From: a phage | Length of the DNA stretch: 64,000 nt | Sequence record: PZ166176.1 | Direction: 5' to 3' (one strand) | In this document: piece by piece, positions 1-64,000 of the stretch | Numbering within the stretch: the first letter of the stretch is position 1 | How the letters are laid out: the number at the start of each line of letters is the position of its first letter | Made by a program: the position numbers and the translations under genes | The notes under the pieces: generated by a model | What the model was told of the DNA's origin: nothing | Seen by the model: the letters and a program-made list of their open reading frames with translations, nothing else | The model's database searches: none

Positions 1-68
1 GAGTTATCTTGCATGGCCTCAATACAAAACATTTATAAACTTTATGGTGGAACATTACAGGAGGAAAC

Positions 69-434
69 ATGTTAGTTGACGTTCAAATTATGCGCAATGA
101 AAGGATGGACCTCTTTGAAGCAGTAGAGAAACATCTGATTCGATGGGACTATGAATTTGTTCCTGCTGGATGTGGACCAGTAGAGCATTTAGCGGAAGAC
201 GACGATGTATACATGATCATTCGTCAAGTGTACCAGACAGACCAGTGTGAAGAAACTCCCGAACTGATTTTGTTTGAGTGTAAAGATCTTGCAAAATATT
301 TTGACTATGGCGGAAAAGAGGGTCATAATCTCTCCAGATACAATAAACGTCTACTTATCTTAGACTACATGCGAAACAACAAACACAAACTCATCGACGC
401 AGACGCAGTTTATGGCTACTGGTGGATGGACTAA
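69..434 (+). CDS. hypothetical early protein (121 aa)
   Basis: Intact ORF with AGGAGG SD about 8 nt upstream of the ATG; no family recognised. Confidence 0.6.
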   Translation: MLVDVQIMRNERMDLFEAVEKHLIRWDYEFVPAGCGPVEHLAEDDDVYMIIRQVYQTDQCEETPELILFECKDLAKYFDYGGKEGHNLSRYNKRLLILDYMRNNKHKLIDADAVYGYWWMD

Positions 435-447
435 CAAAGGAGAAATT

Positions 448-636
448 ATGGCACGTTTAGCAGATAACCCTGTATTCTACCCCGTTCTTGATCTTTATGA
501 TGAATTGACATATGTTGTGGAGCGGTATAACTACAATGAAGATCTTTTGGAGACAAACCTTAAAGTGGTCCTGATGAAAGCCTATCAGCAAGGGCAACGT
601 GAAATTTTGGAGAGTATGAAAAATGCGAATAACTGA
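448..636 (+). CDS. hypothetical early protein (62 aa)
   Basis: ATG at 448 preceded by AAAGGAG; the ORF-track start at 412 lies inside the upstream gene. Confidence 0.55.
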   Translation: MARLADNPVFYPVLDLYDELTYVVERYNYNEDLLETNLKVVLMKAYQQGQREILESMKNANN

Positions 637-1165
637 TGATTACGTATTCTTCTTTTCACATAAAGATGTGTTTAGTAATTGGTATATTGCACCCTTTACA
701 GAAACCGAACCAGGTTACAATCAAACATTTAATTGTGTCGAACAATACATGATGTGGCGTAAAGCTTTGCTTTTTAATGACCACAACACTGCACAGGCTA
801 TTCTGACTCATAGTTTGATACGGAAAGATGAGAAGATCCAAGCTTATTACAAACGTATGGGTAGGGCAGTGTCGGATTTTGATAACAACGTATGGGAAGA
901 GAACCGTGAGCGTATTGTTATGCGAGGTTTATGCTTGAAATATGTACAGAATCCAGATTTGTATGCAGACTTACACCTTTACCAATACAAAACGTTTGTT
1001 GAAGCAAGCCCCTACGATAAGGTTTACGGAATTGGAATGGGGATGTATGAACCAGGGGTGCTAAACCCTGCCACCTGGAAAGGGCAGAATCTTTTAGGCA
1101 AATATCATAACAAACTGATCGAAATACTTTTCCCAGACAAAATACCGCAAAGACGATATTTGTGA
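623..1165 (+). CDS. NADAR-domain (YbiA-like) protein, putative ADP-ribose processing enzyme
   Basis: 180 aa; motifs FFFSHKDVFSNWY, CVEQYMMWRKALLF, MGRAVSDFDNNVWEENRERIVMRGL, LKYVQNPDL, VEASPYDKVYGIGMG align with NADAR/DUF1768 (E. coli YbiA) blocks. Confidence 0.7.
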   Translation: MRITDDYVFFFSHKDVFSNWYIAPFTETEPGYNQTFNCVEQYMMWRKALLFNDHNTAQAILTHSLIRKDEKIQAYYKRMGRAVSDFDNNVWEENRERIVMRGLCLKYVQNPDLYADLHLYQYKTFVEASPYDKVYGIGMGMYEPGVLNPATWKGQNLLGKYHNKLIEILFPDKIPQRRYL

Positions 1166-1221
1166 TATTTTAACTTTTTTCATTTTTAGAACAAAGGTGT
1201 CACTTTGTAGCACAGAAATAA

Positions 1222-1258
1222 GGCTCCTACAGCACCGTAGAGAGCCTGTTATTTTGTC
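1222..1258 (+). terminator. rho-independent terminator after the NADAR gene
   Basis: GGCTCCTACAG-cacc-GTAGAGAGCC hairpin followed by a T-rich tract. Confidence 0.55.
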
Positions 1259-1414
1259 TTATACAAACACTTATCTTTTTCAGTTTGCATCACTAGGATT
1301 CGATCTGGGTGGGTTCCTGAAGGTCTACCAATAAGATTAAAGGTTATATCAAATTCCCACTATCTTTTATCTCAAAAATCCCTCAAATTATTTAAACTTT
1401 TTAAGAATTTACAA

Positions 1415-1590
1415 AAGTGAAAGTTGAAAACCAAAATTTAAAGTTTAGGAAAATTATCTTAAAATGTTAGATACAAAACAAAACTCAAAAGTCAAGGAAA
1501 ATTTTAAAAATTTTGCGCGCCCACAGTATTTAAAGTTTTTTTGCTTTTACAAAAATGAAAGTACAAAAGCAAAATTTAAAGTTTACAAAA
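1415..1590. repeat. pair of ~40 bp direct repeats
   Basis: aaagtgaaagttgaaaaccaaaatttaaagtttaggaaaatt (1415-1456) and aaaatgaaagtacaaaagcaaaatttaaagtttacaaaaatt (1553-1594); a third partial copy near 1500. Confidence 0.6.
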
Positions 1591-1605
1591 ATTTATGCAG
1601 GTGAG

Positions 1606-1711
1606 AATGAGAAGAGTTCTCATGTGGAAATGCAAATGATAATGATTCGCATTTAGGTTTATAAATGAGATTGATTCTTATTTGATAAGGTAAATGATAA
1701 TCATTCTCATT
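1606..1711. promoter_or_regulatory. three palindromic operator-like sites resembling Fur boxes
   Basis: atgagaagagttctcat (1606-1623), aatgataatgattcgcatt (1635-1653), aatgataatcattctcatt (1693-1711); compare Fur consensus GATAATGATAATCATTATC. Confidence 0.45.
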
Positions 1712-1938
1712 TAGAGAATGACGCGCAGGGGTGGTGTTTGTCTCGCGCTCCCGTGTCCCCTCGCCATGTAATAAGAATAACAGATCCAGCCAGGAAAGCA
1801 AGCGATTATTTTATCTTTACATTTCTTTACAAATATATAGCGCCCAGCCTACCGGCGATCAACCTTCCAACCAGCGCCCTGGTATGTTAGCCCCGCCTTT
1901 ACGCCGTGGGGTGGCGCTTCCTCTTCTGTATGTAAAAC

Positions 1939-1967
1939 AGTATAAGCCCGATCCCTGGGCTTGTCAA
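1939..1967 (-). promoter_or_regulatory. consensus sigma70 promoter on minus strand (TTGACA-N17-TATACT)
   Basis: Reverse complement of 1939-1967 reads TTGACAagcccagggatcgggctTATACT; fires leftward into the GC-rich ORF-free segment. Confidence 0.55.
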
Positions 1968-1969
1968 GA

Positions 1970-2236
1970 TTATTTTTTGTTTTCTTGCCAGGATAGGACA
2001 CCTAACCAAAAATACATATCGCCCCGCGCCCCTGGTGGTATCTTGCTTTCCCCGCCGCCACTGCAAGCCCATAGATAACCATTTGCGAACGTATCAAAAT
2101 GATCTATCTCTTCCACCTTATGATCGCCCAGGTTGAGAACGGTTTCAACCTTTAAGCCCGTTGCGCTTGCTACCTGGTGCACCGTGCCGCCTTGCCAGCC
2201 CAATGAGTGCATAAGGTGTAATGTAGTAGTTGTCAT
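1970..2236 (-). CDS. hypothetical protein (88 aa), doubtful
   Basis: Only ORF in the GC-rich island with a plausible SD (gaaaggg, 8 nt upstream); no family recognised; may be spurious. Confidence 0.3.
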   Translation of the reverse strand: MTTTTLHLMHSLGWQGGTVHQVASATGLKVETVLNLGDHKVEEIDHFDTFANGYLWACSGGGESKIPPGARGDMYFWLGVLSWQENKK

Positions 2237-2345
2237 GGTATCGCCCTTTCTTTGTTGTGCGCCCTGGTTGGCGCGGTAGAAAGATGATAGCCTTTTCCTT
2301 TATATATAGCAAGCAAAAAGAAAATAAAAAAAGATTGAAAAAGTG

Positions 2346-2374
2346 GTTGACGTTCCTCACCTGGTAGCGTAGTA
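2346..2374 (+). promoter_or_regulatory. sigma70-like promoter (TTGACG-N17-TAGTAT)
   Basis: ttgacgttcctcacctggtagcgtagtat upstream of ORF 2511. Confidence 0.4.
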
Positions 2375-2510
2375 TTCATCTTGTCGAGGGGGGCGCGGCA
2401 CAACGACAATAAAAAACAGGAGGGCGCAATGTAGGACGGGCAAAGGTGAGGATCTCCATAATCCACCGTCAACCAACAAAAAACATCATTCATCACCTGG
2501 AGTTAAAATC

Positions 2511-2708
2511 ATGGCAACATTGCACATAGTAGCGAAAGCAGGACAAATCAGCGTCGTGGTAAACGGTTTTACTGAGTTCAGTCATCCCCAGGATGATCAT
2601 GAAACGGTTTTATCTTTCATTGATTCACTGTTAGAAATGGGAGTAATTACAGAAGACCAGCACGCTACAAAATGCAAACGCGTTAATCAGATTGCAGGAA
2701 TAGAATAA
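2511..2708 (+). CDS. hypothetical early protein (65 aa)
   Basis: ORF with GGAG upstream of ATG. Confidence 0.55.
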   Translation: MATLHIVAKAGQISVVVNGFTEFSHPQDDHETVLSFIDSLLEMGVITEDQHATKCKRVNQIAGIE

Positions 2709-2714
2709 AAAGTA

Positions 2715-2778
2715 TTGACAACAACCAACAACCTGATAAGATGTATCACATAGGGCGGCGGAATGGTCCACCGCTCAC
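2715..2778 (+). promoter_or_regulatory. PeSL-like cassette: promoter plus 5' stem-loop
   Basis: TTGACA 2715-2720, -10 TAAGAT, then tagggcggcggaatggtccaccgc hairpin, SD, ATG at 2800. Confidence 0.7.
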
Positions 2779-2799
2779 AACAGAAGAGAGATTATAATC

Positions 2800-3072
2800 A
2801 TGGCATCATATAGCGCAACAATGATCGTAGCTGGCACCACTGGTAAACCTATGAGCGGTGGCGGATCTTTCGCAAATATCAACATTGACGGGCGTTTATC
2901 CCTGGACGCAGCGATCACCGTGGCGCGGGAAACATTTAAGAAAGAATGTAAATTCAATAAACAAGATTATCTCGGTTTTGCTATTGAAAAAACCGCGCGT
3001 TTTGTTGATTATAAAAGCCCAAAAATGGTTGATACTACACTAAAAGCGCAAGATGTAGCGTTTTTGCTTTAA
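2800..3072 (+). CDS. hypothetical early protein (90 aa)
   Basis: First ORF after cassette; SD agagag. Confidence 0.65.
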   Translation: MASYSATMIVAGTTGKPMSGGGSFANINIDGRLSLDAAITVARETFKKECKFNKQDYLGFAIEKTARFVDYKSPKMVDTTLKAQDVAFLL

Positions 3073-3075
3073 GGC

Positions 3076-3131
3076 TTGACATTAACGAATAATTTGTTAA
3101 TATGTTACATAAAGCGGGAATAGTTCCCGCT
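3076..3131 (+). promoter_or_regulatory. PeSL-like cassette
   Basis: TTGACA 3076-3081, taatat -10, hairpin gcgggaatagttcccgc 3114-3130. Confidence 0.65.
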
Positions 3132-3148
3132 ATTTGTAAGGTGGTAGA

Positions 3149-3406
3149 ATGTTTTACATCAAATTAAAAGGTCACGTGATCGCGTTCAAAGATAACGCTT
3201 TTTACAGATTAGCAAAATATGCGTTAATACATCCCCACTATGTTTATATAAGGGGGCGTGATGAAATAAATATCTTTGATCAAACAACATGCGAAAACAT
3301 CGAGATCCGCAAGGTTGGCGTACGTGATTATCGTACATCTTTCTACCCTTGCAAGGATTCAGCAAGTCTTTTCAAAGTATGCCAATTGTTGAAAAAAGGT
3401 GGTTAA
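3149..3406 (+). CDS. hypothetical early protein (85 aa)
   Basis: ORF after cassette, SD aaggtgg. Confidence 0.6.
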   Translation: MFYIKLKGHVIAFKDNAFYRLAKYALIHPHYVYIRGRDEINIFDQTTCENIEIRKVGVRDYRTSFYPCKDSASLFKVCQLLKKGG

Positions 3407-3407
3407 T

Positions 3408-3965
3408 ATGGGCCGCGAATATGTGATCCAGTCTTGGGTAAAACATGAAGCAGATGATCCGCGCATCATTCCCGATCATCTTATCGATGAATCCACGGGA
3501 TATAGCGGTGAGCAAATAGGTAACAGGTTAGCACGTAGTAACGGCAACGTAAAAGCGCGTTATGTGCGCCCTGGCTGGCTGGCAAATGGTAACGCTGATT
3601 TATCCAGTGCGGAAGATGCGAGCGACGGCGCGAAAGATAATCCTTTGTACAAAATTGATCCGGCTTTTCGTGTCCTGGATGAATACCCCAACAAGATAGC
3701 GGCGCTCGATCAGGCCCTGGAAAGTAAGCGCATCACCTGGACCGCTTACAACATGGCAAAAAACGTACTTGATGGTAAATTGATTCAAGCCGAAAGAAAA
3801 TTAGCCAAAATTGCAGCCATAGCCCAGGAGGAAGACGAGGAGACAACGGAAGAGGAAGAGTACGAAGAGATCCCGCCGTTGTTGTGTGTTGATGCTTTTC
3901 CTGATTATCAGCCGACAGAGGAAGAAAAAAGGATCGCACTAGAAAACTTTGAAAATAGTCTTTGA
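3408..3965 (+). CDS. hypothetical early protein with acidic C-terminal region
   Basis: ATG at 3408 with SD aaggtgg; the track GTG start at 3399 overlaps the SD; Glu-rich tail EEDEETTEEEEYEE. Confidence 0.6.
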   Translation: MGREYVIQSWVKHEADDPRIIPDHLIDESTGYSGEQIGNRLARSNGNVKARYVRPGWLANGNADLSSAEDASDGAKDNPLYKIDPAFRVLDEYPNKIAALDQALESKRITWTAYNMAKNVLDGKLIQAERKLAKIAAIAQEEDEETTEEEEYEEIPPLLCVDAFPDYQPTEEEKRIALENFENSL

Positions 3966-4020
3966 CATATCGCCGCCACTGGCATAATATTTACCACGTA
4001 GGGCGGCAATGGTGCCGCTC
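3962..4020 (+). promoter_or_regulatory. PeSL-like cassette
   Basis: TTGACA 3962-3967, cataat -10, hairpin gggcggcaatggtgccgctc 4001-4020. Confidence 0.7.
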
Positions 4021-4047
4021 ATAGTGAAATTATGCAAGAGGTTTACA

Positions 4048-4143
4048 ATGATTAATAAAGAAAATAGCTTGACGGTTGGAACGATTAACGCTATCATTTT
4101 CGCCGTTCCATTTTGGGTTGTAGTAGCGGCTATTATTTTCTAA
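4048..4143 (+). CDS. 31-aa hydrophobic micro-protein (predicted single transmembrane helix)
   Basis: MINKENSLTVGTINAIIFAVPFWVVVAAIIF; SD caagagg 7 nt upstream; below the track length cut-off. Confidence 0.45.
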   Translation: MINKENSLTVGTINAIIFAVPFWVVVAAIIF

Positions 4144-4153
4144 AAAAATATTC

Positions 4154-4214
4154 TTGACAACGTTTTTTAATCTGATAAGATGTATCACATAGGGCGGCGG
4201 AATACTTCCCCGCC
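4154..4214 (+). promoter_or_regulatory. PeSL-like cassette
   Basis: TTGACA 4154-4159; same promoter sequence as the 2715 copy; hairpin gggcggcggaatacttccccgcc. Confidence 0.7.
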
Positions 4215-4235
4215 AAAACAAAAAAGGGTAACACA

Positions 4236-4598
4236 ATGAGCAAGCAAATCAATACTATCATGTTTAATCTGGTATCTTTCCGCGACGATATGAAAAATTT
4301 ACCACGTGAAACGGTTGATATTCATGTTTCAGCTTATCGCGCCCTTATTGATATGTTACCGCTAAAACGTGATCAACATGCCGCTAATATGATGCTTAAC
4401 GCTATGCTTAAAAAGATGATTCAAACGGATCTCACCCTGGCATATGAGTATCAAGGGTGCTTATATGCAACTTACAACAAGGCGGTACCTGGTCTGGGAA
4501 GTACCGAAGAATTGCACGGCTTAAACCTGGATCAAAACACTTGGGATAGTATGCGCCGCGTTATGGTATGGGCCGAAAGCGGTAAAATTTACGAATAA
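4236..4598 (+). CDS. hypothetical early protein (120 aa)
   Basis: ORF after cassette. Confidence 0.65.
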   Translation: MSKQINTIMFNLVSFRDDMKNLPRETVDIHVSAYRALIDMLPLKRDQHAANMMLNAMLKKMIQTDLTLAYEYQGCLYATYNKAVPGLGSTEELHGLNLDQNTWDSMRRVMVWAESGKIYE

Positions 4599-4604
4599 AA
4601 ACGG

Positions 4605-4664
4605 TTGACACTGTTTAAACTTCTGGTATAGTTTACCACATAGGGCGGGAAGTGGTTTCCCGCC
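4605..4664 (+). promoter_or_regulatory. PeSL-like cassette
   Basis: TTGACA 4605-4610, TATAGT -10, hairpin tagggcgggaagtggtttcccgcc 4641-4664. Confidence 0.7.
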
Positions 4665-4668
4665 AACA

Positions 4669-5052
4669 ATGAAAAAGGTTATCATCATGGCTATTAATAT
4701 TAATGTTTCCGCTTATGCTACCCTGGCTGACACGGCTAAAATTGAATTATCCAGCATTGAGGTGGTGCATATTAGCGCCCGTCGCTGGTTTCAACAGTCC
4801 TACGGTAACACATATTTTTCTTTAATGGTTGACGTTGAGATCGGCGGTAAACTGATCGAGGTGGTTAACGTTCCGTTTCAATATGGTTATGGTGATCATT
4901 TTGATACCGTCGCCCTGGAAGAATTTAGCAAGGTTGTTAATATGGAAGGCAAAGAGTTTTCACGCGGCGCGTATCTTTCCCGTTTTTGCCGTGACAATGG
5001 GATCACTGTATACAGTCATGCAAGCGATGTAAAACGTAAAAAAGATTTATAA
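4669..5052 (+). CDS. hypothetical early protein (127 aa)
   Basis: ORF after cassette; an alternative ATG at 4687 has the better SD. Confidence 0.6.
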   Translation: MKKVIIMAININVSAYATLADTAKIELSSIEVVHISARRWFQQSYGNTYFSLMVDVEIGGKLIEVVNVPFQYGYGDHFDTVALEEFSKVVNMEGKEFSRGAYLSRFCRDNGITVYSHASDVKRKKDL

Positions 5053-5058
5053 AAAGCA

Positions 5059-5118
5059 TTGACAGCAGGAAGAAAAAGCGTAAAATGTTTTATATCGAGA
5101 GCGGGAATAGTTCCCGCC
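5059..5118 (+). promoter_or_regulatory. PeSL-like cassette
   Basis: TTGACA 5059-5064, taaaat -10, hairpin gcgggaatagttcccgc 5101-5117. Confidence 0.65.
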
Positions 5119-5141
5119 TCACTGAAAAAGAGAGAAAAATC

Positions 5142-5381
5142 ATGGCTAAATCTAAAATGTATAACGGTCACAAAAATAAAACTCACTGGAATGTAAGCCT
5201 TTGGATTAATAACGATGAATCATTATACCGTTTGGCCCAAGATTTTATTAACGCTAATGCTAATCGTAATGATGCGGCGCGGGATATGATGCTTTTTCTG
5301 GAACAAACTGGACAAGATAAAACGCCTGACGGTTTCAAATATAGCACTACTGCGATCCGCGCCGCGATGGTTGGAATGTAA
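5142..5381 (+). CDS. hypothetical early protein (79 aa)
   Basis: ATG 5142 with SD agagag; the track start at 5085 would read through the hairpin. Confidence 0.6.
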   Translation: MAKSKMYNGHKNKTHWNVSLWINNDESLYRLAQDFINANANRNDAARDMMLFLEQTGQDKTPDGFKYSTTAIRAAMVGM

Positions 5382-5390
5382 TAAAAACAG

Positions 5391-5450
5391 TTGACAACGT
5401 TTAAAATTAGTGTAAGATGTATCACATAGGGCGGGAAGTGGTTTCCCGCC
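5391..5450 (+). promoter_or_regulatory. PeSL-like cassette
   Basis: TTGACA 5391-5396, taagat -10, hairpin 5427-5450. Confidence 0.7.
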
Positions 5451-5472
5451 AACAACAGAGAGATTAAAGAGT

Positions 5473-5700
5473 ATGGCTATCAATATTGTTCGCGTATCCG
5501 GCACCGTTGGCACTTCCCAGGTTATTGCAGTTGTAACAAACAAAAAGATTAATGATGCATGTGAAAGCTTGAATAAGTGGGCTATTGCTAATTTTGGGGA
5601 ATATGCAAGCGTCGAGTACATCGAATCCTACCAGGTGCCAACCATCAGCCTAACCGATCTCAACGTTGATCGCCTGTTATGCCTGGATGAATTAATCTGA
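5473..5700 (+). CDS. hypothetical early protein (75 aa)
   Basis: ORF after cassette. Confidence 0.65.
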   Translation: MAINIVRVSGTVGTSQVIAVVTNKKINDACESLNKWAIANFGEYASVEYIESYQVPTISLTDLNVDRLLCLDELI

Positions 5701-5708
5701 AAAAGATT

Positions 5709-5767
5709 GTTGACACGGGAAAGAAAAAGAGTAAACTGTATTACGTAGGGCGGCAATGGTGCCGCTC
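5709..5767 (+). promoter_or_regulatory. PeSL-like cassette
   Basis: TTGACA 5709-5714, hairpin gtagggcggcaatggtgccgc. Confidence 0.7.
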
Positions 5768-5790
5768 ACAACAGAAGAGAGATTATTACG

Positions 5791-6003
5791 ATGGCTAATA
5801 TCCGCACACTGTTAAAAAATGCAAGTCAAGTTTTATTTTCAGATGACGAGTATTTCAATAAAGACATTACAGGCGTGAAGAATATCAAAGATGTAAAAAG
5901 TGTTATGGGTATATATTGCAATGTTAAACGTGTTGGAACGTTCGGTGATAAAGTATTGTACCAATCAGGTGATTACAATTTTACTTTGACGATTATTTCA
6001 TAA
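5791..6003 (+). CDS. hypothetical early protein (70 aa)
   Basis: ORF after cassette. Confidence 0.65.
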   Translation: MANIRTLLKNASQVLFSDDEYFNKDITGVKNIKDVKSVMGIYCNVKRVGTFGDKVLYQSGDYNFTLTIIS

Positions 6004-6007
6004 AACG

Positions 6008-6070
6008 CTTGCAATACTGCAAAAATAAAGTAAACTGTATTACATCAAGGCGGCGGAATGGTCCACCGCC
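6008..6070 (+). promoter_or_regulatory. PeSL-like cassette (variant -35 CTTGCA)
   Basis: hairpin aaggcggcggaatggtccaccgcc 6047-6070. Confidence 0.6.
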
Positions 6071-6094
6071 TAAGAAAGAGAAGAGGAAAATATC

Positions 6095-6262
6095 ATGATC
6101 ACTTTCGCTACCCGTGAAGCCGCTCGCAACGTTGCACGTAAAGTTAACGCCGCCAACCTGGGCGCTACTTTTAAAGCCCCGGTGAAAGATGAATCAGGCA
6201 AATGGATCTTCCCTGGTCTGCGTCACGCTGATAAGCTAGGCACTTTAAGCCTTAAAAAATAA
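6095..6262 (+). CDS. 55-aa basic small protein
   Basis: MITFATREAARNVARKVNAANLGATFKAPVKDESGKWIFPGLRHADKLGTLSLKK; SD aagagg; below the track cut-off. Confidence 0.5.
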   Translation: MITFATREAARNVARKVNAANLGATFKAPVKDESGKWIFPGLRHADKLGTLSLKK

Positions 6263-6264
6263 TC

Positions 6265-6303
6265 GTTGACTTTTCGTTATAGCGCCTTATAATGGGCGCT
6301 ATA
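6265..6303 (+). promoter_or_regulatory. promoter plus variant stem-loop
   Basis: TTGACT 6265-6270, hairpin tatagcgcc-ttataatg-ggcgctata. Confidence 0.5.
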
Positions 6304-6336
6304 GAGAAGAGAAACCACTACTAACAAGGAAACATC

Positions 6337-6558
6337 ATGATCACTTTCGCTATTGTCGCCGTTGTCGCTGGTCAAGTTTACGTAAATGAGACATTTACTA
6401 CAGAAGACAAGGCCGCAGGAGACATAACCGCCGTTTACAATGAGTGCAAGGCAGTAGAAAGGATGTTAGCGCCTTGTATGTTAATGAGTGAACGCCAGGA
6501 CGGGATAACAGTGTTTACTAACATTGAGACAGGGTACCAAATGGTAGTAACAAAATAA
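6337..6558 (+). CDS. hypothetical early protein (73 aa)
   Basis: ORF; shares N-terminal MITFA with the 6095 ORF. Confidence 0.6.
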   Translation: MITFAIVAVVAGQVYVNETFTTEDKAAGDITAVYNECKAVERMLAPCMLMSERQDGITVFTNIETGYQMVVTK

Positions 6559-6561
6559 AGC

Positions 6562-6619
6562 TTGACACGGATTTAATTTTCAGTAAACTGTTACACGTAG
6601 GGCGGGAATAGTTCCCGCT
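6562..6619 (+). promoter_or_regulatory. PeSL-like cassette
   Basis: TTGACA 6562-6567, hairpin gtagggcgggaatagttcccgc. Confidence 0.7.
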
Positions 6620-6636
6620 AAAAAGAGAGAAAGACC

Positions 6637-6990
6637 ATGAAAGCACAAAATGCAATTAAAGAGTACATCCTTGCCGCTATCGATTTTAATGATTACGGTA
6701 TTACAACCGAAAAAGAGAAGATCGCGGAATTGATGCGCCGTTTTAATTCCGAGTACTGGTACCCTGATAACCAATCACGTTTTAATTATAGTATTGTTAA
6801 AGCACTTGCATCATGGTTACAAGGTTTGCCATCAAATATCAATATCGCTTTCGAATATTGGGAAATTGATCGTTTGTTAACATCCTGGGGATACATTAAA
6901 GAGAATAGCAGCGATGATAAAATCCAACGAGAAAGGGAAAATTATTGGCTTTATATTGCAGGCGTGATCCTTGCTTGCTCTTATGAATGA
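6637..6990 (+). CDS. hypothetical early protein (117 aa)
   Basis: ORF after cassette. Confidence 0.65.
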   Translation: MKAQNAIKEYILAAIDFNDYGITTEKEKIAELMRRFNSEYWYPDNQSRFNYSIVKALASWLQGLPSNINIAFEYWEIDRLLTSWGYIKENSSDDKIQRERENYWLYIAGVILACSYE

Positions 6991-6996
6991 TAAACC

Positions 6997-7052
6997 TTGA
7001 CAATTTTACAAAACAGTTTAAATTAACAATATAGCGGCAATGGTGCCGCTCA
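6997..7052 (+). promoter_or_regulatory. PeSL-like cassette
   Basis: TTGACA 6997-7002, hairpin atagcggcaatggtgccgct. Confidence 0.65.
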
Positions 7053-7069
7053 TATGAAGAGGAAACAAA

Positions 7070-7216
7070 ATGAATACATCTAATCGCGCAGAAAAAATTC
7101 AATCTTCCAAGATCCGCAAGGCCTGGAACGAGGAAGTGATCCGCAAAGGCGACAAGCGCAATAAAACAAAGCGCGGGAAGAGTGACAAATATAATTGGAT
7201 GGATTTAGAGGATTAA
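7070..7216 (+). CDS. 48-aa lysine/arginine-rich small protein
   Basis: MNTSNRAEKIQSSKIRKAWNEEVIRKGDKRNKTKRGKSDKYNWMDLED; SD agaggaaac; followed by a terminator. Confidence 0.5.
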   Translation: MNTSNRAEKIQSSKIRKAWNEEVIRKGDKRNKTKRGKSDKYNWMDLED

Positions 7217-7223
7217 CATAACA

Positions 7224-7250
7224 AGGGCGCACCAAGCGCCCTTTCTTTTT
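7224..7250 (+). terminator. rho-independent terminator (GGGCGCACCAAGCGCCC family)
   Basis: agggcgcaccaagcgccct plus ttctttttt; the same hairpin recurs at 12701 and 13265. Confidence 0.7.
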
Positions 7251-7271
7251 ACATGTAGAGGATAAACAAAA

Positions 7272-7457
7272 ATGACTTTAAACGAGCTTAAAACAGCCTA
7301 CAGCACAACATTAAAAATAGCCGTGCGCTACCGTGACGAATACGGTTTTATTGCGCAGGGCGTGATCCTGGGCTTTTCTGACGATGGTTTGATCTATGTT
7401 GATGCACATCATAACAAGGTAAAACCTGAAAACGTCATTAGCATAAAATATCTTTAA
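7272..7457 (+). CDS. hypothetical early protein (61 aa)
   Basis: ORF with SD gaggat. Confidence 0.55.
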   Translation: MTLNELKTAYSTTLKIAVRYRDEYGFIAQGVILGFSDDGLIYVDAHHNKVKPENVISIKYL

Positions 7458-7463
7458 AAGTGG

Positions 7464-7523
7464 TTGACACCATAACTGGACCTGTTAAACTGTATTACAT
7501 CAGGCGGGGAATAGTTCTCCACC
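7464..7523 (+). promoter_or_regulatory. PeSL-like cassette (degenerate hairpin)
   Basis: TTGACA 7464-7469, hairpin caggcggggaatagttctccacc. Confidence 0.55.
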
Positions 7524-7542
7524 ATACAAAAAGGTAAATATT

Positions 7543-7749
7543 ATGATCACCGCAAAACAAGAGAAAATCATTATCGACGTTGCAGCCGTTGCCGCTATTG
7601 CTATTATTGGATCTTATTATGATACCCGTTTCCCGTCGGCTATGCATGAGGTCGCCGCCGTTGCATCAGTTGGCGTACTGTTTTACGTTGGTAAACGCTA
7701 TTTATCACCAATGATTAACAAGCTGACACCGTGGAAAAATAAAGGTTGA
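7543..7749 (+). CDS. hypothetical membrane protein (68 aa)
   Basis: Two hydrophobic stretches (AAVAAIAIIGSYY, AAVASVGVLFYVG). Confidence 0.6.
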   Translation: MITAKQEKIIIDVAAVAAIAIIGSYYDTRFPSAMHEVAAVASVGVLFYVGKRYLSPMINKLTPWKNKG

Positions 7750-7800
7750 TCCTGTTTTATATTGTGTTATAGTTATCGTGTAGGGCGGCAATGGTGCCGT
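7746..7800 (+). promoter_or_regulatory. PeSL-like cassette (variant -35 TTGATC)
   Basis: hairpin gtagggcggcaatggtgccg 7779-7800. Confidence 0.55.
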
Positions 7801-7820
7801 GCCCCTTTGAGGATGCAATC

Positions 7821-8105
7821 ATGAGTAAAGCTAACACCGTGCTAATGTTTTCCCTGATTAATGATCTCGCTTACTTGTCCAACATGACGCAGGAGGGTAA
7901 CACATTAACGGCAACATTCACCAATAAGCTTGACCGAGTGATCATCATCTCACTGAAAACAGTTAGTAAAGGCTTTTACTCGTTAGCTTATCATTGGATC
8001 ACCGATACCAATGAGACAAGCCAGGACTATAGCGCCCCTTTCCCTGAATCAATGGCACGGGAGATCATCGCCGCCGTTGTAAATGATGGTTTGTTTACTG
8101 AATAA
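7821..8105 (+). CDS. hypothetical early protein (94 aa)
   Basis: ATG 7821 with SD gaggatg; the track start at 7791 lies inside the hairpin. Confidence 0.6.
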   Translation: MSKANTVLMFSLINDLAYLSNMTQEGNTLTATFTNKLDRVIIISLKTVSKGFYSLAYHWITDTNETSQDYSAPFPESMAREIIAAVVNDGLFTE

Positions 8106-8123
8106 AATAATTTAGAAAAAGGC

Positions 8124-8180
8124 TTGCAATCATTTTGAGATAGTGTATATTTAATTCATAGGGCGGCGGGAATAGTTCCC
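8124..8180 (+). promoter_or_regulatory. PeSL-like cassette
   Basis: -35 TTGCAA, hairpin catagggcggcgggaatagttccc. Confidence 0.6.
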
Positions 8181-8203
8181 AAAGCAAACGAGAGGATTAC
8201 ACG

Positions 8204-8323
8204 ATGAGCAAGTACACAGTAGAATACACGGTAGAAAATCCGGCAGTATCCGAAGGTAAAAAGATGACATTTGCCATCAGTATAATCGCTTTCGTTGTCA
8301 CTATCTTATCAATCATGTTATAA
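8204..8323 (+). CDS. 39-aa micro-protein with C-terminal transmembrane helix
   Basis: MSKYTVEYTVENPAVSEGKKMTFAISIIAFVVTILSIML; SD agagga. Confidence 0.45.
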   Translation: MSKYTVEYTVENPAVSEGKKMTFAISIIAFVVTILSIML

Positions 8324-8333
8324 GGTGCACACC

Positions 8334-8495
8334 ATGAAAACAACAGACATTATCAAAGAGATCGCCCTTGCCGCTGGCGTTGAAGTCGAGGAAGTGATCG
8401 CGCTCAATCTTACAGAAAAAGATCTGCGCAACTATGAAGCGGAAAGCGTGAAAGCAAGCGGCGCGGTCCTGGTATATGATCCGGCTAACAAGTAA
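8334..8495 (+). CDS. hypothetical early protein (53 aa)
   Basis: ATG 8334 (MKTTDIIKEIAL...) after SD aaggtg; the track start at 8295 overlaps the upstream micro-ORF. Confidence 0.5.
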   Translation: MKTTDIIKEIALAAGVEVEEVIALNLTEKDLRNYEAESVKASGAVLVYDPANK

Positions 8496-8504
8496 GGGGA
8501 TAAC

Positions 8505-8615
8505 ATGAATCCGAAAGATATGCAAGCATGGAAAGGGTACGACGATCTAAGCGCCTTGCGCAATAAGTCAAGCCGTAACCTTAGACGGTTGGAAGCAAAG
8601 AAAAAGAAAAAATAG
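8505..8615 (+). CDS. 36-aa basic small protein
   Basis: MNPKDMQAWKGYDDLSALRNKSSRNLRRLEAKKKKK; SD aagggga. Confidence 0.4.
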   Translation: MNPKDMQAWKGYDDLSALRNKSSRNLRRLEAKKKKK

Positions 8616-8675
8616 TTTGACAAGTCCGCCTAGTCTGATAATATGTATCTTGTAGGGCGGCAATGGTGCCGCTCA
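8616..8675 (+). promoter_or_regulatory. PeSL-like cassette
   Basis: TTGACA 8616-8621, hairpin tgtagggcggcaatggtgccgctc. Confidence 0.7.
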
Positions 8676-8693
8676 CAAGAAGAGAGAAAAATC

Positions 8694-8978
8694 ATGAAAA
8701 TCACAAAAAGCCTAACTAATTATGCAGCACGTCGCGGATTATGTTTAACCGTTGAAAACTTAGGGAAAGAAGACTTTTTGTGTTTTTGGGAGCTTGAAAA
8801 TGATTGCGAGTGGATGTTTTCTTATTCTATCTGCGAAGATCAAAACGGTTGTTTGTTAACCTGGCGCGGTAATATCTATTTACCGGAAGAAATTAAAGAA
8901 GAGTTACCAGGTACGATCATGACAGAGAGACAGCTTAAGGAAATGATTAATTTTGTAGGGCAAAACATTAAAAAATAA
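8694..8978 (+). CDS. hypothetical early protein (94 aa)
   Basis: ATG 8694 with SD agagag; the track start at 8643 reads through the hairpin. Confidence 0.6.
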   Translation: MKITKSLTNYAARRGLCLTVENLGKEDFLCFWELENDCEWMFSYSICEDQNGCLLTWRGNIYLPEEIKEELPGTIMTERQLKEMINFVGQNIKK

Positions 8979-9040
8979 TTTGACAGCACGCAAACAACGT
9001 AGTAAAGTTTACCACATAGGGCGGCGGAATGGTCCACCGC
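8979..9040 (+). promoter_or_regulatory. PeSL-like cassette
   Basis: TTGACA 8979-8984, hairpin identical to the 2751 copy. Confidence 0.7.
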
Positions 9041-9063
9041 TCACAACAGAAGAGAAACAAATC

Positions 9064-9234
9064 ATGATCCCGACTATGTTTTATGTATCGCGCAAAGGTC
9101 ACAATATTTTTTGGTCTGAAGATTTAAACGAAGCTATGACGTTTGCCCGTGATCGTGTTGCTATCGGTGGCGTTAACATCACCGTAACCGATGAAAACGG
9201 CATTGAATACTATAACGGCGACGATGAAGAGTAA
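9064..9234 (+). CDS. hypothetical early protein (56 aa)
   Basis: ATG 9064 (MIPTMFYVSRKG...) with SD agagaaac. Confidence 0.55.
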   Translation: MIPTMFYVSRKGHNIFWSEDLNEAMTFARDRVAIGGVNITVTDENGIEYYNGDDEE

Positions 9235-9240
9235 TTAATG

Positions 9241-9263
9241 AGGCGGGGAGTATTCCCCGCCGT
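9241..9263 (+). other. stand-alone GC stem-loop with no promoter upstream
   Basis: gaggcggggagtattccccgccg immediately before the SD of ORF 9281. Confidence 0.5.
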
Positions 9264-9280
9264 CAATAAAGAGGTAAATC

Positions 9281-9550
9281 ATGAAAATATCATTGGACGT
9301 TGCAATCAAGGCCATCGAATCCGGTTACATCCTGGTAAAAGATGATAAGGCTAAAATAGTGCATCATGTTAACAAGGAAACAGGCGAAAGCATGATCACA
9401 TATAAAGCCGCCTATTTTCTCCAATCAGTAGCAGATCCGCGCGTACAACGCCAGGTTACGGCGGCTATTGCTAAAAAATTGTGTTCCTTGCAGGGTGCAA
9501 GTTTTAACGAGATCCCGCCGTGTTTTGAGTGGTCAAGCTTGAAAAAATAA
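9281..9550 (+). CDS. hypothetical early protein (89 aa)
   Basis: ORF with SD agaggt. Confidence 0.65.
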   Translation: MKISLDVAIKAIESGYILVKDDKAKIVHHVNKETGESMITYKAAYFLQSVADPRVQRQVTAAIAKKLCSLQGASFNEIPPCFEWSSLKK

Positions 9551-9551
9551 T

Positions 9552-9613
9552 TTGACAACAATTATAAATCGGGTAGAATGTATTTCGTAGGGCGGGGCAA
9601 TAAGGCAACGCCC
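9552..9613 (+). promoter_or_regulatory. PeSL-like cassette
   Basis: TTGACA 9552-9557, hairpin tagggcggggcaataaggcaacgccc. Confidence 0.65.
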
Positions 9614-9631
9614 ATTAATGAGGGTAGAATC

Positions 9632-9736
9632 ATGTTAGAGAAAATTTTCACGGTTGTAATAGTGGGCCTGGCGTTATCGGTTGGAGTGGTTGCAACTATG
9701 GCTAACATGATCCTATCTTCCCACGGTATCGGTTAA
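9632..9736 (+). CDS. 34-aa hydrophobic micro-protein
   Basis: MLEKIFTVVIVGLALSVGVVATMANMILSSHGIG; SD gagggtag. Confidence 0.45.
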   Translation: MLEKIFTVVIVGLALSVGVVATMANMILSSHGIG

Positions 9737-9737
9737 G

Positions 9738-9962
9738 GTGAAACAAATGATCACGAACAAAACAGGCAAAACGGAATTTTTACGCGGCTTACAAGTTGGT
9801 AAGCCTGAGATCTGGCATTGCACGAAGTCCGCGCATAATGAAATGAAAGATTTTACCGCTACTTTACAACGTGTTAAAATATCTATCACACAGAAAAAAG
9901 CCTTGTTAGTAGTAGAAAACGAGATCCCGCAAACTATTATTATTGTCGAGCGTACAGCATGA
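9738..9962 (+). CDS. hypothetical early protein (74 aa)
   Basis: ORF with SD aaggtgaaac. Confidence 0.6.
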   Translation: MKQMITNKTGKTEFLRGLQVGKPEIWHCTKSAHNEMKDFTATLQRVKISITQKKALLVVENEIPQTIIIVERTA

Positions 9963-10345
9963 AAACAGAAATCATTATTGAAATCATCAACGGCTATAAA
10001 GAAGCCTTTATTTTTGCTGAATCAGCAAGGGATCATGAAGGTAATTTTATTGATAACTTAGACGATTATGATTTTTCTCCTAGCGCAGATCAACGGATCG
10101 CCCAGGATGTAACAGCCTTTATTAATGCTAATCTTGCCGCTATCTCTGAGGCAATGAGCGACGGCGCAACAGCCAACCAGATCGGGAATGATTTACATTT
10201 TACCCGTAACGGTCACGGCGTAGGCTTTTGGGATCGCCCTGAAATATACACCACTAACACAGCCAACCGCCTAACCAATGCAGCTAAGTTTATGCCGAAC
10301 GTGTCGGCTTACATTGGTGAAGATAATTTGATTTATATTGAATAA
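9959..10345 (+). CDS. hypothetical early protein (128 aa)
   Basis: Start overlaps the upstream stop (ATGA coupling). Confidence 0.65.
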   Translation: MKTEIIIEIINGYKEAFIFAESARDHEGNFIDNLDDYDFSPSADQRIAQDVTAFINANLAAISEAMSDGATANQIGNDLHFTRNGHGVGFWDRPEIYTTNTANRLTNAAKFMPNVSAYIGEDNLIYIE

Positions 10346-10351
10346 AAAGTA

Positions 10352-10410
10352 TTGACACAGATCGCCAGTGTGCTAATATTTACCACGTAGGGCGGCAATG
10401 GTGCCGCTCC
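10352..10410 (+). promoter_or_regulatory. PeSL-like cassette
   Basis: TTGACA 10352-10357, -10 taatat, hairpin gtagggcggcaatggtgccgctc. Confidence 0.7.
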
Positions 10411-10428
10411 CCGAAAAAGGTAAACATT

Positions 10429-10620
10429 ATGAAAACCATCTCCTACCTGGAATCGAATAACATGTTTTTTGCGCCCGTTGATGAAATCATCGAAGCATTA
10501 AACAACGAGGAAGGGATCAAAGGTTTATCTTATAGCCAACTTTTAGGAATGGTTGCAGCAAATGAAGAGCTTGCTTACTATGTTGAAAATTTTGATGAAG
10601 CTGTAATCTTTACAAAATAA
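10429..10620 (+). CDS. hypothetical early protein (63 aa)
   Basis: ORF after cassette. Confidence 0.65.
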   Translation: MKTISYLESNNMFFAPVDEIIEALNNEEGIKGLSYSQLLGMVAANEELAYYVENFDEAVIFTK

Positions 10621-10622
10621 TC

Positions 10623-10680
10623 CTTGATCTAATCTCTTAGATAACTTATATTTAATGCGTAGGGCGGCAATGGTGCCGCC
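10623..10680 (+). promoter_or_regulatory. PeSL-like cassette (variant -35 CTTGAT)
   Basis: hairpin gtagggcggcaatggtgccgcc. Confidence 0.55.
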
Positions 10681-10698
10681 GATAATGAGGAAAGTAAA

Positions 10699-10998
10699 AT
10701 GGAAACTATCGCTATTATTACCGTAGAAAAACTGGTTGTTGGTGATGTATTCGCGTTAATGGTGCCTAACAGTAGCAAGCTGGGCGCTTATGAAGTGATG
10801 GATCATAAAAATGAATCATTTGGCGACGGTTGCACAATGGCGGTAAAATCTTTAAAGGATGGAATCATCCGTCAAGCTAATTGGCACAAAGGAAATCAAG
10901 TCGGATTAATATCAGCTAATTTCTTGCCAGAAGAGCAAACGTTAGACCAACTATCAGGCGGTAAGACGTTAGCCGAACTACTGGAAACAGCGATCTAA
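10699..10998 (+). CDS. hypothetical early protein (99 aa)
   Basis: ORF with SD gaggaaag. Confidence 0.65.
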   Translation: METIAIITVEKLVVGDVFALMVPNSSKLGAYEVMDHKNESFGDGCTMAVKSLKDGIIRQANWHKGNQVGLISANFLPEEQTLDQLSGGKTLAELLETAI

Positions 10999-11042
10999 TC
11001 AACAAAGGGGCGGCAACGCCCCACATCAGAAAGGAAAAGATT

Positions 11043-11279
11043 ATGAGTATTGCAACAGTATTAACCGCCGTTAAAACCGCTGAATCATCCGGCTTGCATG
11101 TTGAGCTTATAGATCAACCAGGTGGCGATCTCCTTGTCCAGGTTTACCCGCCGAAAGTAGGGGATGATCATTATTGGTGCTATTCCGATACGTTCGAACA
11201 AGTAGACACGAAAGCGATCACGGCTTTTATTTTAAAAGCTATTGAAGAAAATAATTTTCATTATAACATCAATCAATAA
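11043..11279 (+). CDS. hypothetical early protein (78 aa)
   Basis: ORF; preceded by a promoter-less hairpin ggggcggcaacgcccc. Confidence 0.6.
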   Translation: MSIATVLTAVKTAESSGLHVELIDQPGGDLLVQVYPPKVGDDHYWCYSDTFEQVDTKAITAFILKAIEENNFHYNINQ

Positions 11280-11334
11280 ACCATAAGCGCGGCGGTAACG
11301 CCCCATTAAACGCAATAGGAAGAGGCTAGAAAGC

Positions 11335-11619
11335 ATGAAAAAGATGATCGCAGTAGTTGCCCTGGTTGTTGGTATTAACGCGCCTGTAATGGCGAAAGAG
11401 TTGCCAGAATCCATCACGTTAACCGATATTAACGCAGTGAACCGGATCGGCGTTAATTATCGCCTATGCCTTGCCGCTAAAACTTTCCAGGACGGCACAA
11501 CAGAGTACTACGGATTCGAGGGTATCCGCTGCGGTGAGCTTGCACGCGACCTTAAGGAAGATCCAGACCTTGAGGCCATACCGATGACCGTAAACGGTAA
11601 AGCTTACGTAAGCCGCTAA
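11335..11619 (+). CDS. secreted small protein with predicted signal peptide (94 aa)
   Basis: N-terminus MKKMIAVVALVVGINAPVMA is signal-peptide-like; SD aggaagagg. Confidence 0.6.
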   Translation: MKKMIAVVALVVGINAPVMAKELPESITLTDINAVNRIGVNYRLCLAAKTFQDGTTEYYGFEGIRCGELARDLKEDPDLEAIPMTVNGKAYVSR

Positions 11620-11621
11620 CC

Positions 11622-11756
11622 ATGAGAAAGGTAATCATCACAATGGGGATCGTAGTAGCAACGCTGGCGCTTATCCCTTTCATGGTTGAACATGTGCTGA
11701 TTAATGTTGTCCTGGTAGTCAGTGACCTATTGGAAACGGTTGGCAACTGGTTTTAA
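11622..11756 (+). CDS. 44-aa hydrophobic micro-protein
   Basis: MRKVIITMGIVVATLALIPFMVEHVLINVVLVVSDLLETVGNWF; followed by a terminator. Confidence 0.45.
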   Translation: MRKVIITMGIVVATLALIPFMVEHVLINVVLVVSDLLETVGNWF

Positions 11757-11765
11757 GATAAATAA

Positions 11766-11793
11766 ACAGGGCTTGTTTTTGTCCTGTTTTTTG
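11766..11793 (+). terminator. rho-independent terminator
   Basis: acagggcttgtttttgtcctgt plus tttttt. Confidence 0.7.
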
Positions 11794-11932
11794 TTATACT
11801 TATTGAACGGGCGGCACCTGGGAGCAGGGGGAAGATAATCACCGGACGACCCCGCTATATATTGATAGCTAACATCTATCAAACAACAAAACATCAAAGA
11901 GATAAACTATCAAATCTTTACAATCCTACCTA

Positions 11933-11991
11933 TTGACACCGGATCACGCTTACATTATCATTTATCACGTAGGGCGGGAATGTTTCCCGCC
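11933..11991 (+). promoter_or_regulatory. PeSL-like cassette
   Basis: TTGACA 11933-11938, hairpin gtagggcgggaatgtttcccgcc. Confidence 0.7.
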
Positions 11992-12009
11992 TGATTTAGG
12001 AGTTATATC

Positions 12010-12243
12010 ATGATCGAACAAATTAAAAGCACTAAACCAAATGTTAACGGTAATGTTTCTCACTTTATCGGGGATAATGAAAGAGGTACACCGTACGCCG
12101 CCGTAACCGTTCAACCGAACGGGGATTATTGGTTTACCGTGTACGGATCTTACTCTTTTGGACGTTCGGCACATGATAAGATCTTGCAAGTGGTTAAGCC
12201 TACTGGGAAGAATATCACAGCAGAAAAATTTTATAAAAAATAG
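12010..12243 (+). CDS. hypothetical early protein (77 aa)
   Basis: ORF after cassette, SD ttaggag. Confidence 0.65.
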   Translation: MIEQIKSTKPNVNGNVSHFIGDNERGTPYAAVTVQPNGDYWFTVYGSYSFGRSAHDKILQVVKPTGKNITAEKFYKK

Positions 12244-12303
12244 CTTGCTTTATTTCTCCTGTTAACTTATAGTTATTGCGTAGGGCGAGCAATACAGCAA
12301 GCC
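12244..12303 (+). promoter_or_regulatory. PeSL-like cassette (variant)
   Basis: -35 CTTGCT, hairpin gtagggcgagcaatacagcaagccc. Confidence 0.5.
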
Positions 12304-12321
12304 CACAAAGAGGAAAAGAAG

Positions 12322-12690
12322 ATGAGCAAATCAGCAATTAAAGCACTTGAAAAAGCACAAGAAGTGATCGCAACGTCAACCACTGGCGCAAAGGTTAATC
12401 TCGTTGGTTATCTGGCAGATGAAACTATCCGTAAAAATTGGCGTAATGCTGATTTACTGGCTTGCTTATTGATTAATAGTGTCGCTAATGCTTTCCAGTG
12501 TGAAACAGCCGAGAGCCTGGAGGAAAACTTGTTTGATAATATGGATCAAGCCATTGAAACCTATATACAGTCAAACCTGGATAGCTGGAACAGTAAAACA
12601 TGGCCCGACAATTTACGCGATACAACTGATCAACTGATCCGCCTTGCCGTGATGGTTGAACGCGATAACGTTTACAACAGCACAAAGTAA
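12322..12690 (+). CDS. hypothetical early protein (122 aa)
   Basis: ORF with SD agaggaaaag. Confidence 0.65.
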   Translation: MSKSAIKALEKAQEVIATSTTGAKVNLVGYLADETIRKNWRNADLLACLLINSVANAFQCETAESLEENLFDNMDQAIETYIQSNLDSWNSKTWPDNLRDTTDQLIRLAVMVERDNVYNSTK

Positions 12691-12700
12691 GATTATACAA

Positions 12701-12722
12701 GGGCGCACCAAGCGCCCTTTAA
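12701..12722 (+). terminator. terminator hairpin (GGGCGCACCAAGCGCCC family)
   Basis: gggcgcaccaagcgccc plus ttt; weak T tract. Confidence 0.55.
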
Positions 12723-12747
12723 CGTAAAGAAATGTAAATAATGCGCT

Positions 12748-12782
12748 ATCCCCTATTGACAGGGGATCGGCGTTATATTATA
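12748..12782 (+). promoter_or_regulatory. promoter with -35 hexamer inside a hairpin loop
   Basis: atcccctaTTGACAggggat with -10 tatatt downstream. Confidence 0.45.
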
Positions 12783-12829
12783 TTTAACTCACTGGCAGCA
12801 AACAACAAAACGAAACAAAGGATAACACT

Positions 12830-13249
12830 ATGAACATTAAATCAAATAATCCAGCTTACTCCTTCGATAACGCTTTTTGTCACGGTAGCGCCGCCAAAGG
12901 CTTCGAAATCGATGGTAAATTGGTTATCGTGAACGTTGACGGGGAAGAGGTTGCAGTGTATCCGGTAAACGATGTTAAAAGCCGTTTACAATGCCGCATG
13001 GATGTTACCGCATATCAGCTTGATCCGATCCGTGTAGTTGCCCTGGTATTAGAGGAAGAGATCAAAGCAATGCATCACAGTAATAAGTTTATTGGTGACG
13101 CGCAGGATAATATGAACGTTTGCCGCCATAAAGTTAATGAAGCACTGAAAGAATGCGGTTTTAAGGATCTGATGATCAAACGTGATGAAAAATTCCGCTT
13201 TCGTAATGACCTGGCAAACCGGATCTACTCAATCTATGAAGCGTTATAA
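12830..13249 (+). CDS. hypothetical early protein (139 aa)
   Basis: ORF with SD aaaggat; terminator downstream. Confidence 0.65.
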   Translation: MNIKSNNPAYSFDNAFCHGSAAKGFEIDGKLVIVNVDGEEVAVYPVNDVKSRLQCRMDVTAYQLDPIRVVALVLEEEIKAMHHSNKFIGDAQDNMNVCRHKVNEALKECGFKDLMIKRDEKFRFRNDLANRIYSIYEAL

Positions 13250-13264
13250 TTGACAACAAAACAA

Positions 13265-13291
13265 GGGGCGCACCAAGCGCCCTTTCTTTTT
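13265..13291 (+). terminator. rho-independent terminator (GGGCGCACCAAGCGCCC family)
   Basis: gggcgcaccaagcgccc plus tttcttttt. Confidence 0.7.
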
Positions 13292-13498
13292 GCCCGAACA
13301 ATGTTGATAGCTTTCGCCTATGAAAAACCGACACAGAACAAAATTGAATAAATCGCGGTATCGAGCTAATCAACCATTAAACGAATAACCATACCTCCCA
13401 GGGTAACAGGCTGTTAGAGAGCCATTTATAGCGGTTAAAATCGATCAACAACCAACAACAAACCATCAAAAACACCCTTTTACCTCCTTTCTAGTGCA

Positions 13499-13516
13499 AT
13501 GATAACCATTATCATC
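13499..13516. promoter_or_regulatory. Fur-box-like palindrome
   Basis: aatgataaccattatcat. Confidence 0.4.
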
Positions 13517-14056
13517 TATCCATGTTTATCTATGCAATATAAGTGCATAACTATAATGTTGATAATAGTTCGCAACAACTAACTAACCAACAACCTAAAA
13601 CAATAAGCAAACTAATCATAATCAAAGGAATAATAGCAAGATGATTGATAACGACAAACAATCAAACCATGATGAATACTAAGCAAGATAACGATAACAC
13701 GACAAAACAACCAACTAACGAACAATAACAAACGAAACCATTAAAATAATAACTATTGCCATAATAGTGACTGAATGAAATCATTACAAAACGAATCATT
13801 CCCAGGATCATCATTAGCACGCTATGCCGGACACATAGCGAGCTAATAATAAGCCAACTACACCCCAACAATCATAACCATCGGTGATGGTTATTTCTTG
13901 TTACTGCGTAGCTTGCAATGATTGCAAGCGTAATGACGCTTACACTCATTGCGCTGGCTTATTATTAGCATTATATGTAATTACCAAGATCATAACATTA
14001 GCGCAATAACAATAATCATTGTAATGGTTACAATATGAAATCATTAGCATGGCAAT

Positions 14057-14212
14057 AATTATTGGGGGCAATGGGAGGATGATTATCATCATTCCGATAC
14101 ATTGCACACTATGCACATAATAGAATAAAAGTCAATAATTTTGGGGGCGAATACTATCGCGTAGCGATATGTTGAGCACTAAGAAAAGAGATAAACCTTA
14201 ATCATGGGGGCG
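14057..14212. repeat. three direct repeats of a TGGGGGC core
   Basis: attattgggggcaatggg (14057), aattttgggggcgaatac (14135), aatcatgggggcgtaaat (14198); a second direct repeat ATGTTGAGCA at 14165 and 14248. Confidence 0.5.
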
Positions 14213-14330
14213 TAAATATCCGAGGATTGCCAACGGCGATCCGGTAGGATGTTGAGCATCTTCTCTTAAACGTAAATAAAATCAGAAAATTCTTGATTTA
14301 TTATGGTTTTTATGTTAATAAATGTTTAAA

Positions 14331-14349
14331 TAATAATCATTCTCATATG
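14331..14349. promoter_or_regulatory. Fur-box-like palindrome
   Basis: taataatcattctcatatg. Confidence 0.4.
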
Positions 14350-14420
14350 AATAATAGTCTGCTTGTCATGAGCGGGATTAATTGACATTGTTCCGTCATA
14401 TGATGAAGTTGCCAAGCCAT

Positions 14421-14451
14421 TGATAAATAAGTGTTTGTGTGATTTATAATC
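14421..14451 (+). promoter_or_regulatory. sigma70-like promoter (TTGATA-N18-TATAAT)
   Basis: ttgataaataagtgtttgtgtgatttataat; candidate promoter for the block starting at 14868. Confidence 0.4.
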
Positions 14452-14507
14452 AAGTGGCCCACCTTGTCGCTATGTTGGCATGAGCCTTGCATAAGTCATT
14501 GAATACG

Positions 14508-14526
14508 AATGATAATTATTCTCATT
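14508..14526. promoter_or_regulatory. Fur-box-like palindrome
   Basis: aatgataattattctcatt, about 55 nt downstream of the candidate promoter. Confidence 0.45.
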
Positions 14527-14867
14527 CGCATGATATTTGGGAATTGTCGCTGCGTGGACCTGACGGCCCGAAAATTCGCGTTAAGCACTTCTTACGTATG
14601 CGCCATGATTTTTGCCATATCATATTGATTCTATTAGATATTCTTGCCGTGATTGCCATGAAACAGGGTGTCCCGAAATAATCTCTCCCCGTAGATATTT
14701 TGGGTTACTTTTTATACAAGAGTGGGGTGTCAAAAATAATCGGTATATATGGGATAATTGATAGGGAATACCAATGATAAATGAATTGTAATTGTCGAGG
14801 ATTGATCGTAGGATGTTGGTGATTGATGATTGCCATGAAAGATGGCTAACGATGAGAGGAGATTATC

Positions 14868-15242
14868 ATGCAAGAGAGTAAAAATGTTCCGTTGAGTAGT
14901 GCAACATTGCTTCGCTTCTATAAAGCATGGATTGCTAACTACCCTGCAATGAATCGCACAACGAGTGGCTTATGTGGTTGTCTGGTAGATTATGTAGATG
15001 ATTTTGTTGGTGAGACAACTAGAGAAGAAGATAGAAGATGGCGGGATAGTTTGTTAGACCGTTTGAAATATGAAATGAGGAAACAATTTACATGTGCAGG
15101 GCTGGACTACAATCTTCCGTTCAATGCAGATTGCATGGATTACCTTTCAGAGTGTATAAACTTGGCGTGTCATACCAACACGTTACGTCTTCAATGGGTG
15201 AAAGATCGTATTGAAGATGCAAATAATGCTTGCATTGAATAA
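14868..15242 (+). CDS. member A of a five-copy paralogous early family (GLC...PF...WVK motif)
   Basis: 124 aa; FYKAWI...GLCGCL...LPFN...RLQWVKD; paralogs at 18770, 22108, 24953, 26258. Confidence 0.7.
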   Translation: MQESKNVPLSSATLLRFYKAWIANYPAMNRTTSGLCGCLVDYVDDFVGETTREEDRRWRDSLLDRLKYEMRKQFTCAGLDYNLPFNADCMDYLSECINLACHTNTLRLQWVKDRIEDANNACIE

Positions 15243-15301
15243 AAATGTCTGTATGATAGTTTGCATACCGCGCATAACAAACAGCTAATGAGGAGATTGG
15301 A

Positions 15302-15550
15302 ATGCATAACATGAAACGCATGAAAGTTCGTATAGAAGATCCGTGTGGGTATGAGGGATTAGAAGGTGCAACATTCCCACTCATCCTTGATGCTAAACTG
15401 GGTGACAAGGGGCTTGCCTATGTGCGATTCTCAACTATGATGCAAGTGGAAGGCTGGTGGTGGGATGAGGAAGATACGAAAGAAGGTCATGATTATAGTT
15501 TCTTCTCTCATGAGTATACGATTGTAGAGGAGACGAGTGATGATCTGTAA
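15302..15550 (+). CDS. small paralog family 2, member 1 (82 aa)
   Basis: KVRIEDPCGYEGL...FPLILDA...VEGWWWDEED..EG.DY.FF..EY.IV; paralogs at 15540 and 19480. Confidence 0.65.
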   Translation: MHNMKRMKVRIEDPCGYEGLEGATFPLILDAKLGDKGLAYVRFSTMMQVEGWWWDEEDTKEGHDYSFFSHEYTIVEETSDDL

Positions 15551-15758
15551 AATTCGTATTGAGCATAATTGTGGTTACTTAGGATTGCTTCATGTAGATT
15601 TTCCTGTTATATTGGATGCACATATTGGTTATGGCAGAAATGCATACGTGCAATTCACAACGATGAGCCATGTGCAAGGTTGGAAATGGGAAGAAGGGGA
15701 TACTGTTGAAGGAGGTGAGTATGTTTTCCTTCGTGATGAATATGAAATTGTCTATTAA
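15540..15758 (+). CDS. small paralog family 2, member 2 (72 aa)
   Basis: MICKIRIEHNCGYLGL...FPVILDA...VQGWKWEEGD..EG.EYVFL.DEYEIV. Confidence 0.65.
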   Translation: MICKIRIEHNCGYLGLLHVDFPVILDAHIGYGRNAYVQFTTMSHVQGWKWEEGDTVEGGEYVFLRDEYEIVY

Positions 15759-15761
15759 AGG

Positions 15762-16010
15762 TTGTGTGCAATGATCACACCACAACAGAATGAAGCAGCA
15801 ATGGATCTTCTTGATAGTTTGTATTTCGATAATTGGTACTCTGAATGTGAATGGATGAATATGCAAACTCTGAAAGAGAAGACAGAAGCGTTGATTACAG
15901 TAGATCAATTTCTTGCAGAGACGGAAAGAATGAATTATGATATGGCATCTCGCGCACGCCGCGCTTCCATCTTTAATAAAATGGTGGCATTATGGGGAGG
16001 TAGAAAATGA
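15762..16010 (+). CDS. hypothetical early protein (82 aa)
   Basis: ORF with SD. Confidence 0.6.
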   Translation: MCAMITPQQNEAAMDLLDSLYFDNWYSECEWMNMQTLKEKTEALITVDQFLAETERMNYDMASRARRASIFNKMVALWGGRK

Positions 16011-16474
16011 GCGAAAAACCAGTGAGAGCTTCCACAATATTGGAAGCATACCTGCAATGCGTTGTAGATTACGTCAAGAGAAACTCCAGCCTACTGGACG
16101 TCTACCGTGCAGATGATGGCGATGTTGGTATTGTCTATGTGAAACACACTTTATCCGCGCGTAATGAGGTTTTCCGTGCAAGTATGTTAGGGTGTGATCG
16201 TGTTCGTGTGAACTATTTGGACCCGAATTATCGCCATGCTCTTGAAGATATTGAAGATTATCTTCCTCGCTGCCCGACAGGTAATGCAAAAGTGGCAGAA
16301 GAAGCCCCACAAGGTGTTGATTATCGTGTAGCCTTGTGGAAAAAGGCACGTCAACTACAAGTGCTGAATGAAATGAAAGAAGAGATTGAAAAAGAACTGA
16401 AAGAAGATTTTGGTATGCTTCCAAAAGACGCTTTGAAATGGTATGATGAACTAGGAGGAGAAAGTTATGAATAA
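16007..16474 (+). CDS. hypothetical early protein (155 aa)
   Basis: Start overlaps the upstream stop. Confidence 0.65.
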   Translation: MSEKPVRASTILEAYLQCVVDYVKRNSSLLDVYRADDGDVGIVYVKHTLSARNEVFRASMLGCDRVRVNYLDPNYRHALEDIEDYLPRCPTGNAKVAEEAPQGVDYRVALWKKARQLQVLNEMKEEIEKELKEDFGMLPKDALKWYDELGGESYE

Positions 16475-16661
16475 AGGAACTACTGTATATTTAGTAACAA
16501 AGAATACCCCAGGCTGGAGCCAATGCAGCACTGTCCCTTACAAGATCTGTGCAACATTAGAACTAGCACAACGTGCAGAAGCAGAAGTGGATGCCATGCA
16601 ATACAGCTATGGTGAGATCATTCCTTTTACTCTTGAACAAGAAGGAGCACATCATGTTTAA
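16467..16661 (+). CDS. hypothetical early protein (64 aa)
   Basis: Overlap-coupled ORF. Confidence 0.55.
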   Translation: MNKGTTVYLVTKNTPGWSQCSTVPYKICATLELAQRAEAEVDAMQYSYGEIIPFTLEQEGAHHV

Positions 16662-17109
16662 AGTAGGGTTTACTTATAAATTCAAAAGCGTTGCTGACCA
16701 AGGAGATATGGCAACACATGACAAAGCAAATATTGCTGTTTGCCAAGCGATTGGAAACGAAGTTTTCAAAGTTATGAATACAGATGATAAGTATGGTCAT
16801 GTTCTTGAGTTTTATATCAATGGTACCCTCTATACAGCAGGTGTTACCCCAGGGTTTAATTCGTATACTTATTTGATTGATAACGAAGAATTTAAATATT
16901 TTGAAGAAGTAAAGGAGGAAACAATGGGTAAAGCAGAACCACAATGGCATGTTGTGATTGTAGGATCAGAGTGTGTAGATGTTTGTTCTAGTTTTGAAAA
17001 AGCTTCTGAAGTCGCTACAAAAGCTAAGAAGGATTATCCGTCGAAGACGGTTGAGATTTACGCTCGTGTTGCAGTAGCAAACGCCACAATCACTATTGAT
17101 AAGGAGTAA
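16654..17109 (+). CDS. tandem MFK-family protein 1 (151 aa)
   Basis: ATG 16654 with SD gaaggag; N-terminus MFKVGFTYKF shared with the two downstream genes. Confidence 0.65.
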   Translation: MFKVGFTYKFKSVADQGDMATHDKANIAVCQAIGNEVFKVMNTDDKYGHVLEFYINGTLYTAGVTPGFNSYTYLIDNEEFKYFEEVKEETMGKAEPQWHVVIVGSECVDVCSSFEKASEVATKAKKDYPSKTVEIYARVAVANATITIDKE

Positions 17110-17114
17110 AGCCA

Positions 17115-17570
17115 ATGTTCAAAGAAGGTCATGTCTACCGTTTCCAGGACGAAGATTATATGCGATTATATTCTACCTTTGATAACAGTATGGCTGCTAT
17201 CATTGGAGAGAATTTTTTCGAAGTGTTGAGCACTGATGCAAATGGTAATATCTTGTCAATTGTTGTGATAGGGAGAGACGGTGTTATCACTGCTAGTGAT
17301 GGGGATCGTTACATAATCAATTCTGCTCATATAGATTATTTTGTTGACGGTGGTATTCGTGGTGGTCGTGGAAAACCCCAAGAAGAACCTGTTGATACAA
17401 CAAAAGAAGAGTGGTATGTTGTAATGACTGATGACACCTGTATTTCTGGATTTGAAAGTTATGAAGAAGCTTTGAAAGAAGCAGCAGAGCATAAAATGGC
17501 TAATCCTACAGAAGAGGTTGAAGTTTATAAACGTTTGGTTGTTGCTACCATCGGCGTATCTTTTGTTTAA
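17115..17570 (+). CDS. tandem MFK-family protein 2 (151 aa)
   Basis: MFKEGHVYRF...; C-terminal W(H/Y)VV...V(E)VY block similar to gene 1. Confidence 0.65.
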   Translation: MFKEGHVYRFQDEDYMRLYSTFDNSMAAIIGENFFEVLSTDANGNILSIVVIGRDGVITASDGDRYIINSAHIDYFVDGGIRGGRGKPQEEPVDTTKEEWYVVMTDDTCISGFESYEEALKEAAEHKMANPTEEVEVYKRLVVATIGVSFV

Positions 17571-17581
17571 AAGGAGCTATT

Positions 17582-18019
17582 ATGTTCAAAGTTAATGCTG
17601 TTTACTGTTTCAAAAGTAAAGCTGCATGTGAAGCTTTCTCTATGATCTCTGATGAAAATTTCAAAATGGCAGCTTTGATTGAAGGGTCTTGTTTCCGCGT
17701 CGAAGATGTTAGTGAATCAGGGTCTGTTTGCTCATTGACTTTATTGGACAGCGGGGATATTATTGAAGCTGGACAGTATCCGTTCAGGAGTTGGGAGATA
17801 TTGTTAGCTCGCGGAGAGCGTAACTTTTTTATGTGCGTGTCTGCGGGGGAAGTTGTGAAAGAAACTAAGGATGTTTCTGTTTACAATTCTGAATTTATAA
17901 GTTATAGTGAGTATCAACATTTGGAAGGCATTGTTGGTCACTTGTTATCTCTGATTGACATTGAATGTGACCTGCCTGAATCATTGAAAGAAGAGTTGAA
18001 AGCATTAGATCTGTTATAA
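17582..18019 (+). CDS. tandem MFK-family protein 3 (145 aa)
   Basis: MFKVNAVYCF...; SD aaaggag. Confidence 0.65.
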   Translation: MFKVNAVYCFKSKAACEAFSMISDENFKMAALIEGSCFRVEDVSESGSVCSLTLLDSGDIIEAGQYPFRSWEILLARGERNFFMCVSAGEVVKETKDVSVYNSEFISYSEYQHLEGIVGHLLSLIDIECDLPESLKEELKALDLL

Positions 18020-18046
18020 TGTTTCGCACAACGAAAGGAGAATAAG

Positions 18047-18346
18047 ATGAATCTGACTGAACAGTTACGCCGTATTGCAAAAGAAGCTTCCTTCAACTTC
18101 CCTGTTGAAGAAGTGATCGAGACTTGTTTTGCTGAAGCACGAGCGGGAAACTCTTCAAGGAATTTCACGCCATCCGATTTTGGTTTGGATAATTCTCCTA
18201 CTCACCCAGGGGAAATCTACAATCAGGTGAAATGGATGGATGAAGCAGTAGCAATTCTTCGTGAGCGTGGGCTTATTGTTTATAAAGAAATGGATCTGAA
18301 CGGGGCATACGAGTGGATCACTATTGATTGGTCCGAGGTGAAATGA
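18047..18346 (+). CDS. hypothetical early protein (99 aa)
   Basis: SD aaaggagaat. Confidence 0.65.
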   Translation: MNLTEQLRRIAKEASFNFPVEEVIETCFAEARAGNSSRNFTPSDFGLDNSPTHPGEIYNQVKWMDEAVAILRERGLIVYKEMDLNGAYEWITIDWSEVK

Positions 18347-18579
18347 TGAAAGGTAACAAGATGAAAGTTAATCAAGTGCCGAGCGCATACACTTTATGGC
18401 TTGCGCGAGCGTTACACCAGACGATCAAAGACCCTAAGAAGCCAATGAAGAGTGGGAAGAAGTTTATGTCTAAGGGCAAAACAACCTTTGGCTTCACTCG
18501 TATGTCTGTCAAGATGAAAAGGCTGGGGTACAAGCCAAACTACGCTCGTTACCCTTCTGAATACAACTGGTTTGACTAA
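18343..18579 (+). CDS. hypothetical basic protein (78 aa)
   Basis: ATG 18343 with SD gaggtgaa; Lys-rich. Confidence 0.55.
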   Translation: MMKGNKMKVNQVPSAYTLWLARALHQTIKDPKKPMKSGKKFMSKGKTTFGFTRMSVKMKRLGYKPNYARYPSEYNWFD

Positions 18580-18592
18580 AAGGAGAAAGATT

Positions 18593-18769
18593 ATGGCTAC
18601 TTTTCAACAATTGAAAGATGTTTCACGTTTAGTAAGAAAAATCCGAGAAGCAGACGCTGCTGTGCGGAATGCATTAACGCCAGCAGAGCGTGAAGATCTT
18701 GAAGAGGAGGTGAAAACAGCCGAGAATGCTTTTGCTGTGTATCTTTCAACACTGTACACAGGAGGTTAA
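18593..18769 (+). CDS. hypothetical early protein (58 aa)
   Basis: ATG 18593 with SD aaaggagaaag. Confidence 0.55.
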   Translation: MATFQQLKDVSRLVRKIREADAAVRNALTPAEREDLEEEVKTAENAFAVYLSTLYTGG

Positions 18770-19084
18770 ATGTCAGAAGAACTTAAAGAGTTTTATCAGG
18801 CATATCATAACTGGCTGTTAGCTGGTGCTCCAGATAATAATCCTTTCTGGCATGATAAAGGATTATGTAGTTGCCTCTACCTTTGGACTGGTGGTTACGA
18901 TGATCTAAATTATGAAATGCAAATGCAATTTCGAGAAGCAGGGTTGTCTGAAGAATACCCGTTTGATGACGGAGACTGGTTTAAATATGATTTTGCACAA
19001 AGAAACGGGCTATTGCATTTGAATGCTGCCCGTATAAAATGGGTAAAAGATCATGCTACACAGGAGGATGTGCAATGCCAATAG
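18770..19084 (+). CDS. member B of the five-copy paralogous early family
   Basis: FYQAYHNWLLAGAP...GLCSCL...YPFD...RIKWVKD. Confidence 0.7.
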   Translation: MSEELKEFYQAYHNWLLAGAPDNNPFWHDKGLCSCLYLWTGGYDDLNYEMQMQFREAGLSEEYPFDDGDWFKYDFAQRNGLLHLNAARIKWVKDHATQEDVQCQ

Positions 19085-19275
19085 TGTTTAGTTTCTTGAT
19101 AATTGTTATGGTTGTTCTTTTCGCGGCATGGCTTTGGGATTTTGACCCAGGAGCAGCGCAGCAAAGAGCTACAGACTGGAAAGAACAATGTATTGTGCTC
19201 AAACATGAACGAAATGCGGAGAAATTTCTTGACCTAGAGTGTGATCGCCTTGTAAGATACAAGCAAGATAAATAA
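19075..19275 (+). CDS. small membrane-anchored protein (66 aa)
   Basis: ATG 19075 with SD caggagg; N-terminal transmembrane helix PIVFSFLIIVMVVLFAAWLW. Confidence 0.55.
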   Translation: MPIVFSFLIIVMVVLFAAWLWDFDPGAAQQRATDWKEQCIVLKHERNAEKFLDLECDRLVRYKQDK

Positions 19276-19289
19276 CCTTGAGGTGCAAA

Positions 19290-19478
19290 ATGGTAATAGA
19301 GATTAAACTTGAATATGCTGGGGCTGTTGCCCTGATCGCACAAACGCTTGGAGCAAAGATTGAAGAAGTGTATATCAATGCCTGGAGCGTAGAGATTGAT
19401 GTTCCTATGGACAACATCGCTAATCGCTTGCTGGTGGCAGAGTGTGAACGCACCAACATAATCTACAAAGGAGCATAA
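19290..19478 (+). CDS. hypothetical early protein (62 aa)
   Basis: ATG 19290 with SD gaggtgcaaa. Confidence 0.55.
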   Translation: MVIEIKLEYAGAVALIAQTLGAKIEEVYINAWSVEIDVPMDNIANRLLVAECERTNIIYKGA

Positions 19479-19479
19479 T

Positions 19480-19701
19480 ATGAAAATTAGAGTTTGCGAT
19501 GTATTGGGTTATGTTGGTTTTGAGAATGTTCAGATTCCTTTTGTTGTTGAAGCACATCTTGTTAGTGATGATATGACAACATTCTTTGTTACGATAGAAG
19601 AAATGTCCAAAGTTGAGGGATGGGAGTGGTTTGAAGAAGATGTTTGGGAAGGTTGTGATTACGTATTTTTCTCTGATGAAGTGAATGTTCTTTCGGAGTA
19701 G
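19480..19701 (+). CDS. small paralog family 2, member 3 (73 aa)
   Basis: MKIRVCDVLGYVGF...VEGWEWFEEDVWEGCDYVFFSDEV. Confidence 0.65.
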   Translation: MKIRVCDVLGYVGFENVQIPFVVEAHLVSDDMTTFFVTIEEMSKVEGWEWFEEDVWEGCDYVFFSDEVNVLSE

Positions 19702-19703
19702 GT

Positions 19704-19910
19704 ATGTCTTGTTTTACAAAAGCAGTGTCCATATGTAAGAAACAGTATGAAAGTGATTACGGAATATTTAATATTCCAGCAGATCATACGGAGTATTGTT
19801 CATGTGGTGGCAGGATGAAGAAAACAGTGATTTATGCGGATAGTGGAGACGAACTTGTTCCGGTTATGGTTTGCAAAGCTTGTCATTCTGTTAAAACATT
19901 AAAAGCGTAA
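19704..19910 (+). CDS. small Cys-rich protein, possible zinc ribbon (68 aa)
   Basis: C..C at the N-terminus, CSCGG and CKAC pairs. Confidence 0.55.
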   Translation: MSCFTKAVSICKKQYESDYGIFNIPADHTEYCSCGGRMKKTVIYADSGDELVPVMVCKACHSVKTLKA

Positions 19911-20005
19911 GGAGTCGGGACACCCGACGATTGGAGCTAAAAATTTTGCGTACAACCCTTTCCGCCCAACAGGGGCGCGTCGGGTAAATAAAGAGGAGAG
20001 TTTAT

Positions 20006-20404
20006 ATGAAAAAGATCATCGTAGGTTTCTTGTTACTCATTGCATCACTTGGAACAGCAAATGCGTCTCAAGTTTATGAGTGTGTGTCAGATGTGGTTGT
20101 TAAAAATCTGAAAGGTGAAGTGATTTCTGGTCCTAAGAAAATGGCTTCTGTTGTCATTAATAAAGATAACTCCTTTATCCTTAAAAATTCAGGTGGTGCT
20201 TTGATGAGTGGCATTCTGCAATACACAGGAGAAAAAAGTAAAGATGGTAGTGCTATGTACGGTTCACAACAGTTTATTGGCACTACTGAAGTAGTAATGA
20301 TGCGCACAGAGTATCGAGACACTTTGGCTTGGTTTGCATTTCTAAAAAATGATAAAACAATAACAAATGTTCTTACTCTAGAAGCTGATTGTACGCAACG
20401 ATAA
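20006..20404 (+). CDS. secreted or periplasmic protein with signal peptide (132 aa)
   Basis: MKKIIVGFLLLIASLGTANA signal-peptide-like; SD agaggagag. Confidence 0.65.
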   Translation: MKKIIVGFLLLIASLGTANASQVYECVSDVVVKNLKGEVISGPKKMASVVINKDNSFILKNSGGALMSGILQYTGEKSKDGSAMYGSQQFIGTTEVVMMRTEYRDTLAWFAFLKNDKTITNVLTLEADCTQR

Positions 20405-20414
20405 GGGGGTATTT

Positions 20415-20870
20415 GTGACTAAAGTGCGACATTATGCTGTAAACTGCAACGATGCTTGGCGTTTGTGTCCTGATGATCCGACAGAAGGCACGTTTGTAAG
20501 ATATGAGGATTATAAAGAGTTATCGGATGCTGTGATCGCATTGTTAACTGATATCCGTTCACGTTATCCAGGACAAGATTTCACTTGCCCTCACATCAAA
20601 CTTCTTGCCCTTCTGGTAGAAGGGGAGGAACAAGTAGAAGATGGATTCAAGCGTGTAGAGTATCAAGGTGAAACTTTAGAGGTTCCTGAATTTGTTAATT
20701 ATATTGCAACAGATTCGAATGGCGAGCGTTATGGTTACAGTCATAAACCGGAGATTCCAGATTTCGCTTATGCGTGGCGTATTCCTTATCAAGTTTTTAA
20801 TGCTGCGGATTACTGGTATTTAGGAGAAGGAGATAGCCGTAATTGGCGTGACTCCTTGGCTCAGGTTTAA
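20415..20870 (+). CDS. hypothetical early protein (151 aa)
   Basis: GTG start after SD aagggggt. Confidence 0.6.
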   Translation: MTKVRHYAVNCNDAWRLCPDDPTEGTFVRYEDYKELSDAVIALLTDIRSRYPGQDFTCPHIKLLALLVEGEEQVEDGFKRVEYQGETLEVPEFVNYIATDSNGERYGYSHKPEIPDFAYAWRIPYQVFNAADYWYLGEGDSRNWRDSLAQV

Positions 20871-20874
20871 TACT

Positions 20875-21138
20875 ATGAAAGAGACATTGCCAGCAGCATA
20901 CCGTTTGAATGATGAACGTATTTGGGAGTGGACCGACGTTTCTTGTTTTTACCCTGAAATAGTTCAATATTGGCGAGCGAAAGGGTGTGTTGTAGTTATC
21001 AACCCTTGTGGACCAGTAGATGAAGATTGTTTGTATCTCAATGGAAAGTGGCACAGTTATTGTCGCTGGCCTTTTGAGTGGATGTGTAAAGAAGATCTCC
21101 CAGAAGGTTGGGAGTATCCAAAAGCAAATAGGAGATAA
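20875..21138 (+). CDS. hypothetical Cys/Trp-rich protein (87 aa)
   Basis: ORF; start uncertain (ATG 20875 or GTG 20848). Confidence 0.5.
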   Translation: MKETLPAAYRLNDERIWEWTDVSCFYPEIVQYWRAKGCVVVINPCGPVDEDCLYLNGKWHSYCRWPFEWMCKEDLPEGWEYPKANRR

Positions 21139-21139
21139 T

Positions 21140-21502
21140 ATGTCTAAAGATTTTGTTGAAGTGTTTGTCAAAGACGAAGAAACTGGTTTAGGCACAGGTT
21201 TCATTTGCGAAGAAACCTTTAAGCGTGAACAAGAAAAAGCTATTCTTATGCACCGCTATGATCACGCATTAGAACAATGGAAAAATGCAGAACAAAAATG
21301 CAAAAACCTTTACGCAGAAAATAGAAAACTACAAGATCAAATGGAGTTGTTAGCTATCAGTTTACGATCTCTCATTTTGGCTGTAGAAGATGGTTTTAAA
21401 AATCCAGATGGTTTTCCTGTGAGCGATATTGAGCATGATTTGTATCTTGCTCGTGGTGCTTACTTTTATGTTAAACAGAAGCCTGTAGAAGGAGAGAAAT
21501 GA
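21140..21502 (+). CDS. hypothetical early protein (120 aa)
   Basis: ATG 21140 with SD aataggag; possible coiled-coil. Confidence 0.6.
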   Translation: MSKDFVEVFVKDEETGLGTGFICEETFKREQEKAILMHRYDHALEQWKNAEQKCKNLYAENRKLQDQMELLAISLRSLILAVEDGFKNPDGFPVSDIEHDLYLARGAYFYVKQKPVEGEK

Positions 21503-21678
21503 TGGAAGAAAAACTGGAACGTATTATCGAGTTAGCCATGTCTATTGGCTACGACGATTGTTTTCTCCAAACTATTGGAGAAACACAGGACGATTACGAC
21601 TCTTGGGTGAAAGAGTTGGAAGAACTCAAAACTTCCTTGATTGCTGACTTTGCTGAAGCAGAGGAGGATGAATAATGT
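21502..21678 (+). CDS. 58-aa acidic small protein
   Basis: MMEEKLERIIELAMSIGYDD...; ATGA overlaps at both ends; below the track cut-off. Confidence 0.5.
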
Positions 21679-21902
21679 CGGATTATAACTGGTATGAACT
21701 TGAAGCTGTTTGTCAGTTTTATGATTCAATAGTTCTACGTGATCCAATCTGTCAAGAATTGAGTCGCCGTGCAAGTGCATTGGCAATCAATGTTAAAGTG
21801 CACGATTGGAACGCAGATCTGGAAAAAGAATTGGAATTCCTTTTGGAAACAACCCGTGTCTTCCATAAAGTGTTCCCTGAATGGTTTGAGATGGAGGAAT
21901 AA
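21675..21902 (+). CDS. hypothetical early protein (75 aa)
   Basis: Overlap-coupled ORF. Confidence 0.6.
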   Translation: MSDYNWYELEAVCQFYDSIVLRDPICQELSRRASALAINVKVHDWNADLEKELEFLLETTRVFHKVFPEWFEMEE

Positions 21903-21904
21903 GC

Positions 21905-22117
21905 ATGTGGATTGTCCGTCTTAAGTATGATGGCAAGTTTCCGTGGGAGAAAGATGTTTGTGCCTGTGATTCAGCAGCACATGCCAAAGCAGCGGGTCAG
22001 GCAGTAGTTGACATGTATAACAACACTTCCGTTGATCCAGAAATGGCAGGTGTTACAATGAGCATGTTCACTTACTATTCTTTTGAGGTTTACTATCATG
22101 AAGGAGAGTGGAAATGA
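21905..22117 (+). CDS. hypothetical early protein (70 aa)
   Basis: SD ggaggaataag. Confidence 0.6.
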   Translation: MWIVRLKYDGKFPWEKDVCACDSAAHAKAAGQAVVDMYNNTSVDPEMAGVTMSMFTYYSFEVYYHEGEWK

Positions 22118-22434
22118 GCGAAGAACTATTAACATTTTACCGCACGTATTTGGCATGGTTGGAAGCTGGTGCTCCTGAAGGTGAACCGTTCACCCGTCGC
22201 ACAGGCTTGTGCTCAAACCTCTATGATTTTTACGACATGGGAGAAAGCGAACGATACGAACATGTACTGGATGAAATGCATGAGCAGTTCTACCTCAAAG
22301 ATTTGGTTATGGTGTTGCCTTTCAACAGTAATTTTGGAAAGTACACCTTAGAAGCGGAAAAAAGCCGTTGTCATTTGAATGTGGATCGTGTGAACTGGGT
22401 AAAAGAACGTGTAGCAGAAGAAATAATTGGTTGA
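22108..22434 (+). CDS. member C of the five-copy paralogous early family
   Basis: FYRTYLAWLEAGAP...GLCSNL...LPFN...RVNWVKE. Confidence 0.7.
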   Translation: MEMSEELLTFYRTYLAWLEAGAPEGEPFTRRTGLCSNLYDFYDMGESERYEHVLDEMHEQFYLKDLVMVLPFNSNFGKYTLEAEKSRCHLNVDRVNWVKERVAEEIIG

Positions 22435-22461
22435 CAGAAGGATCTGTCTTTGTCATAATCA
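22431..22461 (+). promoter_or_regulatory. internal sigma70-like promoter (TTGACAGAAG...)
   Basis: ttgacagaaggatctgtctttgtcataat. Confidence 0.45.
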
Positions 22462-22488
22462 TCTCATCGAAACAGAGAGGAGAAAATC

Positions 22489-22902
22489 ATGAAAAAGTTT
22501 ATTTGCACCCGTTCCACTAACAGTGATATCCTTGTAGGTAAGGTTATCAAAGGAGAACTCTTCCATGCAAACGGTAAGAAATATATTCTGCTGAAAGATT
22601 CTTTCAACGGGGAATATCCGCGCTGCACTTTCTTCAATTACAACACTCCATTTGCTTTAGAAGGAGATGCTTGGGAATGGGCTGAACTCAATCCTTGTTG
22701 TGAGGAAGAAGAATCTATGTTCTTAGGTTTAAACGTTTACCGTGTAGATTACACCATGTGCGGAGCGGAACATTCTGTTCGCGTAGAAGCCGAATCCAAA
22801 CTACAAGCACCTTTCAAGGCAGGATTGACTTTGGGTCATTGTTTGGCAAACATTGAAGATGTTGTGATCCAAAGGGTTGTTTTAGAGAAAGAGGCTATTT
22901 GA
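22489..22902 (+). CDS. hypothetical early protein (137 aa)
   Basis: SD agagaggag. Confidence 0.65.
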   Translation: MKKFICTRSTNSDILVGKVIKGELFHANGKKYILLKDSFNGEYPRCTFFNYNTPFALEGDAWEWAELNPCCEEEESMFLGLNVYRVDYTMCGAEHSVRVEAESKLQAPFKAGLTLGHCLANIEDVVIQRVVLEKEAI

Positions 22903-22931
22903 CAGAAGACGGCACAATATTTAAAATATAA
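22902..22931 (+). promoter_or_regulatory. internal sigma70-like promoter (TTGACAGAAG-N-TAAAAT)
   Basis: ttgacagaagacggcacaatatttaaaat; shares TTGACAGAAG with the 22431 promoter. Confidence 0.45.
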
Positions 22932-22955
22932 AGATTAACCACAAAGGAGATAGAT

Positions 22956-23255
22956 ATGCAAGTTGAAGACCTAATCAAAATTTTGAATCAAGCCAAAGAG
23001 AAAGGGGCTATTAAGGATTGGAAACGTGAAACAAGTGAAGACTTATCTCACTGTTGCCGAGAGTTTTACATCGAAGGTATTGCTGACGATCATTATACTA
23101 TTGAATGGTATATTAACTTAATGACTCTTAAACACGGTTCATTTGAGGTTTGGTTTGATGACATTGATGTAAATGGTTTTCATCCTGGCTATAAAATCGC
23201 TATGCAGTTATCTTATCGTAGAGAAGTTGTAGCACATTTGGGTTTACATAACTAA
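22956..23255 (+). CDS. hypothetical early protein (99 aa)
   Basis: SD acaaaggag. Confidence 0.65.
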   Translation: MQVEDLIKILNQAKEKGAIKDWKRETSEDLSHCCREFYIEGIADDHYTIEWYINLMTLKHGSFEVWFDDIDVNGFHPGYKIAMQLSYRREVVAHLGLHN

Positions 23256-23265
23256 GGAGAAAAGA

Positions 23266-23589
23266 ATGCAAGCAGTTGTTAACGAAGCTATTATGAACTT
23301 ATCCTTCTTGTTAGCTGGTTTAGGAGGTGTCCTCATAGGTTTGGCTCTTATCTGGTGTATTCGTCGATTAATCGGGTACCGACAAAAAGGTGTTTCATGT
23401 TTTGTATCTTACAATTTTACAACTGCTTACAGCAATGAGGTGGGGTCTGGTAACGCTCAAGCATTTTTACCAACATATCCTCCTACAGTGGAAGATATTC
23501 GAAACTTGGAAGTAGAACTTATGGAACTAAGTGATAATTATACATCTCTCGTTATTCAAAATATTTTTCGACTAAAACAGGAGTCGTGA
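23266..23589 (+). CDS. membrane protein (107 aa)
   Basis: Hydrophobic helix LSFLLAGLGGVLIGLALIWCI. Confidence 0.6.
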   Translation: MQAVVNEAIMNLSFLLAGLGGVLIGLALIWCIRRLIGYRQKGVSCFVSYNFTTAYSNEVGSGNAQAFLPTYPPTVEDIRNLEVELMELSDNYTSLVIQNIFRLKQES

Positions 23590-23802
23590 ATGAAGGCACA
23601 TTACCCTCATCCCTTTGATCCTAAAAACAAAGCCGTAATTCTTCGTCAGTGGCAACGGGTTTGTCGTACTAAATGTCCAATCAATAGCCCACACAATGTA
23701 AACAAGGACTATCTTGGGACATTTGTTGAATACACTTACATAGACAAAAACAAGCGTAAACAACATGTCGAGGAATACTGCTTAAGAGTAGAATGGCTGT
23801 AA
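23590..23802 (+). CDS. hypothetical early protein (70 aa)
   Basis: Overlap-coupled ORF. Confidence 0.6.
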   Translation: MKAHYPHPFDPKNKAVILRQWQRVCRTKCPINSPHNVNKDYLGTFVEYTYIDKNKRKQHVEEYCLRVEWL

Positions 23803-23814
23803 ATAATAAATACC

Positions 23815-23845
23815 TTGACAAGTGTTTATTCGTTTTGTAAAGTGA
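23815..23845 (+). promoter_or_regulatory. sigma70-like promoter upstream of the recombinase gene
   Basis: ttgacaagtgtttattcgttttgtaaagt. Confidence 0.45.
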
Positions 23846-23872
23846 GAATACAGCAATAGTTTAGGAGTGGTT

Positions 23873-24544
23873 ATGAAAAAGTTTGTTGTTTACAGTCGTC
23901 TTTCTAAACAGAAAAAAGGTGAGGCACAATATGGTATGGAGAGCCAAGAGAACGATATTCGTTACTTCTTAGACTCTGTGCCTGATGCTGAAGTTATTGG
24001 TCAATTTTCTGAATACTATTCGGGTAAGGGCGATTGGAAGCAACGTAAGGAACTGGTCAAAGCGGTTGAAATGTGTAAAGCTACCGGAGCAACTTTATTG
24101 GTAGCTAAAGTTGACCGCTTGGGTCGTAACAACGCCTCCGTAGCAACTCTTCTAGAAATGATCGATGTTAAGATAGCCATTATGCCAGACGCAGATAAAA
24201 TGGTTATACAGCTTCTGTCTGTTCTGGCTGAACAAGAAGTTAGAGGTATTGCTGATCGTATTAAAAAGGGTCTTGCTGTAGCAAAAAGCAAAGGTGTTTT
24301 ATTAGGTAGTGCTAATCCTAAAACTGCCGCTGCACGTAGAAAAGGAAAAATGGAATACAACTCTGTTAAAGCAGACGCTTTTGCAGAGACATTCCGTGAA
24401 CGTTTGGAGATCCTTAGAGATTTAAATACACCTTACAAAACTATTGCTGAAAAATTCAATAGTAAGAAAATAGCAACAGCACGTGGTGGTAAATGGGATG
24501 CTAAAACTGTTTCTCGTTTGTGTGCCAGACTTAACATTAAATAG
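23873..24544 (+). CDS. serine recombinase (resolvase/invertase catalytic domain)
   Basis: VYSRLSKQ (catalytic Ser region), LLVAKVDRLGRN, LLSVLAEQEVRGIADRIKKGLAVAKSKG resemble the Gin/Hin/TnpR catalytic domain; C-terminal GGKWDAKTVSRL resembles the recombinase domain of large serine recombinases. Confidence 0.75.
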   Translation: MKKFVVYSRLSKQKKGEAQYGMESQENDIRYFLDSVPDAEVIGQFSEYYSGKGDWKQRKELVKAVEMCKATGATLLVAKVDRLGRNNASVATLLEMIDVKIAIMPDADKMVIQLLSVLAEQEVRGIADRIKKGLAVAKSKGVLLGSANPKTAAARRKGKMEYNSVKADAFAETFRERLEILRDLNTPYKTIAEKFNSKKIATARGGKWDAKTVSRLCARLNIK

Positions 24545-24552
24545 GAGAGGAT

Positions 24553-24975
24553 ATGAAACAAGAAAATGAATCTGTAGATCACTTAATCATGCTGTCAGCC
24601 CTTTTTGCAGGATGGGACGTATTTTTTGAAAATTTGTTCAATTCTGCTACAGATGGTTCCGATTTTATGCGCCAATTTAAACAACGAACTGTTGAGGACT
24701 ATACCTTCTATTCAGGTCTGATTGAAAAAGGTTACGAAGATACAAATACAACACTCACCATTAAAGTTTTAGATGTGATGTTTAGTGTTATAGATGCTAT
24801 CGACGAAAGTCTTCCGATCCTAGACAATTGTAATACGAAAGTTTATGTTTACAAAATAGCTCGTGCTTATGTGTCTGCAAACAGTTGTCTTCTTTCCACC
24901 CAGATTGCCGTGAACAATCTTGCCAACTTGTTTGATGAAGGAGAAACTTTTTATGACAATCGATTTGAAGTGTAA
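24553..24975 (+). CDS. hypothetical early protein (140 aa)
   Basis: SD ataggagagg. Confidence 0.65.
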   Translation: MKQENESVDHLIMLSALFAGWDVFFENLFNSATDGSDFMRQFKQRTVEDYTFYSGLIEKGYEDTNTTLTIKVLDVMFSVIDAIDESLPILDNCNTKVYVYKIARAYVSANSCLLSTQIAVNNLANLFDEGETFYDNRFEV

Positions 24976-25318
24976 GAGGATTCTTTTAGATTTCTATAAT
25001 AATTGGTTAGAACACCTCCGTCTCTTTCCAAGAGAAAGTGGTTACGCTGATGTTGGCTTATGCCGAGGTCTGCGTATGTATATAAGTGATGAATTTCGGG
25101 CAGAGCATTCTTTAGCATATTCTGTTTATGGTATGCAATTAGCCAGTTTTGAAAACGCTGGCTTAGATACAACTTTCCCATTTAACACAGCAAAATCTTT
25201 TGAGCAAGAGTGTAAGGAAAAACGTTGCATGTTTAATGAAAAACGTGTACAGTGGGTTAAGGATCAAGTTAAACAACTGGAACAAGAGTTGGATTTCTTC
25301 TATGATGAGGCAGAATAA
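24953..25318 (+). CDS. member D of the five-copy paralogous early family
   Basis: ATG 24953 with SD gaaggag; LDFYNNWLEH...GLCRGL...FPFN...RVQWVKD. Confidence 0.65.
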   Translation: MTIDLKCKRILLDFYNNWLEHLRLFPRESGYADVGLCRGLRMYISDEFRAEHSLAYSVYGMQLASFENAGLDTTFPFNTAKSFEQECKEKRCMFNEKRVQWVKDQVKQLEQELDFFYDEAE

Positions 25319-25590
25319 TGGATAGACAAACCTTAAAAACAATGGCAGATGCCACTAATTCCCCGTACTTTGAAAAAGTAAGTAAATTGGTAGCTCAAGC
25401 CGCAGAGGAAGGATATTATAACATAAACATCCACAACCCAAGTCTTATACTAGAAATGCCAAGTGATAAGAAGATACAAGAGAGTATCTGTGAAGGTATT
25501 GTTAGTTACTGGCGCGAGCGTGGGTGTGGTGCAAACATGGCTTTAGACAGTGCAAACATTGTAAGATATATAAATATTTCTTGGGGGTGA
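25318..25590 (+). CDS. hypothetical early protein (90 aa)
   Basis: Overlap-coupled ORF. Confidence 0.6.
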   Translation: MDRQTLKTMADATNSPYFEKVSKLVAQAAEEGYYNINIHNPSLILEMPSDKKIQESICEGIVSYWRERGCGANMALDSANIVRYINISWG

Positions 25591-25594
25591 TTTT

Positions 25595-26206
25595 ATGATT
25601 CAATGCACTCATATCCAAATTACTTGGAGAGATGAACTTTACCATTTGGGGCAATTTACTGTAGGGGAAACATACCCTATCATTAAACATAATCCTAACA
25701 TCGCAAACTTTGACAGGATGGTTCTTGTTGAGGACGATCTAGGTCAAACTTATTCTTTAGATCTAAAATATCCGTTTTCTTACGGCTACGATTGGATCGT
25801 TACTTTTGAAGACGCGGAGGAAAATAAAACAATGAACGAAAAAAATTCTTGGTATTATCGTTGTGAACTGCCGCCAGTAGGTGAAAAGGTTATCTTTGTT
25901 CCTGATTTGGAAAGATATTCTTGGGACAGTTCTTATTCTATTCCTAAAGAAGGAACAGAAGTTGAAGTTATTGCACATCGCACAACTTCGCATGGTAACG
26001 ATGTAGCAGTTGTTTTCTGGGATGATGAAGGCGCTGCTTGTGCAGGTGGCTTTGTTGCAGGTAATTTTGAACCCCTGCCAGATCCTTTGAAGGAGGCAAT
26101 TTTAGGCGTAGCTTCTTTTGGACTCTCTTACACATCTGCACAAGAGATTGTAGAAGGTATTTTAAACGGTACCGTTCCAAACGAAATTTTTAAACAGATT
26201 AAATAA
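25595..26206 (+). CDS. hypothetical early protein (203 aa)
   Basis: SD ttgggggtga. Confidence 0.65.
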   Translation: MIQCTHIQITWRDELYHLGQFTVGETYPIIKHNPNIANFDRMVLVEDDLGQTYSLDLKYPFSYGYDWIVTFEDAEENKTMNEKNSWYYRCELPPVGEKVIFVPDLERYSWDSSYSIPKEGTEVEVIAHRTTSHGNDVAVVFWDDEGAACAGGFVAGNFEPLPDPLKEAILGVASFGLSYTSAQEIVEGILNGTVPNEIFKQIK

Positions 26207-26257
26207 TAGTTGCACCCCGTTCTGCGGGGTGTTATTGTATATGTAAAGGAGGCGCTA

Positions 26258-26596
26258 ATGTATTACACTGAAGACTACATACTGTATAACTTTTTTAAAG
26301 GCTGGTTGAAATGGGCTGAACAAGCTCCTGTCGGAGATTGTGTTTTTCCTTGGGATTCTCGTCAAGGTTTGTGTCGTTGTTTGGAAGATTGGCTTATAAC
26401 CACAAACTACAATTCAGAAACTAAGAAATCTACATCAAATCGATTAAAAATGTTGTTTGAAGAAGATGGTTTAGATCCAATTTATCCTTTCGGTGAGGAA
26501 AGTTTCCACAATGGTCTTTTCCTTGGCACTCAACATTATGATAAAGATCGTGTAGATTGGGTAAAAGAAAAGGTAGCACAGTATGAATGGGGTTAA
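26258..26596 (+). CDS. member E of the five-copy paralogous early family
   Basis: ATG 26258 with SD aaaggaggcg; FFKGWLKWAEQAP...GLCRCL...YPFG...RVDWVKE; hairpin caccccgttctgcggggtg upstream. Confidence 0.65.
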   Translation: MYYTEDYILYNFFKGWLKWAEQAPVGDCVFPWDSRQGLCRCLEDWLITTNYNSETKKSTSNRLKMLFEEDGLDPIYPFGEESFHNGLFLGTQHYDKDRVDWVKEKVAQYEWG

Positions 26597-26786
26597 GAAT
26601 TATCACCGCTGGTTAGAAAGCTATCTTAAGAAATGTGAACTTGGTGTTCCAGGTTATACTTACGACACGGACGAGATCCTTGATGAAATGGAAGTTTGGT
26701 TTAAAGAGCCTCGTGAACTATTGGAAAACATTCTAATGGCTTGGGATGGTACGGCACAAAGCATTGAAGGAGGTAGAAATGAGTAA
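26583..26786 (+). CDS. hypothetical early protein (67 aa)
   Basis: Overlap-coupled ORF. Confidence 0.55.
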   Translation: MNGVKNYHRWLESYLKKCELGVPGYTYDTDEILDEMEVWFKEPRELLENILMAWDGTAQSIEGGRNE

Positions 26787-26913
26787 GAAATTGTTTAATA
26801 TTCGTGAGAACCGTGATGGATCGTTCTCTGTAGTCAATGAGTTTAACGTTTCGGTTGGGACTTTTATTACTAAACGTCAAGCAGAACAAGTAAGAGATAC
26901 TTTAAACAAGTAA
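26779..26913 (+). CDS. 44-aa small protein
   Basis: MSKKLFNIRENRDGSFSVVNEF...; SD gaaggaggtag. Confidence 0.45.
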   Translation: MSKKLFNIRENRDGSFSVVNEFNVSVGTFITKRQAEQVRDTLNK

Positions 26914-26930
26914 ATTTTTAAGGGGGACTT

Positions 26931-27350
26931 ATGTTAGGTAAGATCAAAGCCTTTTTCAAACGTATTATCGAAGGAAGTCCAACAGAAGGTGCATTAGGAA
27001 GATCCCTAACAGGAGAACCACTTGCCATAATTTCTATCAGTCGGCATGGTGGATATTCCATTCGACAAACACCTTTAGGTATAAAAGGTAGTATGCTTTC
27101 TTGGACAATATCTCAAGTTGGTGATAACAGGCTTGCAGCTATAGCGTTACTTCGTGGGGAGTATGACTACTGTTTATCAGCATCTTCTAAAAAGCACCTC
27201 ATAGAGCACATTAGAGACAGAGTAGAAAGAGAAGGCGGATACTTCTTCGAAACTAAGAGAAACGAACAAGGAACTCTTGACTTCACTAAGGTTTACTGGG
27301 ACAATCATACTCGTCAAACTGTTGAACAACTTCTGGAGGAAAGATGTTAA
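26931..27350 (+). CDS. hypothetical early protein (139 aa)
   Basis: SD ttaaggggga. Confidence 0.65.
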   Translation: MLGKIKAFFKRIIEGSPTEGALGRSLTGEPLAIISISRHGGYSIRQTPLGIKGSMLSWTISQVGDNRLAAIALLRGEYDYCLSASSKKHLIEHIRDRVEREGGYFFETKRNEQGTLDFTKVYWDNHTRQTVEQLLEERC

Positions 27351-27553
27351 AAGCTTTTGCTGTATACTCTACTGTAGGATTCTTTTATTGGATTATAGTT
27401 GTTGTTGGATGTTGGTTGGGTTCTTCTGTTGTGATGGGAGAATGGTTAACATACAATGTATTTGAATGGGATGTAGTTTGTAGATCATTACTTGTTATAT
27501 GGACTGCTATTGTTTGTTGGATAACTGTTAGTCTAACATTAGATCTATATTGA
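27344..27553 (+). CDS. small membrane protein (69 aa)
   Basis: Two hydrophobic helices, Trp-rich. Confidence 0.6.
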   Translation: MLKAFAVYSTVGFFYWIIVVVGCWLGSSVVMGEWLTYNVFEWDVVCRSLLVIWTAIVCWITVSLTLDLY

Positions 27554-27720
27554 TTAATAGATGGTAGATAGATGATCATAGTTTATCTACCTTCACTTAC
27601 GTTTCATACCTCACTATCGTGAGTAACATGAAACATTATTATATAGAAATCTACTACTCGCTATCGCTCGTAAACATATGTTTAGGGTACCATATTTTTT
27701 TGAAAAAGTCAATGCTGATT

Positions 27721-27810
27721 CACCTATCAATTATCTGTTTAAGATAAGTCTTACCTATCAATCTAAGTCTTAATTAGTATTGCACCTATAGTAAGACTAT
27801 TCCTATAGTT
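27721..27810. repeat. four iteron-like direct repeats (CCTATCAAT/CCTATAGT core)
   Basis: cacctatcaat (27721), tacctatcaat (27752), gcacctatagt (27782), ttcctatagtt (27801). Confidence 0.5.
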
Positions 27811-27845
27811 ATTAACCCTCTTCTTCTGTAGAATGTAATTAGATC

Positions 27846-27876
27846 CTTGACAAACTCACAAAACTTGTGTTACATT
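27846..27876 (+). promoter_or_regulatory. sigma70-like promoter
   Basis: ttgacaaactcacaaaacttgtgttacatt. Confidence 0.4.
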
Positions 27877-27913
27877 GTGTCTCACAGGTGAATAATACCG
27901 AACAGGAGGAAGA

Positions 27914-28129
27914 ATGAGTTCCAATTTTCTATACAAAGCAAAAGATTCACGAGATGGAGAGAACCATTGGTGGTTGATCACAGAAGATGGTGTTATCATC
28001 CTACCGTGGGACGGAGAGACGAAAGTTCAAATATTAGAGAAAGTAAAAGGTGTTAGTTTTAATGTTAGTCATGACATAACAACTTTCAAAGCTTTTGCTA
28101 TGAATCCTAATCTTGTTGCTGAATGGTAA
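27914..28129 (+). CDS. hypothetical early protein (71 aa)
   Basis: SD aacaggaggaag. Confidence 0.65.
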   Translation: MSSNFLYKAKDSRDGENHWWLITEDGVIILPWDGETKVQILEKVKGVSFNVSHDITTFKAFAMNPNLVAEW

Positions 28130-28142
28130 TCCAGGAGAAAAT

Positions 28143-28361
28143 ATGACTAAAATGTATGCAGCCGTTGATAAGCTGGATGGGTCTGATTCTGTTTTTATTT
28201 TGAATAAAATGGGTGTCTTAGTTTATGCCCGAACTTCTCAAAACATAGAACACCAAGTGGAAGCAGCACAAATTTTAGAGCAAATAACCCCTCCATACCT
28301 ATACTCAAATGTTGAGCGTTTTAACGATGCACTTGGTTTGACGTTAATAGCGGAATGGTAA
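28143..28361 (+). CDS. hypothetical early protein (72 aa)
   Basis: ATG 28143 with SD ccaggag. Confidence 0.6.
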   Translation: MTKMYAAVDKLDGSDSVFILNKMGVLVYARTSQNIEHQVEAAQILEQITPPYLYSNVERFNDALGLTLIAEW

Positions 28362-28561
28362 TAATGGCGAAAATGTTGGAAATTGATAATGTCGTAACAA
28401 TCACTACGTCCATACCTTGCCATCCTATGCCTTGCCCCTATTGTGGTGGTGCAGGATATGTTATGGCGGATGTAGGTCAAATTTACGAGTGTAACCCGTG
28501 CAAAACCACAGGTTATATCGAAATAGAATCAGAGGAGAAACACTATGAGCCAAAACGCTAA
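28355..28561 (+). CDS. small zinc-ribbon-like protein (68 aa)
   Basis: CPYCGG...CNPCKTTG pairs. Confidence 0.6.
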   Translation: MVIMAKMLEIDNVVTITTSIPCHPMPCPYCGGAGYVMADVGQIYECNPCKTTGYIEIESEEKHYEPKR

Positions 28562-28994
28562 AGAAAAAGAAGTAATCACGGTAATCCGTCAGATGGAAGG
28601 TGCCGAAAACAATGCTTTTGTTACTAAGATTCTTCTTAATATCTTTGAAGATATTATTTTAAACAATCCTGGTCATAAAGATTATCAGTATGATGTTATG
28701 ATGGGTGCTTTGCTTGAGATTAACAAAAACACTTTTGCTGAATATGAGCAACACATGCTTTTACCAGAGGAAGATCAGGATTATTTGTTATCTGGTGCTT
28801 TAAGTGCACAAGAAAATTTCTACCACGTTCTTAATATGGCTTATGCAGATGAACTTGCTGTTTCCCTTGAAGAGCGTATTCAAATGGTTCGTGATGTGAT
28901 GAATGAACAAATCCAAGAAGTTGAAGACTTGGTGGCAGAACCTTTAGCAGAAATTCGTGCAGCTATTGAAAAACAAAAAGGAACTCAATCATGA
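28545..28994 (+). CDS. hypothetical early protein (149 aa)
   Basis: Overlap-coupled ORF. Confidence 0.65.
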   Translation: MSQNAKEKEVITVIRQMEGAENNAFVTKILLNIFEDIILNNPGHKDYQYDVMMGALLEINKNTFAEYEQHMLLPEEDQDYLLSGALSAQENFYHVLNMAYADELAVSLEERIQMVRDVMNEQIQEVEDLVAEPLAEIRAAIEKQKGTQS

Positions 28995-29158
28995 TGCAAG
29001 TAGGTGATGTGGTTTGTCTTAAAGGTGCAAACAAACAAATGACAGTAATAGAAAGTTATGGTGAATCTTGTAAAGTAACTTGGTTCGATGAAAACGGGGA
29101 ATTGCAACACGCCATATTCGATCAAAAAGCTTTGAGGAAGGTTGAAGAAAAAGAATGA
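28991..29158 (+). CDS. 55-aa small protein, DUF2158/YodC-like
   Basis: MMQVGDVVCLKGANKQMTVIES...CKVTWFDENGEL fits my recollection of the GDVV-LKSGGP-MTV pattern of that family; below the track cut-off. Confidence 0.45.
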   Translation: MMQVGDVVCLKGANKQMTVIESYGESCKVTWFDENGELQHAIFDQKALRKVEEKE

Positions 29159-29418
29159 GACATCCGCCAATATTTTTCTGTTTTGTCGATCTTGAAAACG
29201 AGTCTTTAATCGTTGATAGTGAGGGTTACTTCACTTATTGGGAATCCGAGCACGAAACTATAAGTGTAGTGAAAGAAATTATGCAAACCAATCCAAATCT
29301 ACCAGCGCATAAGTACGGTATTGCAAAAGTGTTTGTTACTAAAACAGAGTACACAAAAGAGCGAAGCACTTTGTACCATAATATTGAAGTGATTCACTAT
29401 TTCAAAGATGTTATTTAG
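29155..29418 (+). CDS. hypothetical early protein (87 aa)
   Basis: Overlap-coupled ORF. Confidence 0.6.
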   Translation: MRHPPIFFCFVDLENESLIVDSEGYFTYWESEHETISVVKEIMQTNPNLPAHKYGIAKVFVTKTEYTKERSTLYHNIEVIHYFKDVI

Positions 29419-29426
29419 GAGGTTAT

Positions 29427-30035
29427 ATGGAAGAGAAGATTTGGGATGGTAAAGATCCTTTAGAAGTTGGACACGTAGCGCGTGTCAAAAAATCTACTAC
29501 AGGTCCTGGTTTTTCTGGTTTGTATCATATACCAGAAGAAGGTCAGCACGTTACAATTTTGGCTCGTGACAAACAAAACGGAGCAACGCCTGTGTGGATT
29601 GTTCGTTGGTATGACAAAGATCTTAACATTTGCTTGTCACCTATTATGGCTCATTTGCTGGAAGCCCCTTGCTCTGAAGAAGCTCTAATTTTTGTTTCAG
29701 CTTTTCAGAAAGCCACAGGTTTAACATTAGATGCAAAAGATGTGCAAAAAGCATTTGACATTATTCAGGAAGACAACGATACTACATCTAACGACGAACT
29801 GGTTGAAGTTACAATCTTATCTTCAGCAGATATCCGAGAGATTGATAATTGTGATTTTCCAATCACATTTAAAATGTCGCAGAAAGACATACAGTCATCT
29901 GGAAGTTGTTTTGGTATACCTCGTTGGTTTTTTGATTCTATCAAAAATTCTACTACAGAGGGATCAGACTATGATCAAGATGACATGCTTTGGTTCTTAA
30001 AAAACCGAGAGATTGTTCTCTCACCACTTAAATAA
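29427..30035 (+). CDS. hypothetical early protein (202 aa)
   Basis: SD ttaggagg. Confidence 0.65.
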   Translation: MEEKIWDGKDPLEVGHVARVKKSTTGPGFSGLYHIPEEGQHVTILARDKQNGATPVWIVRWYDKDLNICLSPIMAHLLEAPCSEEALIFVSAFQKATGLTLDAKDVQKAFDIIQEDNDTTSNDELVEVTILSSADIREIDNCDFPITFKMSQKDIQSSGSCFGIPRWFFDSIKNSTTEGSDYDQDDMLWFLKNREIVLSPLK

Positions 30036-30044
30036 GGAGAAATA

Positions 30045-30146
30045 ATGGTTTCATTTATCGTAGGTGTAGTTGTAGGCTATCTTATTAACAAATATCAAGA
30101 CGTTATCACGGCAAAAGTAAAAGACATTTTAGACTCATCTAAATAA
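30045..30146 (+). CDS. 33-aa hydrophobic micro-protein
   Basis: MVSFIVGVVVGYLINKYQDVITAKVKDILDSSK; SD aaggagaaat. Confidence 0.45.
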   Translation: MVSFIVGVVVGYLINKYQDVITAKVKDILDSSK

Positions 30147-30198
30147 TCTATCAAAGCTGCATCTTCAATAGGTGCAGCCTTTTAAAAGGAGATATGGC

Positions 30199-30372
30199 AT
30201 GACTAAACGCACTGATTTTAAATGTATGCATTGTGGGAAATCTTTTGGGGATCATCAAGCTCGCACATTCAACTGTCCACGTAAAGGTCGCGGAAATTTT
30301 AAAGGTTTTAATCCCGCACATGTTTATTCTCCAGATTACGATAAGCCAGAAGAAGAAAAATTTGTTATTTAA
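30199..30372 (+). CDS. small Cys/His protein, putative zinc finger (57 aa)
   Basis: ATG 30199 with SD aaaaggag; CMHCG...H...NCPRKG. Confidence 0.55.
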   Translation: MTKRTDFKCMHCGKSFGDHQARTFNCPRKGRGNFKGFNPAHVYSPDYDKPEEEKFVI

Positions 30373-30384
30373 TAAGGAGGTCAT

Positions 30385-30666
30385 ATGGAACTCGTTCAAG
30401 AATTGTATAATGCTTTAGGAGCAAAAGGAAAAGATTGGCCCGAACATGCGCTTATTGCTATAAGAGACTCCGATGGTGAGATTAAGTTTTCAAGCGTAAG
30501 TAAAGAGCACATCGTAGAAACAAAACTGGGTATTTACATGCGTGGAACTTATTGCTTATTCAACACCAGAATGGTAGAAGCTCCTGTTATTGAAGATGGG
30601 ACAAAAGATTGCCCCACAATCGTAACAAAAGCTGAATATGAGAAGTTTTTCTACGCTAAGGCTTGA
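30385..30666 (+). CDS. hypothetical early protein (93 aa)
   Basis: SD ataaggaggtc. Confidence 0.65.
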   Translation: MELVQELYNALGAKGKDWPEHALIAIRDSDGEIKFSSVSKEHIVETKLGIYMRGTYCLFNTRMVEAPVIEDGTKDCPTIVTKAEYEKFFYAKA

Positions 30667-30710
30667 CACAGAAACAATACTATAGGATAGTGATCCTATC
30701 GTAGCAATAG

Positions 30711-30733
30711 AACCCGCTTCGGCGGGTTTTTTC
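30711..30733 (+). terminator. rho-independent terminator
   Basis: aacccgcttcggcgggtt plus tttttc. Confidence 0.75.
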
Positions 30734-30757
30734 ATATCTGTAGCAATAGGAGGTCGT

Positions 30758-30988
30758 GTGTTAAATAAAATCGAAGAAGGTTGTATGGCATTTTTGGTAG
30801 ATAACCCGTTTCCCTTTATGGTTAAGGTCCATGTAGGAGAGTATTTAGGTTACGACGAATGGGATTGTAGTATCAATAGTGAAATGCACCACTACCAACC
30901 AACAATACTTAAGACGGATCAAATGGCGCGTATTACAGTAGAGGATGAATTGATCATTGAGTTATACGAGAGAGCACTACACAAGTAA
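30758..30988 (+). CDS. hypothetical protein (76 aa), last plus-strand gene
   Basis: GTG start after SD aggagg. Confidence 0.55.
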   Translation: MLNKIEEGCMAFLVDNPFPFMVKVHVGEYLGYDEWDCSINSEMHHYQPTILKTDQMARITVEDELIIELYERALHK

Positions 30989-31031
30989 GCTAGAACCCAC
31001 CTAAATCGAACAGAGACGCTCTAAAATAGAA

Positions 31032-31060
31032 AAGGCACCCACTTGGGTGCCTTTGTTTTA
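31032..31060. terminator. bidirectional terminator at the convergence of plus and minus transcription
   Basis: aaggcacccacttgggtgcctt with T/A runs on both sides. Confidence 0.7.
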
Positions 31061-31330
31061 TTCTTCGTTAGATTGCGTCTCAGACGCGTTAAATTCGATT
31101 TCAGTACAACTTGCTAGGTAACTTATATTTTGCATCACTACAACTACAGGTGTTTGAAGTTTATCTTCTAACCCCGCAGCCACTTGAGCCAAGGCATTAT
31201 CAATATTTGATTTCCTAACGCCTGTTCCATGTCCTGTTGCCAAGTAAAGATTACCTTCCCCTTTTTGTGTAGCATTGGCAAAGTAGTAAACGTAATGTGC
31301 AAGGTAGTAATCACGGATTTCTTCAGTCAT
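31058..31330 (-). CDS. hypothetical protein (90 aa)
   Basis: SD aggagaat upstream on minus. Confidence 0.6.
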   Translation of the reverse strand: MTEEIRDYYLAHYVYYFANATQKGEGNLYLATGHGTGVRKSNIDNALAQVAAGLEDKLQTPVVVVMQNISYLASCTEIEFNASETQSNEE

Positions 31331-31337
31331 TTTATTC

Positions 31338-31366
31338 TCCTAATAAGAAAGGGGCCGAAGCCCCTT
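31338..31366 (-). terminator. UUCG-tetraloop GC hairpin with T-rich tail (terminator or attenuator after Sir2)
   Basis: Minus strand reads GGGGCTTCGGCCCC then tttcttatt. Confidence 0.5.
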
Positions 31367-31373
31367 GAGTGGT

Positions 31374-32189
31374 TTATTTGTTTAAGTGGTCTTCGACCAT
31401 TTTAATGAAACCTTCATTGCTGAAGGCTGTTGCAGCTTTTTCTCGGTAAACAAAAACTCCACGATCTTCATAGAGAAGTGTTTCTTCGTAATTAACTCCA
31501 GGGTTAACTACAACCATTTTTGTACCCATACTAAGTGCAGGAAATAATTCCCAATTAAAATTGATAACTTGGTTTGAACACCCTACTACTACAACCAAAT
31601 CTTGCATGGTCAAAGTATCGAACAAGTGAGCCATATCTGCATACAAAGGTGCAGCCTCACCAAAAAATACAACATTAGGCTTCACCCAGTTATAATCATC
31701 TATGTTTATACTATTGTAACCAATATCTACCAGTGTTTTGTAATCTCCAGGATGCATACGGTAAACTACTTCAGGAAGATATCCGTGCACGTGAATAACA
31801 GAATCTCTGTCTACACCTGCTCGCTCTAGTAGATCATCAACGTTTGTTGTCAAGTTTACTACTTGGTTAGGATATTCTTTAAACCATTTTGCTATTTGAA
31901 TATGTGCAGCATTAGGCTGTACATCTTTAAGTTCAACACGTCTTTTGTTATAAAATTCGTGTGTTTTGGCATACAAATCCATACCGTTCTCGTCTACACC
32001 ACCGACCACTGGAAGATCTGGAGATGTTCTAACACGATAACCTGCCTGGAAAGCTCCAATATCGCAGACCTCTTCTAAATCATATTCTTCCCATAAGGCA
32101 CGACCACTATCGGTGTCTGTTCGGAATGTTCTAATCCCACTATCTGCACTTAAACCTGCACCGCTTACAAAAATCACTCGTCTTGGCAT
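31374..32189 (-). CDS. Sir2-family protein (CobB-like NAD-dependent deacylase or NADase)
   Basis: VIFVSGAGLSADSGIRTFR, ALWEE, NLTTNVDDLLERAG, VIHVHG match sirtuin/CobB motifs; the Cys4 zinc-ribbon module appears absent. Confidence 0.8.
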   Translation of the reverse strand: MPRRVIFVSGAGLSADSGIRTFRTDTDSGRALWEEYDLEEVCDIGAFQAGYRVRTSPDLPVVGGVDENGMDLYAKTHEFYNKRRVELKDVQPNAAHIQIAKWFKEYPNQVVNLTTNVDDLLERAGVDRDSVIHVHGYLPEVVYRMHPGDYKTLVDIGYNSINIDDYNWVKPNVVFFGEAAPLYADMAHLFDTLTMQDLVVVVGCSNQVINFNWELFPALSMGTKMVVVNPGVNYEETLLYEDRGVFVYREKAATAFSNEGFIKMVEDHLNK

Positions 32190-32677
32190 TCTTCCTCCTC
32201 ATAATCATCATAATCTTCGTCATCCAAATCGTACACTTCGTCTTGAGAATAACTCACTTCAAAGTAAATATCAAACTCCGCAAACAAACGTAGAATGTTG
32301 GACATGCTATAATAATTATCGTAGGCAGATTCAGCTTCATAGTAAACATAAAGCAAATGGTTAGCCTTATCATCTTCCAAATATTTCCCGTCTGCATACG
32401 CATAGTCTGCATATGCTTTACCTGCATCTTCCACAAGAGAACGATCAAGCAGAGTAGGAAATGGTTTCTCTTTTTCTTTTAGTTTGCTCACCAACCAGTG
32501 TGCAATATTATGCCAATCTGCATCCTCTCCGCTGAAGCAGCTTGCGACTTCGCCAAACTTGGCATCTCCTAAGTCCCCGCTGATAGTGATCATGGTTGAA
32601 CTATTGTAACCACAAGTTTCGCAATTTGAACAACTGTTGTGCACATGAATTTCTACTTGAAACATATTTCCTCCCAT
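32174..32677 (-). CDS. hypothetical protein with strongly acidic C-terminal tail (167 aa)
   Basis: Tail VYDLDDEDYDDYEEEECQDE. Confidence 0.6.
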   Translation of the reverse strand: MGGNMFQVEIHVHNSCSNCETCGYNSSTMITISGDLGDAKFGEVASCFSGEDADWHNIAHWLVSKLKEKEKPFPTLLDRSLVEDAGKAYADYAYADGKYLEDDKANHLLYVYYEAESAYDNYYSMSNILRLFAEFDIYFEVSYSQDEVYDLDDEDYDDYEEEECQDE

Positions 32678-32723
32678 AAAAGAAAAGCCCCCTGAAACAG
32701 GAGGCTTTGTTCAGATGCTGGCA

Positions 32724-33377
32724 CTATACCAGACTTTGTAGGTATTTGTCAAGGGCTTCTTGATCGCCTTGACAAACATAGCAACGGAAGTCTTGAGCCG
32801 AAGGTTGTTTATTTTCATCCCAGTCCCAATAAACATTACCCTTATAACGTGAACCAGGAAACTCAAAAGAGGCTGTATGTGTAATGTATCCTGGGCCACC
32901 AGTGAAATCACAGAATGAGAATTGGGGGTATGCCGCCTTTACTGCCTCAATAAACCAAGCTTTACGATCTAAAGCTTCATTGATGCTATACGCATGTCTC
33001 TCCATTTCTTCCCACGTTTTCCAGACACTTCTCTCATCAGGAGAAAAGACAAGCCATTCTGGAAGGTATAGAGTGTCATAGTAATCATCATATTCGATCT
33101 CGGAGGCGCACGAAGCTGACTCCTCCAGTTTTGAGTAATCAAAAGCAGAATATACCCACCAACCATCTTCCAGTAACGCTTTGATAGGGACGAAGCCTTT
33201 ATCAGCATATTGATCGAATTGTTTGACACGGTGGCTTGTGCAGTCTTCAAACTCACATTCTAAACGATATGCACCTTTTCGACGAGCCTCAAGACCGTGT
33301 GTACTGAAAATAACAACACTTCCTTCACCATCATTACGATCTACTTGATAAGCAACCACTGGTTTTGAATTTGACAT
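32724..33377 (-). CDS. hypothetical protein (217 aa)
   Basis: ORF with SD. Confidence 0.65.
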   Translation of the reverse strand: MSNSKPVVAYQVDRNDGEGSVVIFSTHGLEARRKGAYRLECEFEDCTSHRVKQFDQYADKGFVPIKALLEDGWWVYSAFDYSKLEESASCASEIEYDDYYDTLYLPEWLVFSPDERSVWKTWEEMERHAYSINEALDRKAWFIEAVKAAYPQFSFCDFTGGPGYITHTASFEFPGSRYKGNVYWDWDENKQPSAQDFRCYVCQGDQEALDKYLQSLV

Positions 33378-34060
33378 TATTTCTCCTTATCTAGAAGATT
33401 GTTAGACAAAAACACTGCACGAGCAAAACCACGTGCGGTTAGTGATCTAAGTTGTTTTGTTTTTGCACTAGCTCCACCTAAGCTTTTCCAACCCCAGAAG
33501 CAGCCTATATGATCTACTGGTTTCTTCACTGGTTGAACAAAACCATTGCCGTGCCAAATACAAGTTTTCTTTGTATACCCATCACGGGTAGGCATTTTAG
33601 GATGAAAGCTTCCTTCCTCTTCAAACAAATACCCACCATACTCATAAGGATCAAAGTAAAAATCGGGTTTACGCCATAAGGTTGAAAGTTTACCTACTGG
33701 GTTCTCAATCATCCAAGGAACATTATATTTGTTACCCAAAGCTTCCACTACACGAATATTAGCTAAAGCTTCATCCAATTCCTCTGTGCTGCGTTCGTGT
33801 TTGCTACCACTACCTGCTAACATAGTGCAAGGTGGAAATCCAAAAATAATATCGGGTTTAGGTATCCCATGATCTTCAGGGTTGAATGTAGAATCTATCC
33901 AGGCATTCACATAGGTTATGTTTGGGTGCTCCATCCTAACCTCGTATTTACCGTGATCCCCTTCATCAGCGTTTACACAAAAACACTTGTGACCTGCTTC
34001 GGCATAACGTAACACCATGATCCCAGATCCGTCAAACATAGACAAAACTGTTTTACTCAT
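33377..34060 (-). CDS. putative DNA (cytosine-5) methyltransferase, compact
   Basis: ATG at 34060 with SD ggagggg; motif I FDGSG, motif IV GFPPC, motif VI ENPVG; no obvious target-recognition domain. Confidence 0.55.
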   Translation of the reverse strand: MSKTVLSMFDGSGIMVLRYAEAGHKCFCVNADEGDHGKYEVRMEHPNITYVNAWIDSTFNPEDHGIPKPDIIFGFPPCTMLAGSGSKHERSTEELDEALANIRVVEALGNKYNVPWMIENPVGKLSTLWRKPDFYFDPYEYGGYLFEEEGSFHPKMPTRDGYTKKTCIWHGNGFVQPVKKPVDHIGCFWGWKSLGGASAKTKQLRSLTARGFARAVFLSNNLLDKEK

Positions 34061-34466
34061 TACCCCTCCATTCAAGACAAGCCATAACTTTACGCCAATC
34101 ACTTTCTGTAAGAAAAATCTCGTTTGCTTTCTTCCACAAATCTAAATCGTGAAGGGTTGGAATACGATATGTTAGTTCACAGAATCTATGCTCTTCTTCT
34201 GTAATATAACCAAAATGCAGAGCCACATCGTGAAACCAACACCAACCATGCATCTCTCGAACAACATGGTCATGTTGAGACATTATTTTATGCCGTAAAC
34301 CTAACCAACAAGGAACAGATACTTTAGTAGTCTTTAATCTGTGATCAACAGTATTAGAGTATTCAATAATAGCTGTCAGTTTCAATCGTGCTTTTTCTAA
34401 ATCCTCATGCGTCACTTTGAAATAACTTTCTGAAAGATATCCACACATATTAATAACCTCCTTCAA
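34053..34466 (-). CDS. hypothetical protein (137 aa)
   Basis: Overlap-coupled ORF. Confidence 0.6.
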   Translation of the reverse strand: MKEVINMCGYLSESYFKVTHEDLEKARLKLTAIIEYSNTVDHRLKTTKVSVPCWLGLRHKIMSQHDHVVREMHGWCWFHDVALHFGYITEEEHRFCELTYRIPTLHDLDLWKKANEIFLTESDWRKVMACLEWRGNE

Positions 34467-35391
34467 AAGGCTTTACTACATGTTGATTAGCTTTAAAACG
34501 TTCAACATAGTCGTTTTCGCCCATGTTTTCATATAGCTTAATAACAACATAAAAGTTTTCCCAAGCATATTCCCTAAACCAACCACTAGTGATGGACGTG
34601 CAGACTTTAGATAAAGCCATTATAAAACTTTGCTTAGGGGTTGGACCTCCGATCTCTCCACCGAAAGGAATTTGTGAACGTTCCAAAGCCAAAACACACG
34701 CTTCTTCATAAACACCTAACAGGCGCACATGTTTTGGTTGAGCAAAAAACTTTTCTTTGCTGGTCATAACTTCACTTCCATCTTTCATATAAGATTTATA
34801 TGCCGGAGCATCCATTACCGCGATTGCTTCATGGATAGAATCATGATCATAAACATACGGAACCTCATCACCTTTAAAAAAGTCTTTACTTTTTACGTTT
34901 AAGTTCGGATGAGAGTAAGTGTATGTTTCTTTCTCACGCAACTCATAAATACTCTTAAGATTTTCTGGGATCTTTGCGCCCAGTGACCGCATGAAATGAA
35001 TATCTTTCATAGTTTTAAAGAAGTGAGGACTATCCTTTTTAAAACGATGACTCATTTTAAGAAGGTAGAGCACATCTAAAGGAGCAACAACATGTCCAGC
35101 GTAAGTTCGACGAACATCATCAGAATCTTCACAATAACTAATCAAAGCTTCTGTGCTATCTCCTTGAGAAGCAATATCGTATTCCAAATGTGCACCAGCT
35201 ATCATTTTGACATGGCCTTTGTTTCCTTTACGTTCTACAAGTTCAACAAACTCATCTTGAGAGAACATTTTTGATAATTCTTCCCACTCTTGTTCTGTAC
35301 ACAGGTAATCTAAATCTACACAAGGGCGATACAAGTCTTTTCCCATATCCATAGCATGAATTTGTAATGCACGGCTACCAATTAACACCAT
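34450..35391 (-). CDS. hypothetical protein, possible minimal nucleotidyltransferase fold (313 aa)
   Basis: N-terminal LIGSRALQ...CVDLDYL resembles a GS...DxD nucleotidyltransferase motif; weak. Confidence 0.6.
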   Translation of the reverse strand: MVLIGSRALQIHAMDMGKDLYRPCVDLDYLCTEQEWEELSKMFSQDEFVELVERKGNKGHVKMIAGAHLEYDIASQGDSTEALISYCEDSDDVRRTYAGHVVAPLDVLYLLKMSHRFKKDSPHFFKTMKDIHFMRSLGAKIPENLKSIYELREKETYTYSHPNLNVKSKDFFKGDEVPYVYDHDSIHEAIAVMDAPAYKSYMKDGSEVMTSKEKFFAQPKHVRLLGVYEEACVLALERSQIPFGGEIGGPTPKQSFIMALSKVCTSITSGWFREYAWENFYVVIKLYENMGENDYVERFKANQHVVKPFEGGY

Positions 35392-35421
35392 AATATTTCT
35401 CCTCTATTGGTTGATAGGTTA

Positions 35422-35474
35422 AGTTTATCAAGCTTCCAGATTCCTGTCAATAAAAAACCCGCCGAAGCGGGTTA
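35422..35474 (-). promoter_or_regulatory. minus-strand terminator plus promoter unit
   Basis: Minus strand: aacccgcttcggcgggtt plus ttttttatt, then TTGACA-N17-TAAACT. Confidence 0.55.
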
Positions 35475-35481
35475 TTATTTA

Positions 35482-35754
35482 CTAACACATTGAGGAAGAA
35501 GAGATCCAAACACCTCTTGTGGTTAAACCATTTTCATCCAACTCTACACCATAATCTTCACAAATGAAATCAATATAGTGATCTGCGGCTGGCGTTCCTG
35601 TAGGGTAATAAGTTTCTCCGTTACCGTAGTCACCTATCCAAGCTTGTTCCTGAAACTGTTCACAAAGTTCTTCAATCTCCTTACGAAACTTTCTTTGTGC
35701 TTGTTCCATCTCTTTAACTTTCTTTTTTATCAGCAGTTCGCCTTCAGACTCCAC
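35482..35754 (-). CDS. small paralog with C-terminal W-x-SS-x-C motif, member 1
   Basis: Ends GVWISSSSMC; coiled-coil-like N-terminus. Confidence 0.6.
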   Translation of the reverse strand: MESEGELLIKKKVKEMEQAQRKFRKEIEELCEQFQEQAWIGDYGNGETYYPTGTPAADHYIDFICEDYGVELDENGLTTRGVWISSSSMC

Positions 35755-35763
35755 AATCTCTCC

Positions 35764-35982
35764 TTAACAGCTACTACTGTGCCAAACGCCTTGAGAATTA
35801 ACGACGAAACCATCATCACCTTCACCATAACAAGAAGAGGATTGCCAATCTTCAAAACAGATTGCGTCATTTTCTAAACTAAGACCAAAACCAGCATCTT
35901 CAGCTTCTTTTGTAAGTTCGTCCACTAAAGCCATAATAGCTTGGGCTTTTTCAGTTAATTCTTCAACATTACGATCACTCAT
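35764..35982 (-). CDS. small paralog with C-terminal W-x-SS-x-C motif, member 2
   Basis: Ends GVWHSSSC; internal ATG (MSDRNVEEL...) taken as start. Confidence 0.55.
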   Translation of the reverse strand: MSDRNVEELTEKAQAIMALVDELTKEAEDAGFGLSLENDAICFEDWQSSSCYGEGDDGFVVNSQGVWHSSSC

Positions 35983-36296
35983 TAGTATTTCTCCTCTGGT
36001 TGGAAAACTGAACGACAAGCCCACATACTAGCTTCTTTTAAATGTTTAATAGCACAACGGATTTGATCAATACGTTCGTATGTAAGATCTAATTCTTTTT
36101 CTGTGCCGTCAAAAGACCCATGATATGCTTCACAATACTCTTCCTCTAAAGCTTTGAAGATTAAACCTAAACGCTCTTCTGCATCTTTAATAGCGTTAAC
36201 CTTGCCAATCTTATCGTCAGTATGCGCCTTATAACCTTTGATATCTTCGATTCCCACTTTACCTCCTATTAACAACTTAAAGAAGATGGATGCCAA
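35982..36296 (-). CDS. hypothetical protein (104 aa)
   Basis: ORF. Confidence 0.6.
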   Translation of the reverse strand: MASIFFKLLIGGKVGIEDIKGYKAHTDDKIGKVNAIKDAEERLGLIFKALEEEYCEAYHGSFDGTEKELDLTYERIDQIRCAIKHLKEASMWACRSVFQPEEKY

Positions 36297-36466
36297 TTTG
36301 TTCCAGTATTCTCATTTTCATCTTCTGGATCATAATAGCCACCCATCCCATATTCAGGGGAGAAACGGAAACCTTTACCAGTCTCATCTGCTAACTGCTC
36401 TGCTTCCGCTAAAGCCTCATAAGCTGCTTTTACGGCTTCTTCTACTGTTTTAAACTTGGTCGTCAT
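36269..36466 (-). CDS. small paralog with C-terminal W-x-SS-x-C motif, member 3
   Basis: Ends NWHPSSLSC. Confidence 0.55.
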   Translation of the reverse strand: MTTKFKTVEEAVKAAYEALAEAEQLADETGKGFRFSPEYGMGGYYDPEDENENTGTNWHPSSLSC

Positions 36467-36740
36467 AAAATTTCTCCTCTCCTAAAGACATGTTGACATG
36501 AAATGCACGATATGTAAATTCGTTGTCCGTTGTGTTTGAATAAAACTCAAATTGAACAACACCGTCTTGAGAAGACAGATACATGCCAATTTGAACTGTT
36601 CCTTCTGGTACCAGGTAAGCATACTCTGGACGTAGTGTTACATTGTAAAAATAAAGTTCCCCAACACCCATTTCATCCCAAGCTTCCCAAGCGGTAACGA
36701 AGTTACTTTCAAAACTTGTTACTGATCCGAACTCTGCCAT
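36450..36740 (-). CDS. hypothetical protein (96 aa)
   Basis: ORF. Confidence 0.6.
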   Translation of the reverse strand: MAEFGSVTSFESNFVTAWEAWDEMGVGELYFYNVTLRPEYAYLVPEGTVQIGMYLSSQDGVVQFEFYSNTTDNEFTYRAFHVNMSLGEEKFYDDQV

Positions 36741-37231
36741 AAAACCTCCTCAATCTTGTAGTTTGACTCCATCTCCAACACATTTCCACGAACGTCTCTC
36801 CGAAGAAAGGCATAAGCTTTATTAGGTATTGTAGACTCATATTTAACCATATCTGGTACAGCAAAAGATACTACTACTCCTGCTGGGCTTCTGTCAAGAG
36901 CCTTATTAATATTTCTAAGGATATCGTTAGCCAAGATTTCTGCCAATTCTCCAAGAACGGTTTCGGTTATATCTTTATATCCCATTAAGTATTTGTTGAT
37001 ATCTTTCATCTCTGTATTGTTCAGAGTATAATCCAAAGGATAGAAATTCAAAGCGGAGTCACTTTTATGTGTCCACATGAAATGCACCCGATCCGAGCAG
37101 AATCGTAACCCTCTTTGAAGAATATCTTCTACAACAGGCAGAATTTCTTTTGTCACATCATTAACCATGTTGTAATCTAAGATTTCTGCCAAGTTTGTTC
37201 TTTGTTCACCACGTTTACGTTTAGGAATCAC
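36719..37231 (-). CDS. hypothetical protein (170 aa)
   Basis: ORF. Confidence 0.6.
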   Translation of the reverse strand: MIPKRKRGEQRTNLAEILDYNMVNDVTKEILPVVEDILQRGLRFCSDRVHFMWTHKSDSALNFYPLDYTLNNTEMKDINKYLMGYKDITETVLGELAEILANDILRNINKALDRSPAGVVVSFAVPDMVKYESTIPNKAYAFLRRDVRGNVLEMESNYKIEEVLWQSSDQ

Positions 37232-37802
37232 TTGTTATTGCCCTCATTACCAAAGGTCGTAGAAAATCGTAAATCTCTTGTTTTGTTTTCCCACGAATGT
37301 TTAAACAAGGAACATTATTGGCTTTAGCTATCTTCCAAGCCGTAGCTGTTCCACCTTTTGCATCTCCATGTTTATCAGTATTAGCACAAGCCAACAAGAA
37401 ACATGATGGAGCAGGATTCTCCAAATCTCTACCTAACACTTGATGCACATTACGTTGGTGCAATTTTCTAGCACCCTGCTTAAGCTTTTCATAGGCTGGG
37501 TGAACATCTTTGATCCATTGCACAGAAATAGCATAGTTCATTGTATCTGGTTTTGCAAGAACAATAACATCCCCTGGAATCTGATTACCTTTGAAATTTT
37601 CCCAAGGAACATAAATCTCCTTGTTAGTAGGATTTTCAGACTCTTGGACACCTGTTTCAAAAGCAGAATCACTACCCTCTGCCTTCCCAGACCTTAATTT
37701 AAACCCAAGGTTTGAAAGCCATTTCCCTATGCCTACCATCAAAGCCCACTCTTCTTCGGATATGTCTCTACTTCCAACTCCCGTATAGAACAGTTCTGCC
37801 AT
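37221..37802 (-). CDS. possible SLOG/DprA-LOG-like Rossmann-fold protein
   Basis: ATG at 37802 with SD gaggtga; motifs YTGVGSRD and RSGKAEGSDSAFETG resemble the GxGxR / SGGAxGxD signature; weak. Confidence 0.4.
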   Translation of the reverse strand: MAELFYTGVGSRDISEEEWALMVGIGKWLSNLGFKLRSGKAEGSDSAFETGVQESENPTNKEIYVPWENFKGNQIPGDVIVLAKPDTMNYAISVQWIKDVHPAYEKLKQGARKLHQRNVHQVLGRDLENPAPSCFLLACANTDKHGDAKGGTATAWKIAKANNVPCLNIRGKTKQEIYDFLRPLVMRAITSDS

Positions 37803-37809
37803 AATCACC

Positions 37810-38118
37810 TCAACAAGTAATTTCAAAAGGTGTATAGGGTTCCGTATTTCTCATGATCCAAGGACTGCTAGGATTGCTCGGATCATAAGGGCCAAAAGGT
37901 TTTATGGTAGGTTGTGTTTCTTTCTTCTGAATCTCTTCAAAAATACGACGAAGTTCAGAATATTCTTGATCCACCATAAGATTCGGTGCATCTGATTCTA
38001 CAGCTTGCAGGTTATCTTCCTTAAGAACAATCTCACGAACAAGATTAACATCTTCTGTTTCTAAGATAACTTCTTTACGGATATTGCCTACACTTTGAAT
38101 AATTGTAATCTTATACAT
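37810..38118 (-). CDS. hypothetical protein (102 aa)
   Basis: ORF. Confidence 0.6.
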   Translation of the reverse strand: MYKITIIQSVGNIRKEVILETEDVNLVREIVLKEDNLQAVESDAPNLMVDQEYSELRRIFEEIQKKETQPTIKPFGPYDPSNPSSPWIMRNTEPYTPFEITC

Positions 38119-38861
38119 TAATCCTCCTCAAGAGTTGAATAAAATTGAAGACCACCGTCCATATCGAAATAAGCAAATGTTAAGTTATTATTGAACACAG
38201 ATCCAGTATCCATATAAACACGATTCGCATTGATAATAGGTGTTTTTACATAAGAGTGTCCATGAAACACATAATCCACACCCATCACAACAGGAAGTTT
38301 CATTCCCTCTTTAGCACAATCCACCATATCTCTGTCCCACATAAGTGCTTCAGCAAAACGGTTTTCCTGTGTTTTTGTCATCTTCGAAGTGTATTCTGGA
38401 ATATCTGTTACAGGGAGATATTCCAAAGAAGACGGATACCCACCATGAATAAACGCAAGTTTCATGCCTCTGTAGTTAACAATGAGAACAACAGGTAAAT
38501 CTTCTGTCATCATTGCTAAGGCTGTAGCTCCTTCTTCACCACATTCTTCAAGGACCGTATATCCTCCATTTTGATACCAACACTCGAAGTAGCTACGATC
38601 TCCTTCCAGCATACCTTTAATCATCATGTCTTCATGATTTCCACGAATAGCGTAGCGATTGTGTTTACGAGTAAATTCTAAAACACAACGAAAGTTTTGC
38701 TTTCCACGGTCAGTAAGATCTCCTAGAGATACAACCACATCTGTATCTCGGATACCTAACTTTGCCTTTCCTTTTTCATACAAATTATAACAACCGTGTA
38801 GATCTCCAATTATAAAAAGATCTTGATCGCTTTTAACAGTAATTTCTCTGTGTATGATCAC
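38118..38861 (-). CDS. Ser/Thr protein phosphatase (calcineurin-like metallophosphoesterase)
   Basis: GDLHG, GDLTDRG, GNHE, GH motifs in canonical order. Confidence 0.8.
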   Translation of the reverse strand: MIIHREITVKSDQDLFIIGDLHGCYNLYEKGKAKLGIRDTDVVVSLGDLTDRGKQNFRCVLEFTRKHNRYAIRGNHEDMMIKGMLEGDRSYFECWYQNGGYTVLEECGEEGATALAMMTEDLPVVLIVNYRGMKLAFIHGGYPSSLEYLPVTDIPEYTSKMTKTQENRFAEALMWDRDMVDCAKEGMKLPVVMGVDYVFHGHSYVKTPIINANRVYMDTGSVFNNNLTFAYFDMDGGLQFYSTLEED

Positions 38862-39187
38862 TTATCCTCCTCAAAATCTAAGAAAATAAAAATATTCACC
38901 TTTCCTTCAATCTCTTGTTCTAAAACAAGATCGGCAAATTCTGCATAAGCTTTCTCTTCAACTTTTTCAATATGTTCTGCGGCATCTTTAAAAGGCGTAT
39001 CCCCATCCACCTTTACTAATAAGAAAAGAGATCGCATTTCGACGCTTTTACTGTTACGAGGAAGGAAATCTACAGCTTCAACAATTCTCCAACCCAAATA
39101 GCCAGGGGTTTTATGAATCTCCCCTAAATACTTTTCTAAGATTTTACGACCCTCGTCGATAAGGGCTTGTTCTGTAGTAATTTCCAT
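38858..39187 (-). CDS. hypothetical protein (109 aa)
   Basis: ORF. Confidence 0.6.
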   Translation of the reverse strand: MEITTEQALIDEGRKILEKYLGEIHKTPGYLGWRIVEAVDFLPRNSKSVEMRSLFLLVKVDGDTPFKDAAEHIEKVEEKAYAEFADLVLEQEIEGKVNIFIFLDFEEDK

Positions 39188-39197
39188 TCCTTCCTCC

Positions 39198-39788
39198 TCA
39201 AATTATTAACGAAACCGCATGACTAAATCTTGGTTCAGATATAACCTCTGCTACAGTCACATATGTATCGTGCAGCCAAAAAGATTCTACTCTACAAACA
39301 CAAATACCGTTGATAATGAAATCTATACAGGCTTTATTATTTTCGCACACTTGTTGACTATAAACAACTCCTAAAGAGTCATAAAGTGATCTCACTGTTG
39401 CTACCATTTCATCTGTTTCGTCTTCCTGTGAAACAAAGAAAACGAATACAGACAAGTTATTAGCGAAAGTATTGCTATTCTCTACTTCAACCGACTTACA
39501 AGGTAAAAAGGAGTAATATTTACCGTTAGGTATCAATTTCGCCTCAACCTGGTTAAGTACGCTTTGAGATGGTTTTGTTACATAAAAAAGATTTTCTGTT
39601 GGGTTTTCAACATTACTCCTTACTATGCAACGAGTGGGGTTCGAAGGATCAAAAACATGATCGAAATCGACACACACAGGTAAGTTAACAACTTTAAACT
39701 TTTTGCTAAGAATGCTTACTGCTGTAAAAATCAAACCAGCATTTATTTTGCCAGTGAAAGTTGAACGCATAACTACTCCTCGGATCAT
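39198..39788 (-). CDS. hypothetical protein (196 aa)
   Basis: ORF. Confidence 0.6.
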   Translation of the reverse strand: MIRGVVMRSTFTGKINAGLIFTAVSILSKKFKVVNLPVCVDFDHVFDPSNPTRCIVRSNVENPTENLFYVTKPSQSVLNQVEAKLIPNGKYYSFLPCKSVEVENSNTFANNLSVFVFFVSQEDETDEMVATVRSLYDSLGVVYSQQVCENNKACIDFIINGICVCRVESFWLHDTYVTVAEVISEPRFSHAVSLII

Positions 39789-39979
39789 TCTACCAAAGAG
39801 AATTCCGCCTCTTCCAGGTAGATTACAGACCTTGTTGCATGATATTTAACGCTCCAGAAATTACCTTCGCGCCGTAAAAGTATCTCATTCACATCAAGAT
39901 TGCTTAGAAAAACCATATAACTTAAAGCTTGTTGACGCGTTGAGAATTGTTTCTCTAAAAGTTCTTCTCCGCTCTGCAT
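39785..39979 (-). CDS. hypothetical protein (64 aa)
   Basis: ORF. Confidence 0.55.
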   Translation of the reverse strand: MQSGEELLEKQFSTRQQALSYMVFLSNLDVNEILLRREGNFWSVKYHATRSVIYLEEAEFSLVE

Positions 39980-40024
39980 AATCCCTCCTTAAAATACTCC
40001 CTCCGAAAAGGGAGTATAAGTATA

Positions 40025-40228
40025 TCACGTAGTTGTTATGTTGTCTTCTTGGATACTAGAATCCACTTCTGCAAACATATCTTCTGCACTGTAATTATTT
40101 CCAGTCCAGCGTGATAAAAGGATAGCACCAATCTCTTTTGCATGAGATTCGGACTCTGCATAAACGTTAGTCCCAGTGTCACCTTTTTTCTTTTCATGTG
40201 CATAAATGCAGTAATAATTGTAAGCCAT
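40025..40228 (-). CDS. hypothetical protein (67 aa)
   Basis: ORF. Confidence 0.55.
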   Translation of the reverse strand: MAYNYYCIYAHEKKKGDTGTNVYAESESHAKEIGAILLSRWTGNNYSAEDMFAEVDSSIQEDNITTT

Positions 40229-40464
40229 TAATCTTCCCAGTCATTGCCCTCGGTAGAGTGAACTAAAGCTCGCACGATACCACCGTAATCTACTGCCTGA
40301 TTTGCAGCATGTTCGGCATAAACTTCAATGGCTTTTTTGAAGAAAAGAGCAGTAGCTGCTTCAATATTATCCATTTCGCCATCTACGTCAGTAGAAAGTG
40401 AAAGGTTGAGGCTTTCATCTACTTCATCAAAATCAATAGCCACTGTCATAATTAGTTTACCCAT
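40228..40464 (-). CDS. hypothetical acidic protein (78 aa)
   Basis: ORF. Confidence 0.55.
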   Translation of the reverse strand: MGKLIMTVAIDFDEVDESLNLSLSTDVDGEMDNIEAATALFFKKAIEVYAEHAANQAVDYGGIVRALVHSTEGNDWED

Positions 40465-40476
40465 AGTTCACACTCC

Positions 40477-40986
40477 TTAAACAAAATAAAATGGTTGAGA
40501 GAGGCCCAAACGATTCTTTGGGTCGTATACATACCAAGCGTATGCTGTCTTATCTGTTCCACCTGCAACAAACGAAGGCCGTTCTGAAAGGACTATAAGG
40601 TTTGTTGGTGGATTCTTTTGATGGAACTCTCGTCGTTTCTTTGACTCCAAGAAGCCCAACCGAAGAAGATAAATACAAACATCCGCCTCTTTTAAGCTCT
40701 TTTCCAAGAACTCCATTGCTAACTTAAATGGAGGATTTGTGATTATAATGTCGGGACGATTTTCCCATTCATGACTAAAATAATCTTTACCTTCTTCAAG
40801 TTCGCAATATTCTGAACCTTCAGGAAAATGGCGATAAATCGCTTCAGCTTCACCTCTGCAAGGTTCTGCAAAAACCCAACCTTCTTCCTTTAGATTTTTG
40901 AAATCTATAACACTAAACAAACTATTGATTGCTTTTTGCGGTGTCGGATAATAATCGCTCGTTGGGCGATCATAATCTAATGCCAT
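40477..40986 (-). CDS. putative phage Dam-type DNA N6-adenine methyltransferase
   Basis: YYPTP, EPCRGE, DIIITNPPF (motif IV NPPF), ERPSF; size typical of the small phage Dam family. Confidence 0.6.
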   Translation of the reverse strand: MALDYDRPTSDYYPTPQKAINSLFSVIDFKNLKEEGWVFAEPCRGEAEAIYRHFPEGSEYCELEEGKDYFSHEWENRPDIIITNPPFKLAMEFLEKSLKEADVCIYLLRLGFLESKKRREFHQKNPPTNLIVLSERPSFVAGGTDKTAYAWYVYDPKNRLGLSQPFYFV

Positions 40987-41404
40987 CTAAAATCTCCTCT
41001 TTTGTAATATTATCCAACTCTTTAAAGGATGAAATCTCGTTTAATAATCCTATTTGATCAGCTTCTAGAGGATAAGTGTTTTTATCTGTTTTTCTAGACA
41101 GAATATCTTCAACAAACTTATCAATAGCCAAAGAAGAATCATAAAATTTTAAAAGTTGGTAATCCATAGGAGATATTTTGTCATCTCTTAGAAATATTTC
41201 TAACATGTTTTCAGGAGTGTCATGGTTTAGTTTATGTTCACCAAAAATATTAACTTCATAAACATCTTTGCCAAACCAACGTTTCTTCTTTTCAACAGTA
41301 TAGGTTTTTGCCACCAGACCATCTAAACAGTTTCTTGCCCTCTTACATGTTTGACGGTAAGAGTGGATAGCGCCTTCAACAAACTTAGCAGGAACTTGTA
41401 ACAT
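40970..41404 (-). CDS. hypothetical protein (144 aa)
   Basis: ORF. Confidence 0.6.
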   Translation of the reverse strand: MLQVPAKFVEGAIHSYRQTCKRARNCLDGLVAKTYTVEKKKRWFGKDVYEVNIFGEHKLNHDTPENMLEIFLRDDKISPMDYQLLKFYDSSLAIDKFVEDILSRKTDKNTYPLEADQIGLLNEISSFKELDNITKEEILDGIRL

Positions 41405-41427
41405 TATTAATCTCCTATGTTTAAGAA

Positions 41428-41445
41428 ATGCCCCCGAAGGGGCAG
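41428..41445 (-). other. UUCG-tetraloop GC hairpin between genes
   Basis: Minus strand reads GCCCCTTCGGGGGC. Confidence 0.45.
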
Positions 41446-41449
41446 TTTG

Positions 41450-42142
41450 TTAAATAGCGGTTCCTTCGAAATCCGCCACATTTACGAGATTAATATTTTC
41501 AGATTTAGAAGTCAAGTTGTTTTCTGCAACAGATTTTTCTTCAGTATCCGCCTCGTTACCTGCCACGTTACGAGGTTCTTCTTCACCGTAGGGATTACCG
41601 AATTTCAAAAGATTGATCAATTCTTCTTTGGAGAAGTTTTCTAAATCATCATCTGTTAATTCAATAATCTCGTCTTGTTCTTCAATAAATGTTTCACCAC
41701 CAGAAAAAGCATCTCGCTTTTTAGCTACTTCCATAGCCTGTTCTGGTGTTGCCCCTGCATCAAGAGCAGCTAAAGCAAAATCTGACCCACTCCCTACTGC
41801 ATAATATTCTTCATCAATCGGGTATGCACGTGTTGGGTTGTTACCTTCGTGCAGGAAAATACGTCCGTCTGGATGAACAACAAGTGCAATAAACTCTTCA
41901 TCTTCTTTATCTGGATCAGAGTGAATCATCAAACCAGGGACAGCATCACGTGCTGCTTCGCACTGTAGATTTTGTTCAAACCATTGAAAGAAAGAAAGCA
42001 CGGAGGTCAGACGACCAGCACCACCTACAAGGTAATCTCCAATTTTTCGGACCTTTTTGAAATTAATAGAATCTACACGCCCACCAAAAGTTACCTTACC
42101 GTCACTCAAAATCTTATTTTTGGTTGCAATAATTGTCGTCAC
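41450..42142 (-). CDS. HslV-like N-terminal-Thr peptidase with acidic C-terminal extension
   Basis: MTTIIATKNK (Thr2), KKVRKIGDYLVGGAG, AVGSGSDFALAALDAG match HslV blocks; about 60 extra acidic residues. Confidence 0.7.
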   Translation of the reverse strand: MTTIIATKNKILSDGKVTFGGRVDSINFKKVRKIGDYLVGGAGRLTSVLSFFQWFEQNLQCEAARDAVPGLMIHSDPDKEDEEFIALVVHPDGRIFLHEGNNPTRAYPIDEEYYAVGSGSDFALAALDAGATPEQAMEVAKKRDAFSGGETFIEEQDEIIELTDDDLENFSKEELINLLKFGNPYGEEEPRNVAGNEADTEEKSVAENNLTSKSENINLVNVADFEGTAI

Positions 42143-42645
42143 TATTCTTCCTCCTCTGTTAATGTTTTAAGAACCGCTTTCCCGCCATTCACATATTTGC
42201 AGATGTATTCTATCGCACGTAGTGTCTCTTTGTCAACAAAAATTTGATCAGACGTTGCGAGCGGGTTATTAAGAAGATCACTGCAATCACGAACAAGCAG
42301 TGCTTTCTTATTAAACAAATTACTTAAGAACAGTAACTTCGCCTCTTCTTCTGTTATGTGCAGAAGGCTAGGATCGGAGCCAGCTATTCCTATTATACAA
42401 TCAAACAAGCTTTCTTTACTATCAGAAAGTTCTTGAAAATGGTTTAAAAGCCAATCTTCTCCTAGACACCAACATTTAAACATTTCCAGTTTATCTCGGA
42501 GGGTCATATTCTCTAAAGTAAGAGCAATCTCTTTTTCAATATGGTTTACACAAATTTGACGAAATTCGTTAGGTTTTACGAGTCCCGTTTGATAGCACTC
42601 ATCTATACCGCTTCTTCCGATAGCTATTGTTGCTACACCCATCAA
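42142..42645 (-). CDS. hypothetical protein (167 aa)
   Basis: ORF. Confidence 0.6.
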   Translation of the reverse strand: MMGVATIAIGRSGIDECYQTGLVKPNEFRQICVNHIEKEIALTLENMTLRDKLEMFKCWCLGEDWLLNHFQELSDSKESLFDCIIGIAGSDPSLLHITEEEAKLLFLSNLFNKKALLVRDCSDLLNNPLATSDQIFVDKETLRAIEYICKYVNGGKAVLKTLTEEEE

Positions 42646-42677
42646 TCCTCCTTATAAATGGCTTCCCTGCCACATTA

Positions 42678-43436
42678 TTAAATAAACACTTCAGTAATCA
42701 GTTTAGACAAACGTCCACGTTTATTATCGTCCGTTGTCAGTTCAACATATCCAATAAAATCTACAATTGGCTCACGAACACCTTCTTCATTCTCTGGATA
42801 TAAAAGTTCCAAAATTTGATGCAGACCATTGCTACGTTTTTTAATTGCATATGTCTGGCGAACATCGCCTAATACAATAACATGCGTATTAATACCTGCA
42901 CGTTCAATAAGAAGTTTAAGTGTTTCTGTTGACATAAGTTGTGCTTCGTCAATAATGACGATTGTATTATCCAGGGTGGCCCCCAACAAATAGTTAGGAA
43001 TATTCAATTCGATCTTACCTGATCCAATATCGTTTTCCAATTTGTTGGCTGTCATGAATTGCTGGAAAATACGTTTTGTAGATTCATAGTGTGCTGCTAG
43101 TTTATCTGTTTTATCCCCAGACAAGAAACCAATCTGGTCATCTCCGACTTCAGTAGGGTTCTTGATAAAAAGTAGTTTACGGAAGTCTCCTGAACGAAGC
43201 ATCTGCAAAGCTTTCCATAAAGCAACAGAGGTTTTACCAGTCCCTGCCGGAGCATTTACAACAGTCAGATCATTCCAAATCATGCTTTGAACAATCTTAT
43301 TTTGGTCCCCTTCAGGCATAAATTCATCTAAACGGTAATCGTCATTACCTACCGCTTTTGCTGCATAACGGCTTTCAATCTTTGCTGAATTAGCCAGTTT
43401 CTGCCGTTGTGTTTTAGCTGCGGTTTTATTTCCCAT
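42678..43436 (-). CDS. phoH: PhoH-like ATPase
   Basis: Walker A NAPAGTGKT, Walker B VIIDEAQ; ATG at 43436 with SD aaaggag downstream of the hairpin. Confidence 0.8.
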   Translation of the reverse strand: MGNKTAAKTQRQKLANSAKIESRYAAKAVGNDDYRLDEFMPEGDQNKIVQSMIWNDLTVVNAPAGTGKTSVALWKALQMLRSGDFRKLLFIKNPTEVGDDQIGFLSGDKTDKLAAHYESTKRIFQQFMTANKLENDIGSGKIELNIPNYLLGATLDNTIVIIDEAQLMSTETLKLLIERAGINTHVIVLGDVRQTYAIKKRSNGLHQILELLYPENEEGVREPIVDFIGYVELTTDDNKRGRLSKLITEVFI

Positions 43437-43451
43437 AGTAGCACTCCTTTT

Positions 43452-43472
43452 AGAAGGGGCCGAAGCCCCTTT
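43452..43472 (-). other. UUCG-tetraloop GC hairpin between lysozyme and phoH
   Basis: Minus strand reads GGGGCTTCGGCCCC with no U tract after it. Confidence 0.45.
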
Positions 43473-43473
43473 A

Positions 43474-43974
43474 TTAGTTGTAAGCATCTAAAGTTCCAGA
43501 AGTCAGAACTTTAATTACTCGTTCAGCACGGTTTGGCGTCTGGCTATACCATCGGCTTTTACGCATGTTTTTACCTGCTTGAGTATAATATGCATTGCTG
43601 ATTAAAGTCAAGCTATTTTGAAACCCTTCAGCACCTTTTAACCCCAACTGGAAAACCATGTTAATTATTCCCAATTTACGAGTATCACTAACCTTATCAT
43701 AGATTGGTGATAAGATAGTACTGTTTTTTATGTCTCTCTTCACTTTTGCAACATCGTCAGCAAAGATTTGACGGGCTTCTTTTTCCGTGATAACTCCATT
43801 AGTCTTACGACCAAGAAGATTATCTAAGATTTGAATAGCCTTTGCTTTATCTTTTATTTTAGTCAGAAGGTGTCCTATGCCGACTGTCCAATAACCAAGA
43901 TGGTCTTGATAAACAGTAAGCTTCAGTCCTTCATCGACTCGTAGCATATCAAACTCATCTACTACTTTAGCCAT
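43474..43974 (-). CDS. e: T4-type lysozyme (endolysin)
   Basis: MLRVDEGLKLTVYQDHLGYWTVGIGHLLTK, GRKTNGVITEKEA, INMVFQLG, KSRWYSQTPNRAERVIKVLTSGTLDAY parallel T4 lysozyme. Confidence 0.9.
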   Translation of the reverse strand: MAKVVDEFDMLRVDEGLKLTVYQDHLGYWTVGIGHLLTKIKDKAKAIQILDNLLGRKTNGVITEKEARQIFADDVAKVKRDIKNSTILSPIYDKVSDTRKLGIINMVFQLGLKGAEGFQNSLTLISNAYYTQAGKNMRKSRWYSQTPNRAERVIKVLTSGTLDAYN

Positions 43975-43981
43975 TTACTTC

Positions 43982-44131
43982 CTATTCGTCGTCTCCTACT
44001 CCGTGATCCAACTCGTTAAACAACAGATGTTCTGGAGAAGTTTCACGTTTTGGTTTCGTTTTCTTTATGTTGGACTTCAGCTCATTTGCCAAAGCACGAG
44101 AAAAGATCTTACGTTTCTGTTTACTTTTCAT
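43982..44131 (-). CDS. 49-aa basic small protein
   Basis: MKSKQKRKIFSRALANELKSNIKKTKPKRE...; SD gcggag. Confidence 0.4.
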   Translation of the reverse strand: MKSKQKRKIFSRALANELKSNIKKTKPKRETSPEHLLFNELDHGVGDDE

Positions 44132-44136
44132 AATTG

Positions 44137-44397
44137 TTACTCCGCAATTTGAGCCATGAGATCACGCAGTTCGGTAAAACCGCCTACGTATGTTACCTCC
44201 CCGTTCACTTCGGACAGAATTTGTGGAAATGTGCGTGGAGGAACTCCGGTAAGATCAACAACTGTTTTAGTCATTGATTCTAAATCATAGTCTTGATCAA
44301 GACTTAAATATTCAAACTGTTTATTGCGCATGGTTAATAGTTGTTTTGACATTTCACAAAATTGACAGTTAGGTTTACCAAAAATTACAAATTCCAT
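44137..44397 (-). CDS. glutaredoxin-like protein
   Basis: 86 aa, CQFC active-site motif near the N-terminus; sits with nrdAB. Confidence 0.7.
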   Translation of the reverse strand: MEFVIFGKPNCQFCEMSKQLLTMRNKQFEYLSLDQDYDLESMTKTVVDLTGVPPRTFPQILSEVNGEVTYVGGFTELRDLMAQIAE

Positions 44398-45239
44398 TAC
44401 CTCTCCTTATTAAGTAATACTGCTAAAGACTGTTCAATACCTTTATTTAAATCTGATTTTGTAAGATAGTGACTGGTTACTAGTTGTGACTTCACCGGAC
44501 GTGCTGCTGGAGCATTATAGGTTGAAGCTGATACCGCCGATATCTTAACAGGTTCTGGCATCTGTGTCAAGATCTTTTCCGCAAACTCCGCCCAAGAAAT
44601 AAGATGGCTTCCTGCAAAATGGTAAGTCTTAACAGACCTTGACCAACCTGTTTTTAATACTTCAAAAATAGCTTCTGCTAAATCTGGAGCATATGTTGGA
44701 CAAGAGAACTGATCAGCAACAATAATAAAATCACGTTGTCCATCATTATAGCGAGACAACATGGTTTTTAGAAAGTTATTTCCAAATTCGCTATATACCG
44801 AGGCTGTTCGAATAATATATGCATTTGGGTTAACTCCTCGCACCATTTTTTCACCAAGTTCTTTCGTATACCCATAATTGTTTATTGGGTTAGGTGTAGT
44901 ATCTTCAAAAATAGGATGAGAATAATTAAAAATATAGTCTGTGGAAATATGCACAAAATCGATTTTAAGTTTGCTGCACACTGCCGCAATATTTGCAGGT
45001 CCATACGCATTAACAGCCAAAGCAGTAGCAAAATCATGTTCTGCTTTATCTACAGCCGTATAAGCGGCGCAATTAATAACCCCATCTACATAATCTTCAA
45101 CAATAGCGTTTCGCACAGCTTCAAAATTTGTAATATCTACACGTTCTTTAGGATAAATTAAAGATACATTTGAAGGAACCACTTTACGTAAAGCTTGTCC
45201 CAGTTGTCCATTACCACCCAATACCAGATATGTTAGCAT
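44397..45239 (-). CDS. rmlD: dTDP-4-dehydrorhamnose reductase (RmlD)
   Basis: GGNGQLG, AAYTAVDKAE, STDYIF, YGYTK, GNNFLKTML, ADQFSCPT, ARPVKSQL align with E. coli RmlD blocks. Confidence 0.8.
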   Translation of the reverse strand: MLTYLVLGGNGQLGQALRKVVPSNVSLIYPKERVDITNFEAVRNAIVEDYVDGVINCAAYTAVDKAEHDFATALAVNAYGPANIAAVCSKLKIDFVHISTDYIFNYSHPIFEDTTPNPINNYGYTKELGEKMVRGVNPNAYIIRTASVYSEFGNNFLKTMLSRYNDGQRDFIIVADQFSCPTYAPDLAEAIFEVLKTGWSRSVKTYHFAGSHLISWAEFAEKILTQMPEPVKISAVSASTYNAPAARPVKSQLVTSHYLTKSDLNKGIEQSLAVLLNKER

Positions 45240-45799
45240 ACACCCTCGCTACGTAACTGTTGAAAAGATTTAGCCATTGCATCTTTTGTTGATAAAATAG
45301 GTTTAAAACCTTCGTCAAAAATCATATCGAAGCCCCAATCAATCCCTATATCAGGATCATCCCAACGTAAACTTTGTTCACTAGAAGGGTCGTATGGAGT
45401 TGTGCATTTGTATTCAAAGATCGCATCCATACTCAAAACTATGAAACCATGTGCCAAACCAGGAGGAAGCCAAAACTGCGTATGGTGTCGTGCACGAAGA
45501 ACAACACCGTCCCAAGCACCGTAAGTTGGGCTATCTTTACGTAAATCTACAGCGAAATCCAATACTTCCCCACTTACACAACGAACAAGCTTACCTTGCG
45601 GATTATTTGTTTGAAAATGCATTCCTCGCAAAACACCGAAGTTTGATTTAGACATATTATCTTGAACGAAAGTTTGTTTACCAATGATATCTTCGTATTT
45701 TTGTTCATTGTATGTTTCTAAAAAGAAACCACGATCATCTTTATAAACGTCTGGTTTGATAATTACCGCACCTTCAATTTTTGTTTTTTCTACTTTCAT
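45233..45799 (-). CDS. rmlC: dTDP-4-dehydrorhamnose 3,5-epimerase (RmlC)
   Basis: DDRGFFLET, RGMHFQ, QGKLVRCVSGEVLDFAVDLRKDSPTYG, PPGLAHGF, RWDDPDIGIDW align with RmlC. Confidence 0.85.
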   Translation of the reverse strand: MKVEKTKIEGAVIIKPDVYKDDRGFFLETYNEQKYEDIIGKQTFVQDNMSKSNFGVLRGMHFQTNNPQGKLVRCVSGEVLDFAVDLRKDSPTYGAWDGVVLRARHHTQFWLPPGLAHGFIVLSMDAIFEYKCTTPYDPSSEQSLRWDDPDIGIDWGFDMIFDEGFKPILSTKDAMAKSFQQLRSEGVC

Positions 45800-45808
45800 T
45801 TTCTCTCC

Positions 45809-46135
45809 TTACCAGACGTGTTGAGAAATAATAGTTTCCGTTTTAATATTATATTTTTCAAGTAGCTCTGCATAGGCTTCTTTTGCATTCTCATTCAATT
45901 GCTCAAGATCTACAGCTATGCTTCCTTCTCCGCCTTCTAAATCAAGGCCGTATATGCAATAAGACTCATCCGCATCGTAGAAAGGAGAGATGCGGCTTAA
46001 GTCCAGACCTTCTTGTAAGAACCAGTTAAAATCTCCATCAAATTCTTCTTCAATTCTAGGATCTTCTCCTACAGCCTCTTCCCACTTATTAAAAGGTGCA
46101 CCCTGTAACATACGCCATTCGATATCAATACCCAT
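45809..46135 (-). CDS. hypothetical acidic protein (108 aa)
   Basis: SD gaggag. Confidence 0.6.
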   Translation of the reverse strand: MGIDIEWRMLQGAPFNKWEEAVGEDPRIEEEFDGDFNWFLQEGLDLSRISPFYDADESYCIYGLDLEGGEGSIAVDLEQLNENAKEAYAELLEKYNIKTETIISQHVW

Positions 46136-46289
46136 TTTTCATCTCCTCCTCTTCTTGAGCAGCTTTAATAATTGCTTCATAAATATCGTAAGCAATGCCT
46201 CCACAACATCTAGCTTCGAAAGCTATTGCTTCTGCAATGTGATCTGTTAATTCTCGTGGAATGCGGACATACTCTTTTTCACTCTCCAT
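46125..46289 (-). CDS. 54-aa small protein
   Basis: MESEKEYVRIPRELTDHIAEAIAFEARCCGG...; overlap-coupled on both sides. Confidence 0.4.
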   Translation of the reverse strand: MESEKEYVRIPRELTDHIAEAIAFEARCCGGIAYDIYEAIIKAAQEEEEMKNGY

Positions 46290-46431
46290 CTTCTACCTCC
46301 AACCCTTCTTTTTCAAAGACTACTACTCGTCCCTCACCATGACAATTCAGGCAAGGAAATGTTACCATAATTTCCACTTCCATCTGTCCAGTCCCACCGC
46401 ACACAGGACAAAAAATAAGTTTTTCAGCCAT
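46279..46431 (-). CDS. 50-aa zinc-ribbon small protein
   Basis: MAEKLIFCPVCGGTGQMEVEIMVTFPCLNCHGEGRVVVFEKEG; TAATG overlap with the upstream gene. Confidence 0.5.
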   Translation of the reverse strand: MAEKLIFCPVCGGTGQMEVEIMVTFPCLNCHGEGRVVVFEKEGLEVEDGE

Positions 46432-46640
46432 TATTCCTCCTTAATTATTTCAAACTTGGCAACACCATTTACAATAATATGACCACAAGACATAACTCCT
46501 AGCCAAGGATCGCCGTTTTTCTTCCGGCGTTTACCGAATACATCACAAAAACCATTCTTCATTTCGGAGGCTTCATAAGAAGCCCCTTTGTCAAAAACGT
46601 CTTTGAATGTGTCGATTATACCAACACATCTCAAAATCAT
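46431..46640 (-). CDS. hypothetical protein (69 aa)
   Basis: ORF coupled to nrdB. Confidence 0.55.
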   Translation of the reverse strand: MILRCVGIIDTFKDVFDKGASYEASEMKNGFCDVFGKRRKKNGDPWLGVMSCGHIIVNGVAKFEIIKEE

Positions 46641-47725
46641 TAGAAGTCAAGCTCCTCATCATCAGAGAGATCTTTGTTAGCTGAATTCAATTTGTAATTA
46701 GTTAACTGAATCTCTTGGGCTGCTGACTGAATCAAATCAGGATTCAACCATTTTTCCATCCAAGCTAAAGGACTATGTTTAGGTGCTTTAAACTTGGCTT
46801 TCATTTTCAATCGACGATAAATAGGAGCAGCATTGAAATAAACCCACTGTTTAGACAATTCGGCGTTAAGACCTACAATAAAACGACCTTCACTAAACAG
46901 GTAGTCACACCACTGTTCCTCTTGTTCAACAACAGTGTCGAGGATCAAAGTCAACTCTTCAATATTGTCTTCGTAAATTTTACGCCAAATTGGGTCATGC
47001 ATCAATGCATCAATTACAGCATAATCCATCTTAACATGCAAGATTTCATCTAGCATAATTTTCTGGATCAGTTTACAAGCCCCAACAAACAGTTGTTGTT
47101 CTGCCATAGCAAAAGTAGCAGAGAAGGAAGATATAAACTGAATACCTTCTAATCCAATCAGGGCTACCATCCCTTTAAGAATCAGCAATCGAAGTTCATC
47201 GTTAGCTTCAATCAATCCTAGAGCATACTTATGACCAGCTTCTTCCAACTGACCCATGATATCAGCAATGATACCCATACGATTGAAAATTTTATCATTA
47301 ATCATAATCTGATTGATGACTTCAATTGGATCTGGAGTACATTGACGGATTATTTCAGAATACGTTAACGCATGGAGAACTTCCATTTCACTCTGCTTCA
47401 TCATCATAGCACAGGCTTCATTGTTACTCAAGAATGGAGAGAACAAAGTGATGATTGATTTTGCAAGAGAATCATTTTCCCATTGGAACGATAAGTTTTT
47501 AATCATAACATCGTAGTTGTTTTTAGAACAAGCTACGAAATCTTTACGTGTCTGATCCAGATTAACTTCGTTTTCATCCCAATCTTGTGCTTTTTGAAGC
47601 TTGTAGAGTTTGTGCATTTCTGGGTAAGTTACGTTAACAGAATCAAAGATCCCTAATTGCTCCCCCAAAAATACTGGATATTTTCCTGTTTTGTAAACTT
47701 CATTGTGTAAATTAATTGCTGCCAT
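46640..47725 (-). CDS. nrdB: ribonucleotide reductase class Ia small subunit (NrdB)
   Basis: 361 aa, ferritin-like family; C-terminal acidic tail DDEELDF typical of the R2 tail; SD ggagga. Confidence 0.85.
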   Translation of the reverse strand: MAAINLHNEVYKTGKYPVFLGEQLGIFDSVNVTYPEMHKLYKLQKAQDWDENEVNLDQTRKDFVACSKNNYDVMIKNLSFQWENDSLAKSIITLFSPFLSNNEACAMMMKQSEMEVLHALTYSEIIRQCTPDPIEVINQIMINDKIFNRMGIIADIMGQLEEAGHKYALGLIEANDELRLLILKGMVALIGLEGIQFISSFSATFAMAEQQLFVGACKLIQKIMLDEILHVKMDYAVIDALMHDPIWRKIYEDNIEELTLILDTVVEQEEQWCDYLFSEGRFIVGLNAELSKQWVYFNAAPIYRRLKMKAKFKAPKHSPLAWMEKWLNPDLIQSAAQEIQLTNYKLNSANKDLSDDEELDF

Positions 47726-48050
47726 TTAAATCCTCCACTATTTCACAAAAACCTCTTAAGCTTAAAATATCTTCTTCCTCAAAATCATTGCTCCGGTAGA
47801 AAGCTTCCAGTGCTTCCCATACGCTTCTACCAAGTATAACAGTCACTGTTTCTTCACTTCTTGCCCTTGTTATTGCGTAAGCCGTGGCTTCTGGATAAAA
47901 AGATTCCCAAATCTGCATGTTAGCTATTTCAAGACCGCCAAGATAATGGTGGCACCAAGTAGGGGTAAAATCTTCAGGGCGAATCAACAGAGGCTTAAAC
48001 CCAGGTCGGTAGATTGGGGTTACTCCAGGTAAAACTATAAGTGTGCTCAT
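47712..48050 (-). CDS. hypothetical protein between nrdA and nrdB (113 aa)
   Basis: ATG at 48050 with SD gaggagg; the track start at 48119 would overlap the nrdA 3' end and the hairpin. Confidence 0.55.
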   Translation of the reverse strand: MSTLIVLPGVTPIYRPGFKPLLIRPEDFTPTWCHHYLGGLEIANMQIWESFYPEATAYAITRARSEETVTVILGRSVWEALEAFYRSNDFEEEDILSLRGFCEIVEDLNGSN

Positions 48051-48059
48051 AATCCTCCT

Positions 48060-48085
48060 CAATAAAAAGGGGCTGAAGCCCCTAG
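48060..48085 (-). terminator. GC hairpin with U-run after nrdA (terminator or attenuator)
   Basis: Minus strand reads GGGGCTTCAGCCCC then tttttatt. Confidence 0.5.
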
Positions 48086-48090
48086 TTTCA

Positions 48091-50331
48091 TCACATTTTG
48101 CAAGCTTCACAACCACCATCAGAATCTTCTTGTGCTAAAGAGTCTGCTGATTTTGTTCTACTATTAAGGTAATACAATGACTTGCCACCCAGTCTGGCAA
48201 AATTCAGAATAAACTGCATCTCAGCTTTCACTGATAAACGTCCACCTACCAATTTAGAATAATCTAGCCAAGAATCACAAGAAATTCCTTGGTCCGTGAA
48301 TTTGGTAAAGATACCATACATTTCTGCAAGATCTTTAGCCGGAGTATCCCAGGCGGATTGGTAGAACATTTTCAGTTTTTCGTAGTCTGGAACAATAAAT
48401 AATACACTACCTTTCTGACTTTGTTTATACATGATAGTATCACGAACAGGATACAGAGAGTTAGTAGTATTGCTTACCAAACTGCTGGACTCATTAGGTG
48501 CAATAGCAGCCAAGACACTGTTACGGATACCACCTTGTTCAATGATTTCAGCACGTAAGCCTTCCCAGTCCATTTTAAGATCAAAATTACCGATACTATC
48601 TACTGTTTTAGCATAAGTGTCAATTGGTAGCCAACCTTGAGGCCATTTGGTCTTATCGATCCACTCTGCATTACCTTTTTCCTTAGCCAGACGCAGAGAG
48701 GCTTTTGCCAACCAAAAGTAATGACGTTCTGCAAGTTCATGCATTAATTTTTTAGCATAAGCATCTGAATAATTTACAAAATTACTTGCCAAGTAATGCG
48801 CTAAGTTTGTAATGCCTACACCAATAGATCTACGTGCTTTAGCAGTTATTTCGTTATGTTTAAATGGATAATCCATTGTTTCAATAACGTTGTCAATTGT
48901 CAATACAGTGTAGTATGCAACATCCTCATATTCTTCAGGTAAGACACGACCAGCCACAATAGAAGATAAGAAGCATAAAGCCAATTCTTGATCTTCTGTA
49001 TTCTCACCAGTAAAGAGATCCGGCATACTGTGGAAAGCTTTAGTTGGTAAGAAGATCTCTTGACACAGGTTTGATTGATACACCGTATCCAGGAAAGGTG
49101 TATGGTTGTTAACGTTGTCAGCAAAGAACATGTAAATACGTCCTGTTTCTGCACGTTGAACAATAATCTCTGTCAGAAGATCACGAGCCTTAACAAATTT
49201 TTTCTTAATGCGACGACGGCTTACTTTGTCATAAACTGCATCAAACTCTTCTTCACTTTTATACAAAGCTTCATAAAGTTCAGGAGCATCATCACAACTA
49301 ACTAACATCCAATCTTCGTTTTTTGCTGCTCGACGCAAGAACGAACGGTTAACAACAATAGAATAATCCAGTTTGTCTACTCGTTTATCTATAGGTGTTG
49401 TTGGATTCTTCAGTCGAATCAGATCGTCGAAGTCTGGTTCAAGTATGGTAAAGGTAACTGTAGCACTACCTCCACGACTTGCTTGCTTCGAAGCTCCAAC
49501 ACTATCTTCCATCCATTTCAGATACGGAAGAAGACCACCATGAATAATACGATTATTCTTAACACCTTGACCTGTGGCACGAGTTTGAAGATTAACACCA
49601 ATACCTGCGTTATTCAACGTATACTCATGAGCTAAGTAATTAGCAATGGCTAAAGACTCTGCCGTATCGTCTGCACGGAATAAACAACAAGACGCACTTC
49701 CTTTGATTGGAGTTCGTAGAGTTGTCAGATACGGCGATGGCAGATTAATCTTAAGATCGCTAACATAAGTATAAAGTTTTTTAATATCTTCTATACGGCG
49801 TTCTTTTGGTTGGATCTCCATAACCTTCATTGCGATACCAATGAAAAGAAACTGTGGAGACTCATGCACCACATCGTTTACTGCATCTCGAATAAGATAT
49901 TTATCTACCATCTGGCGTAAAACAGAATAACCATAAGTTAGATTTTTATTATGCTTTACAATCTTACCGATTTCTTTGATCTCTTCATCAGTATAATCCA
50001 TTTTAGCCCAATGTCCACGTTCTACCATATCATGATAAAAGGTATTCAGTGAAGGGATACTGTGGTATCCCCCATGAGCCTGTTTGTAAATCATACCCAG
50101 AAGAAGTCTTCCTGCCATATCACTGTAAGCTTGTGTTTTCTTGTCAATACACGCTGCAATCATTGCTTTATGCAGATCACGTGTAGACACACCGTCATAA
50201 CACCGCTTCACAGCTTCTAATTCAATTTCAGACCAGTTTAGTTTACCTGCTGCAAATTCAGACCACTTGCGAAGTTTTTCTGGATTAAACTCCTCTGTCT
50301 TACCATTAGATTTAGTTACAAAACGAATCAA
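48091..50331 (-). CDS. nrdA: ribonucleotide reductase class Ia large subunit (NrdA)
   Basis: 746 aa; N-terminal ATP-cone region, SASCCLFRAD-type block, C-terminal CEACKM redox pair; TTG start after GGGAGGAG. Confidence 0.9.
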   Translation of the reverse strand: MIRFVTKSNGKTEEFNPEKLRKWSEFAAGKLNWSEIELEAVKRCYDGVSTRDLHKAMIAACIDKKTQAYSDMAGRLLLGMIYKQAHGGYHSIPSLNTFYHDMVERGHWAKMDYTDEEIKEIGKIVKHNKNLTYGYSVLRQMVDKYLIRDAVNDVVHESPQFLFIGIAMKVMEIQPKERRIEDIKKLYTYVSDLKINLPSPYLTTLRTPIKGSASCCLFRADDTAESLAIANYLAHEYTLNNAGIGVNLQTRATGQGVKNNRIIHGGLLPYLKWMEDSVGASKQASRGGSATVTFTILEPDFDDLIRLKNPTTPIDKRVDKLDYSIVVNRSFLRRAAKNEDWMLVSCDDAPELYEALYKSEEEFDAVYDKVSRRRIKKKFVKARDLLTEIIVQRAETGRIYMFFADNVNNHTPFLDTVYQSNLCQEIFLPTKAFHSMPDLFTGENTEDQELALCFLSSIVAGRVLPEEYEDVAYYTVLTIDNVIETMDYPFKHNEITAKARRSIGVGITNLAHYLASNFVNYSDAYAKKLMHELAERHYFWLAKASLRLAKEKGNAEWIDKTKWPQGWLPIDTYAKTVDSIGNFDLKMDWEGLRAEIIEQGGIRNSVLAAIAPNESSSLVSNTTNSLYPVRDTIMYKQSQKGSVLFIVPDYEKLKMFYQSAWDTPAKDLAEMYGIFTKFTDQGISCDSWLDYSKLVGGRLSVKAEMQFILNFARLGGKSLYYLNSRTKSADSLAQEDSDGGCEACKM

Positions 50332-50347
50332 CTTCTCCTCCCTATTA

Positions 50348-50590
50348 TTAATGCATATTCAAAACATCTACATCATAACCGAACTTCATTTCATTAAAAA
50401 GTCCATTAGCATATAGAAAACCTTCAAAATGAGTTATGTCATCAAACCCTTTTGCTTTTGCTCGACGGTCTGCTTCTTGTCTTTTAGGAGATAAACGTTT
50501 TGAAGTGTCTAGAATTACAGTTACATTACAACCAACAGTTTCATCAAAATAGACTTCGATTTCACAGCCTTCATATTTATTATCAGTCAT
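50348..50590 (-). CDS. hypothetical protein (80 aa)
   Basis: ATG at 50590 with SD gagaggg. Confidence 0.55.
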   Translation of the reverse strand: MTDNKYEGCEIEVYFDETVGCNVTVILDTSKRLSPKRQEADRRAKAKGFDDITHFEGFLYANGLFNEMKFGYDVDVLNMH

Positions 50591-50598
50591 TGTCCCTC

Positions 50599-51008
50599 TC
50601 ATTGATTAGTATCATCTGCTTTCGCAGGATCATAAGAGTTACCGAAATCATCCATCTTAATATGTGACGCACCCCAACCTGTAAATTCTTCATCACCAAA
50701 ATGAAAAATATCATTTTCTTGATAGATTCGTTTAAAACCACAATTAGGTGAAACAGGGAAAGTGAAAAGTGTTGTATTTGCAAACACTACTCGCTTACCG
50801 TTATTGCTTCGGATATTCACATTACGCTCAACAGAATAGTGTGAATCTTCAGCCATACCCAGCATTACAAGCGACGCTCTAATAACAGCACTTTGTTTCT
50901 CGTGTGGGATATTGCCATTGTGTTTATTTGATTCTAGTTTCCAGATAGGGGTAGACATTACAGTAGACATGCTTACGGTAGCCCAAGTTGTAGTATTTAC
51001 TAATGACA
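50599..51008 (-). CDS. hypothetical protein (136 aa)
   Basis: ATG at 51008 with SD aaggagaaaa. Confidence 0.6.
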
Positions 51009-51030
51009 TATTTTCTCCTTCATTTTGAAT

Positions 51031-51091
51031 GGGAGGACTCACCTCCTCCCAGTATTGTGCTATATTATACTAAAACTAATACTAAAGTCAA
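51031..51091 (-). promoter_or_regulatory. minus-strand promoter plus 5' stem-loop (PeSL-like architecture)
   Basis: Minus strand: TTGACT-N16-TATAAT then gggaggaggtgagtcctccc hairpin, SD, ATG. Confidence 0.5.
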
Positions 51092-51107
51092 TAACTATTT
51101 AAACAGA

Positions 51108-52106
51108 TCACCATTTAGTATGATTTGTTAAAAGTTGACGATGTTGAATCCAGCCTTTGAAATTGCCAGACCAAAACTTACCATTACGATCTACATGGGT
51201 AATACCTGGTTCCCAAGAGTTAAAATCCCAAGGAGCATTGATAAACAAATCTTCAAAACAGTTCTCTCCATATTGTTCGTATGTTTCTTGAATTGGAGTG
51301 GCCTGATGTTCAAACGGAGAAGCATGAACCTTGCGCCCAGTCAGCAAGCGACCATAAATATCTAAAGCTTTATCTTTAGTTGCATTTAAACGACGATAGC
51401 TAACCTGTGCACAACATGAAGCTGAAATAGCTTTGGCTTCTTCCAAAGTAAGCACAACAACTTCTCCAGATTCATCTTGAACGTAGTATCCACCAAAAAC
51501 AAAATGATCGTCACCTTCTGTGCCAATATTATCGTAGAAATGGTCTACATAAGGTGTGTGCCATTGCCCTGGTTTCAGCACTTCTGGTGTAGATCCTTCA
51601 TACTCTTTGTGCATCTCTTTAGCCAAAGCTTCGATAGTAGGATCGGCTTCTTTGTCATCACGTAGCCACCAGAAATTTTCATATTCTGTTGCTGTCAGAA
51701 CTGTTTTAATTCGTTGGAAAGGTTCCAGAAGACGGTTTGCAACTTGTTTGTGGTACCCTGCCAAAGAGAATTCTTCTGCAAAACGTGCTGCACTAAGCGC
51801 GGCAAGATCCCACCACTCTTGAGCAGTATAACCTGCATCAATAAGAGCGTCATGATCAACACCTTTATCCTGCATACCAGGTTGGTTAGCCCCAAAACGA
51901 TAAGGACGAGCAGGTTGATTTCGCACCATTTCAATCAGTGTTTTAACAGGTATAGCACGGCTAGAAGCAGCATTACGACTAAACAGGCGGTGAGTCATCA
52001 ATTCTGAATGAATAATACGTGGATATTCTAGTTCAAAAGTTACAATCTCTTTTCCGTCTTCAGTGATGGAATGCGCAATAATACTAGCCGAAATCTGTTT
52101 TGTCAT
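51108..52106 (-). CDS. ThyX-like flavin-dependent thymidylate synthase family protein
   Basis: SELMTHRLFSRNAASSRAIP fits the ThyX RHR-x7-S-x-R signature except Thr replaces the first Arg; 332 aa is long for ThyX. Confidence 0.5.
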   Translation of the reverse strand: MTKQISASIIAHSITEDGKEIVTFELEYPRIIHSELMTHRLFSRNAASSRAIPVKTLIEMVRNQPARPYRFGANQPGMQDKGVDHDALIDAGYTAQEWWDLAALSAARFAEEFSLAGYHKQVANRLLEPFQRIKTVLTATEYENFWWLRDDKEADPTIEALAKEMHKEYEGSTPEVLKPGQWHTPYVDHFYDNIGTEGDDHFVFGGYYVQDESGEVVVLTLEEAKAISASCCAQVSYRRLNATKDKALDIYGRLLTGRKVHASPFEHQATPIQETYEQYGENCFEDLFINAPWDFNSWEPGITHVDRNGKFWSGNFKGWIQHRQLLTNHTKW

Positions 52107-52115
52107 TTTTTCTCC

Positions 52116-52724
52116 TTAGTTTTTAAAATTGTTCAAAGTGTTAAAAACATCCAAACATGTTAGCCACTGATCTTCTAAACCTGTGATCACAACATTTGGT
52201 TTTTTCTTTAGTTCTTCTAGATGGTTATCTTTATAAGGCGTATTAAAATATATTTTAACCACTTCATCTGGAAAATATAGTAGGTTATCAGCCCTGTCAT
52301 CTATTGCTATATCACAAGGCAATAAGTATTTTTCTTTCGTAGCAAAAAAGCCGTTACCAGATCCTTTGCTAAAATCAATCGTATCTAACGTTCTTAAAAC
52401 ATGCTTATGTTTAGAACTTAAGTGACCACCTTTTGTCACACTTGCGATCAAAAGATTGCTACCTTTCCTTGAAACATACTTTAAGAAATCTGGCATACCT
52501 GGAACAAAACCCATTGTATCATAGAGATGAGGATTATCCAGAAATCCGTAAGGATCTATATTGAACTCCTCCCTGAAACCAGGAAAGTAGTTGGTAAGAT
52601 CATAGTCTGCATTTTTTGTGAATGTGTCTATCTTAACACCAAGTCCACTAATCTTATTCAACCATTCTAACCAAGCAACATCTAATGGAGCCACAACTAA
52701 ATCCCAATCACATACTATCTGCAT
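52116..52724 (-). CDS. HAD-superfamily phosphatase, putative 5'(3')-deoxyribonucleotidase
   Basis: N-terminal VCDWDLV (DxDxV motif I), distal IDDR; context in a nucleotide-metabolism cluster. Confidence 0.45.
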   Translation of the reverse strand: MQIVCDWDLVVAPLDVAWLEWLNKISGLGVKIDTFTKNADYDLTNYFPGFREEFNIDPYGFLDNPHLYDTMGFVPGMPDFLKYVSRKGSNLLIASVTKGGHLSSKHKHVLRTLDTIDFSKGSGNGFFATKEKYLLPCDIAIDDRADNLLYFPDEVVKIYFNTPYKDNHLEELKKKPNVVITGLEDQWLTCLDVFNTLNNFKN

Positions 52725-52760
52725 AAAACCTCCTCTCTCTTTTAGTATAGTTATCTTATA

Positions 52761-53336
52761 CTAACTTTCAATTTCCTGCAATAGGATTTTGACTATTTGT
52801 TTACGGCGTTTTGCTACTGTGCTTTCAGGTTCTATTTTACGCTTCTTCAGCCACGCTTTATCTTTCTTAGCTCTACACAAAGCTATCGCTTCTTTTTCAG
52901 CTTTTGCTTCTTCAAAAGATATGCCTTGCTTGTCTGCATAAGCAAGAATAGAGTTGCACAATTTACAAACCATTCGCAAATCTTCTTCTTTCACATAGAT
53001 CAAACGGAAAACAAAAAGGGGAATATCCTCAAAACATTGAAGTTGTTTTGCTGCGTGAATATGATCCACTTGGAAGTCTTTCATTCCTCCTCTGTGTCCA
53101 CATATTTCGCACTCACAATTCCAAACTTGTTTTGGTTTTCCAGTTTTCTTGTCTATCATTACATTGCCGTCTTTATCTACACGATCAACTTTAAAACGCC
53201 TTGCATTGATAACCTTAATTTTATTAGGGTGTCTCATCCATGCTTTTCTAAAACATCCCCTAAGATAAGTATAAAATTCAGCTTGTGTTTTCCAGGGTGT
53301 TCCTTCACCCCACATTATTTTTGGTTCACCTGCCAA
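52761..53336 (-). CDS. HNH endonuclease (putative homing endonuclease)
   Basis: CECEICG...QVDHIHAAK...CKLCN arrangement typical of HNH; TTG start. Confidence 0.55.
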   Translation of the reverse strand: MAGEPKIMWGEGTPWKTQAEFYTYLRGCFRKAWMRHPNKIKVINARRFKVDRVDKDGNVMIDKKTGKPKQVWNCECEICGHRGGMKDFQVDHIHAAKQLQCFEDIPLFVFRLIYVKEEDLRMVCKLCNSILAYADKQGISFEEAKAEKEAIALCRAKKDKAWLKKRKIEPESTVAKRRKQIVKILLQEIES

Positions 53337-53382
53337 TATTGCTCACCTTTTTAGCTGTATATTCCCCTGGTGGGATATTATG

Positions 53383-53416
53383 TTTAAAAAACAAAAGGCG
53401 GTCTAACCCCGCCTTG
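53383..53416 (-). terminator. rho-independent terminator (minus strand)
   Basis: Minus strand: aaggcggggttagaccgcctt plus ttttgtttttt. Confidence 0.65.
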
Positions 53417-53503
53417 CACATTGTTTCTGGAATAGTCAAAGTTAGTAAAAGTTTATCACCTTTTCGGTTGAATATTTTATAAACTTCTCCTGCTCCATAT
53501 TGT

Positions 53504-53905
53504 TTAGTATTGCTCGCCACTAATACGTTCCTTAAGTTGTTTAATAGCTTCGATTGCATCTACATAAGAAGAGTTATACATGTGTTTCAGTGCTACTCGT
53601 ATTAAAGGATCTTTTGTGAAGAAATCAATAAGAAGCATAGCTTGATCATGTTTAGCTGCATTTGTCATAGATGGATAATTTTCACGAACCATATACGTGT
53701 TATTTTGCATAAGGGTTCTTTCTAGTTCAATACAATGAATAGCTTTATCTAGGTTAATCTGACGTTCACCTTTAATACGTGTTGCGTATTTTGCCAATTT
53801 GCAAAAACAAGGTGTGCCACCAACCAAATAAGCTAGTTCAATAGGTTGCATTGCCATTTTTGTGTAGTGATCACCGTCAACCTGATTATCAAAAGCATTA
53901 GACAT
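53504..53905 (-). CDS. conserved phage protein, DUF3310-like
   Basis: VDGDHY...QPIE near the N-terminus matches my recollection of the DUF3310 GxHY motif; unverified. Confidence 0.45.
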   Translation of the reverse strand: MSNAFDNQVDGDHYTKMAMQPIELAYLVGGTPCFCKLAKYATRIKGERQINLDKAIHCIELERTLMQNNTYMVRENYPSMTNAAKHDQAMLLIDFFTKDPLIRVALKHMYNSSYVDAIEAIKQLKERISGEQY

Positions 53906-54170
53906 AATTTTCCTCCTGAATTCCTACTGCACCTTCTTCTGGGTAGTCTGCATAATAAGCTACCCTACCTTGATAGATAATATCACCATCGTCATTATAA
54001 ATTGCTGTATCTTCTTGGATTGTTATTTCAACGTCAAGAAGATCTGGATCTTTATTGATGGTATAGTTCAAACCTAACATTTCAAACAGTTCGAAAATTT
54101 CGTTACCTGTTAATGTAATGCTCATATTTCCTCCTTTTATTGTGGTTAGCAGAGTATACACTAATATCAA
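53898..54170 (-). CDS. hypothetical protein (90 aa)
   Basis: SD aaaggagg; promoter upstream. Confidence 0.6.
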   Translation of the reverse strand: MILVYTLLTTIKGGNMSITLTGNEIFELFEMLGLNYTINKDPDLLDVEITIQEDTAIYNDDGDIIYQGRVAYYADYPEEGAVGIQEENYV

Positions 54171-54205
54171 ATTTTTGTCAATAAAAAAGGGAGCAATAAG
54201 CTCCC
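54153..54205 (-). promoter_or_regulatory. minus-strand terminator plus promoter unit
   Basis: Minus strand: gggagcttattgctccc plus ttttttatt, then TTGACA-N17-TATACT. Confidence 0.55.
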
Positions 54206-54211
54206 TGATTA

Positions 54212-55171
54212 TTAGATTCCAATGATAGTTGCTGCTCGTTTATCCTTGGATCTGGTGTTTGCTCTACTACGTGACAAACCTCCGCAAGATTCACAACGAA
54301 TGATATCGAAAGAACTTACCGCAGTGTGGTATTGTTTACCAGTAACAACGTGAACGTGATCACTGCCACAACGAGAACAACGGACCTTCTCATCTGGGTA
54401 ATAAGCGGATAAGTTAGGATGCTGTGGAATCCACGGAAGGATTTTCATATATAAATCACGGAGTGAAACAACATCACCATCATTGTAAATCTGCATACGT
54501 TCAAAAGCATCACGATCACCTTCACAACATGCTTTCCATAAAGGGAACCCCTCGTTATCCAGTTTTTCACTTTCTGTTTCGAAATATGCTCCCATTTCTT
54601 TAAGGGAGTTGGAAGGAAGTGCAAATTGTTTCTTAGCTGCCTTCAATGTATCAACAACTACATAATTAGAAGGAGGAGCCATATCGTGATATGCAAATCG
54701 TTGGTTAATGTATGCACGGTCAAACTTATATCCGTTGTGTGCCACAACTACATCTGCCTCATTCAGAAGGTTCCAAAGATCTTGGCAAAGCTCCCAATCA
54801 TCTGTATGATCAATATCAAAAAGAGGATAAGAAGACAAGTTCTTACCTTCCACTTCACCAGTATACAGGTCAGCAGAAGAGTAAGATAACAAATAACCCC
54901 TACGAATTACTTGATCTGGAGAAATGAAGGCTTTGAATCGACGGAAAGTATATGCAATCTCTGGTGCAGTTTCAACATCAATAATTTTAATAACTGGTTG
55001 TTTCTTTTTAACTGGCTCTTGTTTACTTGCTCCAAATCGTGCAAGGAAATCGTTCACTGTGCTTTTTCTTGTTGGACTACCTAAAACAATTGCTGCAATA
55101 TTACGAGAAGACATACCCTCTGCACTCATACTAAGGATATCTGCTTTCTGCTCTTCTGTTAATCTGCTCAC
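54212..55171 (-). CDS. DEDD-family 3'-5' exonuclease with N-terminal HTH and C-terminal zinc ribbon
   Basis: IIDVETAPE, AHNGYKFD, YNDGDVVSL (DEDDh-like); N-terminal LSMSAEGMSSRNIAAIV helix-turn-helix; CSRCG...CESCGG. Confidence 0.6.
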   Translation of the reverse strand: MSRLTEEQKADILSMSAEGMSSRNIAAIVLGSPTRKSTVNDFLARFGASKQEPVKKKQPVIKIIDVETAPEIAYTFRRFKAFISPDQVIRRGYLLSYSSADLYTGEVEGKNLSSYPLFDIDHTDDWELCQDLWNLLNEADVVVAHNGYKFDRAYINQRFAYHDMAPPSNYVVVDTLKAAKKQFALPSNSLKEMGAYFETESEKLDNEGFPLWKACCEGDRDAFERMQIYNDGDVVSLRDLYMKILPWIPQHPNLSAYYPDEKVRCSRCGSDHVHVVTGKQYHTAVSSFDIIRCESCGGLSRSRANTRSKDKRAATIIGI

Positions 55172-56283
55172 TCTGCCTCCTGTTGTGAGATGTATGATTG
55201 AAGCATACTCTCAAATGTTGTATCGTCATTATCCCAGCGTTTCATGTATACCAACTGGAAAATTGTTTCTATCCATTCATCTGTTGTCATATGGACTTCT
55301 TCTCCATCCCAAGAAGTAAAATTAACACCATCTGGGAACCACGAGTAGTAAGTATCTTTAACTGTTTGGAAAAGTTCTGCTTGAGTTTTACAAGCTGAAA
55401 GAAGATTAAAACAAGTAATATCTCCGAACTTAATATCAAAATCTTGATAAGGTCGGATACTATCTGTTTTATCTCCCATTAGCATCTGATATGCTAACCA
55501 GTAACTGCCCCAACCTTTAACTTCTTTCTTTTTACCTTTATCTACAATCCATATATCGCCAATAGACTCGTCAATAAGAATTATATCTGGATTTTTAAAT
55601 ACTCCATCCTCTTTGTAGAAATTAAAAAGGATACTAGGAGTATGTAAACTATCTTTATCTATAGACACTACGATATAAGAAAATTTACCCGTCCTTTTAT
55701 AATCTTTATAACCTTGGAAACCATACTTCTCTAACTCATCGTCAGCCTCTATTACAGTAACAACATCACCATTGTGGAACTCCACAAGATAATCTTTGGT
55801 TTCTGAAAGCTGAAGTGGTTTGATATCTAATCGTTCAGATTTATATTCTACAGGCATTTTGAAGGCGTGTCTGAAAGTTTTTCCTACGCCAATAACTCCG
55901 CAATATTTTTCTAAACGTAGATGTTTTAGAATACCTAAGACTTTTGTTTTAGCTGCTTGGAAGGTGTGTCCGATATCTTCTGGCGGGTATTGCTTATCAA
56001 TGATTTCGAACTCTTCCTTTGTGAAGGGACGTTTGTTTTTGGAGGCTCTTTCTGCATTTGTATCTCCTAGCCAACCTCCAATTTTAGTCTTGCTTTTACC
56101 CCAAAACTCTGTCTTATTTTTAAATTCCTTTTGAGCACCTGAAGGGATGTGCTTCGCAATGATTGTTCTTTTCTCTAATGCAGACGCTGCTTGGAAAGCG
56201 ATCTGATCATAATCAATTGCAGCTATTGTTTCTTCGTTGACATATAAATGAAGATCTTCAGGTTTAATTAAAATATAACCGCT
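55168..56283 (-). CDS. rnh: T4 RNase H-like 5'-3' exonuclease (FEN family), start codon unresolved
   Basis: Frame is open from 56298; upstream part TIAAIDYDQIAFQAASAL parallels T4 RNase H ICLIDFSQIALSTAL; EADDELEKYG and LMGDKTDSI match FEN motifs; no ATG/GTG/TTG before 55857. Confidence 0.6.
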   Translation of the reverse strand, partial: SGYILIKPEDLHLYVNEETIAAIDYDQIAFQAASALEKRTIIAKHIPSGAQKEFKNKTEFWGKSKTKIGGWLGDTNAERASKNKRPFTKEEFEIIDKQYPPEDIGHTFQAAKTKVLGILKHLRLEKYCGVIGVGKTFRHAFKMPVEYKSERLDIKPLQLSETKDYLVEFHNGDVVTVIEADDELEKYGFQGYKDYKRTGKFSYIVVSIDKDSLHTPSILFNFYKEDGVFKNPDIILIDESIGDIWIVDKGKKKEVKGWGSYWLAYQMLMGDKTDSIRPYQDFDIKFGDITCFNLLSACKTQAELFQTVKDTYYSWFPDGVNFTSWDGEEVHMTTDEWIETIFQLVYMKRWDNDDTTFESMLQSYISQQEAE

Positions 56284-56298
56284 AATATTTCCCCCTAA

Positions 56299-56508
56299 TT
56301 ATTCATCGTCATCCTCTGTTGAGAATGTTTTAGTATACGGACATTGACGACTTTTCGGGATTGCTATAACTTCATCTTGGTTAGCGTTAGAATAGTAGCA
56401 ATATTTTGTGTTGCCATTAACTTCAGAATCAGACAAGATTAAAGTAATTTGACCTGCTGCTACTGTGAAACTAAAAGCTAAAAGAACGACTGTCAGAATC
56501 TTTTTCAT
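56299..56508 (-). CDS. small secreted protein with signal peptide (69 aa)
   Basis: MKKILTVVLLAFSFTVAAG signal-peptide-like; acidic C-terminus. Confidence 0.6.
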   Translation of the reverse strand: MKKILTVVLLAFSFTVAAGQITLILSDSEVNGNTKYCYYSNANQDEVIAIPKSRQCPYTKTFSTEDDDE

Positions 56509-56518
56509 AACGCCTCCT

Positions 56519-56548
56519 AAAAAGCCTACCTCATTAAGTAGGTAGGCA
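56519..56548 (-). terminator. rho-independent terminator (minus strand)
   Basis: Minus strand: gcctacctacttaatgaggtaggc plus ttttt. Confidence 0.6.
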
Positions 56549-56580
56549 TAATATCATAACTAATCCCGCAAGTCAAGAAC

Positions 56581-57459
56581 TTATTTAAGGATTGTTGCTT
56601 TGGTTAAATCTTCCATCAGACCTCGAATCTCATTGAAGCACAGAAGGACTGAAGCTTCAATACTACCTTCTTCGTCTGCAAAATATTTCGGAAAACGTAG
56701 TTTAGAAAGTTTAAACTCTTTATCCACTACAAAATCTACAACACCATCATATTCAAGACCGATTGCAACCACATCTTTACCATCTTCTTTTAGTTCGACA
56801 GCTTTAGACTCGTATAGGGATTCTTTACTCCAAACAACAACGCCCTCGCTATCCTCCATTTTGATATAATTTCCGAGAGTAATACGATCTGCTTCGTGAT
56901 TCTCCAGCAATTCACCAAAACCTTTTACAATAGCTTCTTCGTGCACACTAAAACCTACCGAAGGGAAAGTCCCCAGAACGGAACGGAGGAAAGAAGTAAT
57001 CTCTTCTGCAACCTTTTTACTTCCATTAAGAACATAAAGAAGATTCGTAGTTTTATCTAAGACAACATAGTTAAAGAAATCTTCAGGTTCTGTTTCAGGC
57101 AATAGTGCAAATTCAATATCTTCCTTCATTGCTTTGACTACTTCTTTATCGACATAAAACTCTTTACCTTCGCTCTCCATGTCCTGACGCATTTCTTCTA
57201 GACGTTCATTCAGAATACGTTTAACTTTCTTTTTATCTACCTTCTTCACAGATTGACCTACATTAAGTAGTTCAAGATCTGAAAACTCTTTTACAAATTT
57301 AGAGTCATCTTCGAAACGAACAAGACCGATAGTATGTGACTGGGAGCCTTCTGCTGTTACAAATTCCAGAGGAATATCTGTAATGCTGTTAAGGGATGCT
57401 ACAGAAGCATTGTCACCAACAACCATAGGCAGAGCGGATTTAAAAGATTTTACAAACAT
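56581..57459 (-). CDS. hypothetical protein, possibly RdgC-like (292 aa)
   Basis: Size and N-terminus loosely resemble RdgC; weak. Confidence 0.55.
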   Translation of the reverse strand: MFVKSFKSALPMVVGDNASVASLNSITDIPLEFVTAEGSQSHTIGLVRFEDDSKFVKEFSDLELLNVGQSVKKVDKKKVKRILNERLEEMRQDMESEGKEFYVDKEVVKAMKEDIEFALLPETEPEDFFNYVVLDKTTNLLYVLNGSKKVAEEITSFLRSVLGTFPSVGFSVHEEAIVKGFGELLENHEADRITLGNYIKMEDSEGVVVWSKESLYESKAVELKEDGKDVVAIGLEYDGVVDFVVDKEFKLSKLRFPKYFADEEGSIEASVLLCFNEIRGLMEDLTKATILK

Positions 57460-57515
57460 GTTTCCTCCTATTTAATACATCTCACATTACCGCCCGTAAA
57501 GGGCGGCTTACAACA

Positions 57516-58241
57516 TTACTTATTAATAATACCTGCAATATTAGGTTTGACAAAGGTCGATGGTTTCATGATCTTACCTTTATCATCAAAGAACACATAC
57601 ACTTTCTGTTTTTCATTATAAACAGCATGAACACCAGTGTATGCCCCTTCTGGACGATTGGCATTTCGTTCTTCAATTGCAGCGCATTCTTGTGCAATGG
57701 CTGAATCGATATCTGAAGTTTTCCAAGTTTTCAGCAACTGTTGTTTAGTTGGATACTTGGAATCATTACTTTTCAATACCTCTTTAATAACTTTCTTTTC
57801 TGGATATTTTGAACGGATTAGAGTGTCACGAGACATACGCATAATACCAGCAGCCATTAGTGCCATTTGAACTGGCTCTGTAAATGTTTGTTCCAAAGCA
57901 TCAAAATCAGTATATACAGTTGGAGTAAAAACATCGCCTACAGCATAGTCCAAGAAATTCATCGTATGTTCTTCACCAAAGAACATGTAAGTAAGATAAC
58001 TGGATACTACAAAAATATCCGCTGCTGCATCCAAGAGTTCTACATGATCGTTTACTTTCGCGGCTGTTTCATACTCTTTAAGCTCTTCACGAACGAACCC
58101 GATTTGGGACATAAATAGCTCTTGAGTGAATTCAGGTTGTTCACCACCTCGTGCTTTGGCATTCCAATCAATCACGTGCTTTGCTGCATTTTTGAAAAAT
58201 TCAGTATCGAATTTAATATCTTTAAAAAAATTCTCGATCAT
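57516..58241 (-). CDS. protein with MazG/HisE-like NTP pyrophosphohydrolase N-terminal domain
   Basis: REELKEYETA and VELLDAAADIFVV resemble the paired-glutamate helices of all-alpha NTP-PPases; weak. Confidence 0.4.
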   Translation of the reverse strand: MIENFFKDIKFDTEFFKNAAKHVIDWNAKARGGEQPEFTQELFMSQIGFVREELKEYETAAKVNDHVELLDAAADIFVVSSYLTYMFFGEEHTMNFLDYAVGDVFTPTVYTDFDALEQTFTEPVQMALMAAGIMRMSRDTLIRSKYPEKKVIKEVLKSNDSKYPTKQQLLKTWKTSDIDSAIAQECAAIEERNANRPEGAYTGVHAVYNEKQKVYVFFDDKGKIMKPSTFVKPNIAGIINK

Positions 58242-58250
58242 TATAACTCC

Positions 58251-58433
58251 TTATTTAAAATAGCTTTCTAGAAAGTTGCTAATATTTACTACAGTCTCAC
58301 CCATGTAAATTCCTGCGAAACCGAAAACAAGCATACGTGGAATATTGAAATACCATTTATCCGCCGGAAAAGATGCCAGAATTACAATAGCAATGGCTAT
58401 CAACATCATAAGAATTGTTGCTAAAATTATCAT
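58251..58433 (-). CDS. small membrane protein (60 aa)
   Basis: MIILATILMMLIAIAIVILASF...; SD ggagg; abuts the upstream ORF. Confidence 0.5.
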   Translation of the reverse strand: MIILATILMMLIAIAIVILASFPADKWYFNIPRMLVFGFAGIYMGETVVNISNFLESYFK

Positions 58434-58624
58434 AAAAATGCCTCCAGGTATTTTGCACAATGATAAGCTAAGAAACAAGAAACTACCGCATACCCAACTC
58501 CAGACATACATGAATCAATCGCAATACATACGGTTCTTTTCTTTGAATTCTTAGGAAAGCTTTCCGAAGCATTCATACAATAAAAAGAAAGCACACTGAA
58601 AACGATTAAAATGGCTAAGAACAT
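58430..58624 (-). CDS. small membrane protein (64 aa)
   Basis: MFLAILIVFSVLSFY...; SD taaggagg. Confidence 0.55.
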   Translation of the reverse strand: MFLAILIVFSVLSFYCMNASESFPKNSKKRTVCIAIDSCMSGVGYAVVSCFLAYHCAKYLEAFL

Positions 58625-58633
58625 TTTTCCTCC

Positions 58634-59761
58634 TTATTCTGCTGGTTCCCAAGTGCCTGGGATCATTTCTCGAATACGAACACCAACAGGTTTTGTTGGA
58701 ATACCTTCATCTGAAAATTCTTCATACTCTATTTCAACAAACTGGTTAATCAAGGTAGAAGCATTCTCTGCTTTACGATAATTGATAGTCTCATGAGCAT
58801 CTTTACGCATTAAGAATTCGACTACTTTACCATTTTCCATCTCACCTGTCAACACTCCATCGCCATTTTTATCACTTTTTGAATTTGTTACTTTAACTTC
58901 AAGGGTATGGCGAGGCTTACGTTTAATAACGTCATAAGAACGTTTATCAAATTCGTAAACTCCGTGAGCATTACGATATACTACACCTTCAGCTTTCTCA
59001 AGTAAAGCTTTTTCATAGAAAGCATCAAACTGTTCTTGGTTTTCAATAAACTCTGTATGAACTACACAAATAAGCTCGTCAAGACCATAATCTTCAACTA
59101 CTGCCTTAAGAGCAGCAAGAACATCAACACGTTTTTCAAACGGTAGATCTGGAACTGGAATATCGTATACGTAATAGTTCAGCAAAGGTGTATTTGCATT
59201 ATGCTTCTTCCAGGCACTGTTAATTTGTTGTAGACTAAGGACACCTAACCCAGCAAACACTTCACCATCAAGAGGATGACCAACAACTTCACTAATAAAG
59301 TTTGGAATACCTTTCCAATGAGGTGGCAGGTTGTACACTTCCCCAGCTTTTGATAAACACTCCCCTTTCATGTTAATCATAGAACGCAACCCGTTCAGTT
59401 TGTACTGTGCATAACCAGGGAACACAACCCTTTCAGGATAATCTTTATAATCCTGGCATTTCATTGGTGTGGAAGGAACATGGTTTTCAGCTTCTTCTTT
59501 TGTTTTATAATAGCCATTCTTTAACTGTTTTGTCCATTTGGCAAAAGCTTCAAGTTCAGCTTGTTCTTCCGGTGTTGTTTCATTGGAACGACCAATGTTT
59601 TTTGCTTCTGCTGTATAAGATTTTTCTGTGATTTTTCCACCTACTCTTCCATGAGCTACAGTAACAACTGCACCATCTGTATACACTGTCCACTGTTTAA
59701 GTTTTCCTTTTGAATCTTTACCATACAGCGTTTGATTTGTTTGTTGCATTAGTCCTCCCAT
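58634..59761 (-). CDS. ATP-dependent nucleic-acid ligase (DNA/RNA ligase superfamily)
   Basis: Motif I KLNGLR (KxNGxR variant), motif III LDGEVF, motif IV EGVVYR, motif V DVIKRK. Confidence 0.6.
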   Translation of the reverse strand: MGGLMQQTNQTLYGKDSKGKLKQWTVYTDGAVVTVAHGRVGGKITEKSYTAEAKNIGRSNETTPEEQAELEAFAKWTKQLKNGYYKTKEEAENHVPSTPMKCQDYKDYPERVVFPGYAQYKLNGLRSMINMKGECLSKAGEVYNLPPHWKGIPNFISEVVGHPLDGEVFAGLGVLSLQQINSAWKKHNANTPLLNYYVYDIPVPDLPFEKRVDVLAALKAVVEDYGLDELICVVHTEFIENQEQFDAFYEKALLEKAEGVVYRNAHGVYEFDKRSYDVIKRKPRHTLEVKVTNSKSDKNGDGVLTGEMENGKVVEFLMRKDAHETINYRKAENASTLINQFVEIEYEEFSDEGIPTKPVGVRIREMIPGTWEPAE

Positions 59762-59970
59762 TTAAAAACTGAAATTTTCAATCTGTTACACACTTCATCC
59801 AAATCTGCGTCGAGTAACGTTGTAGATGTTGCCAACATGTAATCAATGCTTGTGAAACCTTGCCCTTTGGCATAGTCAAACATATCTTCATACATATCTT
59901 CAAGATCACCGTCATCAAAAGTAGCTAGAAAATCCTCGTCTCCGCTACGAACATAAAATGCAGTACTCAT
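59749..59970 (-). CDS. hypothetical acidic protein (73 aa)
   Basis: ORF. Confidence 0.55.
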   Translation of the reverse strand: MSTAFYVRSGDEDFLATFDDGDLEDMYEDMFDYAKGQGFTSIDYMLATSTTLLDADLDEVCNRLKISVFKWED

Positions 59971-60155
59971 TCTTCTTCATCCCAAGATTCAAAAGCACAA
60001 CAATCATCGGTTTCTATAATACCAACACGTCCGCAGGTATTGCAAGTGATTTTATCCCCGTAGAATAAATAATTTTTATCACCCTCTGTGTTTACAGTTA
60101 TGTCATTACTACCACAAGGGCAAGTCAGCCAACCAACAACGATATCTTTTTTCAT
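59967..60155 (-). CDS. zinc-ribbon small protein (62 aa)
   Basis: CPCG...CNTCG. Confidence 0.55.
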   Translation of the reverse strand: MKKDIVVGWLTCPCGSNDITVNTEGDKNYLFYGDKITCNTCGRVGIIETDDCCAFESWDEEE

Positions 60156-60164
60156 AATCCCTCC

Positions 60165-60491
60165 TTAAGCGTTAAGTTCGTTGTTGAGTTCGTAAATCTC
60201 TTCTTGAAGAGCATCAATCTCTTCCTCCAAACGGGAGATCTCTTCTTTTAGATATACCATTTCGGATTCTTTCTCTTCTAATTCATTTTCAAATTTTACT
60301 TTATTAGCCTCATTTTCATAATTCAGTTCAGCGTAATCATCACGCATTTGTTCAATAAGATGAATCAGAGACAAGATGTAATTGTCTCCCGTTTCATCAC
60401 GCCACTCTTCACCGTGACGGAGAACGGTAATTCGTCCAGTATCTTCATCTAAAATTGTCTCATATTTACGATCATCTGTATAAATCTGCAT
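60165..60491 (-). CDS. coiled-coil protein (108 aa)
   Basis: C-terminal heptad-like EEISRLEEEIDALQEEIYELNNEL. Confidence 0.6.
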   Translation of the reverse strand: MQIYTDDRKYETILDEDTGRITVLRHGEEWRDETGDNYILSLIHLIEQMRDDYAELNYENEANKVKFENELEEKESEMVYLKEEISRLEEEIDALQEEIYELNNELNA

Positions 60492-60500
60492 TATTTCTCC

Positions 60501-60905
60501 TTATTGAAGTTTAAGTGAACCACGAAGACGTTTCTCTTGCTGATCACGGATATATTGTGGAACCTCGTGAATTGAATCATTACCGTGCCTATTTTCAACA
60601 ACTAAAGAGATAACTTGATAACCAAACTCTTCAGCAAGAGCTAAATAAGGTTTAAGTTCTTTCTCTGTGGTTGAAGTATTAGAAACAATAATCTTGTTAA
60701 GATTAGATGCCATAGCATCACGAACAATACCCTGACACCATGCGTGTGCTTTACCTACATTTTCTGGCTTCCAATCGTAAACACCACTCTCTGTGTAATG
60801 ATATTGATCTGCCTCACAGATAGGCCAATAACCTTCAGAAATAATTTCTGCTACTGTAGATTTACCAGCACCTGAAACGCCACGTAAAATGATAAGTTGT
60901 TTCAT
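60501..60905 (-). CDS. P-loop kinase, putative polynucleotide 5'-kinase
   Basis: Walker A GVSGAGKST at the N-terminus; small size like the Pnk kinase domain; adjacent to ligase and phosphoesterase. Confidence 0.6.
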   Translation of the reverse strand: MKQLIILRGVSGAGKSTVAEIISEGYWPICEADQYHYTESGVYDWKPENVGKAHAWCQGIVRDAMASNLNKIIVSNTSTTEKELKPYLALAEEFGYQVISLVVENRHGNDSIHEVPQYIRDQQEKRLRGSLKLQ

Positions 60906-61838
60906 TTATCCTCCAAAAAAGTTTTCGATTTTTTCACGTCGTTCTTGCTGATTTAAAGCAGCCCATTGAATCTTCGTAAAATTATTTTGAATCCATTCTA
61001 ACAAAGCGTAATATTCTTCGTCAACCATTTGTTTGGCATTTTTTGGATTATCCCAAATCAGATCCCACTTTTTATCTCCACCGCGCATAAGAAACTTCTT
61101 AGTAAGATAGTGTGGTGATTTAATTTTTAAAAGTAAGTTGAACGGATAGTTTGTTTCACGAACTACAAACCCTTCGTGTTTACAATGTTTAGACATTTCA
61201 ACAACATCTGAAAACTTAACCATTGGATGAACTTCAGGACGCTTAAATTTGGTGACAGAAGCAATTCCATCAAGAGCACCTTCAGGTAACATAAAACTTG
61301 TCCCATCAGGATTTTGAATTCTGGCACCAATTAAGTATGCACCTGGTTCTTCTTCGACAATATGCGGATCAGAAGGATCACAGATTTCAAAAAGGAAAGT
61401 TGCTTTTGCACTCTCTGTCCATTTGATGAAATGTTCTATGTCATCACACTCTGAAACAATATGATTCTTTGCAATACTTGCAAAATCTGATTCAAGGCTT
61501 CCTGTTGTCGATACAATAAGTTGACCTTTATATACACCTACAGAGGCCATAAAACCATTTATTTTACGAACCACATCTACAAGTTCATCCGCTGGTAGAT
61601 CTGTGCCATTCTCAAAACGATTAAAAATCTTAGTGAAAGGCCAAATAACAACATTGTCATCAGCATCAACAACGATTCCGCGACATTCTAGAAGACGAGA
61701 ATCAATGCTCCATAAGTTATCCCAGAAAACTTTGTTCTTATACTTAAGAACAGATAGACCAGAATACTCTCCTTCTTTATATGTTTTCTTATGAACTAAA
61801 CCTTTTTCAACCAAATCGTCGCAATTAAATTTAGCCAC
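60906..61838 (-). CDS. RNA ligase (Rnl2-like nucleotidyltransferase)
   Basis: Motif I RKINGFMA (compare T4 Rnl2 KIHGTN), motif IV EGFVVRE, motif V LLLKIK. Confidence 0.6.
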   Translation of the reverse strand: MAKFNCDDLVEKGLVHKKTYKEGEYSGLSVLKYKNKVFWDNLWSIDSRLLECRGIVVDADDNVVIWPFTKIFNRFENGTDLPADELVDVVRKINGFMASVGVYKGQLIVSTTGSLESDFASIAKNHIVSECDDIEHFIKWTESAKATFLFEICDPSDPHIVEEEPGAYLIGARIQNPDGTSFMLPEGALDGIASVTKFKRPEVHPMVKFSDVVEMSKHCKHEGFVVRETNYPFNLLLKIKSPHYLTKKFLMRGGDKKWDLIWDNPKNAKQMVDEEYYALLEWIQNNFTKIQWAALNQQERREKIENFFGG

Positions 61839-61839
61839 A

Positions 61840-62391
61840 TTATTCTCCTTTGATTATTTTGTGATGGTCTACAGTCACGATATCTCGTTTACTCATCATA
61901 GAAATTATCTCATCAAAATGCAAGATTTTTCCGTGTGCATCCCAACCCACATCTAACATTTTACCATAAGCTTCATCAGGGAAAGATCCGTGGGAATGCC
62001 CGTGTAGCATGATTGATCCACGACCTTGTTTATTCCAGGAGGCCATAGGGTAATGGCTTAAGACGAAGAACAGCTTCTGATATTTCACTTCGTCATAATA
62101 CACCACTTCTCCATACTCTGCAAGCACTTCTCGGTGTTTGCTGTAGTCATGGTTCCCAACACAGTAGGTGATATCTCCTTGAAGACGGGAAGCAATTTTA
62201 CGGGTATCTTCTTCAGTTCCGAAACAGAAGTCGCCCAAATGCCACATCTTAACACCAGGAGTAGTAGCACATTTGTTCCATGCTTCGATCAAGGCTTCTG
62301 TCATGTGGTCCATATCTTCCCACGGACGATATTCAGGAGCAAACTCTCGAATACGTTTATGCATAAAATGCAAATCGCTTGTAATAAACAT
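61840..62391 (-). CDS. calcineurin-like metallophosphoesterase (candidate RNA end-healing phosphatase)
   Basis: SDLHFMH, LGDFCFG, VGNHD, LHGHSHG motifs. Confidence 0.7.
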   Translation of the reverse strand: MFITSDLHFMHKRIREFAPEYRPWEDMDHMTEALIEAWNKCATTPGVKMWHLGDFCFGTEEDTRKIASRLQGDITYCVGNHDYSKHREVLAEYGEVVYYDEVKYQKLFFVLSHYPMASWNKQGRGSIMLHGHSHGSFPDEAYGKMLDVGWDAHGKILHFDEIISMMSKRDIVTVDHHKIIKGE

Positions 62392-62747
62392 TAGTATAAT
62401 CCCTCGCTAAATAATTCATGGTCGTGACCATTACGCTCATGGTCGATCTGGTCAGCATTTTCCGCGATGATGTAAGCATCCGCACGACTCCACCAATTGT
62501 AATACTGATCGATAAAGCCTTGATTATCTGGTGTGCACAAAGTTTTGTTGATTACACCTGCTTCTTTCAACACGTTTAACTGTGCATATAGTACAGGATT
62601 TGCATGTCGAACACAAGGAATAATTAATTCTTCACCATTATTCAAAATATACTTATTTGCAGCACAGACGATAACACGTTGCGCATAATGACCCTCACCC
62701 ATCCAGGTAAGAGGTTGGTAACAAATGTTGTTTTCAATACCACTCAT
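62391..62747 (-). CDS. hypothetical protein (118 aa)
   Basis: ORF. Confidence 0.6.
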   Translation of the reverse strand: MSGIENNICYQPLTWMGEGHYAQRVIVCAANKYILNNGEELIIPCVRHANPVLYAQLNVLKEAGVINKTLCTPDNQGFIDQYYNWWSRADAYIIAENADQIDHERNGHDHELFSEGLY

Positions 62748-62754
62748 TGTTTCC

Positions 62755-62898
62755 TAATCCTCCTCTCTTAAATTATCCTCGAAAAAACTAGTATCTGGAA
62801 GTAAAAGATCATTGCTTGTGTCGGGCCAATCCTCTTCTTCTCTGTAGATAAAGTAACCTTCGTCCTCTTCTTGTTCCGACCAAACCGAATGATGCATG
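62755..62898 (-). CDS. roughly 47-aa acidic small protein
   Basis: MHHSVWSEQEEDEGYFIYREEEDWPDT...; SD aaggagaga. Confidence 0.35.
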
Positions 62899-62906
62899 TT
62901 CTCTCC

Positions 62907-63251
62907 TTAGTAGTGCACACGAATCATTTTAATACCATAACGCTGCATGAATTCTTTTGCAAGCATGAATTTATCCCCAGCGGCGGGATTAGAAGTATGC
63001 ACGAAAATGGTAGGTGAACCAAAGCAAGGTTTACCAAACGCCAGAAGTTCTTCCAGGTGCAGGAAAACATCATACCCATCTTGGTCTGACTCCATACCTA
63101 AATCATTGTCAAAAGACCACTCGGTTACTCTTCGATACAGTTTAGCAGGATCATTGAGAAAGGCCATAGCTTCTTGTGACGTTTTAAACCAAATTGCATC
63201 TTCCTGTCCATAGTCGGCTGGGTTCCGCATATCATCTATCCAAACTTTCAT
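62907..63251 (-). CDS. hypothetical protein (114 aa)
   Basis: N-terminal MKVWIDDMRNP; no family assigned. Confidence 0.6.
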   Translation of the reverse strand: MKVWIDDMRNPADYGQEDAIWFKTSQEAMAFLNDPAKLYRRVTEWSFDNDLGMESDQDGYDVFLHLEELLAFGKPCFGSPTIFVHTSNPAAGDKFMLAKEFMQRYGIKMIRVHY

Positions 63252-63261
63252 ATAACCTCCT

Positions 63262-63732
63262 TTAAGCTGGCATGATCAAAAAAGAACTTTCCACTTCAAA
63301 ATGCCAATCATCAACAAGTCCTGATTCCCAATCCTTCTCTTCATGGAAAGAGCAAATCCAACGGTACATACCTGGCGGTGTATTCTCAACATCTTCTGGC
63401 AACCCATAATCCAAAGCTGTCTTACCGTTCTCTGTAAAACCAGGGTGGAGATTAGGAGCTTTCAGTACAGAAACCATACCTCCAACATCCACAGCTACGA
63501 TCCACTCTGTCATGTATGGACTGTCATATTGAGGCTCATCATAACCTACCTCAACAGCCTCTGTGCGTAAGATGATAATAGGCTGCTCTGTGATTGGGGC
63601 TTTGACAATATACCCGTGGTCCTCAAAAAGATCGATAACCTCGAACTCATCACCGTTTTCGATACCATAGCTCTTATTCAAAGAGATAAACTTCGGGTTA
63701 TCATCGTAAGCTTTAGTTACTTTAATTTTCAT
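63262..63732 (-). CDS. hypothetical protein (156 aa)
   Basis: ORF. Confidence 0.6.
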   Translation of the reverse strand: MKIKVTKAYDDNPKFISLNKSYGIENGDEFEVIDLFEDHGYIVKAPITEQPIIILRTEAVEVGYDEPQYDSPYMTEWIVAVDVGGMVSVLKAPNLHPGFTENGKTALDYGLPEDVENTPPGMYRWICSFHEEKDWESGLVDDWHFEVESSFLIMPA

Positions 63733-63935
63733 TTTTCCTCCTTCACTTTAACCTCAAATTCTACAGGCTTGCCCTCAATGTAAAAACACTGATACTCTGA
63801 CTTATCATCCTCATCACGAGGCCAAGTTACCAAGGAGTTATAGCAATCTTCTGGTGCTTTGAAGATGGTTTTAGTCTCCACAGTAACATTCCCATTAAGT
63901 GTTGCCAATACCACCCACCCAGCTATAGGGATCAT
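63729..63935 (-). CDS. hypothetical protein (68 aa)
   Basis: ATG at 63935 with SD ggaggcact. Confidence 0.55.
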   Translation of the reverse strand: MIPIAGWVVLATLNGNVTVETKTIFKAPEDCYNSLVTWPRDEDDKSEYQCFYIEGKPVEFEVKVKEEK

Positions 63936-64000
63936 AGTGCCTCCACTTTCCACGTTTTACCCTTATCAACCAAGGTCTTTGCTACAGCATACTCCTTCCC

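Follow-up and report, generated by a model that had tools for sequence, protein, structure and literature searches.

A non-coding stretch of a phAPEC8-like Phapecoctavirus as the probable junction of its genome ends, with Fur boxes and a compound palindrome

Results

The 1.6-kb stretch very probably joins the two ends of a linear genome

An ORF-free, repeat-rich stretch at positions 13290–14867 of the window (the whole 64,000 nucleotides of phage DNA analysed here, record PZ166176.1) is, with good confidence, the place where the right physical end of a linear, terminally redundant Phapecoctavirus genome meets the left one, the two copies of the terminal repeat having collapsed into one. The window comes from a phAPEC8-like Phapecoctavirus, a myovirus of ~150 kb, and more than 40 Phapecoctavirus records match the region at 92–97% identity; the junction is present in the window in its collapsed (circular or concatemer) form. 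The initial annotation had read the stretch as a replication origin or a DNA-injection/host-takeover control locus, and had proposed checking whether the genome termini map here. They do: a direct terminal repeat (DTR) and both physical ends fall inside the flagged interval, and the locus thus concerns packaging and DNA ends. Overall, the initial interpretation is partly supported.

The predicted DTR spans 14255–14583 and is 328 or 329 bp long; it occurs once in the window and would occur twice, at both ends, in virion DNA. We transferred its ends to the window by homology, at 96–98% identity. In the WPEC6 record the first 328 bp equal the last 328 bp and map to window positions 14255–14582, with the right end of the record covering 13266–14582 and the left end 14255–14900, i.e. 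a single repeat lies between right-end and left-end unique DNA. Mt1B1_P17 carries an exact 328-bp repeat at both record ends and Schickermooser an exact 329-bp one, the right boundary varying by 1 nt across deposits. Excluding RefSeq duplicates, at least 12 of the listed deposits, from at least five countries of isolation, begin at the first base of the DTR, although these may not all be independent, as some genomes may have been re-oriented to a reference; seven of them match the DTR interval at two places. Other records break elsewhere: in window positions, ESCO5 and ESCO37 end at ~14507, REC starts at ~14329 and ESCO13 at ~13327.

The same arrangement is annotated in phi92 (RefSeq NC_023693), which has a homologous 343-bp repeat at both ends (DTR-L 1–343, DTR-R 148270–148612) and the same order as the window: last gene, ~1.1 kb of non-coding DNA, DTR, a leader of ~355 nt and first gene. 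The terminal region of the window is homologous and syntenic to that of the phi92-type Stephanstirmvirinae. DTRs have been reported throughout Stephanstirmvirinae, and a published PhageTerm analysis gave one of 342 bp in BME3, a related phage. The genome termini of this phage family are therefore already known, while some genome papers do not report them.

Both boundaries of the repeat carry one motif

The two boundaries share a single motif, GTTR^AGCA(C/T)-CTTCT..TA..CGTA, which is conserved in three genera and is a candidate recognition/cut sequence. The left copy, GTTG^AGCA (GTTGAGCA, 14251–14258, + strand), places the putative cut at 14254/14255, so that the left end starts at 14255, where the deposited records start; the motif likewise marks the annotated DTR boundary of phi92. 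The right copy, GTTA^AGCA (GTTAAGCA, 14580–14587, + strand), puts the right genome end at 14582 or 14583. Like the window, phi92, muut, AMO3598 and two Klebsiella phages have a copy of the motif at each boundary, the two copies being 329–344 bp apart. The interior of the DTR is only 50–70% identical in the divergent subgroup of relatives, and the conserved islands within the DTR coincide exactly with its two boundaries and with two Fur boxes (see below).

Immediately left of the left cut lies a hypervariable spacer (13990–14254), built of one or two units of the form TTTTGGGGGCGAA – GC hairpin of variable sequence – ATGTTGAGCA; those of the window are at ~14139–14179 and ~14202–14258. Compared with the divergent subgroup, spacer identity is 6–66%, with alignment indels. 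The three TGGGGGC repeats noted previously are present, at corrected positions 14063, 14142 and 14205, and are the sole + strand copies in 64 kb; the repeated ATGTTGAGCA likewise exists, at 14169 and 14249 rather than where it had been placed, with no other exact copies. Their description as iteron-like does not hold: close relatives have the TGGGGGC unit in one or two copies, its spacing in relatives is irregular, and Tandem Repeats Finder reports just a weak 11-nt CA repeat. The overall fold of the hairpins adjoining the cut equals that of shuffled sequences (z = −0.08), and it is only their recurrence with changed sequence that is suggestive.

Right-end non-coding DNA holds a covarying compound palindrome

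The last right-end gene (12830–13249, Gp30.8-like, phrog_12277) is ended by an intrinsic terminator, GGGGCGC-loop-GCGCCC followed by a T run (13263–13295, + strand), that every relative keeps, even where the gene upstream is a different one. Searches with the flanking genes gave no Pfam match and only unknown-function families in PHROGs, and the protein of the upstream gene found only three loci in IMG/VR. Beyond the terminator, non-coding DNA is conserved from 13290 to 13990, with a sliding identity of 86–100%, divergent subgroup included; its sub-blocks 13259–13615 and 13810–13933 match phi92-like phages at 69–80%. Within this block, an A-rich, G-poor tract (13560–13800, + strand; 51% A, 10% G) retains its composition across genera (5–6% G) but not its sequence.

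The tract is followed by a 160-nt compound palindrome (13810–13969), in which hairpin 1 precedes a 15-bp outer stem enclosing three further hairpins. The palindrome that had been reported near 13909, GCTTGCAATGATTGCAAGC, is there, at 13911. Of the 54 pairs, 15 show compensatory changes, 96% of cells are paired, the DNA fold has z = −8.15, and model R1 detects the element in phi92-like, Klebsiella and IMG/VR phages. Wobble cells are no more frequent than other mismatches and show no strand bias (12 G.T vs 16 A.C of 794), which fits pairing at the DNA level.

The left-end leader and the switch in gene organisation

Right of the DTR, 285 nt (14584–14867, + strand) run up to the ATG, at 14868, of the first left-end gene; we infer that they serve the first left-end operon as its leader. 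This leader contains two units GGGTGTC-N-AAATAAT(-GGTATATAT) on the + strand (14666–14682 and 14725–14750) and a ribosome binding site, GAGAGGAG (14854–14861, + strand), ahead of the ATG. The GGGTGTC repeats had been pointed out before at 14666 and 14725, and are confirmed: neither strand has any others, and the leader of phi92 keeps the units as well. Equally correct was the observation that gene organisation switches across the stretch. At least 16 cassettes of the form TTGACA-N17-TAnnnT-(G/A)TAGGGCGG-stem-loop lie at 2.7–12.3 kb and none beyond 13.25 kb, and the density of Shine-Dalgarno cores rises from 2.4 per kb upstream to 6.4 per kb downstream.

The promoter-like TTGATA/TATAAT pair identified earlier is present (14420–14450, + strand), with a spacer of 19 rather than 18 nt; the divergent subgroup does not keep it. 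A TTGATT within the conserved TCTTGATTT (14294–14299, + strand), followed by TA 17 nt later in four lineages, may be a weak −35/−10 pair, though it is not a scan match. Promoter-like counts are in modest excess in the window (22 vs 12.7 ± 3.5 in shuffles) and in the phi92 leader; in phi92 and a Klebsiella phage they are no higher than in shuffles.

Fur boxes lie at fixed offsets in the terminal DNA

The Fur-like palindromes reported in the initial annotation are real: there are seven matches of at least 14/19 to the 19-bp Fur consensus GATAATGATAATCATTATC, as compared to 0.29 expected (0 of 1000 Markov simulations reach this number). When the 7-1-7 form of the motif is used with at most one mismatch, five sites are found in 64 kb, every one of them non-coding. 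Box A1 (CAATGATAACCATTATCATCT, 13497–13517; 15/19, 25.1 bits) lies ~245 nt past the stop codon of the last gene, is invariant in the alignment and recurs at an equal offset in phi92, Klebsiella phages, FBKp34 and Avunavirus. The degenerate box A2 (13557–13577) follows ~58–60 nt past A1, and the box at this position matches 16/19 in phi92 and 15/19 in Klebsiella phages; between A1 and A2 is an inverted repeat, ATGCA-N7-TGCAT (13532–13548), equally placed in phi92 and both Klebsiella phages. Two more boxes are in the DTR. D1 (AAATAATAATCATTCTCATAT, 14328–14348), ~75 nt from the left end, is a conserved island where the rest of the DTR has diverged, and shares 14 consecutive nucleotides with the E. 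coli fhuA Fur box; D2 (GAATGATAATTATTCTCATTC, 14507–14527), ~60 nt from the right end, is flanked by the conserved AAGTYATTGAAT and TGATATTTGRG. Two boxes lie at fixed offsets past the last gene and two in the DTR; a phased set of four lies in a second non-coding region.

As judged by a scan of E. coli DNA, the phage motif is indistinguishable from true host Fur operators. A matrix built from the phage sites only returned the fepB|entC, fepA|fes and fepD|entS intergenic regions as its top four matches in 26 kb of E. coli DNA, and the fhuA promoter box as match 2 in 49 kb. The top match in the latter stretch lies between map and tff and is not a Fur site known to us. In three lineages, neither alignment by hand nor scanning with consensus sequences placed a conserved sigma-70 −35/−10 pair over the Fur boxes. 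Host Fur is the probable ligand of the three strong boxes and the one degenerate position; it would act as an architectural partner at the ends, or else the boxes would form an iron-dependent switch or sink. Both the boxes and the palindrome appear to be undescribed. Our literature searches gave nothing relevant on Fur boxes, either for these phages or for terminal repeats.

Alternative explanations for the stretch

Some automatic annotations turn the stretch into a cluster of fast-evolving miniproteins, with 6–8 tiny coding sequences in the ETEC-TG, PsgM04F and WPEC6 records. We consider this extremely improbable. The longest ORF in 13250–14867 is 69 aa, and each ORF of at least 40 aa has stops or frameshifts in one or more of nine aligned relatives, in keeping with the earlier statement that there is no credible ORF; the only ones to persist are 33–39 aa long and lie inside near-invariant DNA. 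Tiny ORFs are called here by auto-annotated records alone, while curated records, that of phAPEC8 among them, leave the stretch empty. A non-coding RNA locus has more in its favour but is still unlikely. The phage small RNA could be the 160-nt element itself or an RNA of ~110 nt ending at the hairpin 13874–13894 with its T run; the covarying pairs, the likeness of this + strand hairpin to a terminator, the promoter-like TTGCCA-17-AATCAT at 13756–13784, which has a TG extension, and the invariant AACTACAC, partly paired in the consensus fold, all point that way. However, the wobble pairs show no strand bias, the T run past the hairpin is not kept in KP2025, and the putative terminator falls within the span of the 15-bp outer stem. 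Rfam offers no usable match either, with one chance-level match (E = 1.5) for 12–16 kb in E-value mode and none at the gathering score in 64 kb, and ARAGORN detected no tRNA or tmRNA genes.

A replication origin, which could coexist with termini, is about as doubtful as the RNA locus. An initiator would bind the repeats and palindromes and the A-rich tract would melt: the 240-nt A-rich, G-poor tract does adjoin strongly folding palindromes, the non-coding DNA is conserved, and T7 has secondary origins near its ends. Specific support is nevertheless missing. DnaA boxes (TTWTNCACA) are absent from both strands at 13000–15000, the repeat units are unphased and vary in number, and there is one weak IHF-like match. 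The GC-skew analysis that had been suggested as a check shows no inflection here; instead the skew turns at ~31 kb, along with the orientation of the genes. Furthermore, an ORF-free stretch at ~1.2–1.97 kb looks more origin-like, with 72-nt AT-rich repeats 138 nt apart and four phased boxes. A second conserved stretch, 1712–1972, gives no RNA fold signal on either strand. Less probable again is a T5-like injection-stop or host-takeover region, in which DNA entry would pause at host-factor sites close to the repeat boundary. We know of no report of two-step injection for this phage family, a 328-bp gene-free repeat offers no first-step gene set, and the long repeat with pre-early genes and the paired DnaA boxes that mark the T5 region are not found here, leaving the injection/host-takeover reading as an analogy. 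What speaks for it is that the T5 region is described as one of conserved repeats and palindromes (Davison, bioRxiv 10.1101/866236), and that in the T5-like EC105 an untranslated region of ~1.6 kb (~9.6–11.2 kb), which should straddle the long-repeat boundary as placed by T5 coordinates from the same preprint, holds an array of the same Fur-box-like motif as the window, together with DnaA boxes.

Discussion

If the stretch is the junction of the genome ends, its parts can be arranged into a packaging cycle. Terminase would cut concatemers at the two GTTR^AGCA motifs, and strand-displacement synthesis, the mechanism proposed for T7 and T3, would duplicate the single repeat between them; once injected, genomes could recombine through their repeats to form concatemers. 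Left of the repeat, ~1 kb would be cis-acting DNA of the right end, comprising the Fur-box pair, the G-poor tract, the palindrome and the variable hairpin units at the cut. Fur could act as an architectural cofactor in end recognition or packaging or as an iron-dependent gate on early events; alternatively, replicating phage DNA could titrate Fur and switch on host iron uptake, e.g. for the iron-dependent ribonucleotide reductase of the phage. We tentatively suggest, as a possibility somewhat short of even, that the genome ends of rV5-related virulent coliphages (Stephanstirmvirinae and some Vequintavirinae), and perhaps those of T5-like phages, have host Fur as an integral partner, and that the palindrome is a DNA-level (cruciform or hairpin) part of the end-processing machinery.

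The terminal DNA combines elements kept across genera: two cut motifs, Fur boxes like host operators and a covarying compound palindrome. Should Fur bind, host iron status would be tied to end recognition, early events or derepression of the Fur regulon in several families of virulent enterobacterial phages. For annotation, the proper label for the stretch is genome terminus with a DTR, instead of origin or a series of hypothetical miniproteins; assemblies of such therapy-relevant, broad-host-range coliphages are best opened at 14255.

Comparison with known systems

The closest counterpart is phi92 (Justusliebigvirus). On the right-end side it shares the Gp30.8-like last gene, the terminator, the Fur-box pair at +245/+303, the G-poor tract and the compound palindrome, and on the DTR side GTTG^AGC, a DTR with two Fur boxes, GTTA^AGCA and a leader with GGGTGTG..AAATAA units. 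It differs in the length of the DTR (343 bp vs 328/329 bp in the window and its relatives), in a DTR interior that blastn does not align, in lacking the G5CG-hairpin unit directly at the cut, and in an extra hairpin inserted in hairpin 4 of the palindrome.

The concatemer junction of T7 and T3 has a short exact terminal repeat, pac signals and a hairpin-forming inverted repeat left of the repeat. The window resembles it in its short, non-coding, exact DTR with flanking short repeats, in the palindrome on the right-end side and in a repeat that presumably needs duplication during packaging. There is no sequence similarity, however, and the window, part of a 150-kb myovirus genome, has host Fur boxes and no phage RNA polymerase promoters. 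In lambda, cos consists of the nicking site cosN and of cosB with its IHF site; a terminase cut site beside the site of a host DNA-bending protein is a model for how Fur may act here, although lambda has cohesive ends, no terminal repeat, and IHF rather than Fur as the host factor.

The Fur boxes of E. coli (fhuA, fepA-fes, fepD-entS and fepB-entC) have the same 7-1-7/19-bp motif as those of the phage, but the phage boxes do not overlie a recognisable promoter and lie in terminal DNA at offsets conserved across genera. Finally, Repeat Region 3 of T5, the injection stop signal, is found at the inner edge of a 10-kb terminal repeat (Davison, bioRxiv 10.1101/866236). Both systems have a conserved untranslated region of 1.2–1.7 kb at a terminal-repeat boundary, with direct repeats, palindromes and host-factor boxes, and the Fur-box-like array of EC105 scores 24–33 bits with our phage-derived matrix; the T5 repeat, in contrast, is ~10 kb long and encodes pre-early genes, and its region is defined by paired DnaA boxes, which are absent in the window.

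The flagged stretch contains the genome termini

Along its full length, the flagged stretch (13290-14867) is 92-97% identical to more than 40 genomes of Phapecoctavirus, the phAPEC8-like ~150 kb myoviruses of the Stephanstirmvirinae; in phAPEC8 the counterpart spans 5513-7021, its sole annotated feature being the preceding gene's terminator. Sensitive searching revealed that numerous deposited relatives begin or finish within this stretch. The first and last 328 bp of the WPEC6 record are identical, with the right end aligning to 13266-14582 and the left end to 14255-14900. When 14255-14582 served as the query, at least 12 of the deposits listed (RefSeq duplicates left out), isolated in at least five countries, started exactly at query base 1: Mt1B1_P17, BI-EHEC, Ro121lw, three NWU phages, Schickermooser, four WPEC phages and KKP 3954. 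Seven of these match at two places per record, and direct checks of the records revealed exact terminal repeats of 328 bp in Mt1B1_P17 and 329 bp in Schickermooser. The phi92 RefSeq record annotates the direct terminal repeat (DTR) as DTR-L (1-343) and DTR-R (148270-148612), and its layout is that of the window: last gene, 1.1 kb of non-coding DNA, DTR, 355-nt leader, first gene. The relatives' record ends, their exact repeats and the phi92 annotation therefore argue that the window shows a collapsed junction of two genome ends, with the DTR at 14255-14582/3. The initial annotation had raised the possibility that termini map here, which these end repeats and the phi92 DTRs bear out; its 'two early gene blocks' would be opposite ends of a linear genome. 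This main feature is already known for the phage family: Stephanstirmvirinae genome ends are stated in the literature to be DTRs, and a 342-bp DTR was reported for the related phage BME3 using PhageTerm.

The left DTR boundary reads ATGTTG^AGCATCTTCTCTTAAACGTA and the right CGCGTT(A)^AGCACTTCTTACGTA; in phi92 the annotation puts the boundaries at TTTGTTG^AGCC and CGCGTTA^AGCACC, and two Klebsiella phages carry the same motif pair 344 bp apart. With the cut placed at GTTR^AGCA on both sides, the 1-nt discrepancy among deposits (328 versus 329 bp) vanishes. A decoy copy upstream (14169-14179) has only the core in common and lacks the downstream extension. By analogy with established models, terminase would cut at the GTTR^AGCA motifs and the repeat might then be duplicated, as proposed for T7/T3. 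ESCO5 and ESCO37 records end at ~14507 and vB_EcoM_REC starts at ~14329, that is, at two Fur-like boxes inside the DTR and not at its edges; these breaks could be an assembly artefact arising from the similarity of the boxes.

A covarying palindrome lies left of the repeat

The stretch had been described as ORF-free and repeat-rich, and as an observation this was correct: the longest ORF is 69 amino acids, and each ORF of at least 40 amino acids is disrupted in one or more of nine aligned relatives. Miniprotein genes, one way to account for the stretch, thus lack conservation among the aligned relatives.

A second candidate product, an RNA gene, concerns the compound palindrome at 13810-13969, whose fold begins with a hairpin and continues with a 15-bp outer stem around three hairpins. 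In eight sequences drawn from three genera, its 54 pairs hold in 96% of cells, and 15 show compensatory changes; shuffles give 8.3 ± 1.4 (0 of 500 as high) and slid controls no more than 6. A covariance model detected the element in all relatives tested; weaker matches came from two IMG/VR phages, in which the outer stems differ again and still pair. Folded as DNA, 13805-13975 yields -41.9 kcal/mol (z = -8.15). The RNA gene is weakened by Rfam, which offered no support, and by the wobble strand test, which showed no bias. G.T cells are as rare as A.C cells (12 and 16 of 794), a pattern that argues for selection on both strands, and so for an element acting as DNA (a cruciform, a hairpin or inverted repeats bound by protein) and against an RNA. 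The position of the palindrome left of the repeat recalls the T7 concatemer junction, which has a hairpin-forming inverted repeat.

Conservation is uneven. While 13277-13990 retains 86-100% identity even to a divergent subgroup (phiWec179, PsgM04F and one IMG/VR contig), the DTR interior falls to 50-70%, its conserved islands being both boundaries and two Fur-like boxes. Between a Fur-box pair and the palindrome, the A-rich tract at 13560-13800 keeps a G content of 5-10% on the + strand across three genera, its sequence not being kept. The segment 14041-14250 is hypervariable, with one or two copies of a unit consisting of TTTTGGGGGCGAA, a GC hairpin of changing sequence and ATGTTGAGCA.

Fur-like boxes are conserved across genera

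Fur consensus matches of at least 14/19 number seven in the region, with 0.29 expected. Allowing one mismatch, the 7-1-7 motif occurs five times in the 64 kb (1637, 1695, 13500, 14331 and 14510), always in non-coding DNA. Boxes ~245 and ~303 nt past the last gene recur in phi92, Klebsiella phages, FBKp34 and even an Avunavirus, and the two further boxes inside the DTR keep their position across genera. In a reciprocal test, we scanned E. coli K-12 DNA with a matrix derived solely from 15 phage sites. Its top four hits across the 26-kb ent-fep locus were intergenic: fepB|entC (twice), fepA|fes and fepD|entS; over another 49 kb the box of the fhuA promoter ranked second and has 14 consecutive bases in common with D1, the DTR box at 14328-14348. 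The ent-fep and fhuA promoters are Fur-controlled (enterobactin and fhu systems). The best score in the 49 kb went to AATTGAGAATCATTCTGAATT at K-12 position 189580, between map and tff-rpsB and upstream of map/rpsB, which is not known as a Fur site. Promoter scans and cross-lineage comparison placed no conserved promoter over the phage boxes, and we found no paper describing them. The conserved boxes and the covarying palindrome are the parts that merit experiment.

Repeats, gene style and the origin question

The repeats listed in the initial annotation are present with small coordinate shifts: TGGGGGC at 14063, 14142 and 14205, ATGTTGAGCA at 14169 and 14249, a palindrome at 13911, and GGGTGTC-N-AAATAAT at 14666 and 14725. 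The latter two units lie in the leader, are the only copies in the window and show conservation in phi92 as well. The promoter-like site exists, with a spacer of 19 nt instead of 18, and is not conserved. Gene style does change across the gap. On the + strand, at least 16 TTGACA-N17-TAnnnT-(G/A)TAGGGCGG stem-loop cassettes occupy 2700-12300, with none after 13.25 kb; they have near-consensus promoters with A-rich upstream sequence, each precedes a small gene, and (G/A)TAGGGCGG opens a GC stem-loop. These cassettes, the previously noted 'PeSL' promoter and stem-loop units, are markers of the right-end early block. Shine-Dalgarno cores are 2.6-fold denser downstream of the gap. The WPEC6 record-end flanks match scattered, partly inverted pieces of the right-end block, which suggests rearrangement among the repeated cassettes or misassembly of that deposit.

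Of the proposed interpretation, the termini stand and a replication origin is not supported: we detected no DnaA boxes, phased iterons or GC-skew turn at the flagged region. A second ORF-free stretch, 1200-1970, is found 12.6 kb to the left of the DTR, and its anatomy appears more origin-like. Two AT-rich direct repeats, each 72 nt long and set 138 nt apart (1384-1455 and 1522-1593), precede four tandem Fur-like boxes at exact 29-nt spacing (1605, 1634, 1663 and 1692; 19.5-33 bits), with equivalent arrays at the matching relative place in distant IMG/VR phages (three loci). The GC-rich, non-coding segment 1693-1936 is conserved, with 70-77% nucleotide identity, in the 335 phage records that match it; Vequintavirinae are among them, as are phages of Cronobacter, Klebsiella, Erwinia and Salmonella, and most of the records carry no annotation there. 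Neither strand showed an RNA fold signal (z ~0), and Rfam gave no match.

Comparison with known systems

T5 has an untranslated 'Repeat Region 3' bordering its long repeat (Davison, bioRxiv 10.1101/866236); that preprint contains no Fur reading of the T5 repeats. In the T5-like phage EC105, untranslated record positions 9570-11192, which T5 coordinates would place at the inner edge of its long terminal repeat, carry Fur-box-like repeats in an array at 9851-10016 (up to 33 bits), their motif being that of the window, together with two TGTGGATAA DnaA boxes and a LexA-box-like CTGTATATTTATACAG. A T5-type injection stop would fit this resemblance, but the flagged region lacks a long gene-bearing repeat. 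The collapsed terminus has its closest known counterpart overall in the annotated phi92 terminus. For mechanism the nearest model is the T7/T3 concatemer junction, and for anatomy T5 'Repeat Region 3', which borders the long repeat.

What the first reader, a model, noticed from the sequence alone, without database searches (positions are those of the whole stretch)
14868..26596. Five-member paralogous early protein family with conserved GLC ... PF ... (R)xWVK(D/E) motifs
ORFs at 14868, 18770, 22108, 24953 and 26258 (104-128 aa) share the ordered blocks (F/Y)Y..WL..(G)AP, GLC(x)(C/N/G)L, (Y/L/F)PF(N/D/G) and R(L/I/V)(Q/K/N/D)WVK(D/E), with the rest diverged. Five diverged copies of a small early protein within 12 kb is the pattern seen for phage host-takeover or anti-defence families under diversifying selection. 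I cannot assign this family to any known domain.
Basis: seen in the sequence. Interest (0 to 1): 0.6.

Follow-up and report, generated by a model that had tools for sequence, protein, structure and literature searches.

The report
Uncharacterised five-copy phage accessory protein family
This phAPEC8-like E. coli phage carries five old, diverged copies of a small five-helix protein (the family of phage N4 gp3) that is very common in virulent phages, has no known function or solved structural relative, and is a reasonable but unproven candidate for a host-manipulation or anti-defence factor.

Summary
Five + strand genes (14868, 18770, 22114, 24953, 26258) form one family. Leave-one-out profile E-values are 1e-16 to 1e-23, and no sixth copy is in the window. 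The window is a Phapecoctavirus, 97-98% identical to several E. coli phages.

The family equals PHROG 2510 / pVOG 7392, both of unknown function. It includes phage N4 gp3 and PTXU04 gp85-87, and spans at least 1,812 sequence clusters. There is no Pfam, NCBIfam, PADLOC or PDB sequence match.

The claim of diversifying selection is not supported:
- Orthologue pN/pS is about 0.10, the same as neighbouring genes.
- The paralogues are old lineages.
- Diversity comes from gene gain and loss (5-9 copies in near-identical phages) and from recombination between paralogues. Gene 14868 is itself such a hybrid.

Published knock-down of the three PTXU04 copies gave no fitness defect.

The function remains unknown. 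My best guess is a dispensable cytoplasmic factor that acts on a host component, either a defence or a takeover target. It would act through a conserved polar site with an invariant Cys and Arg, with specificity set by a variable helical hairpin. Interest is moderate.

The parts
14868..15242 (+). Family member 1 (124 aa). A natural hybrid: codons 1-11 (MQESKNVPLSS) come from tandem paralogue A, and the rest comes from paralogue B of relatives such as ETEC-TG.
   Evidence: ORF. Profile E 1.7e-38. Window 14249-14900 equals L001 3174-3825 and window 14887-15316 equals L001 4140-4569, so a 314-bp deletion joins two adjacent paralogues at a 14-bp microhomology. AF2 pLDDT 91.5, five helices.
14887..14900 (+). 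Crossover microhomology (ATTCCGTTGAGYAGT, encoding the PLSS region) where paralogues A and B recombined.
   Evidence: Overlapping BLASTN segments. Sequence and translation comparison.
18770..19084 (+). Family member 2 (104 aa, GAP/GLCSCL type). The ATG directly follows the stop of the upstream gene.
   Evidence: Its closest relative, P0076 from Drexlerviridae phages, is 48.5% identical, against 37.7% for the best paralogue in the window.
22114..22434 (+).
   Evidence: Shine-Dalgarno site before 22114, and a 321-nt annotation in relatives. AF2 pLDDT 93.3, pTM 0.86, with helices at 5-19, 34-41, 47-63, 76-84 and 92-107.
24953..25318 (+). Family member 4 (121 aa). It lacks the common His (Met instead).
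26258..26596 (+). Family member 5 (112 aa), the most divergent copy. It is preceded by a terminator-like hairpin at 26212-26232.
21658..21665 (+). Deletion junction. Relatives carry about 640 bp more here, including a further family member (ETEC-TG L001 11985-12311) that is absent from the window.

Best explanation
The five genes encode old paralogues of a widespread, phage-restricted, roughly 100-residue five-helix protein (PHROG 2510; the N4 gp3 family).

Shown:
- The proteins are soluble, mildly acidic and lack a signal peptide.
- The genes are translationally packed into a long + strand block of accessory genes.
- Each orthologue is under purifying selection.
- The repertoire differs between near-identical phages through gene loss, gene gain and recombination at the conserved motifs.
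- Homologues sit in early regions of N4-like and T7-like phages.
- Homologues are dispensable on a laboratory host.

Inferred:
- The protein works in the host cytoplasm on a host component, most likely a defence system or a takeover target.
- It acts through a conserved polar site made of the invariant Cys (first turn of helix 2), the invariant Arg (start of helix 5) and the nearby conserved Asn, His, Gln and Glu, together with the PF loop.
- The length-variable helix 2-helix 3 hairpin gives each paralogue its own specificity, so an array of paralogues widens the range of targets or hosts.
For: - Family reality.
- Breadth: 1,812 clusters at 50% identity with E<=1e-3. tblastn finds 254 phage records with 619 places, covering Stephanstirmvirinae, Vequintavirinae, Drexlerviridae, Schitoviridae, Autographiviridae and jumbo Burkholderia phages. 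Only 1 of 72,556 plasmids matches.
- Position in early regions: N4 gp3 (early status of gp1, gp2, gp15 and gp16 in PMC4496689); JG068 gp5, upstream of the early terminator; an N4-like contig, between Gp2 and RNAPII.
- Arrays and tandem fusions: three tandem genes in PTXU04, seven in contig L128, and polypeptides with two or three domains.
- Dispensability: PTXU04_00085/86/87 are 'Not Fit' in a CRISPRi-ART knock-down screen (PMC11879866 supplements).
- Repertoire flux: 5, 6, 7, 7 and 9 copies in phages that are mostly >90% identical across this block (phiWec186, with 9 copies, is more diverged), forming at least 13 orthogroups.
- Natural chimeras with crossovers at PLSS and at AGLDYN-PFN.
- Purifying selection: pN/pS 0.10.
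- Conserved site: across 120 diverse members F10, C35, P71, F72 and R94 are invariant; N91 is 95%, Q60 92%, E56 89% and H89 79% conserved.
- Confident fold, with C35 in the first turn of helix 2.
- Indel hotspot in the helix 2-helix 3 connector: the C35-to-E56 segment spans 14-34 residues, and both helices are longer in the model of gene 14868.
- Cytoplasmic orientation: some homologues have N-terminal transmembrane helices with positive-inside topology (sequences; this is inference).
Against: - No experiment or homology links any member to a defence system or host target.
- A strongly conserved polar site together with purifying selection is less typical of arms-race binders than of enzymes or of proteins that bind a conserved ligand.
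- The knock-down result is negative evidence only. It comes from one laboratory strain, and three possibly redundant copies were silenced one at a time.
- Early expression in this phage is not shown. The 15 repeated promoter-hairpin modules of the window lie at 2.7-12 kb, upstream of the block.
Confidence: 0.4

Rival explanations
1. The domain is a small thiol-dependent enzyme or covalent trap. The invariant cysteine at the N-terminus of helix 2 would be the nucleophile, assisted by His89, Asn91, Gln60, Glu56 and Arg94. It would modify or cleave a host small molecule, protein or nucleic-acid adduct. This concerns the biochemical mode and could coexist with an anti-defence role.
For: - Cys35 is 120/120 invariant in cytoplasmic proteins that are otherwise 24% identical on average per column, where a purely structural Cys usually drifts to Ala, Ser or Val.
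- It lies in the first helical turn, a position typical of activated cysteines (general knowledge of thioredoxin-fold enzymes, papain and PTPs).
- Three of the five window copies, and 15/120 overall, carry C-x-C.
- The conserved polar set plus purifying selection fits catalysis.
Against: - His89 is only 79% conserved. It is Met in gene 24953, whose orthologues are nevertheless constrained (pN/pS 0.08).
- The fold is an all-helical bundle of about 100 residues with no similarity to any solved enzyme.
- HHpred by others returned 'unknown'.
Confidence: 0.2
2. The proteins serve the phage's own programme, for example as cofactors or regulators of phage transcription or replication, like the neighbouring N4 early proteins gp1 and gp2. 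They would not act on host defence.
For: - N4 gp3 lies directly after gp1 and gp2, which are RNAPII cofactors (PMC4496689).
Against: - The family occurs in phages with unrelated transcription strategies: T7-like, T1-like, rV5-like and jumbo phages.
- Copy number varies from 5 to 9 between near-identical phages.
- Knock-down of three copies in PTXU04 had no fitness effect.
- Acidic pI (4.5-5.1 here) argues against DNA binding.
Confidence: 0.12
3. The proteins sequester a small signalling molecule of host immunity, in the way the sponges Tad1/Tad2/Acb2 do. The conserved aromatic and Arg/Asn/Gln residues would form the pocket, and different paralogues would bind different signals.
For: - Small size, many invariant aromatic residues (F10, Y11, F72, W97) plus R94, N91 and Q60.
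- Purifying selection on a conserved site.
- Several paralogues per genome.
Against: - No fold similarity to any solved sponge.
- No evidence of oligomerisation or ligand binding.
- The idea rests on analogy only.
Confidence: 0.08
4. The proteins are DNA-mimic anti-restriction proteins of the Ocr/ArdA type.
For: They are small, probably early and acidic, with net charge -4.5 to -10 and pI 4.5-5.1 in the window.
Against: - Family pI ranges from 4.05 to 9.83 (median 5.28), so acidity is not a family trait.
- There is no fold match to Ocr, ArdA or other mimics in the PDB.
- The conserved residues are aromatic and polar, not a patterned array of Asp and Glu.
Confidence: 0.04

Closest known systems
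PHROG 2510 (with related PHROGs 6418, 27059 and 2176) and pVOG VOG7392
   Same: This is the same family. All five window proteins match phrog_2510 at E 3e-25 to 9e-32, and all 120 diverse members match both 2510 and 6418. Phage inny's record labels three members VOG7392.
   Different: These are automatic clusters with 'unknown function'. They give no mechanism, structure or name.
Phage N4 gp3 (YP_950481, NC_008720 1214-1528)
   Same: A member of the family (profile E 1.8e-21), with the motifs FL..Y..WL..GA, GLC, LPFN and RINWIK. It lies in the early left-end region between gp2 and the RNAPII genes (PMC4496689).
   Different: N4 carries a single copy, and it is about 32% identical to the window proteins. 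I found no published function in the searchable library.
Phage PTXU04 gp85, gp86 and gp87
   Same: Three tandem members (E 1e-26 to 2e-32). This shows the same multi-copy habit.
   Different: They have been examined experimentally. HHpred annotation returned 'Unknown', and CRISPRi-ART knock-down classed them 'Not Fit' (fitness -1.5 to -2.3), meaning no detectable requirement on the laboratory host (PMC11879866 supplementary files 8 and 16). The window copies have not been tested.
Known small early anti-defence proteins with solved structures (Ocr, ArdA/ArdB/KlcA, Tad1/Tad2, Acb2, anti-CRISPRs and others)
   Same: They share the lifestyle: small, often acidic, encoded in accessory or early regions, dispensable on permissive hosts, and patchy between related phages.

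Membership tests
PHROG 2510 / N4 gp3-like family (uncharacterised) | Significant full-length profile match | tested here: met
   phrog_2510 E 2.6e-25 to 9.2e-32 over about 105 residues for all five. 120/120 diverse members match. N4 gp3 is recovered by the family profile at E 1.8e-21.
PHROG 2510 / N4 gp3-like family (uncharacterised) | Shared fold | tested here: met
   AF2 models of two window members (pLDDT 93.3 and 91.5) have the same five helices. BFVD models of members from JG068, RG-2014, BcepSaruman and others superpose at TM 0.65-0.84.
Any curated domain family (Pfam-A, NCBIfam, PADLOC) | Match at or near the curated threshold | tested here: not met
   No hit for the five. 0 of 120 members hit at E<=0.01, and no family is shared by more than one member even at E<=5.
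Any protein of solved structure | Sequence-profile or fold similarity to a PDB chain | tested here: not met
Ocr/ArdA-type DNA mimics | Strongly and uniformly acidic surface across the family, and the mimic fold | tested here: not met
   Family pI 4.05-9.83, median 5.28. No fold match.
Immune-signal sponges (Tad1, Tad2, Acb2) | Fold similarity | tested here: not met
   No PDB match.
Immune-signal sponges (Tad1, Tad2, Acb2) | Binding of a signalling nucleotide | not testable with these tools
   This needs biochemistry.
Cysteine-dependent enzymes | Invariant nucleophile plus an invariant general base | tested here: inconclusive
   Cys35 is invariant (120/120) and sits at a helix N-terminus. His89 is only 79% conserved and is absent from gene 24953.
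Early genes of the phage | Transcription in the early period | not testable with these tools
   The position of homologues in N4-like and T7-like early regions supports it. No transcriptome for a Phapecoctavirus was found.
Genes under diversifying selection | Raised dN/dS relative to neighbouring genes | tested here: not met
   Pooled pN/pS is 0.10 for the family against 0.12 for the other 41 genes called in the block. The per-gene range is 0.02-0.33. Site-specific tests were not possible with six genomes.

The most novel reading that the evidence does not exclude
The N4 gp3 / PHROG 2510 family is a new, very widespread class of phage counter-defence or host-takeover effector. It has a fold not yet seen in solved structures and an invariant, helix-capped reactive cysteine. 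It would be an enzyme or ligand trap whose paralogue arrays and motif-guided recombination act as a built-in way to diversify specificity.
Probability: 0.3. Interest if true: 0.75.

Novelty: new member of a known kind. Interest (0 to 1): 0.45.

Why it matters
The family covers at least 1,812 sequence clusters at 50% identity. It is present, often in several copies, in virulent phages of alpha-, beta- and gamma-proteobacteria. These include the model phage N4 and the phAPEC8-like and rV5-like phages that are used or considered for therapy.

Assigning a function would annotate thousands of 'hypothetical proteins'. It could also explain differences in host range between phages that are otherwise nearly identical, because the repertoire (5-9 copies) is one of the few things that differ between them.

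The confident model without any solved relative makes the family a clean target for structure determination. The invariant Cys and Arg give immediate mutants to test.

Tried and rejected
1. Bacterial genomes:
- The search for related loci on genome contigs failed twice because no stretch of the alignment was conserved enough.
- A degenerate DNA pattern for R(I/V/M)QWVKD returned 120 loci. Presence or absence in bacterial chromosomes and prophages is therefore unresolved.

2. The word-indexed protein search reached only 37 and 22 close relatives. The exhaustive profile search was needed.

3. Atd1, the anti-TIR gene reported for Phapecoctavirus, is a MazG-like pyrophosphatase and is unrelated.

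4. The label 'protein ea8.5' in a relative's record belongs to a different paralogue family, not to this one.

5. Literature searches for N4 gp3, locus tags of members, phrog_2510 and Phapecoctavirus transcriptomes found nothing on function. The N4 gp8 paper could not be opened.

6. The afdb50 fold library was unavailable, so similarity to uncharacterised cellular proteins was not tested.

7. No consistent partner gene was seen next to the five copies (inspection).

8. A recent in-situ duplication was rejected, because each paralogue has closer relatives in other phages.
Full report
**What the window is.**
The 13 kb around the finding is 96-98% identical to many Escherichia phages of the genus Phapecoctavirus (Stephanstirmvirinae, about 150-kb myoviruses related to phAPEC8). 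In these records essentially every gene in the region is 'hypothetical protein'. The finding lies in a long + strand block of small, tightly packed ORFs (about 14.8-30.2 kb). GC skew is positive there, and the strand switches at about 30.2 kb.

**The observation.**
- The five ORFs are present.
- A profile of the five finds only these five among all 670 six-frame ORFs of the window (E 1e-38 to 1e-46; next best 0.48).
- Leave-one-out profiles recover each omitted member at E 5e-17 to 7e-23. The similarity is therefore far beyond chance.
- Shine-Dalgarno sites and the annotations of relatives support starts at 14868, 18770, 22114 (ATG, not the GTG at 22108), 24953 and 26258.

**How large the family is.**
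- All five match PHROG 2510 (E 1e-25 to 1e-32) and, more weakly, PHROGs 6418, 27059 and 2176. All four are 'unknown function'. One relative's record labels members pVOG VOG7392.
- An exhaustive profile search of 1.84 billion cluster representatives found 1,812 proteins at E<=1e-3 and 812 at E<=1e-10. Most are single domains of 95-130 residues. About twenty of the best 150 carry two tandem domains, and one carries three (Burkholderia jumbo phages BcepSauron and BcepSaruman).
- Occasional fusions occur to DUF551 (phage Av-05) or to N-terminal transmembrane helices.
- tblastn with one window protein finds 254 phage records and 619 places. The hosts are Escherichia, Klebsiella, Salmonella, Erwinia, Pectobacterium, Rhizobium, Achromobacter, Delftia, Ralstonia and Burkholderia. 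Only one of 72,556 plasmids matches.
- No source gives any member a name other than 'hypothetical' or 'uncharacterized'.

**Where homologues sit.**
- N4 gp3 is a member. It lies between gp2 and the RNAPII genes gp15 and gp16, all of which are early products (PMC4496689).
- In the T7-like Burkholderia phage JG068 the member is gp5. It lies downstream of the annotated host promoters and upstream of the early terminator.
- In an N4-like metagenomic contig the member lies between Gp2 and the RNA polymerase gene.
- PTXU04 has three members in tandem, and a 69-kb contig has seven.
- For the window's own phage I found no transcriptome. The 15 copies of a promoter-plus-hairpin module in the window all lie at 2.7-12.0 kb, upstream of the block. 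'Early' is therefore plausible here but not shown.

**No known domain and no known fold.**
- Pfam, NCBIfam and PADLOC give nothing for the five.
- None of 120 diverse members hits a Pfam family at E<=0.01, and no family is shared by more than one member even at E<=5.
- Sequence profiles against all PDB chains give nothing.
- AlphaFold2 with a 28-sequence alignment gives a confident model for the 22108 protein: mean pLDDT 93.3, pTM 0.86, and five helices at residues 5-19, 34-41, 47-63, 76-84 and 92-107.
- The model of the 14868 protein shows the same architecture, with longer helices 2 and 3 (pLDDT 91.5).
- Foldseek against 350,542 chains finds nothing below E 1.9, with TM<=0.37.
- Against predicted viral structures the model matches only uncharacterised phage proteins (15 hits at E<=1e-3, TM 0.65-0.84). 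Weaker matches extend to Pseudomonas KPP10/PAK_P-like phages.
- Independent work agrees. Manual HHpred annotation of the PTXU04 copies gave 'Unknown'. A pipeline combining HMMs and structure left the copies of phage EF1-1 unnamed.
- The afdb50 library was not available.

**Conservation pattern.**
- In 120 members whose mean column identity is 24%, F10, C35, P71, F72 and R94 are invariant (numbering of the 108-residue form).
- L7, Y11, G33, L34, W97 and V98 are at least 97% conserved. L66, F61 and N91 are at least 95%. Q60 is 92%, E56 89% and H89 79%.
- Mapped on the model, the hydrophobic residues line one face of helices 1, 3 and 5. The polar ones lie at the start of helix 2 (G-L-C), in the helix 3-helix 4 loop (P-F-N), in the turn before helix 5 (H-x-N) and at the start of helix 5 (R).
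- I could not obtain coordinates, so their closeness in space is an inference.
- Length variation concentrates in the helix 2-helix 3 connector. The C35-to-E56 segment spans 14-34 residues, and 79 of 120 sequences have an insertion after residue 45.
- The window proteins are mildly acidic (pI 4.5-5.1). The family ranges from pI 4.05 to 9.83.

**How the family evolves.**
- Copy number differs between close relatives: 5 in the window, 6 in Ro121c4YLVW, 7 in phAPEC8 and ETEC-TG, 9 in phiWec186, and at least 4 in the Justusliebigvirus inny. Together they form at least 13 orthogroups at 70% identity.
- The window lacks two copies that relatives have. One was removed with about 640 bp at 21658-21665. 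The other was lost by recombination between two adjacent paralogues.
- That recombination made gene 14868 a hybrid. Its first 11 codons come from paralogue A and the rest from paralogue B, joined at a 14-bp microhomology that encodes the PLSS region.
- A second natural chimera (P0020) has its crossover at the conserved AGLDYN-PFN motif. The conserved motifs thus act as recombination points.
- Each orthologue is constrained. Pooled pN/pS is 0.10 (128 synonymous and 53 non-synonymous differences; 0.02-0.33 per gene), against 0.12 for the other genes of the block. These are uncorrected Nei-Gojobori proportions from pairwise comparisons with five relatives, so they give a coarse but clear picture.
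- Each window paralogue is closer to proteins from other phages than to its best paralogue in the window. For example, the 18770 protein is 48.5% identical to a Drexlerviridae protein and 37.7% identical within the window.
- The copies are therefore old lineages that are shuffled, lost and gained. They are not recent duplicates under positive selection.

**Experimental information.**
In the CRISPRi-ART study (PMC11879866), the three PTXU04 members were each knocked down and classed 'Not Fit' (fitness -1.99, -1.51 and -2.32). They are therefore not required on the laboratory host. Redundancy between the three copies was not addressed.

**Interpretation.**
The combination of features is the usual signature of phage accessory genes that deal with the host rather than with virion production:
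- early-region position in several phage families;
- dispensability;
- a patchy, fast-changing repertoire;
- arrays and tandem fusions;
- near-absence from plasmids.

I therefore favour a cytoplasmic factor that acts on a host component, either a defence or a takeover target (confidence about 0.4). It would use a conserved site centred on Cys35 and Arg94, and the variable helix 2-helix 3 hairpin would act as the specificity element.

The invariant cysteine at a helix N-terminus and the purifying selection keep an enzymatic or covalent mode open (about 0.2). This mode is compatible with the same biological role. The other rivals are weaker:
- A role in the phage's own transcription or replication is unlikely, given the spread across phages with unrelated strategies and the variable copy number.
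- DNA mimicry is contradicted by the basic members and by the fold searches.
- A signal-sponge role rests on analogy only.

**Novelty and verdict.**
The family is already catalogued as automatic clusters of unknown function, and its members are annotated as hypothetical proteins in hundreds of records. The window therefore adds members to a known, uncharacterised family of the familiar class of small accessory phage proteins.

This analysis adds the following:
- the link to N4 gp3 and PTXU04 gp85-87;
- the size of the family;
- a confident fold without any solved relative;
- the invariant Cys/Arg site;
- the mode of diversification, which is flux and motif-guided recombination rather than positive selection.

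That makes the family a good, well-defined candidate for functional work, but not yet a surprising result. Interest is 0.45.

Noticed in passing
window 2727-11991, + strand (e.g. 4594-4669, 5380-5455, 8628-8703, 10341-10416): There are fifteen copies of a roughly 75-nt module. Each has a sigma-70-like promoter (TTGACA, 17 nt, TAtaaT-like), a conserved hairpin beginning RTAGGGCGG...CCGCC at the likely transcript start, and a ribosome-binding site with ATG, and each sits ahead of a small ORF. The core motif occurs 15 times against 0.19 expected. All copies are on the + strand, and none lies elsewhere in the window. This is probably the phage's strong early transcription units. The role of the conserved 5' hairpin is unknown.
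   Followed up: partly
window 15302-15550, 15540-15758, 19480-19701 (+): A second paralogous family of proteins of about 73-82 residues (pairwise E 1e-12 to 5e-22). Two copies are adjacent, directly after family member 1, and the third follows member 2. A relative's record calls the orthologue 'protein ea8.5', but Pfam gives no hit.
   Followed up: partly
window 16591-17109, 17115-17570, 17582-18019 (+): A third set of adjacent paralogues of about 145-172 residues. The first two are clearly related (E 7e-13). The third is only weakly related (E 0.006-0.02). There is no significant Pfam hit apart from a sub-threshold DUF2782 match.
   Followed up: partly
window 23873-24544 (+): A serine recombinase / DNA invertase (Resolvase domain, E 5e-18) lies in the middle of the accessory block of a virulent phage. 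It is conserved in relatives with pN/pS of 0.01. Its target was not looked for.
   Followed up: no
window ~13290-14860: An A+T-rich stretch of about 1.5 kb with no convincing ORF lies just upstream of the block. It follows a strong bidirectional terminator-like hairpin at 13263-13285. It is left unannotated in phAPEC8, and in ETEC-TG it is filled with doubtful short - strand ORFs. It contains only short imperfect repeats and has no Rfam match.
   Followed up: partly
window 21658-21665 and 14887-14900: Two indel junctions relative to close relatives each remove one family member. The block also shows patches of only 72-90% identity (15302-18589) within otherwise 95-98% identical genomes. This indicates mosaic exchange of accessory genes.
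   Followed up: yes
public records matching the window: Five records named 'Campylobacter phage' (for example MG065656, 146 kb, host given as Campylobacter jejuni) match this E. coli phage block and carry family members at the same identity as Justusliebigvirus phages. The host label looks doubtful.
   Followed up: no

What the first reader, a model, noticed from the sequence alone, without database searches (positions are those of the whole stretch)
15302..19701. Additional tandem and dispersed paralog sets in the early operons
Three 72-82 aa proteins (15302, 15540, 19480) share KIR(I/V)...GY.G...FP.ILDA...V.GW.W.EED..EG..Y.F...EY.IV. Three consecutive 145-151 aa genes (16654, 17115, 17582) share the N-terminus MFK(V/E)(G/N).(V/T)Y.F and C-terminal blocks. 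Repeated local duplication of early genes indicates rapid turnover.
Basis: seen in the sequence. Interest (0 to 1): 0.4.

Follow-up and report, generated by a model that had tools for sequence, protein, structure and literature searches.

The report
Two small early-gene families, coliphage
Six small genes at the start of an E. coli phage's presumed early region form two real but old gene families, one related to the T4 protein GoF and one uncharacterised, which is an ordinary feature of large lytic phages.

Summary
The window is a phAPEC8-like coliphage (Phapecoctavirus). All six ORFs are real genes: each has a GGAG ribosome-binding site, 94-100% identical orthologues in other phages, and dN/dS of 0.06-0.28.

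Family A (15302, 15540, 19480) is significant in every pairing (E 1e-14 to 1e-24, 37-53% identity).

Family B (16654, 17115, 17582) shares an N-terminal domain of about 90 aa. Only B1 and B2 share the C-terminal domain; B3 has a different one.

B's N-domain is homologous to the N-terminal domain of T4 GoF (hhalign 93%, E 2e-7). B1-B3 also hit the PHROGs that hold GoF and Frd.2. This is the phage "LSm-like/SH3-like" family described in 2025 for Tevenvirinae, here found in another subfamily. Its wild-type function is unknown.

Family A has no Pfam or PDB relative. It has about 50 cluster representatives among 1.8 billion proteins, and every phage or viral contig I traced it to is a roughly 130-160 kb phAPEC8-like phage. 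In other phages the domain is fused to a helical C-module.

The duplications are old: paralogues share no nucleotide similarity and dS is saturated. "Rapid turnover" applies only to gene content, through copy number (1-3), chimeric collapse of the tandem pair, and domain swaps.

Low to moderate interest.

The parts
15302..15550 (+). A1, 82 aa, family A (phrog_15322-type acidic beta-rich domain); first gene of the tandem pair
   Evidence: ORF. SD GAGGAG 6 nt upstream. blastp to A2 and A3. PHROG E 5.5e-29. This allele (>=95% identity) occurs in only 4 of 112 phage records. dN/dS 0.18 against ZCKP1.
15540..15758 (+). A2, 72 aa (73 if the GTG at 15537 is used), family A; overlaps the end of A1 by 11 nt
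   Evidence: Orthologue in ZCKP1 at 96% identity. dN/dS 0.16.
19480..19701 (+). A3, 73 aa, family A; dispersed copy 3.7 kb downstream and the most widely conserved member
   Evidence: PHROG 15322 E 2.5e-44. 64 of 112 phage records carry it at >=95% identity. dN/dS 0.11-0.14.
16654..17109 (+). B1, 151 aa: GoF-like N-terminal beta-barrel domain (aa 1-86), disordered linker (aa 89-93), beta-beta-alpha-beta C-domain (aa 98-138)
   Evidence: AF2 model, pLDDT 87. hhalign of the family profile to T4 GoF NTD: 93%, E 2.4e-7. phrog_3710 and phrog_622 hits. Present in 24 of 55 records.
17115..17570 (+). B2, 151 aa, same two-domain architecture as B1
   Evidence: blastp to B1 E 1e-14. phrog_3710 E 1.5e-31. 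The C-domain HMM hits only B1 and B2. The phAPEC8 allele has a 94% identical N-domain but a 32% identical C-domain.
17582..18019 (+). B3, 145 aa: GoF-like N-domain plus a different C-terminal region (phrog_22975)
   Evidence: Leave-one-out HMM E 7e-6 and hhalign 92%. phrog_622 E 7.8e-10 and phrog_22975 E 3e-100. 97-99% identical orthologues in ZCKP1, phAPEC8 and anhysbys.

Best explanation
These are two families of small, acidic, non-structural proteins at the head of the presumed early region of a phAPEC8-like (Phapecoctavirus) myovirus.

Family B is a tandem trio of modular proteins. Each has an N-terminal domain of about 90 aa: a five-stranded SH3/LSm-like beta-barrel with a two-helix insert. 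This domain is homologous to the N-terminal domain of T4 GoF, and B1-B3 hit the same PHROGs as GoF and Frd.2. A flexible linker joins it to an exchangeable C-terminal domain (beta-beta-alpha-beta in B1 and B2, a different one in B3).

Family A is three copies of a beta-rich acidic domain of about 70 aa. I traced it only to phAPEC8-like phages of roughly 130-160 kb. In other phages the same domain is fused to a conserved helical C-module or to a second A domain.

Shown:
- paralogy of both families;
- homology of B to GoF;
- the two-domain architecture of B;
- purifying selection on all six genes;
- old divergence of the paralogues;
- copy-number variation, chimeric collapse of A1/A2, and N/C domain swapping among related phages.

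Inferred: the paralogues arose by ancient tandem duplication and were kept because each diverged in specificity. They probably act as dispensable host-takeover factors. For B, the conserved N-domain would be the binding module (RNA, or a host protein of RNA metabolism, by analogy with GoF(D25Y), which stabilises mRNA), and the variable C-domain would supply specificity or effector function. For A, the domain would be a protein-binding module that either works alone or carries a helical partner domain.
For: Genome identity: 94-98% nucleotide identity to Phapecoctavirus genomes.

Paralogy.

Real genes:
- SD sites upstream of every start.
- Orthologues at 94-100% identity.
- dN/dS 0.06-0.28.

B is GoF-like:
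- hhalign of the B profile against T4 GoF gives 93%, E 2.4e-7, over B1 residues 2-85 and GoF residues 5-89. Eight unrelated T4 early proteins used as controls all scored <=1.5%.
- T4 GoF and Frd.2 both fall in phrog_622 and hit phrog_3710, the same PHROGs that B1-B3 hit.
- The AF2 model (pLDDT 87) has five strands plus two helices, a low-confidence linker, and a separate C-domain.
- There are 74 BFVD structural matches at E<1e-3. The named ones are mostly T4-like phages, often several per genome.

Domain swaps in B: P0023 is 95%/20% identical to B1 in the N/C domains, P0020 is 51%/93%, and P0022 is 94%/32% to B2.

Family A distribution:
- 52 hits among 1.84e9 representatives, 48 after removing 4 repeat-protein artefacts. 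19 of them carry the helical C-module, and some are A-A fusions.
- tblastn hits in 112 phage records. All that I inspected are Stephanstirmvirinae.
- One IMG/VR locus, on a 148.7 kb contig.

Age of the duplications: no nucleotide similarity between paralogues and dS 1.4-2.1.
Against: No function was tested, and the wild-type function of GoF itself is unknown. Only the D25Y mutant stabilises RNA; wild-type GoF and MotB.1 do not (PMC12152347).

The matches to MotB.1 (E 1.4e-3, 17%) and Frd.2 (5%) are in register but not significant.

The family A structure model is unusable (pLDDT 42), so its fold is only guessed from sequence pattern.

Acidity does not discriminate, because most neighbouring ORFs also have pI 4.4-5.1.

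'Early' is positional inference. The promoter scan is only weakly enriched (34 found against 24.3 +/- 4.6 expected).
Confidence: 0.75

Rival explanations
1. Recent, ongoing tandem duplication (a gene 'accordion'): the copies were made lately in this lineage, and they reflect rapid amplification under selection.
For: The arrangement is tandem and the spacing is very tight (A1/A2 overlap by 11 nt; B1-B2-B3 are separated by 5-11 nt). Copy number differs between close relatives.
Against: Paralogues share no nucleotide similarity. dS is saturated at 1.4-2.1, and protein identity is 23-54%. Every paralogue has its own 94-100% identical orthologue in other phages, so the duplications predate the divergence of these phages. 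Copy-number differences are explained by loss and chimeric collapse.
Confidence: 0.07
2. Allele stacking rather than in-genome duplication: the A1-A2 pair (and possibly B1) was assembled by recombination between co-infecting related phages. This placed two diverged alleles of the same locus side by side.
For: A1 is closest to the single-copy phAPEC8-type allele at the same position (63% against 50% for A2). A2 is closest to the Justusliebigvirus allele (56-60% against 49-53% for A1). The A1-type allele occurs in only 4 of 112 records, while 51 carry a single allele 60-63% identical to A1, most probably at the same upstream position. B alleles are demonstrably mosaic at the domain linker.
Against: The identity differences are small and rest on about 70 residues, and no phylogeny with support values was made. 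An ancient duplication followed by differential loss gives the same pattern.
Confidence: 0.2
3. One or both families are anti-defence proteins (for example acidic DNA mimics or inhibitors of a host immune system). The paralogues would be diversified to counter different defence variants.
For: The proteins are small, strongly acidic (net charge -6 to -15), early-region and dispensable-looking, with presence/absence variation and modular shuffling. These features are typical of counter-defence loci by established knowledge, not by any test made here.
Against: There is no similarity to any characterised protein in Pfam or the PDB, and no anti-defence library was available. Neighbouring ORFs are equally acidic. 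The orthologues are under purifying rather than diversifying selection.
Confidence: 0.15
4. Chance similarity, or non-coding ORFs.
For: None beyond the short length of the family A proteins.
Against: E-values run from 1e-14 to 1e-24. PHROG matches reach 1e-44. SD sites are present, orthologues are conserved, and dN/dS is well below 1.
Confidence: 0.01

Closest known systems
T4 GoF / Frd.2 / MotB.1 'phage LSm-like fold' family (Kim et al. 2025, PMC12152347; PHROGs 622, 3710, 5347)
   Same: Family B has the same architecture: an N-terminal bent five-stranded beta-barrel of 80-90 aa, a flexible linker and a variable C-terminal domain. It shows significant profile homology to the GoF NTD. It hits the same PHROGs as GoF and Frd.2. 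Its nearest solved folds are the same, FeoA/DtxR SH3-like. Both occur as several paralogues per genome, and both lie in early regions.
   Different: The family was described as one of Tevenvirinae, whereas here it is in Stephanstirmvirinae. Here the three copies are tandem, whereas T4's three are scattered. The B1/B2 C-domain (beta-beta-alpha-beta, about 45 aa) shows no detectable sequence similarity to GoF's (BC profile against GoF: 0.3%). Matches to MotB.1 and Frd.2 alone are not significant. B1 scores below the Pfam FRD2 cut-off (15.4 against 29 bits).
PHROG 15322 / 13367 (unknown function)
   Same: Family A members match phrog_15322 end to end (E 2e-23 to 3e-44) and match phrog_13367 weakly.
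   Different: These PHROGs carry no annotation. There is no Pfam family and no solved structure. The fusion partners found here (the helical C-module and the A-A tandem fusions) appear in no library or paper that I searched (Pfam, PDB, PHROG annotations; literature).
FeoA / DtxR C-terminal SH3-like domains; Hfq/Sm fold

Membership tests
Phage GoF/Frd.2/MotB.1 LSm-like family (PMC12152347) | Sequence-profile homology to the GoF N-terminal domain | tested here: met
   hhalign of the B-family profile against T4 GoF gives 93%, E 2.4e-7, over residues 2-85 and 5-89. Eight control T4 proteins scored <=1.5%. GoF, Frd.2 and B1-B3 all hit phrog_622 and phrog_3710.
Phage GoF/Frd.2/MotB.1 LSm-like family (PMC12152347) | N-terminal bent five-stranded antiparallel beta-sheet of about 80-90 aa | tested here: met
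   AF2 model of B1, pLDDT 87: strands at 7-10, 38-43, 50-55, 58-61 and 83-86, plus helices at 13-22 and 24-33. This is a prediction, not an experiment.
Phage GoF/Frd.2/MotB.1 LSm-like family (PMC12152347) | Flexible linker to a C-terminal domain that varies between members | tested here: met
   pLDDT <50 at residues 89-93, and a separate C-domain at 98-138. B3 has a different C-terminus. N- and C-domains have independent histories.
Phage GoF/Frd.2/MotB.1 LSm-like family (PMC12152347) | Nearest solved folds are FeoA-type SH3-like domains | tested here: met
Phage GoF/Frd.2/MotB.1 LSm-like family (PMC12152347) | Significant similarity to MotB.1 and Frd.2 individually | tested here: inconclusive
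   MotB.1: E 1.4e-3, probability 17%. Frd.2: probability 5%. Both alignments are in register.
Phage GoF/Frd.2/MotB.1 LSm-like family (PMC12152347) | Early expression; effect on RNA stability | not testable with these tools
   No expression or biochemical data. Even for T4 only the D25Y mutant shows the RNA effect.
Pfam FRD2 (PF03197) | Score at or above the gathering threshold (29 bits) | tested here: not met
   B1 scores 15.4 bits and B2/B3 have no hit. T4 Frd.2 itself scores 133 bits.
Pfam DUF2782 (PF11191) | Score at or above the gathering threshold (26.8 bits) | tested here: not met
   B1 scores 22.5 bits, E 1.3e-4; B2 and B3 have no hit.
PHROG 15322 (family A) | Full-length profile match | tested here: met
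   E 5.5e-29, 1.8e-23 and 2.5e-44, each covering the whole 73-position profile.
Hfq/Sm proteins proper | Sm1/Sm2 motifs, ring oligomer, close structural match to Hfq | tested here: inconclusive

The most novel reading that the evidence does not exclude
The A domain is a previously undescribed protein module. It has no Pfam or PDB relative, about 50 cluster representatives in 1.8 billion proteins, and was traced only to phAPEC8-like phages. It works as a portable N-terminal binding domain, found alone, doubled, or fused to a conserved helical effector module. Together with the GoF-like B proteins and their swappable C-domains, it would form a modular 'adaptor plus exchangeable effector' toolkit, which these phages use to retarget host RNA metabolism or immunity. 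The paralogues would then be specificity variants.
Probability: 0.15. Interest if true: 0.5.

Novelty: new member of a known kind. Interest (0 to 1): 0.27.

Why it matters
It gives a name and a fold to three 'hypothetical' genes carried by phAPEC8-like therapeutic-candidate coliphages: GoF-like, with an SH3/LSm-like N-domain. It also extends the recently defined GoF/Frd.2 family beyond T4-like phages.

The natural domain swaps and the tandem trio are ready-made material for asking what the conserved N-domain binds and what the variable C-domains contribute. Family A is flagged as an uncharacterised, taxonomically narrow domain with informative fusion partners.

None of this overturns current views. 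Multi-copy, modular, dispensable early genes are expected in large lytic phages.

Tried and rejected
1. Structure of family A. AF2 on a 12-sequence alignment gave pLDDT 42, which is unusable, and no fold search was run on it.

2. I guessed that window ORF 21499-21675 might be a free-standing copy of the helical C-module that is fused to A domains elsewhere. An HMM of the module finds nothing in the window (best E 1.0). Rejected.

3. A relationship between the A domain and the B N-domain, or with GoF, MotB.1 or Frd.2. hhalign probabilities were <=1.5%. Rejected.

4. PDB sequence search with the A profile. The best E is 0.14, to a mitoribosomal protein, which is noise.

5. Pfam on 41 A-family homologues, including the C-module. 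Only sporadic sub-threshold hits (DUF7438 in 4 members, best E 2e-4).

6. The first two word-index homologue searches returned only close relatives.

7. The IMG/VR scan failed with the broad A alignment. With the narrower alignment it gave one locus.

8. The AFDB50 fold library was unavailable.

10. Literature searches for work on phAPEC8/Phapecoctavirus early genes or anti-defence genes found nothing specific.

11. The annotations 'putative capsid protein', 'ea8.5' and 'ankyrin repeat protein' in the EF1-1 and SF1-1 records are unsupported by any search here.
Full report
**What the window is.** Region 15302-19701 is 94-98% identical in nucleotide sequence to genomes of phAPEC8-like coliphages: Phapecoctavirus, subfamily Stephanstirmvirinae, myoviruses of about 150 kb. 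There are 126 matching records. The six ORFs lie in a run of small, tightly packed + strand genes. That run begins after a terminator-like hairpin (13263-13285) and a 1.6 kb ORF-free stretch. phAPEC8 and phage alia have the same layout. 'Early region' is therefore a positional inference, and no expression data were available.

**Checking the observation.** All six ORFs are present as described.

Family A pairs are 37-53% identical, with blastp E-values of 3e-14 to 1e-23.

In family B, B1-B2 align over their full length (26%, E 1e-14). B1-B3 align only over the first 85 residues (E 7e-4), and B2-B3 is not significant pairwise. An HMM built from B1, B2 and their orthologues alone still recovers B3 at E 7e-6 among 670 six-frame ORFs, and hhalign gives 92% probability.

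No further members of either family exist in the 64 kb window.

Several results show these are real genes.
- Every gene has a GGAG-type Shine-Dalgarno 5-9 nt upstream. For A2 it favours ATG 15540.
- Each paralogue has orthologues at 94-100% identity in other phages.
- dN/dS between orthologues is 0.06-0.28, and 0.49 for a mosaic B2 allele.

**Family B is GoF-like.** PHROG scans tie the N-terminal ~90 residues of all three proteins to phrog_622, 3710 and 5347, with weaker hits to PHROGs labelled 'goF mRNA metabolism modulator'. T4 GoF and Frd.2 themselves fall in phrog_622 and hit phrog_3710.

A profile of the B family aligns to T4 GoF residues 5-89 with hhalign probability 93%, E 2.4e-7. Eight unrelated T4 early proteins used as controls score <=1.5%. 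MotB.1 (17%) and Frd.2 (5%) align in register but not significantly.

The AlphaFold2 model of B1 (pLDDT 87) has three parts: a five-stranded barrel with two inserted helices (residues 1-86), a disordered linker (89-93), and a beta-beta-alpha-beta C-domain (98-138).

In BFVD the model has 74 matches at E<1e-3. The named ones are mostly T4-like phages, often several per genome.

Family B is thus a new lineage of a known family, outside Tevenvirinae. One GenBank annotator had already labelled a B homologue 'goF ... of RB69'. Pfam membership is not met: FRD2 scores 15.4 against a 29-bit cut-off, and DUF2782 scores 22.5 against 26.8.

**Family A is uncharacterised and narrow.** It has no Pfam hit and no PDB sequence relative. 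It has no relationship to B or to GoF. It matches only PHROGs of unknown function.

A profile search of 1.84 billion cluster representatives found 52 hits, four of them repeat-protein artefacts. tblastn finds it in 112 phage records, and all those inspected are Stephanstirmvirinae. An IMG/VR scan gave one locus, on a 148.7 kb contig.

Many homologues are longer than the window's copies.
- 19 carry a conserved helical C-module (…RKDKLISLVKDYG.AI.DGCYESECG…EEEKRLLKEIIKMIEEGV).
- P0054 and P0058 are A-A fusions, and P0036 is an A-A fusion that also carries the C-module.
- That C-module is absent from this window.

The AF2 model of A3 was unusable (pLDDT 42). The sequence pattern suggests about five short strands, but the fold is unknown.

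**History of the copies.** Paralogues share no nucleotide similarity, and dS between them is saturated at 1.4-2.1. Each paralogue is a separate, conserved orthologous lineage. The duplications therefore predate the divergence of these phages.

Gene content, in contrast, is fluid. HMM counts in related early regions are:

| Phage | Family A copies | Family B copies |
|---|---|---|
| this window | 3 | 3 |
| ZCKP1 | 3 | 2 |
| phAPEC8 | 2 | 2 |
| anhysbys | 1 | 3 |
| phiWec188 | 2 | 2 |
| alia | 1 | 1 |
| Klebsiella phi1_175008 | 2 (long forms) | 0 |

Other signs of turnover:
- The A1-type allele occurs in only 4 of 112 records.
- B1 occurs in 24 of 55 records.
- P0006 and P0008 are A1/A2 chimeras with different crossover points, so the tandem pair collapses by recombination.
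- P0031 fuses A1 residues 1-52 to a B-type C-domain.
- B alleles swap domains at the linker. P0023 is 95%/20% identical to B1 in the N/C domains, P0020 is 51%/93%, and P0022 is 94%/32% to B2.

A1 is nearer the phAPEC8-type single allele, and A2 is nearer the Justusliebigvirus allele. Assembly of the pair by recombination between phages ('allele stacking') therefore cannot be excluded.

**Mechanism.** Shown: two families of modular, selected, small acidic proteins, with old divergence and recent gain, loss and shuffling.

Inferred: they are dispensable host-takeover factors. For B, the conserved SH3/LSm-like N-domain is probably the binding module, for RNA or for a host protein of RNA metabolism. 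This is by analogy with GoF(D25Y), which stabilises gene 41 mRNA post-transcriptionally. Wild-type GoF and MotB.1 showed no such effect, and T4 mutants are viable. The exchangeable C-domain would set specificity or effector activity.

For A, the fusions point to a portable N-terminal binding module. An anti-defence role is possible for either family but has no direct support. Acidity is shared by most neighbouring ORFs, and selection on the orthologues is purifying.

**Verdict.** This is an ordinary feature of large lytic phages. The useful additions are that B belongs to the GoF-like family and shows natural domain swaps, and that A is a narrow, undescribed domain with informative fusions. 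It is a new member of a known kind, of low to moderate interest.

Noticed in passing
window 14868-15242, 18770-19084, ~22102-22431, ~24971-25315, ~26243-26593 (+ strand): A third and larger paralogue family (phrog_2510, unknown function, no Pfam) has five copies in the window and 1-8 in the early regions of related phages. Pairwise E-values reach 4e-18. A family C gene lies next to or near a family A gene repeatedly (14868/15302; 18770...19480; A-C-A in Klebsiella phage phi1_175008). This hints at an old segmental duplication of a C-A cassette.
   Followed up: partly
window 13263-14868: A terminator-like hairpin (13263-13285) is followed by a 1.58 kb stretch with no convincing ORF. The stretch is conserved at 93-97% nucleotide identity over >=80% of its length in 49 phage records. 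It has no Rfam match, only short imperfect repeats, and high AT skew. phAPEC8 and alia have equivalent gaps just upstream of the same operon. It may be an early-promoter or regulatory region, or lie near the genome terminus, since several GenBank records start close to it.
   Followed up: partly
proteins P0029, P0035-P0038, P0042, P0043, P0046, P0051, P0064, P0068, P0072; locus L007 8722-9177; L009 5953-6378: A conserved helical module of about 55 aa (…RKDKLISLVKDYG.AI.DGCYESECG…EEEKRLLKEIIKMIEEGV) is fused C-terminally to the A domain in other phages. It has no significant Pfam match and no copy in this window.
   Followed up: partly
protein P0031 (141 aa, metagenomic): This is an apparent fusion of A1 residues 1-52 to the C-terminal domain of the phAPEC8-type B protein. 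It implies a deletion joining the two families, or else an assembly artefact.
   Followed up: no
window 18328-18579 and 12244-12687 (+ strand): The only strongly basic ORF of the block (83 aa, pI 10.4) has a weak match (29% over 48 aa, E 0.001) to an ORF upstream of the terminator. This may be another dispersed pair.
   Followed up: no
window ~30000-32000: GC skew flips from about +0.14 to +0.24 to about -0.2 here. This fits a switch from + strand to - strand transcription units at the end of the long block of small + strand genes.
   Followed up: no
GenBank records PQ571289.1 and PQ571307.1 (phages EF1-1, SF1-1), matched region: Genes in this block are annotated 'putative capsid protein', 'protein ea8.5' and 'putative ankyrin repeat protein RF_0381'. 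Nothing in the Pfam, PHROG or structure searches supports these names for the A or B genes.
   Followed up: partly
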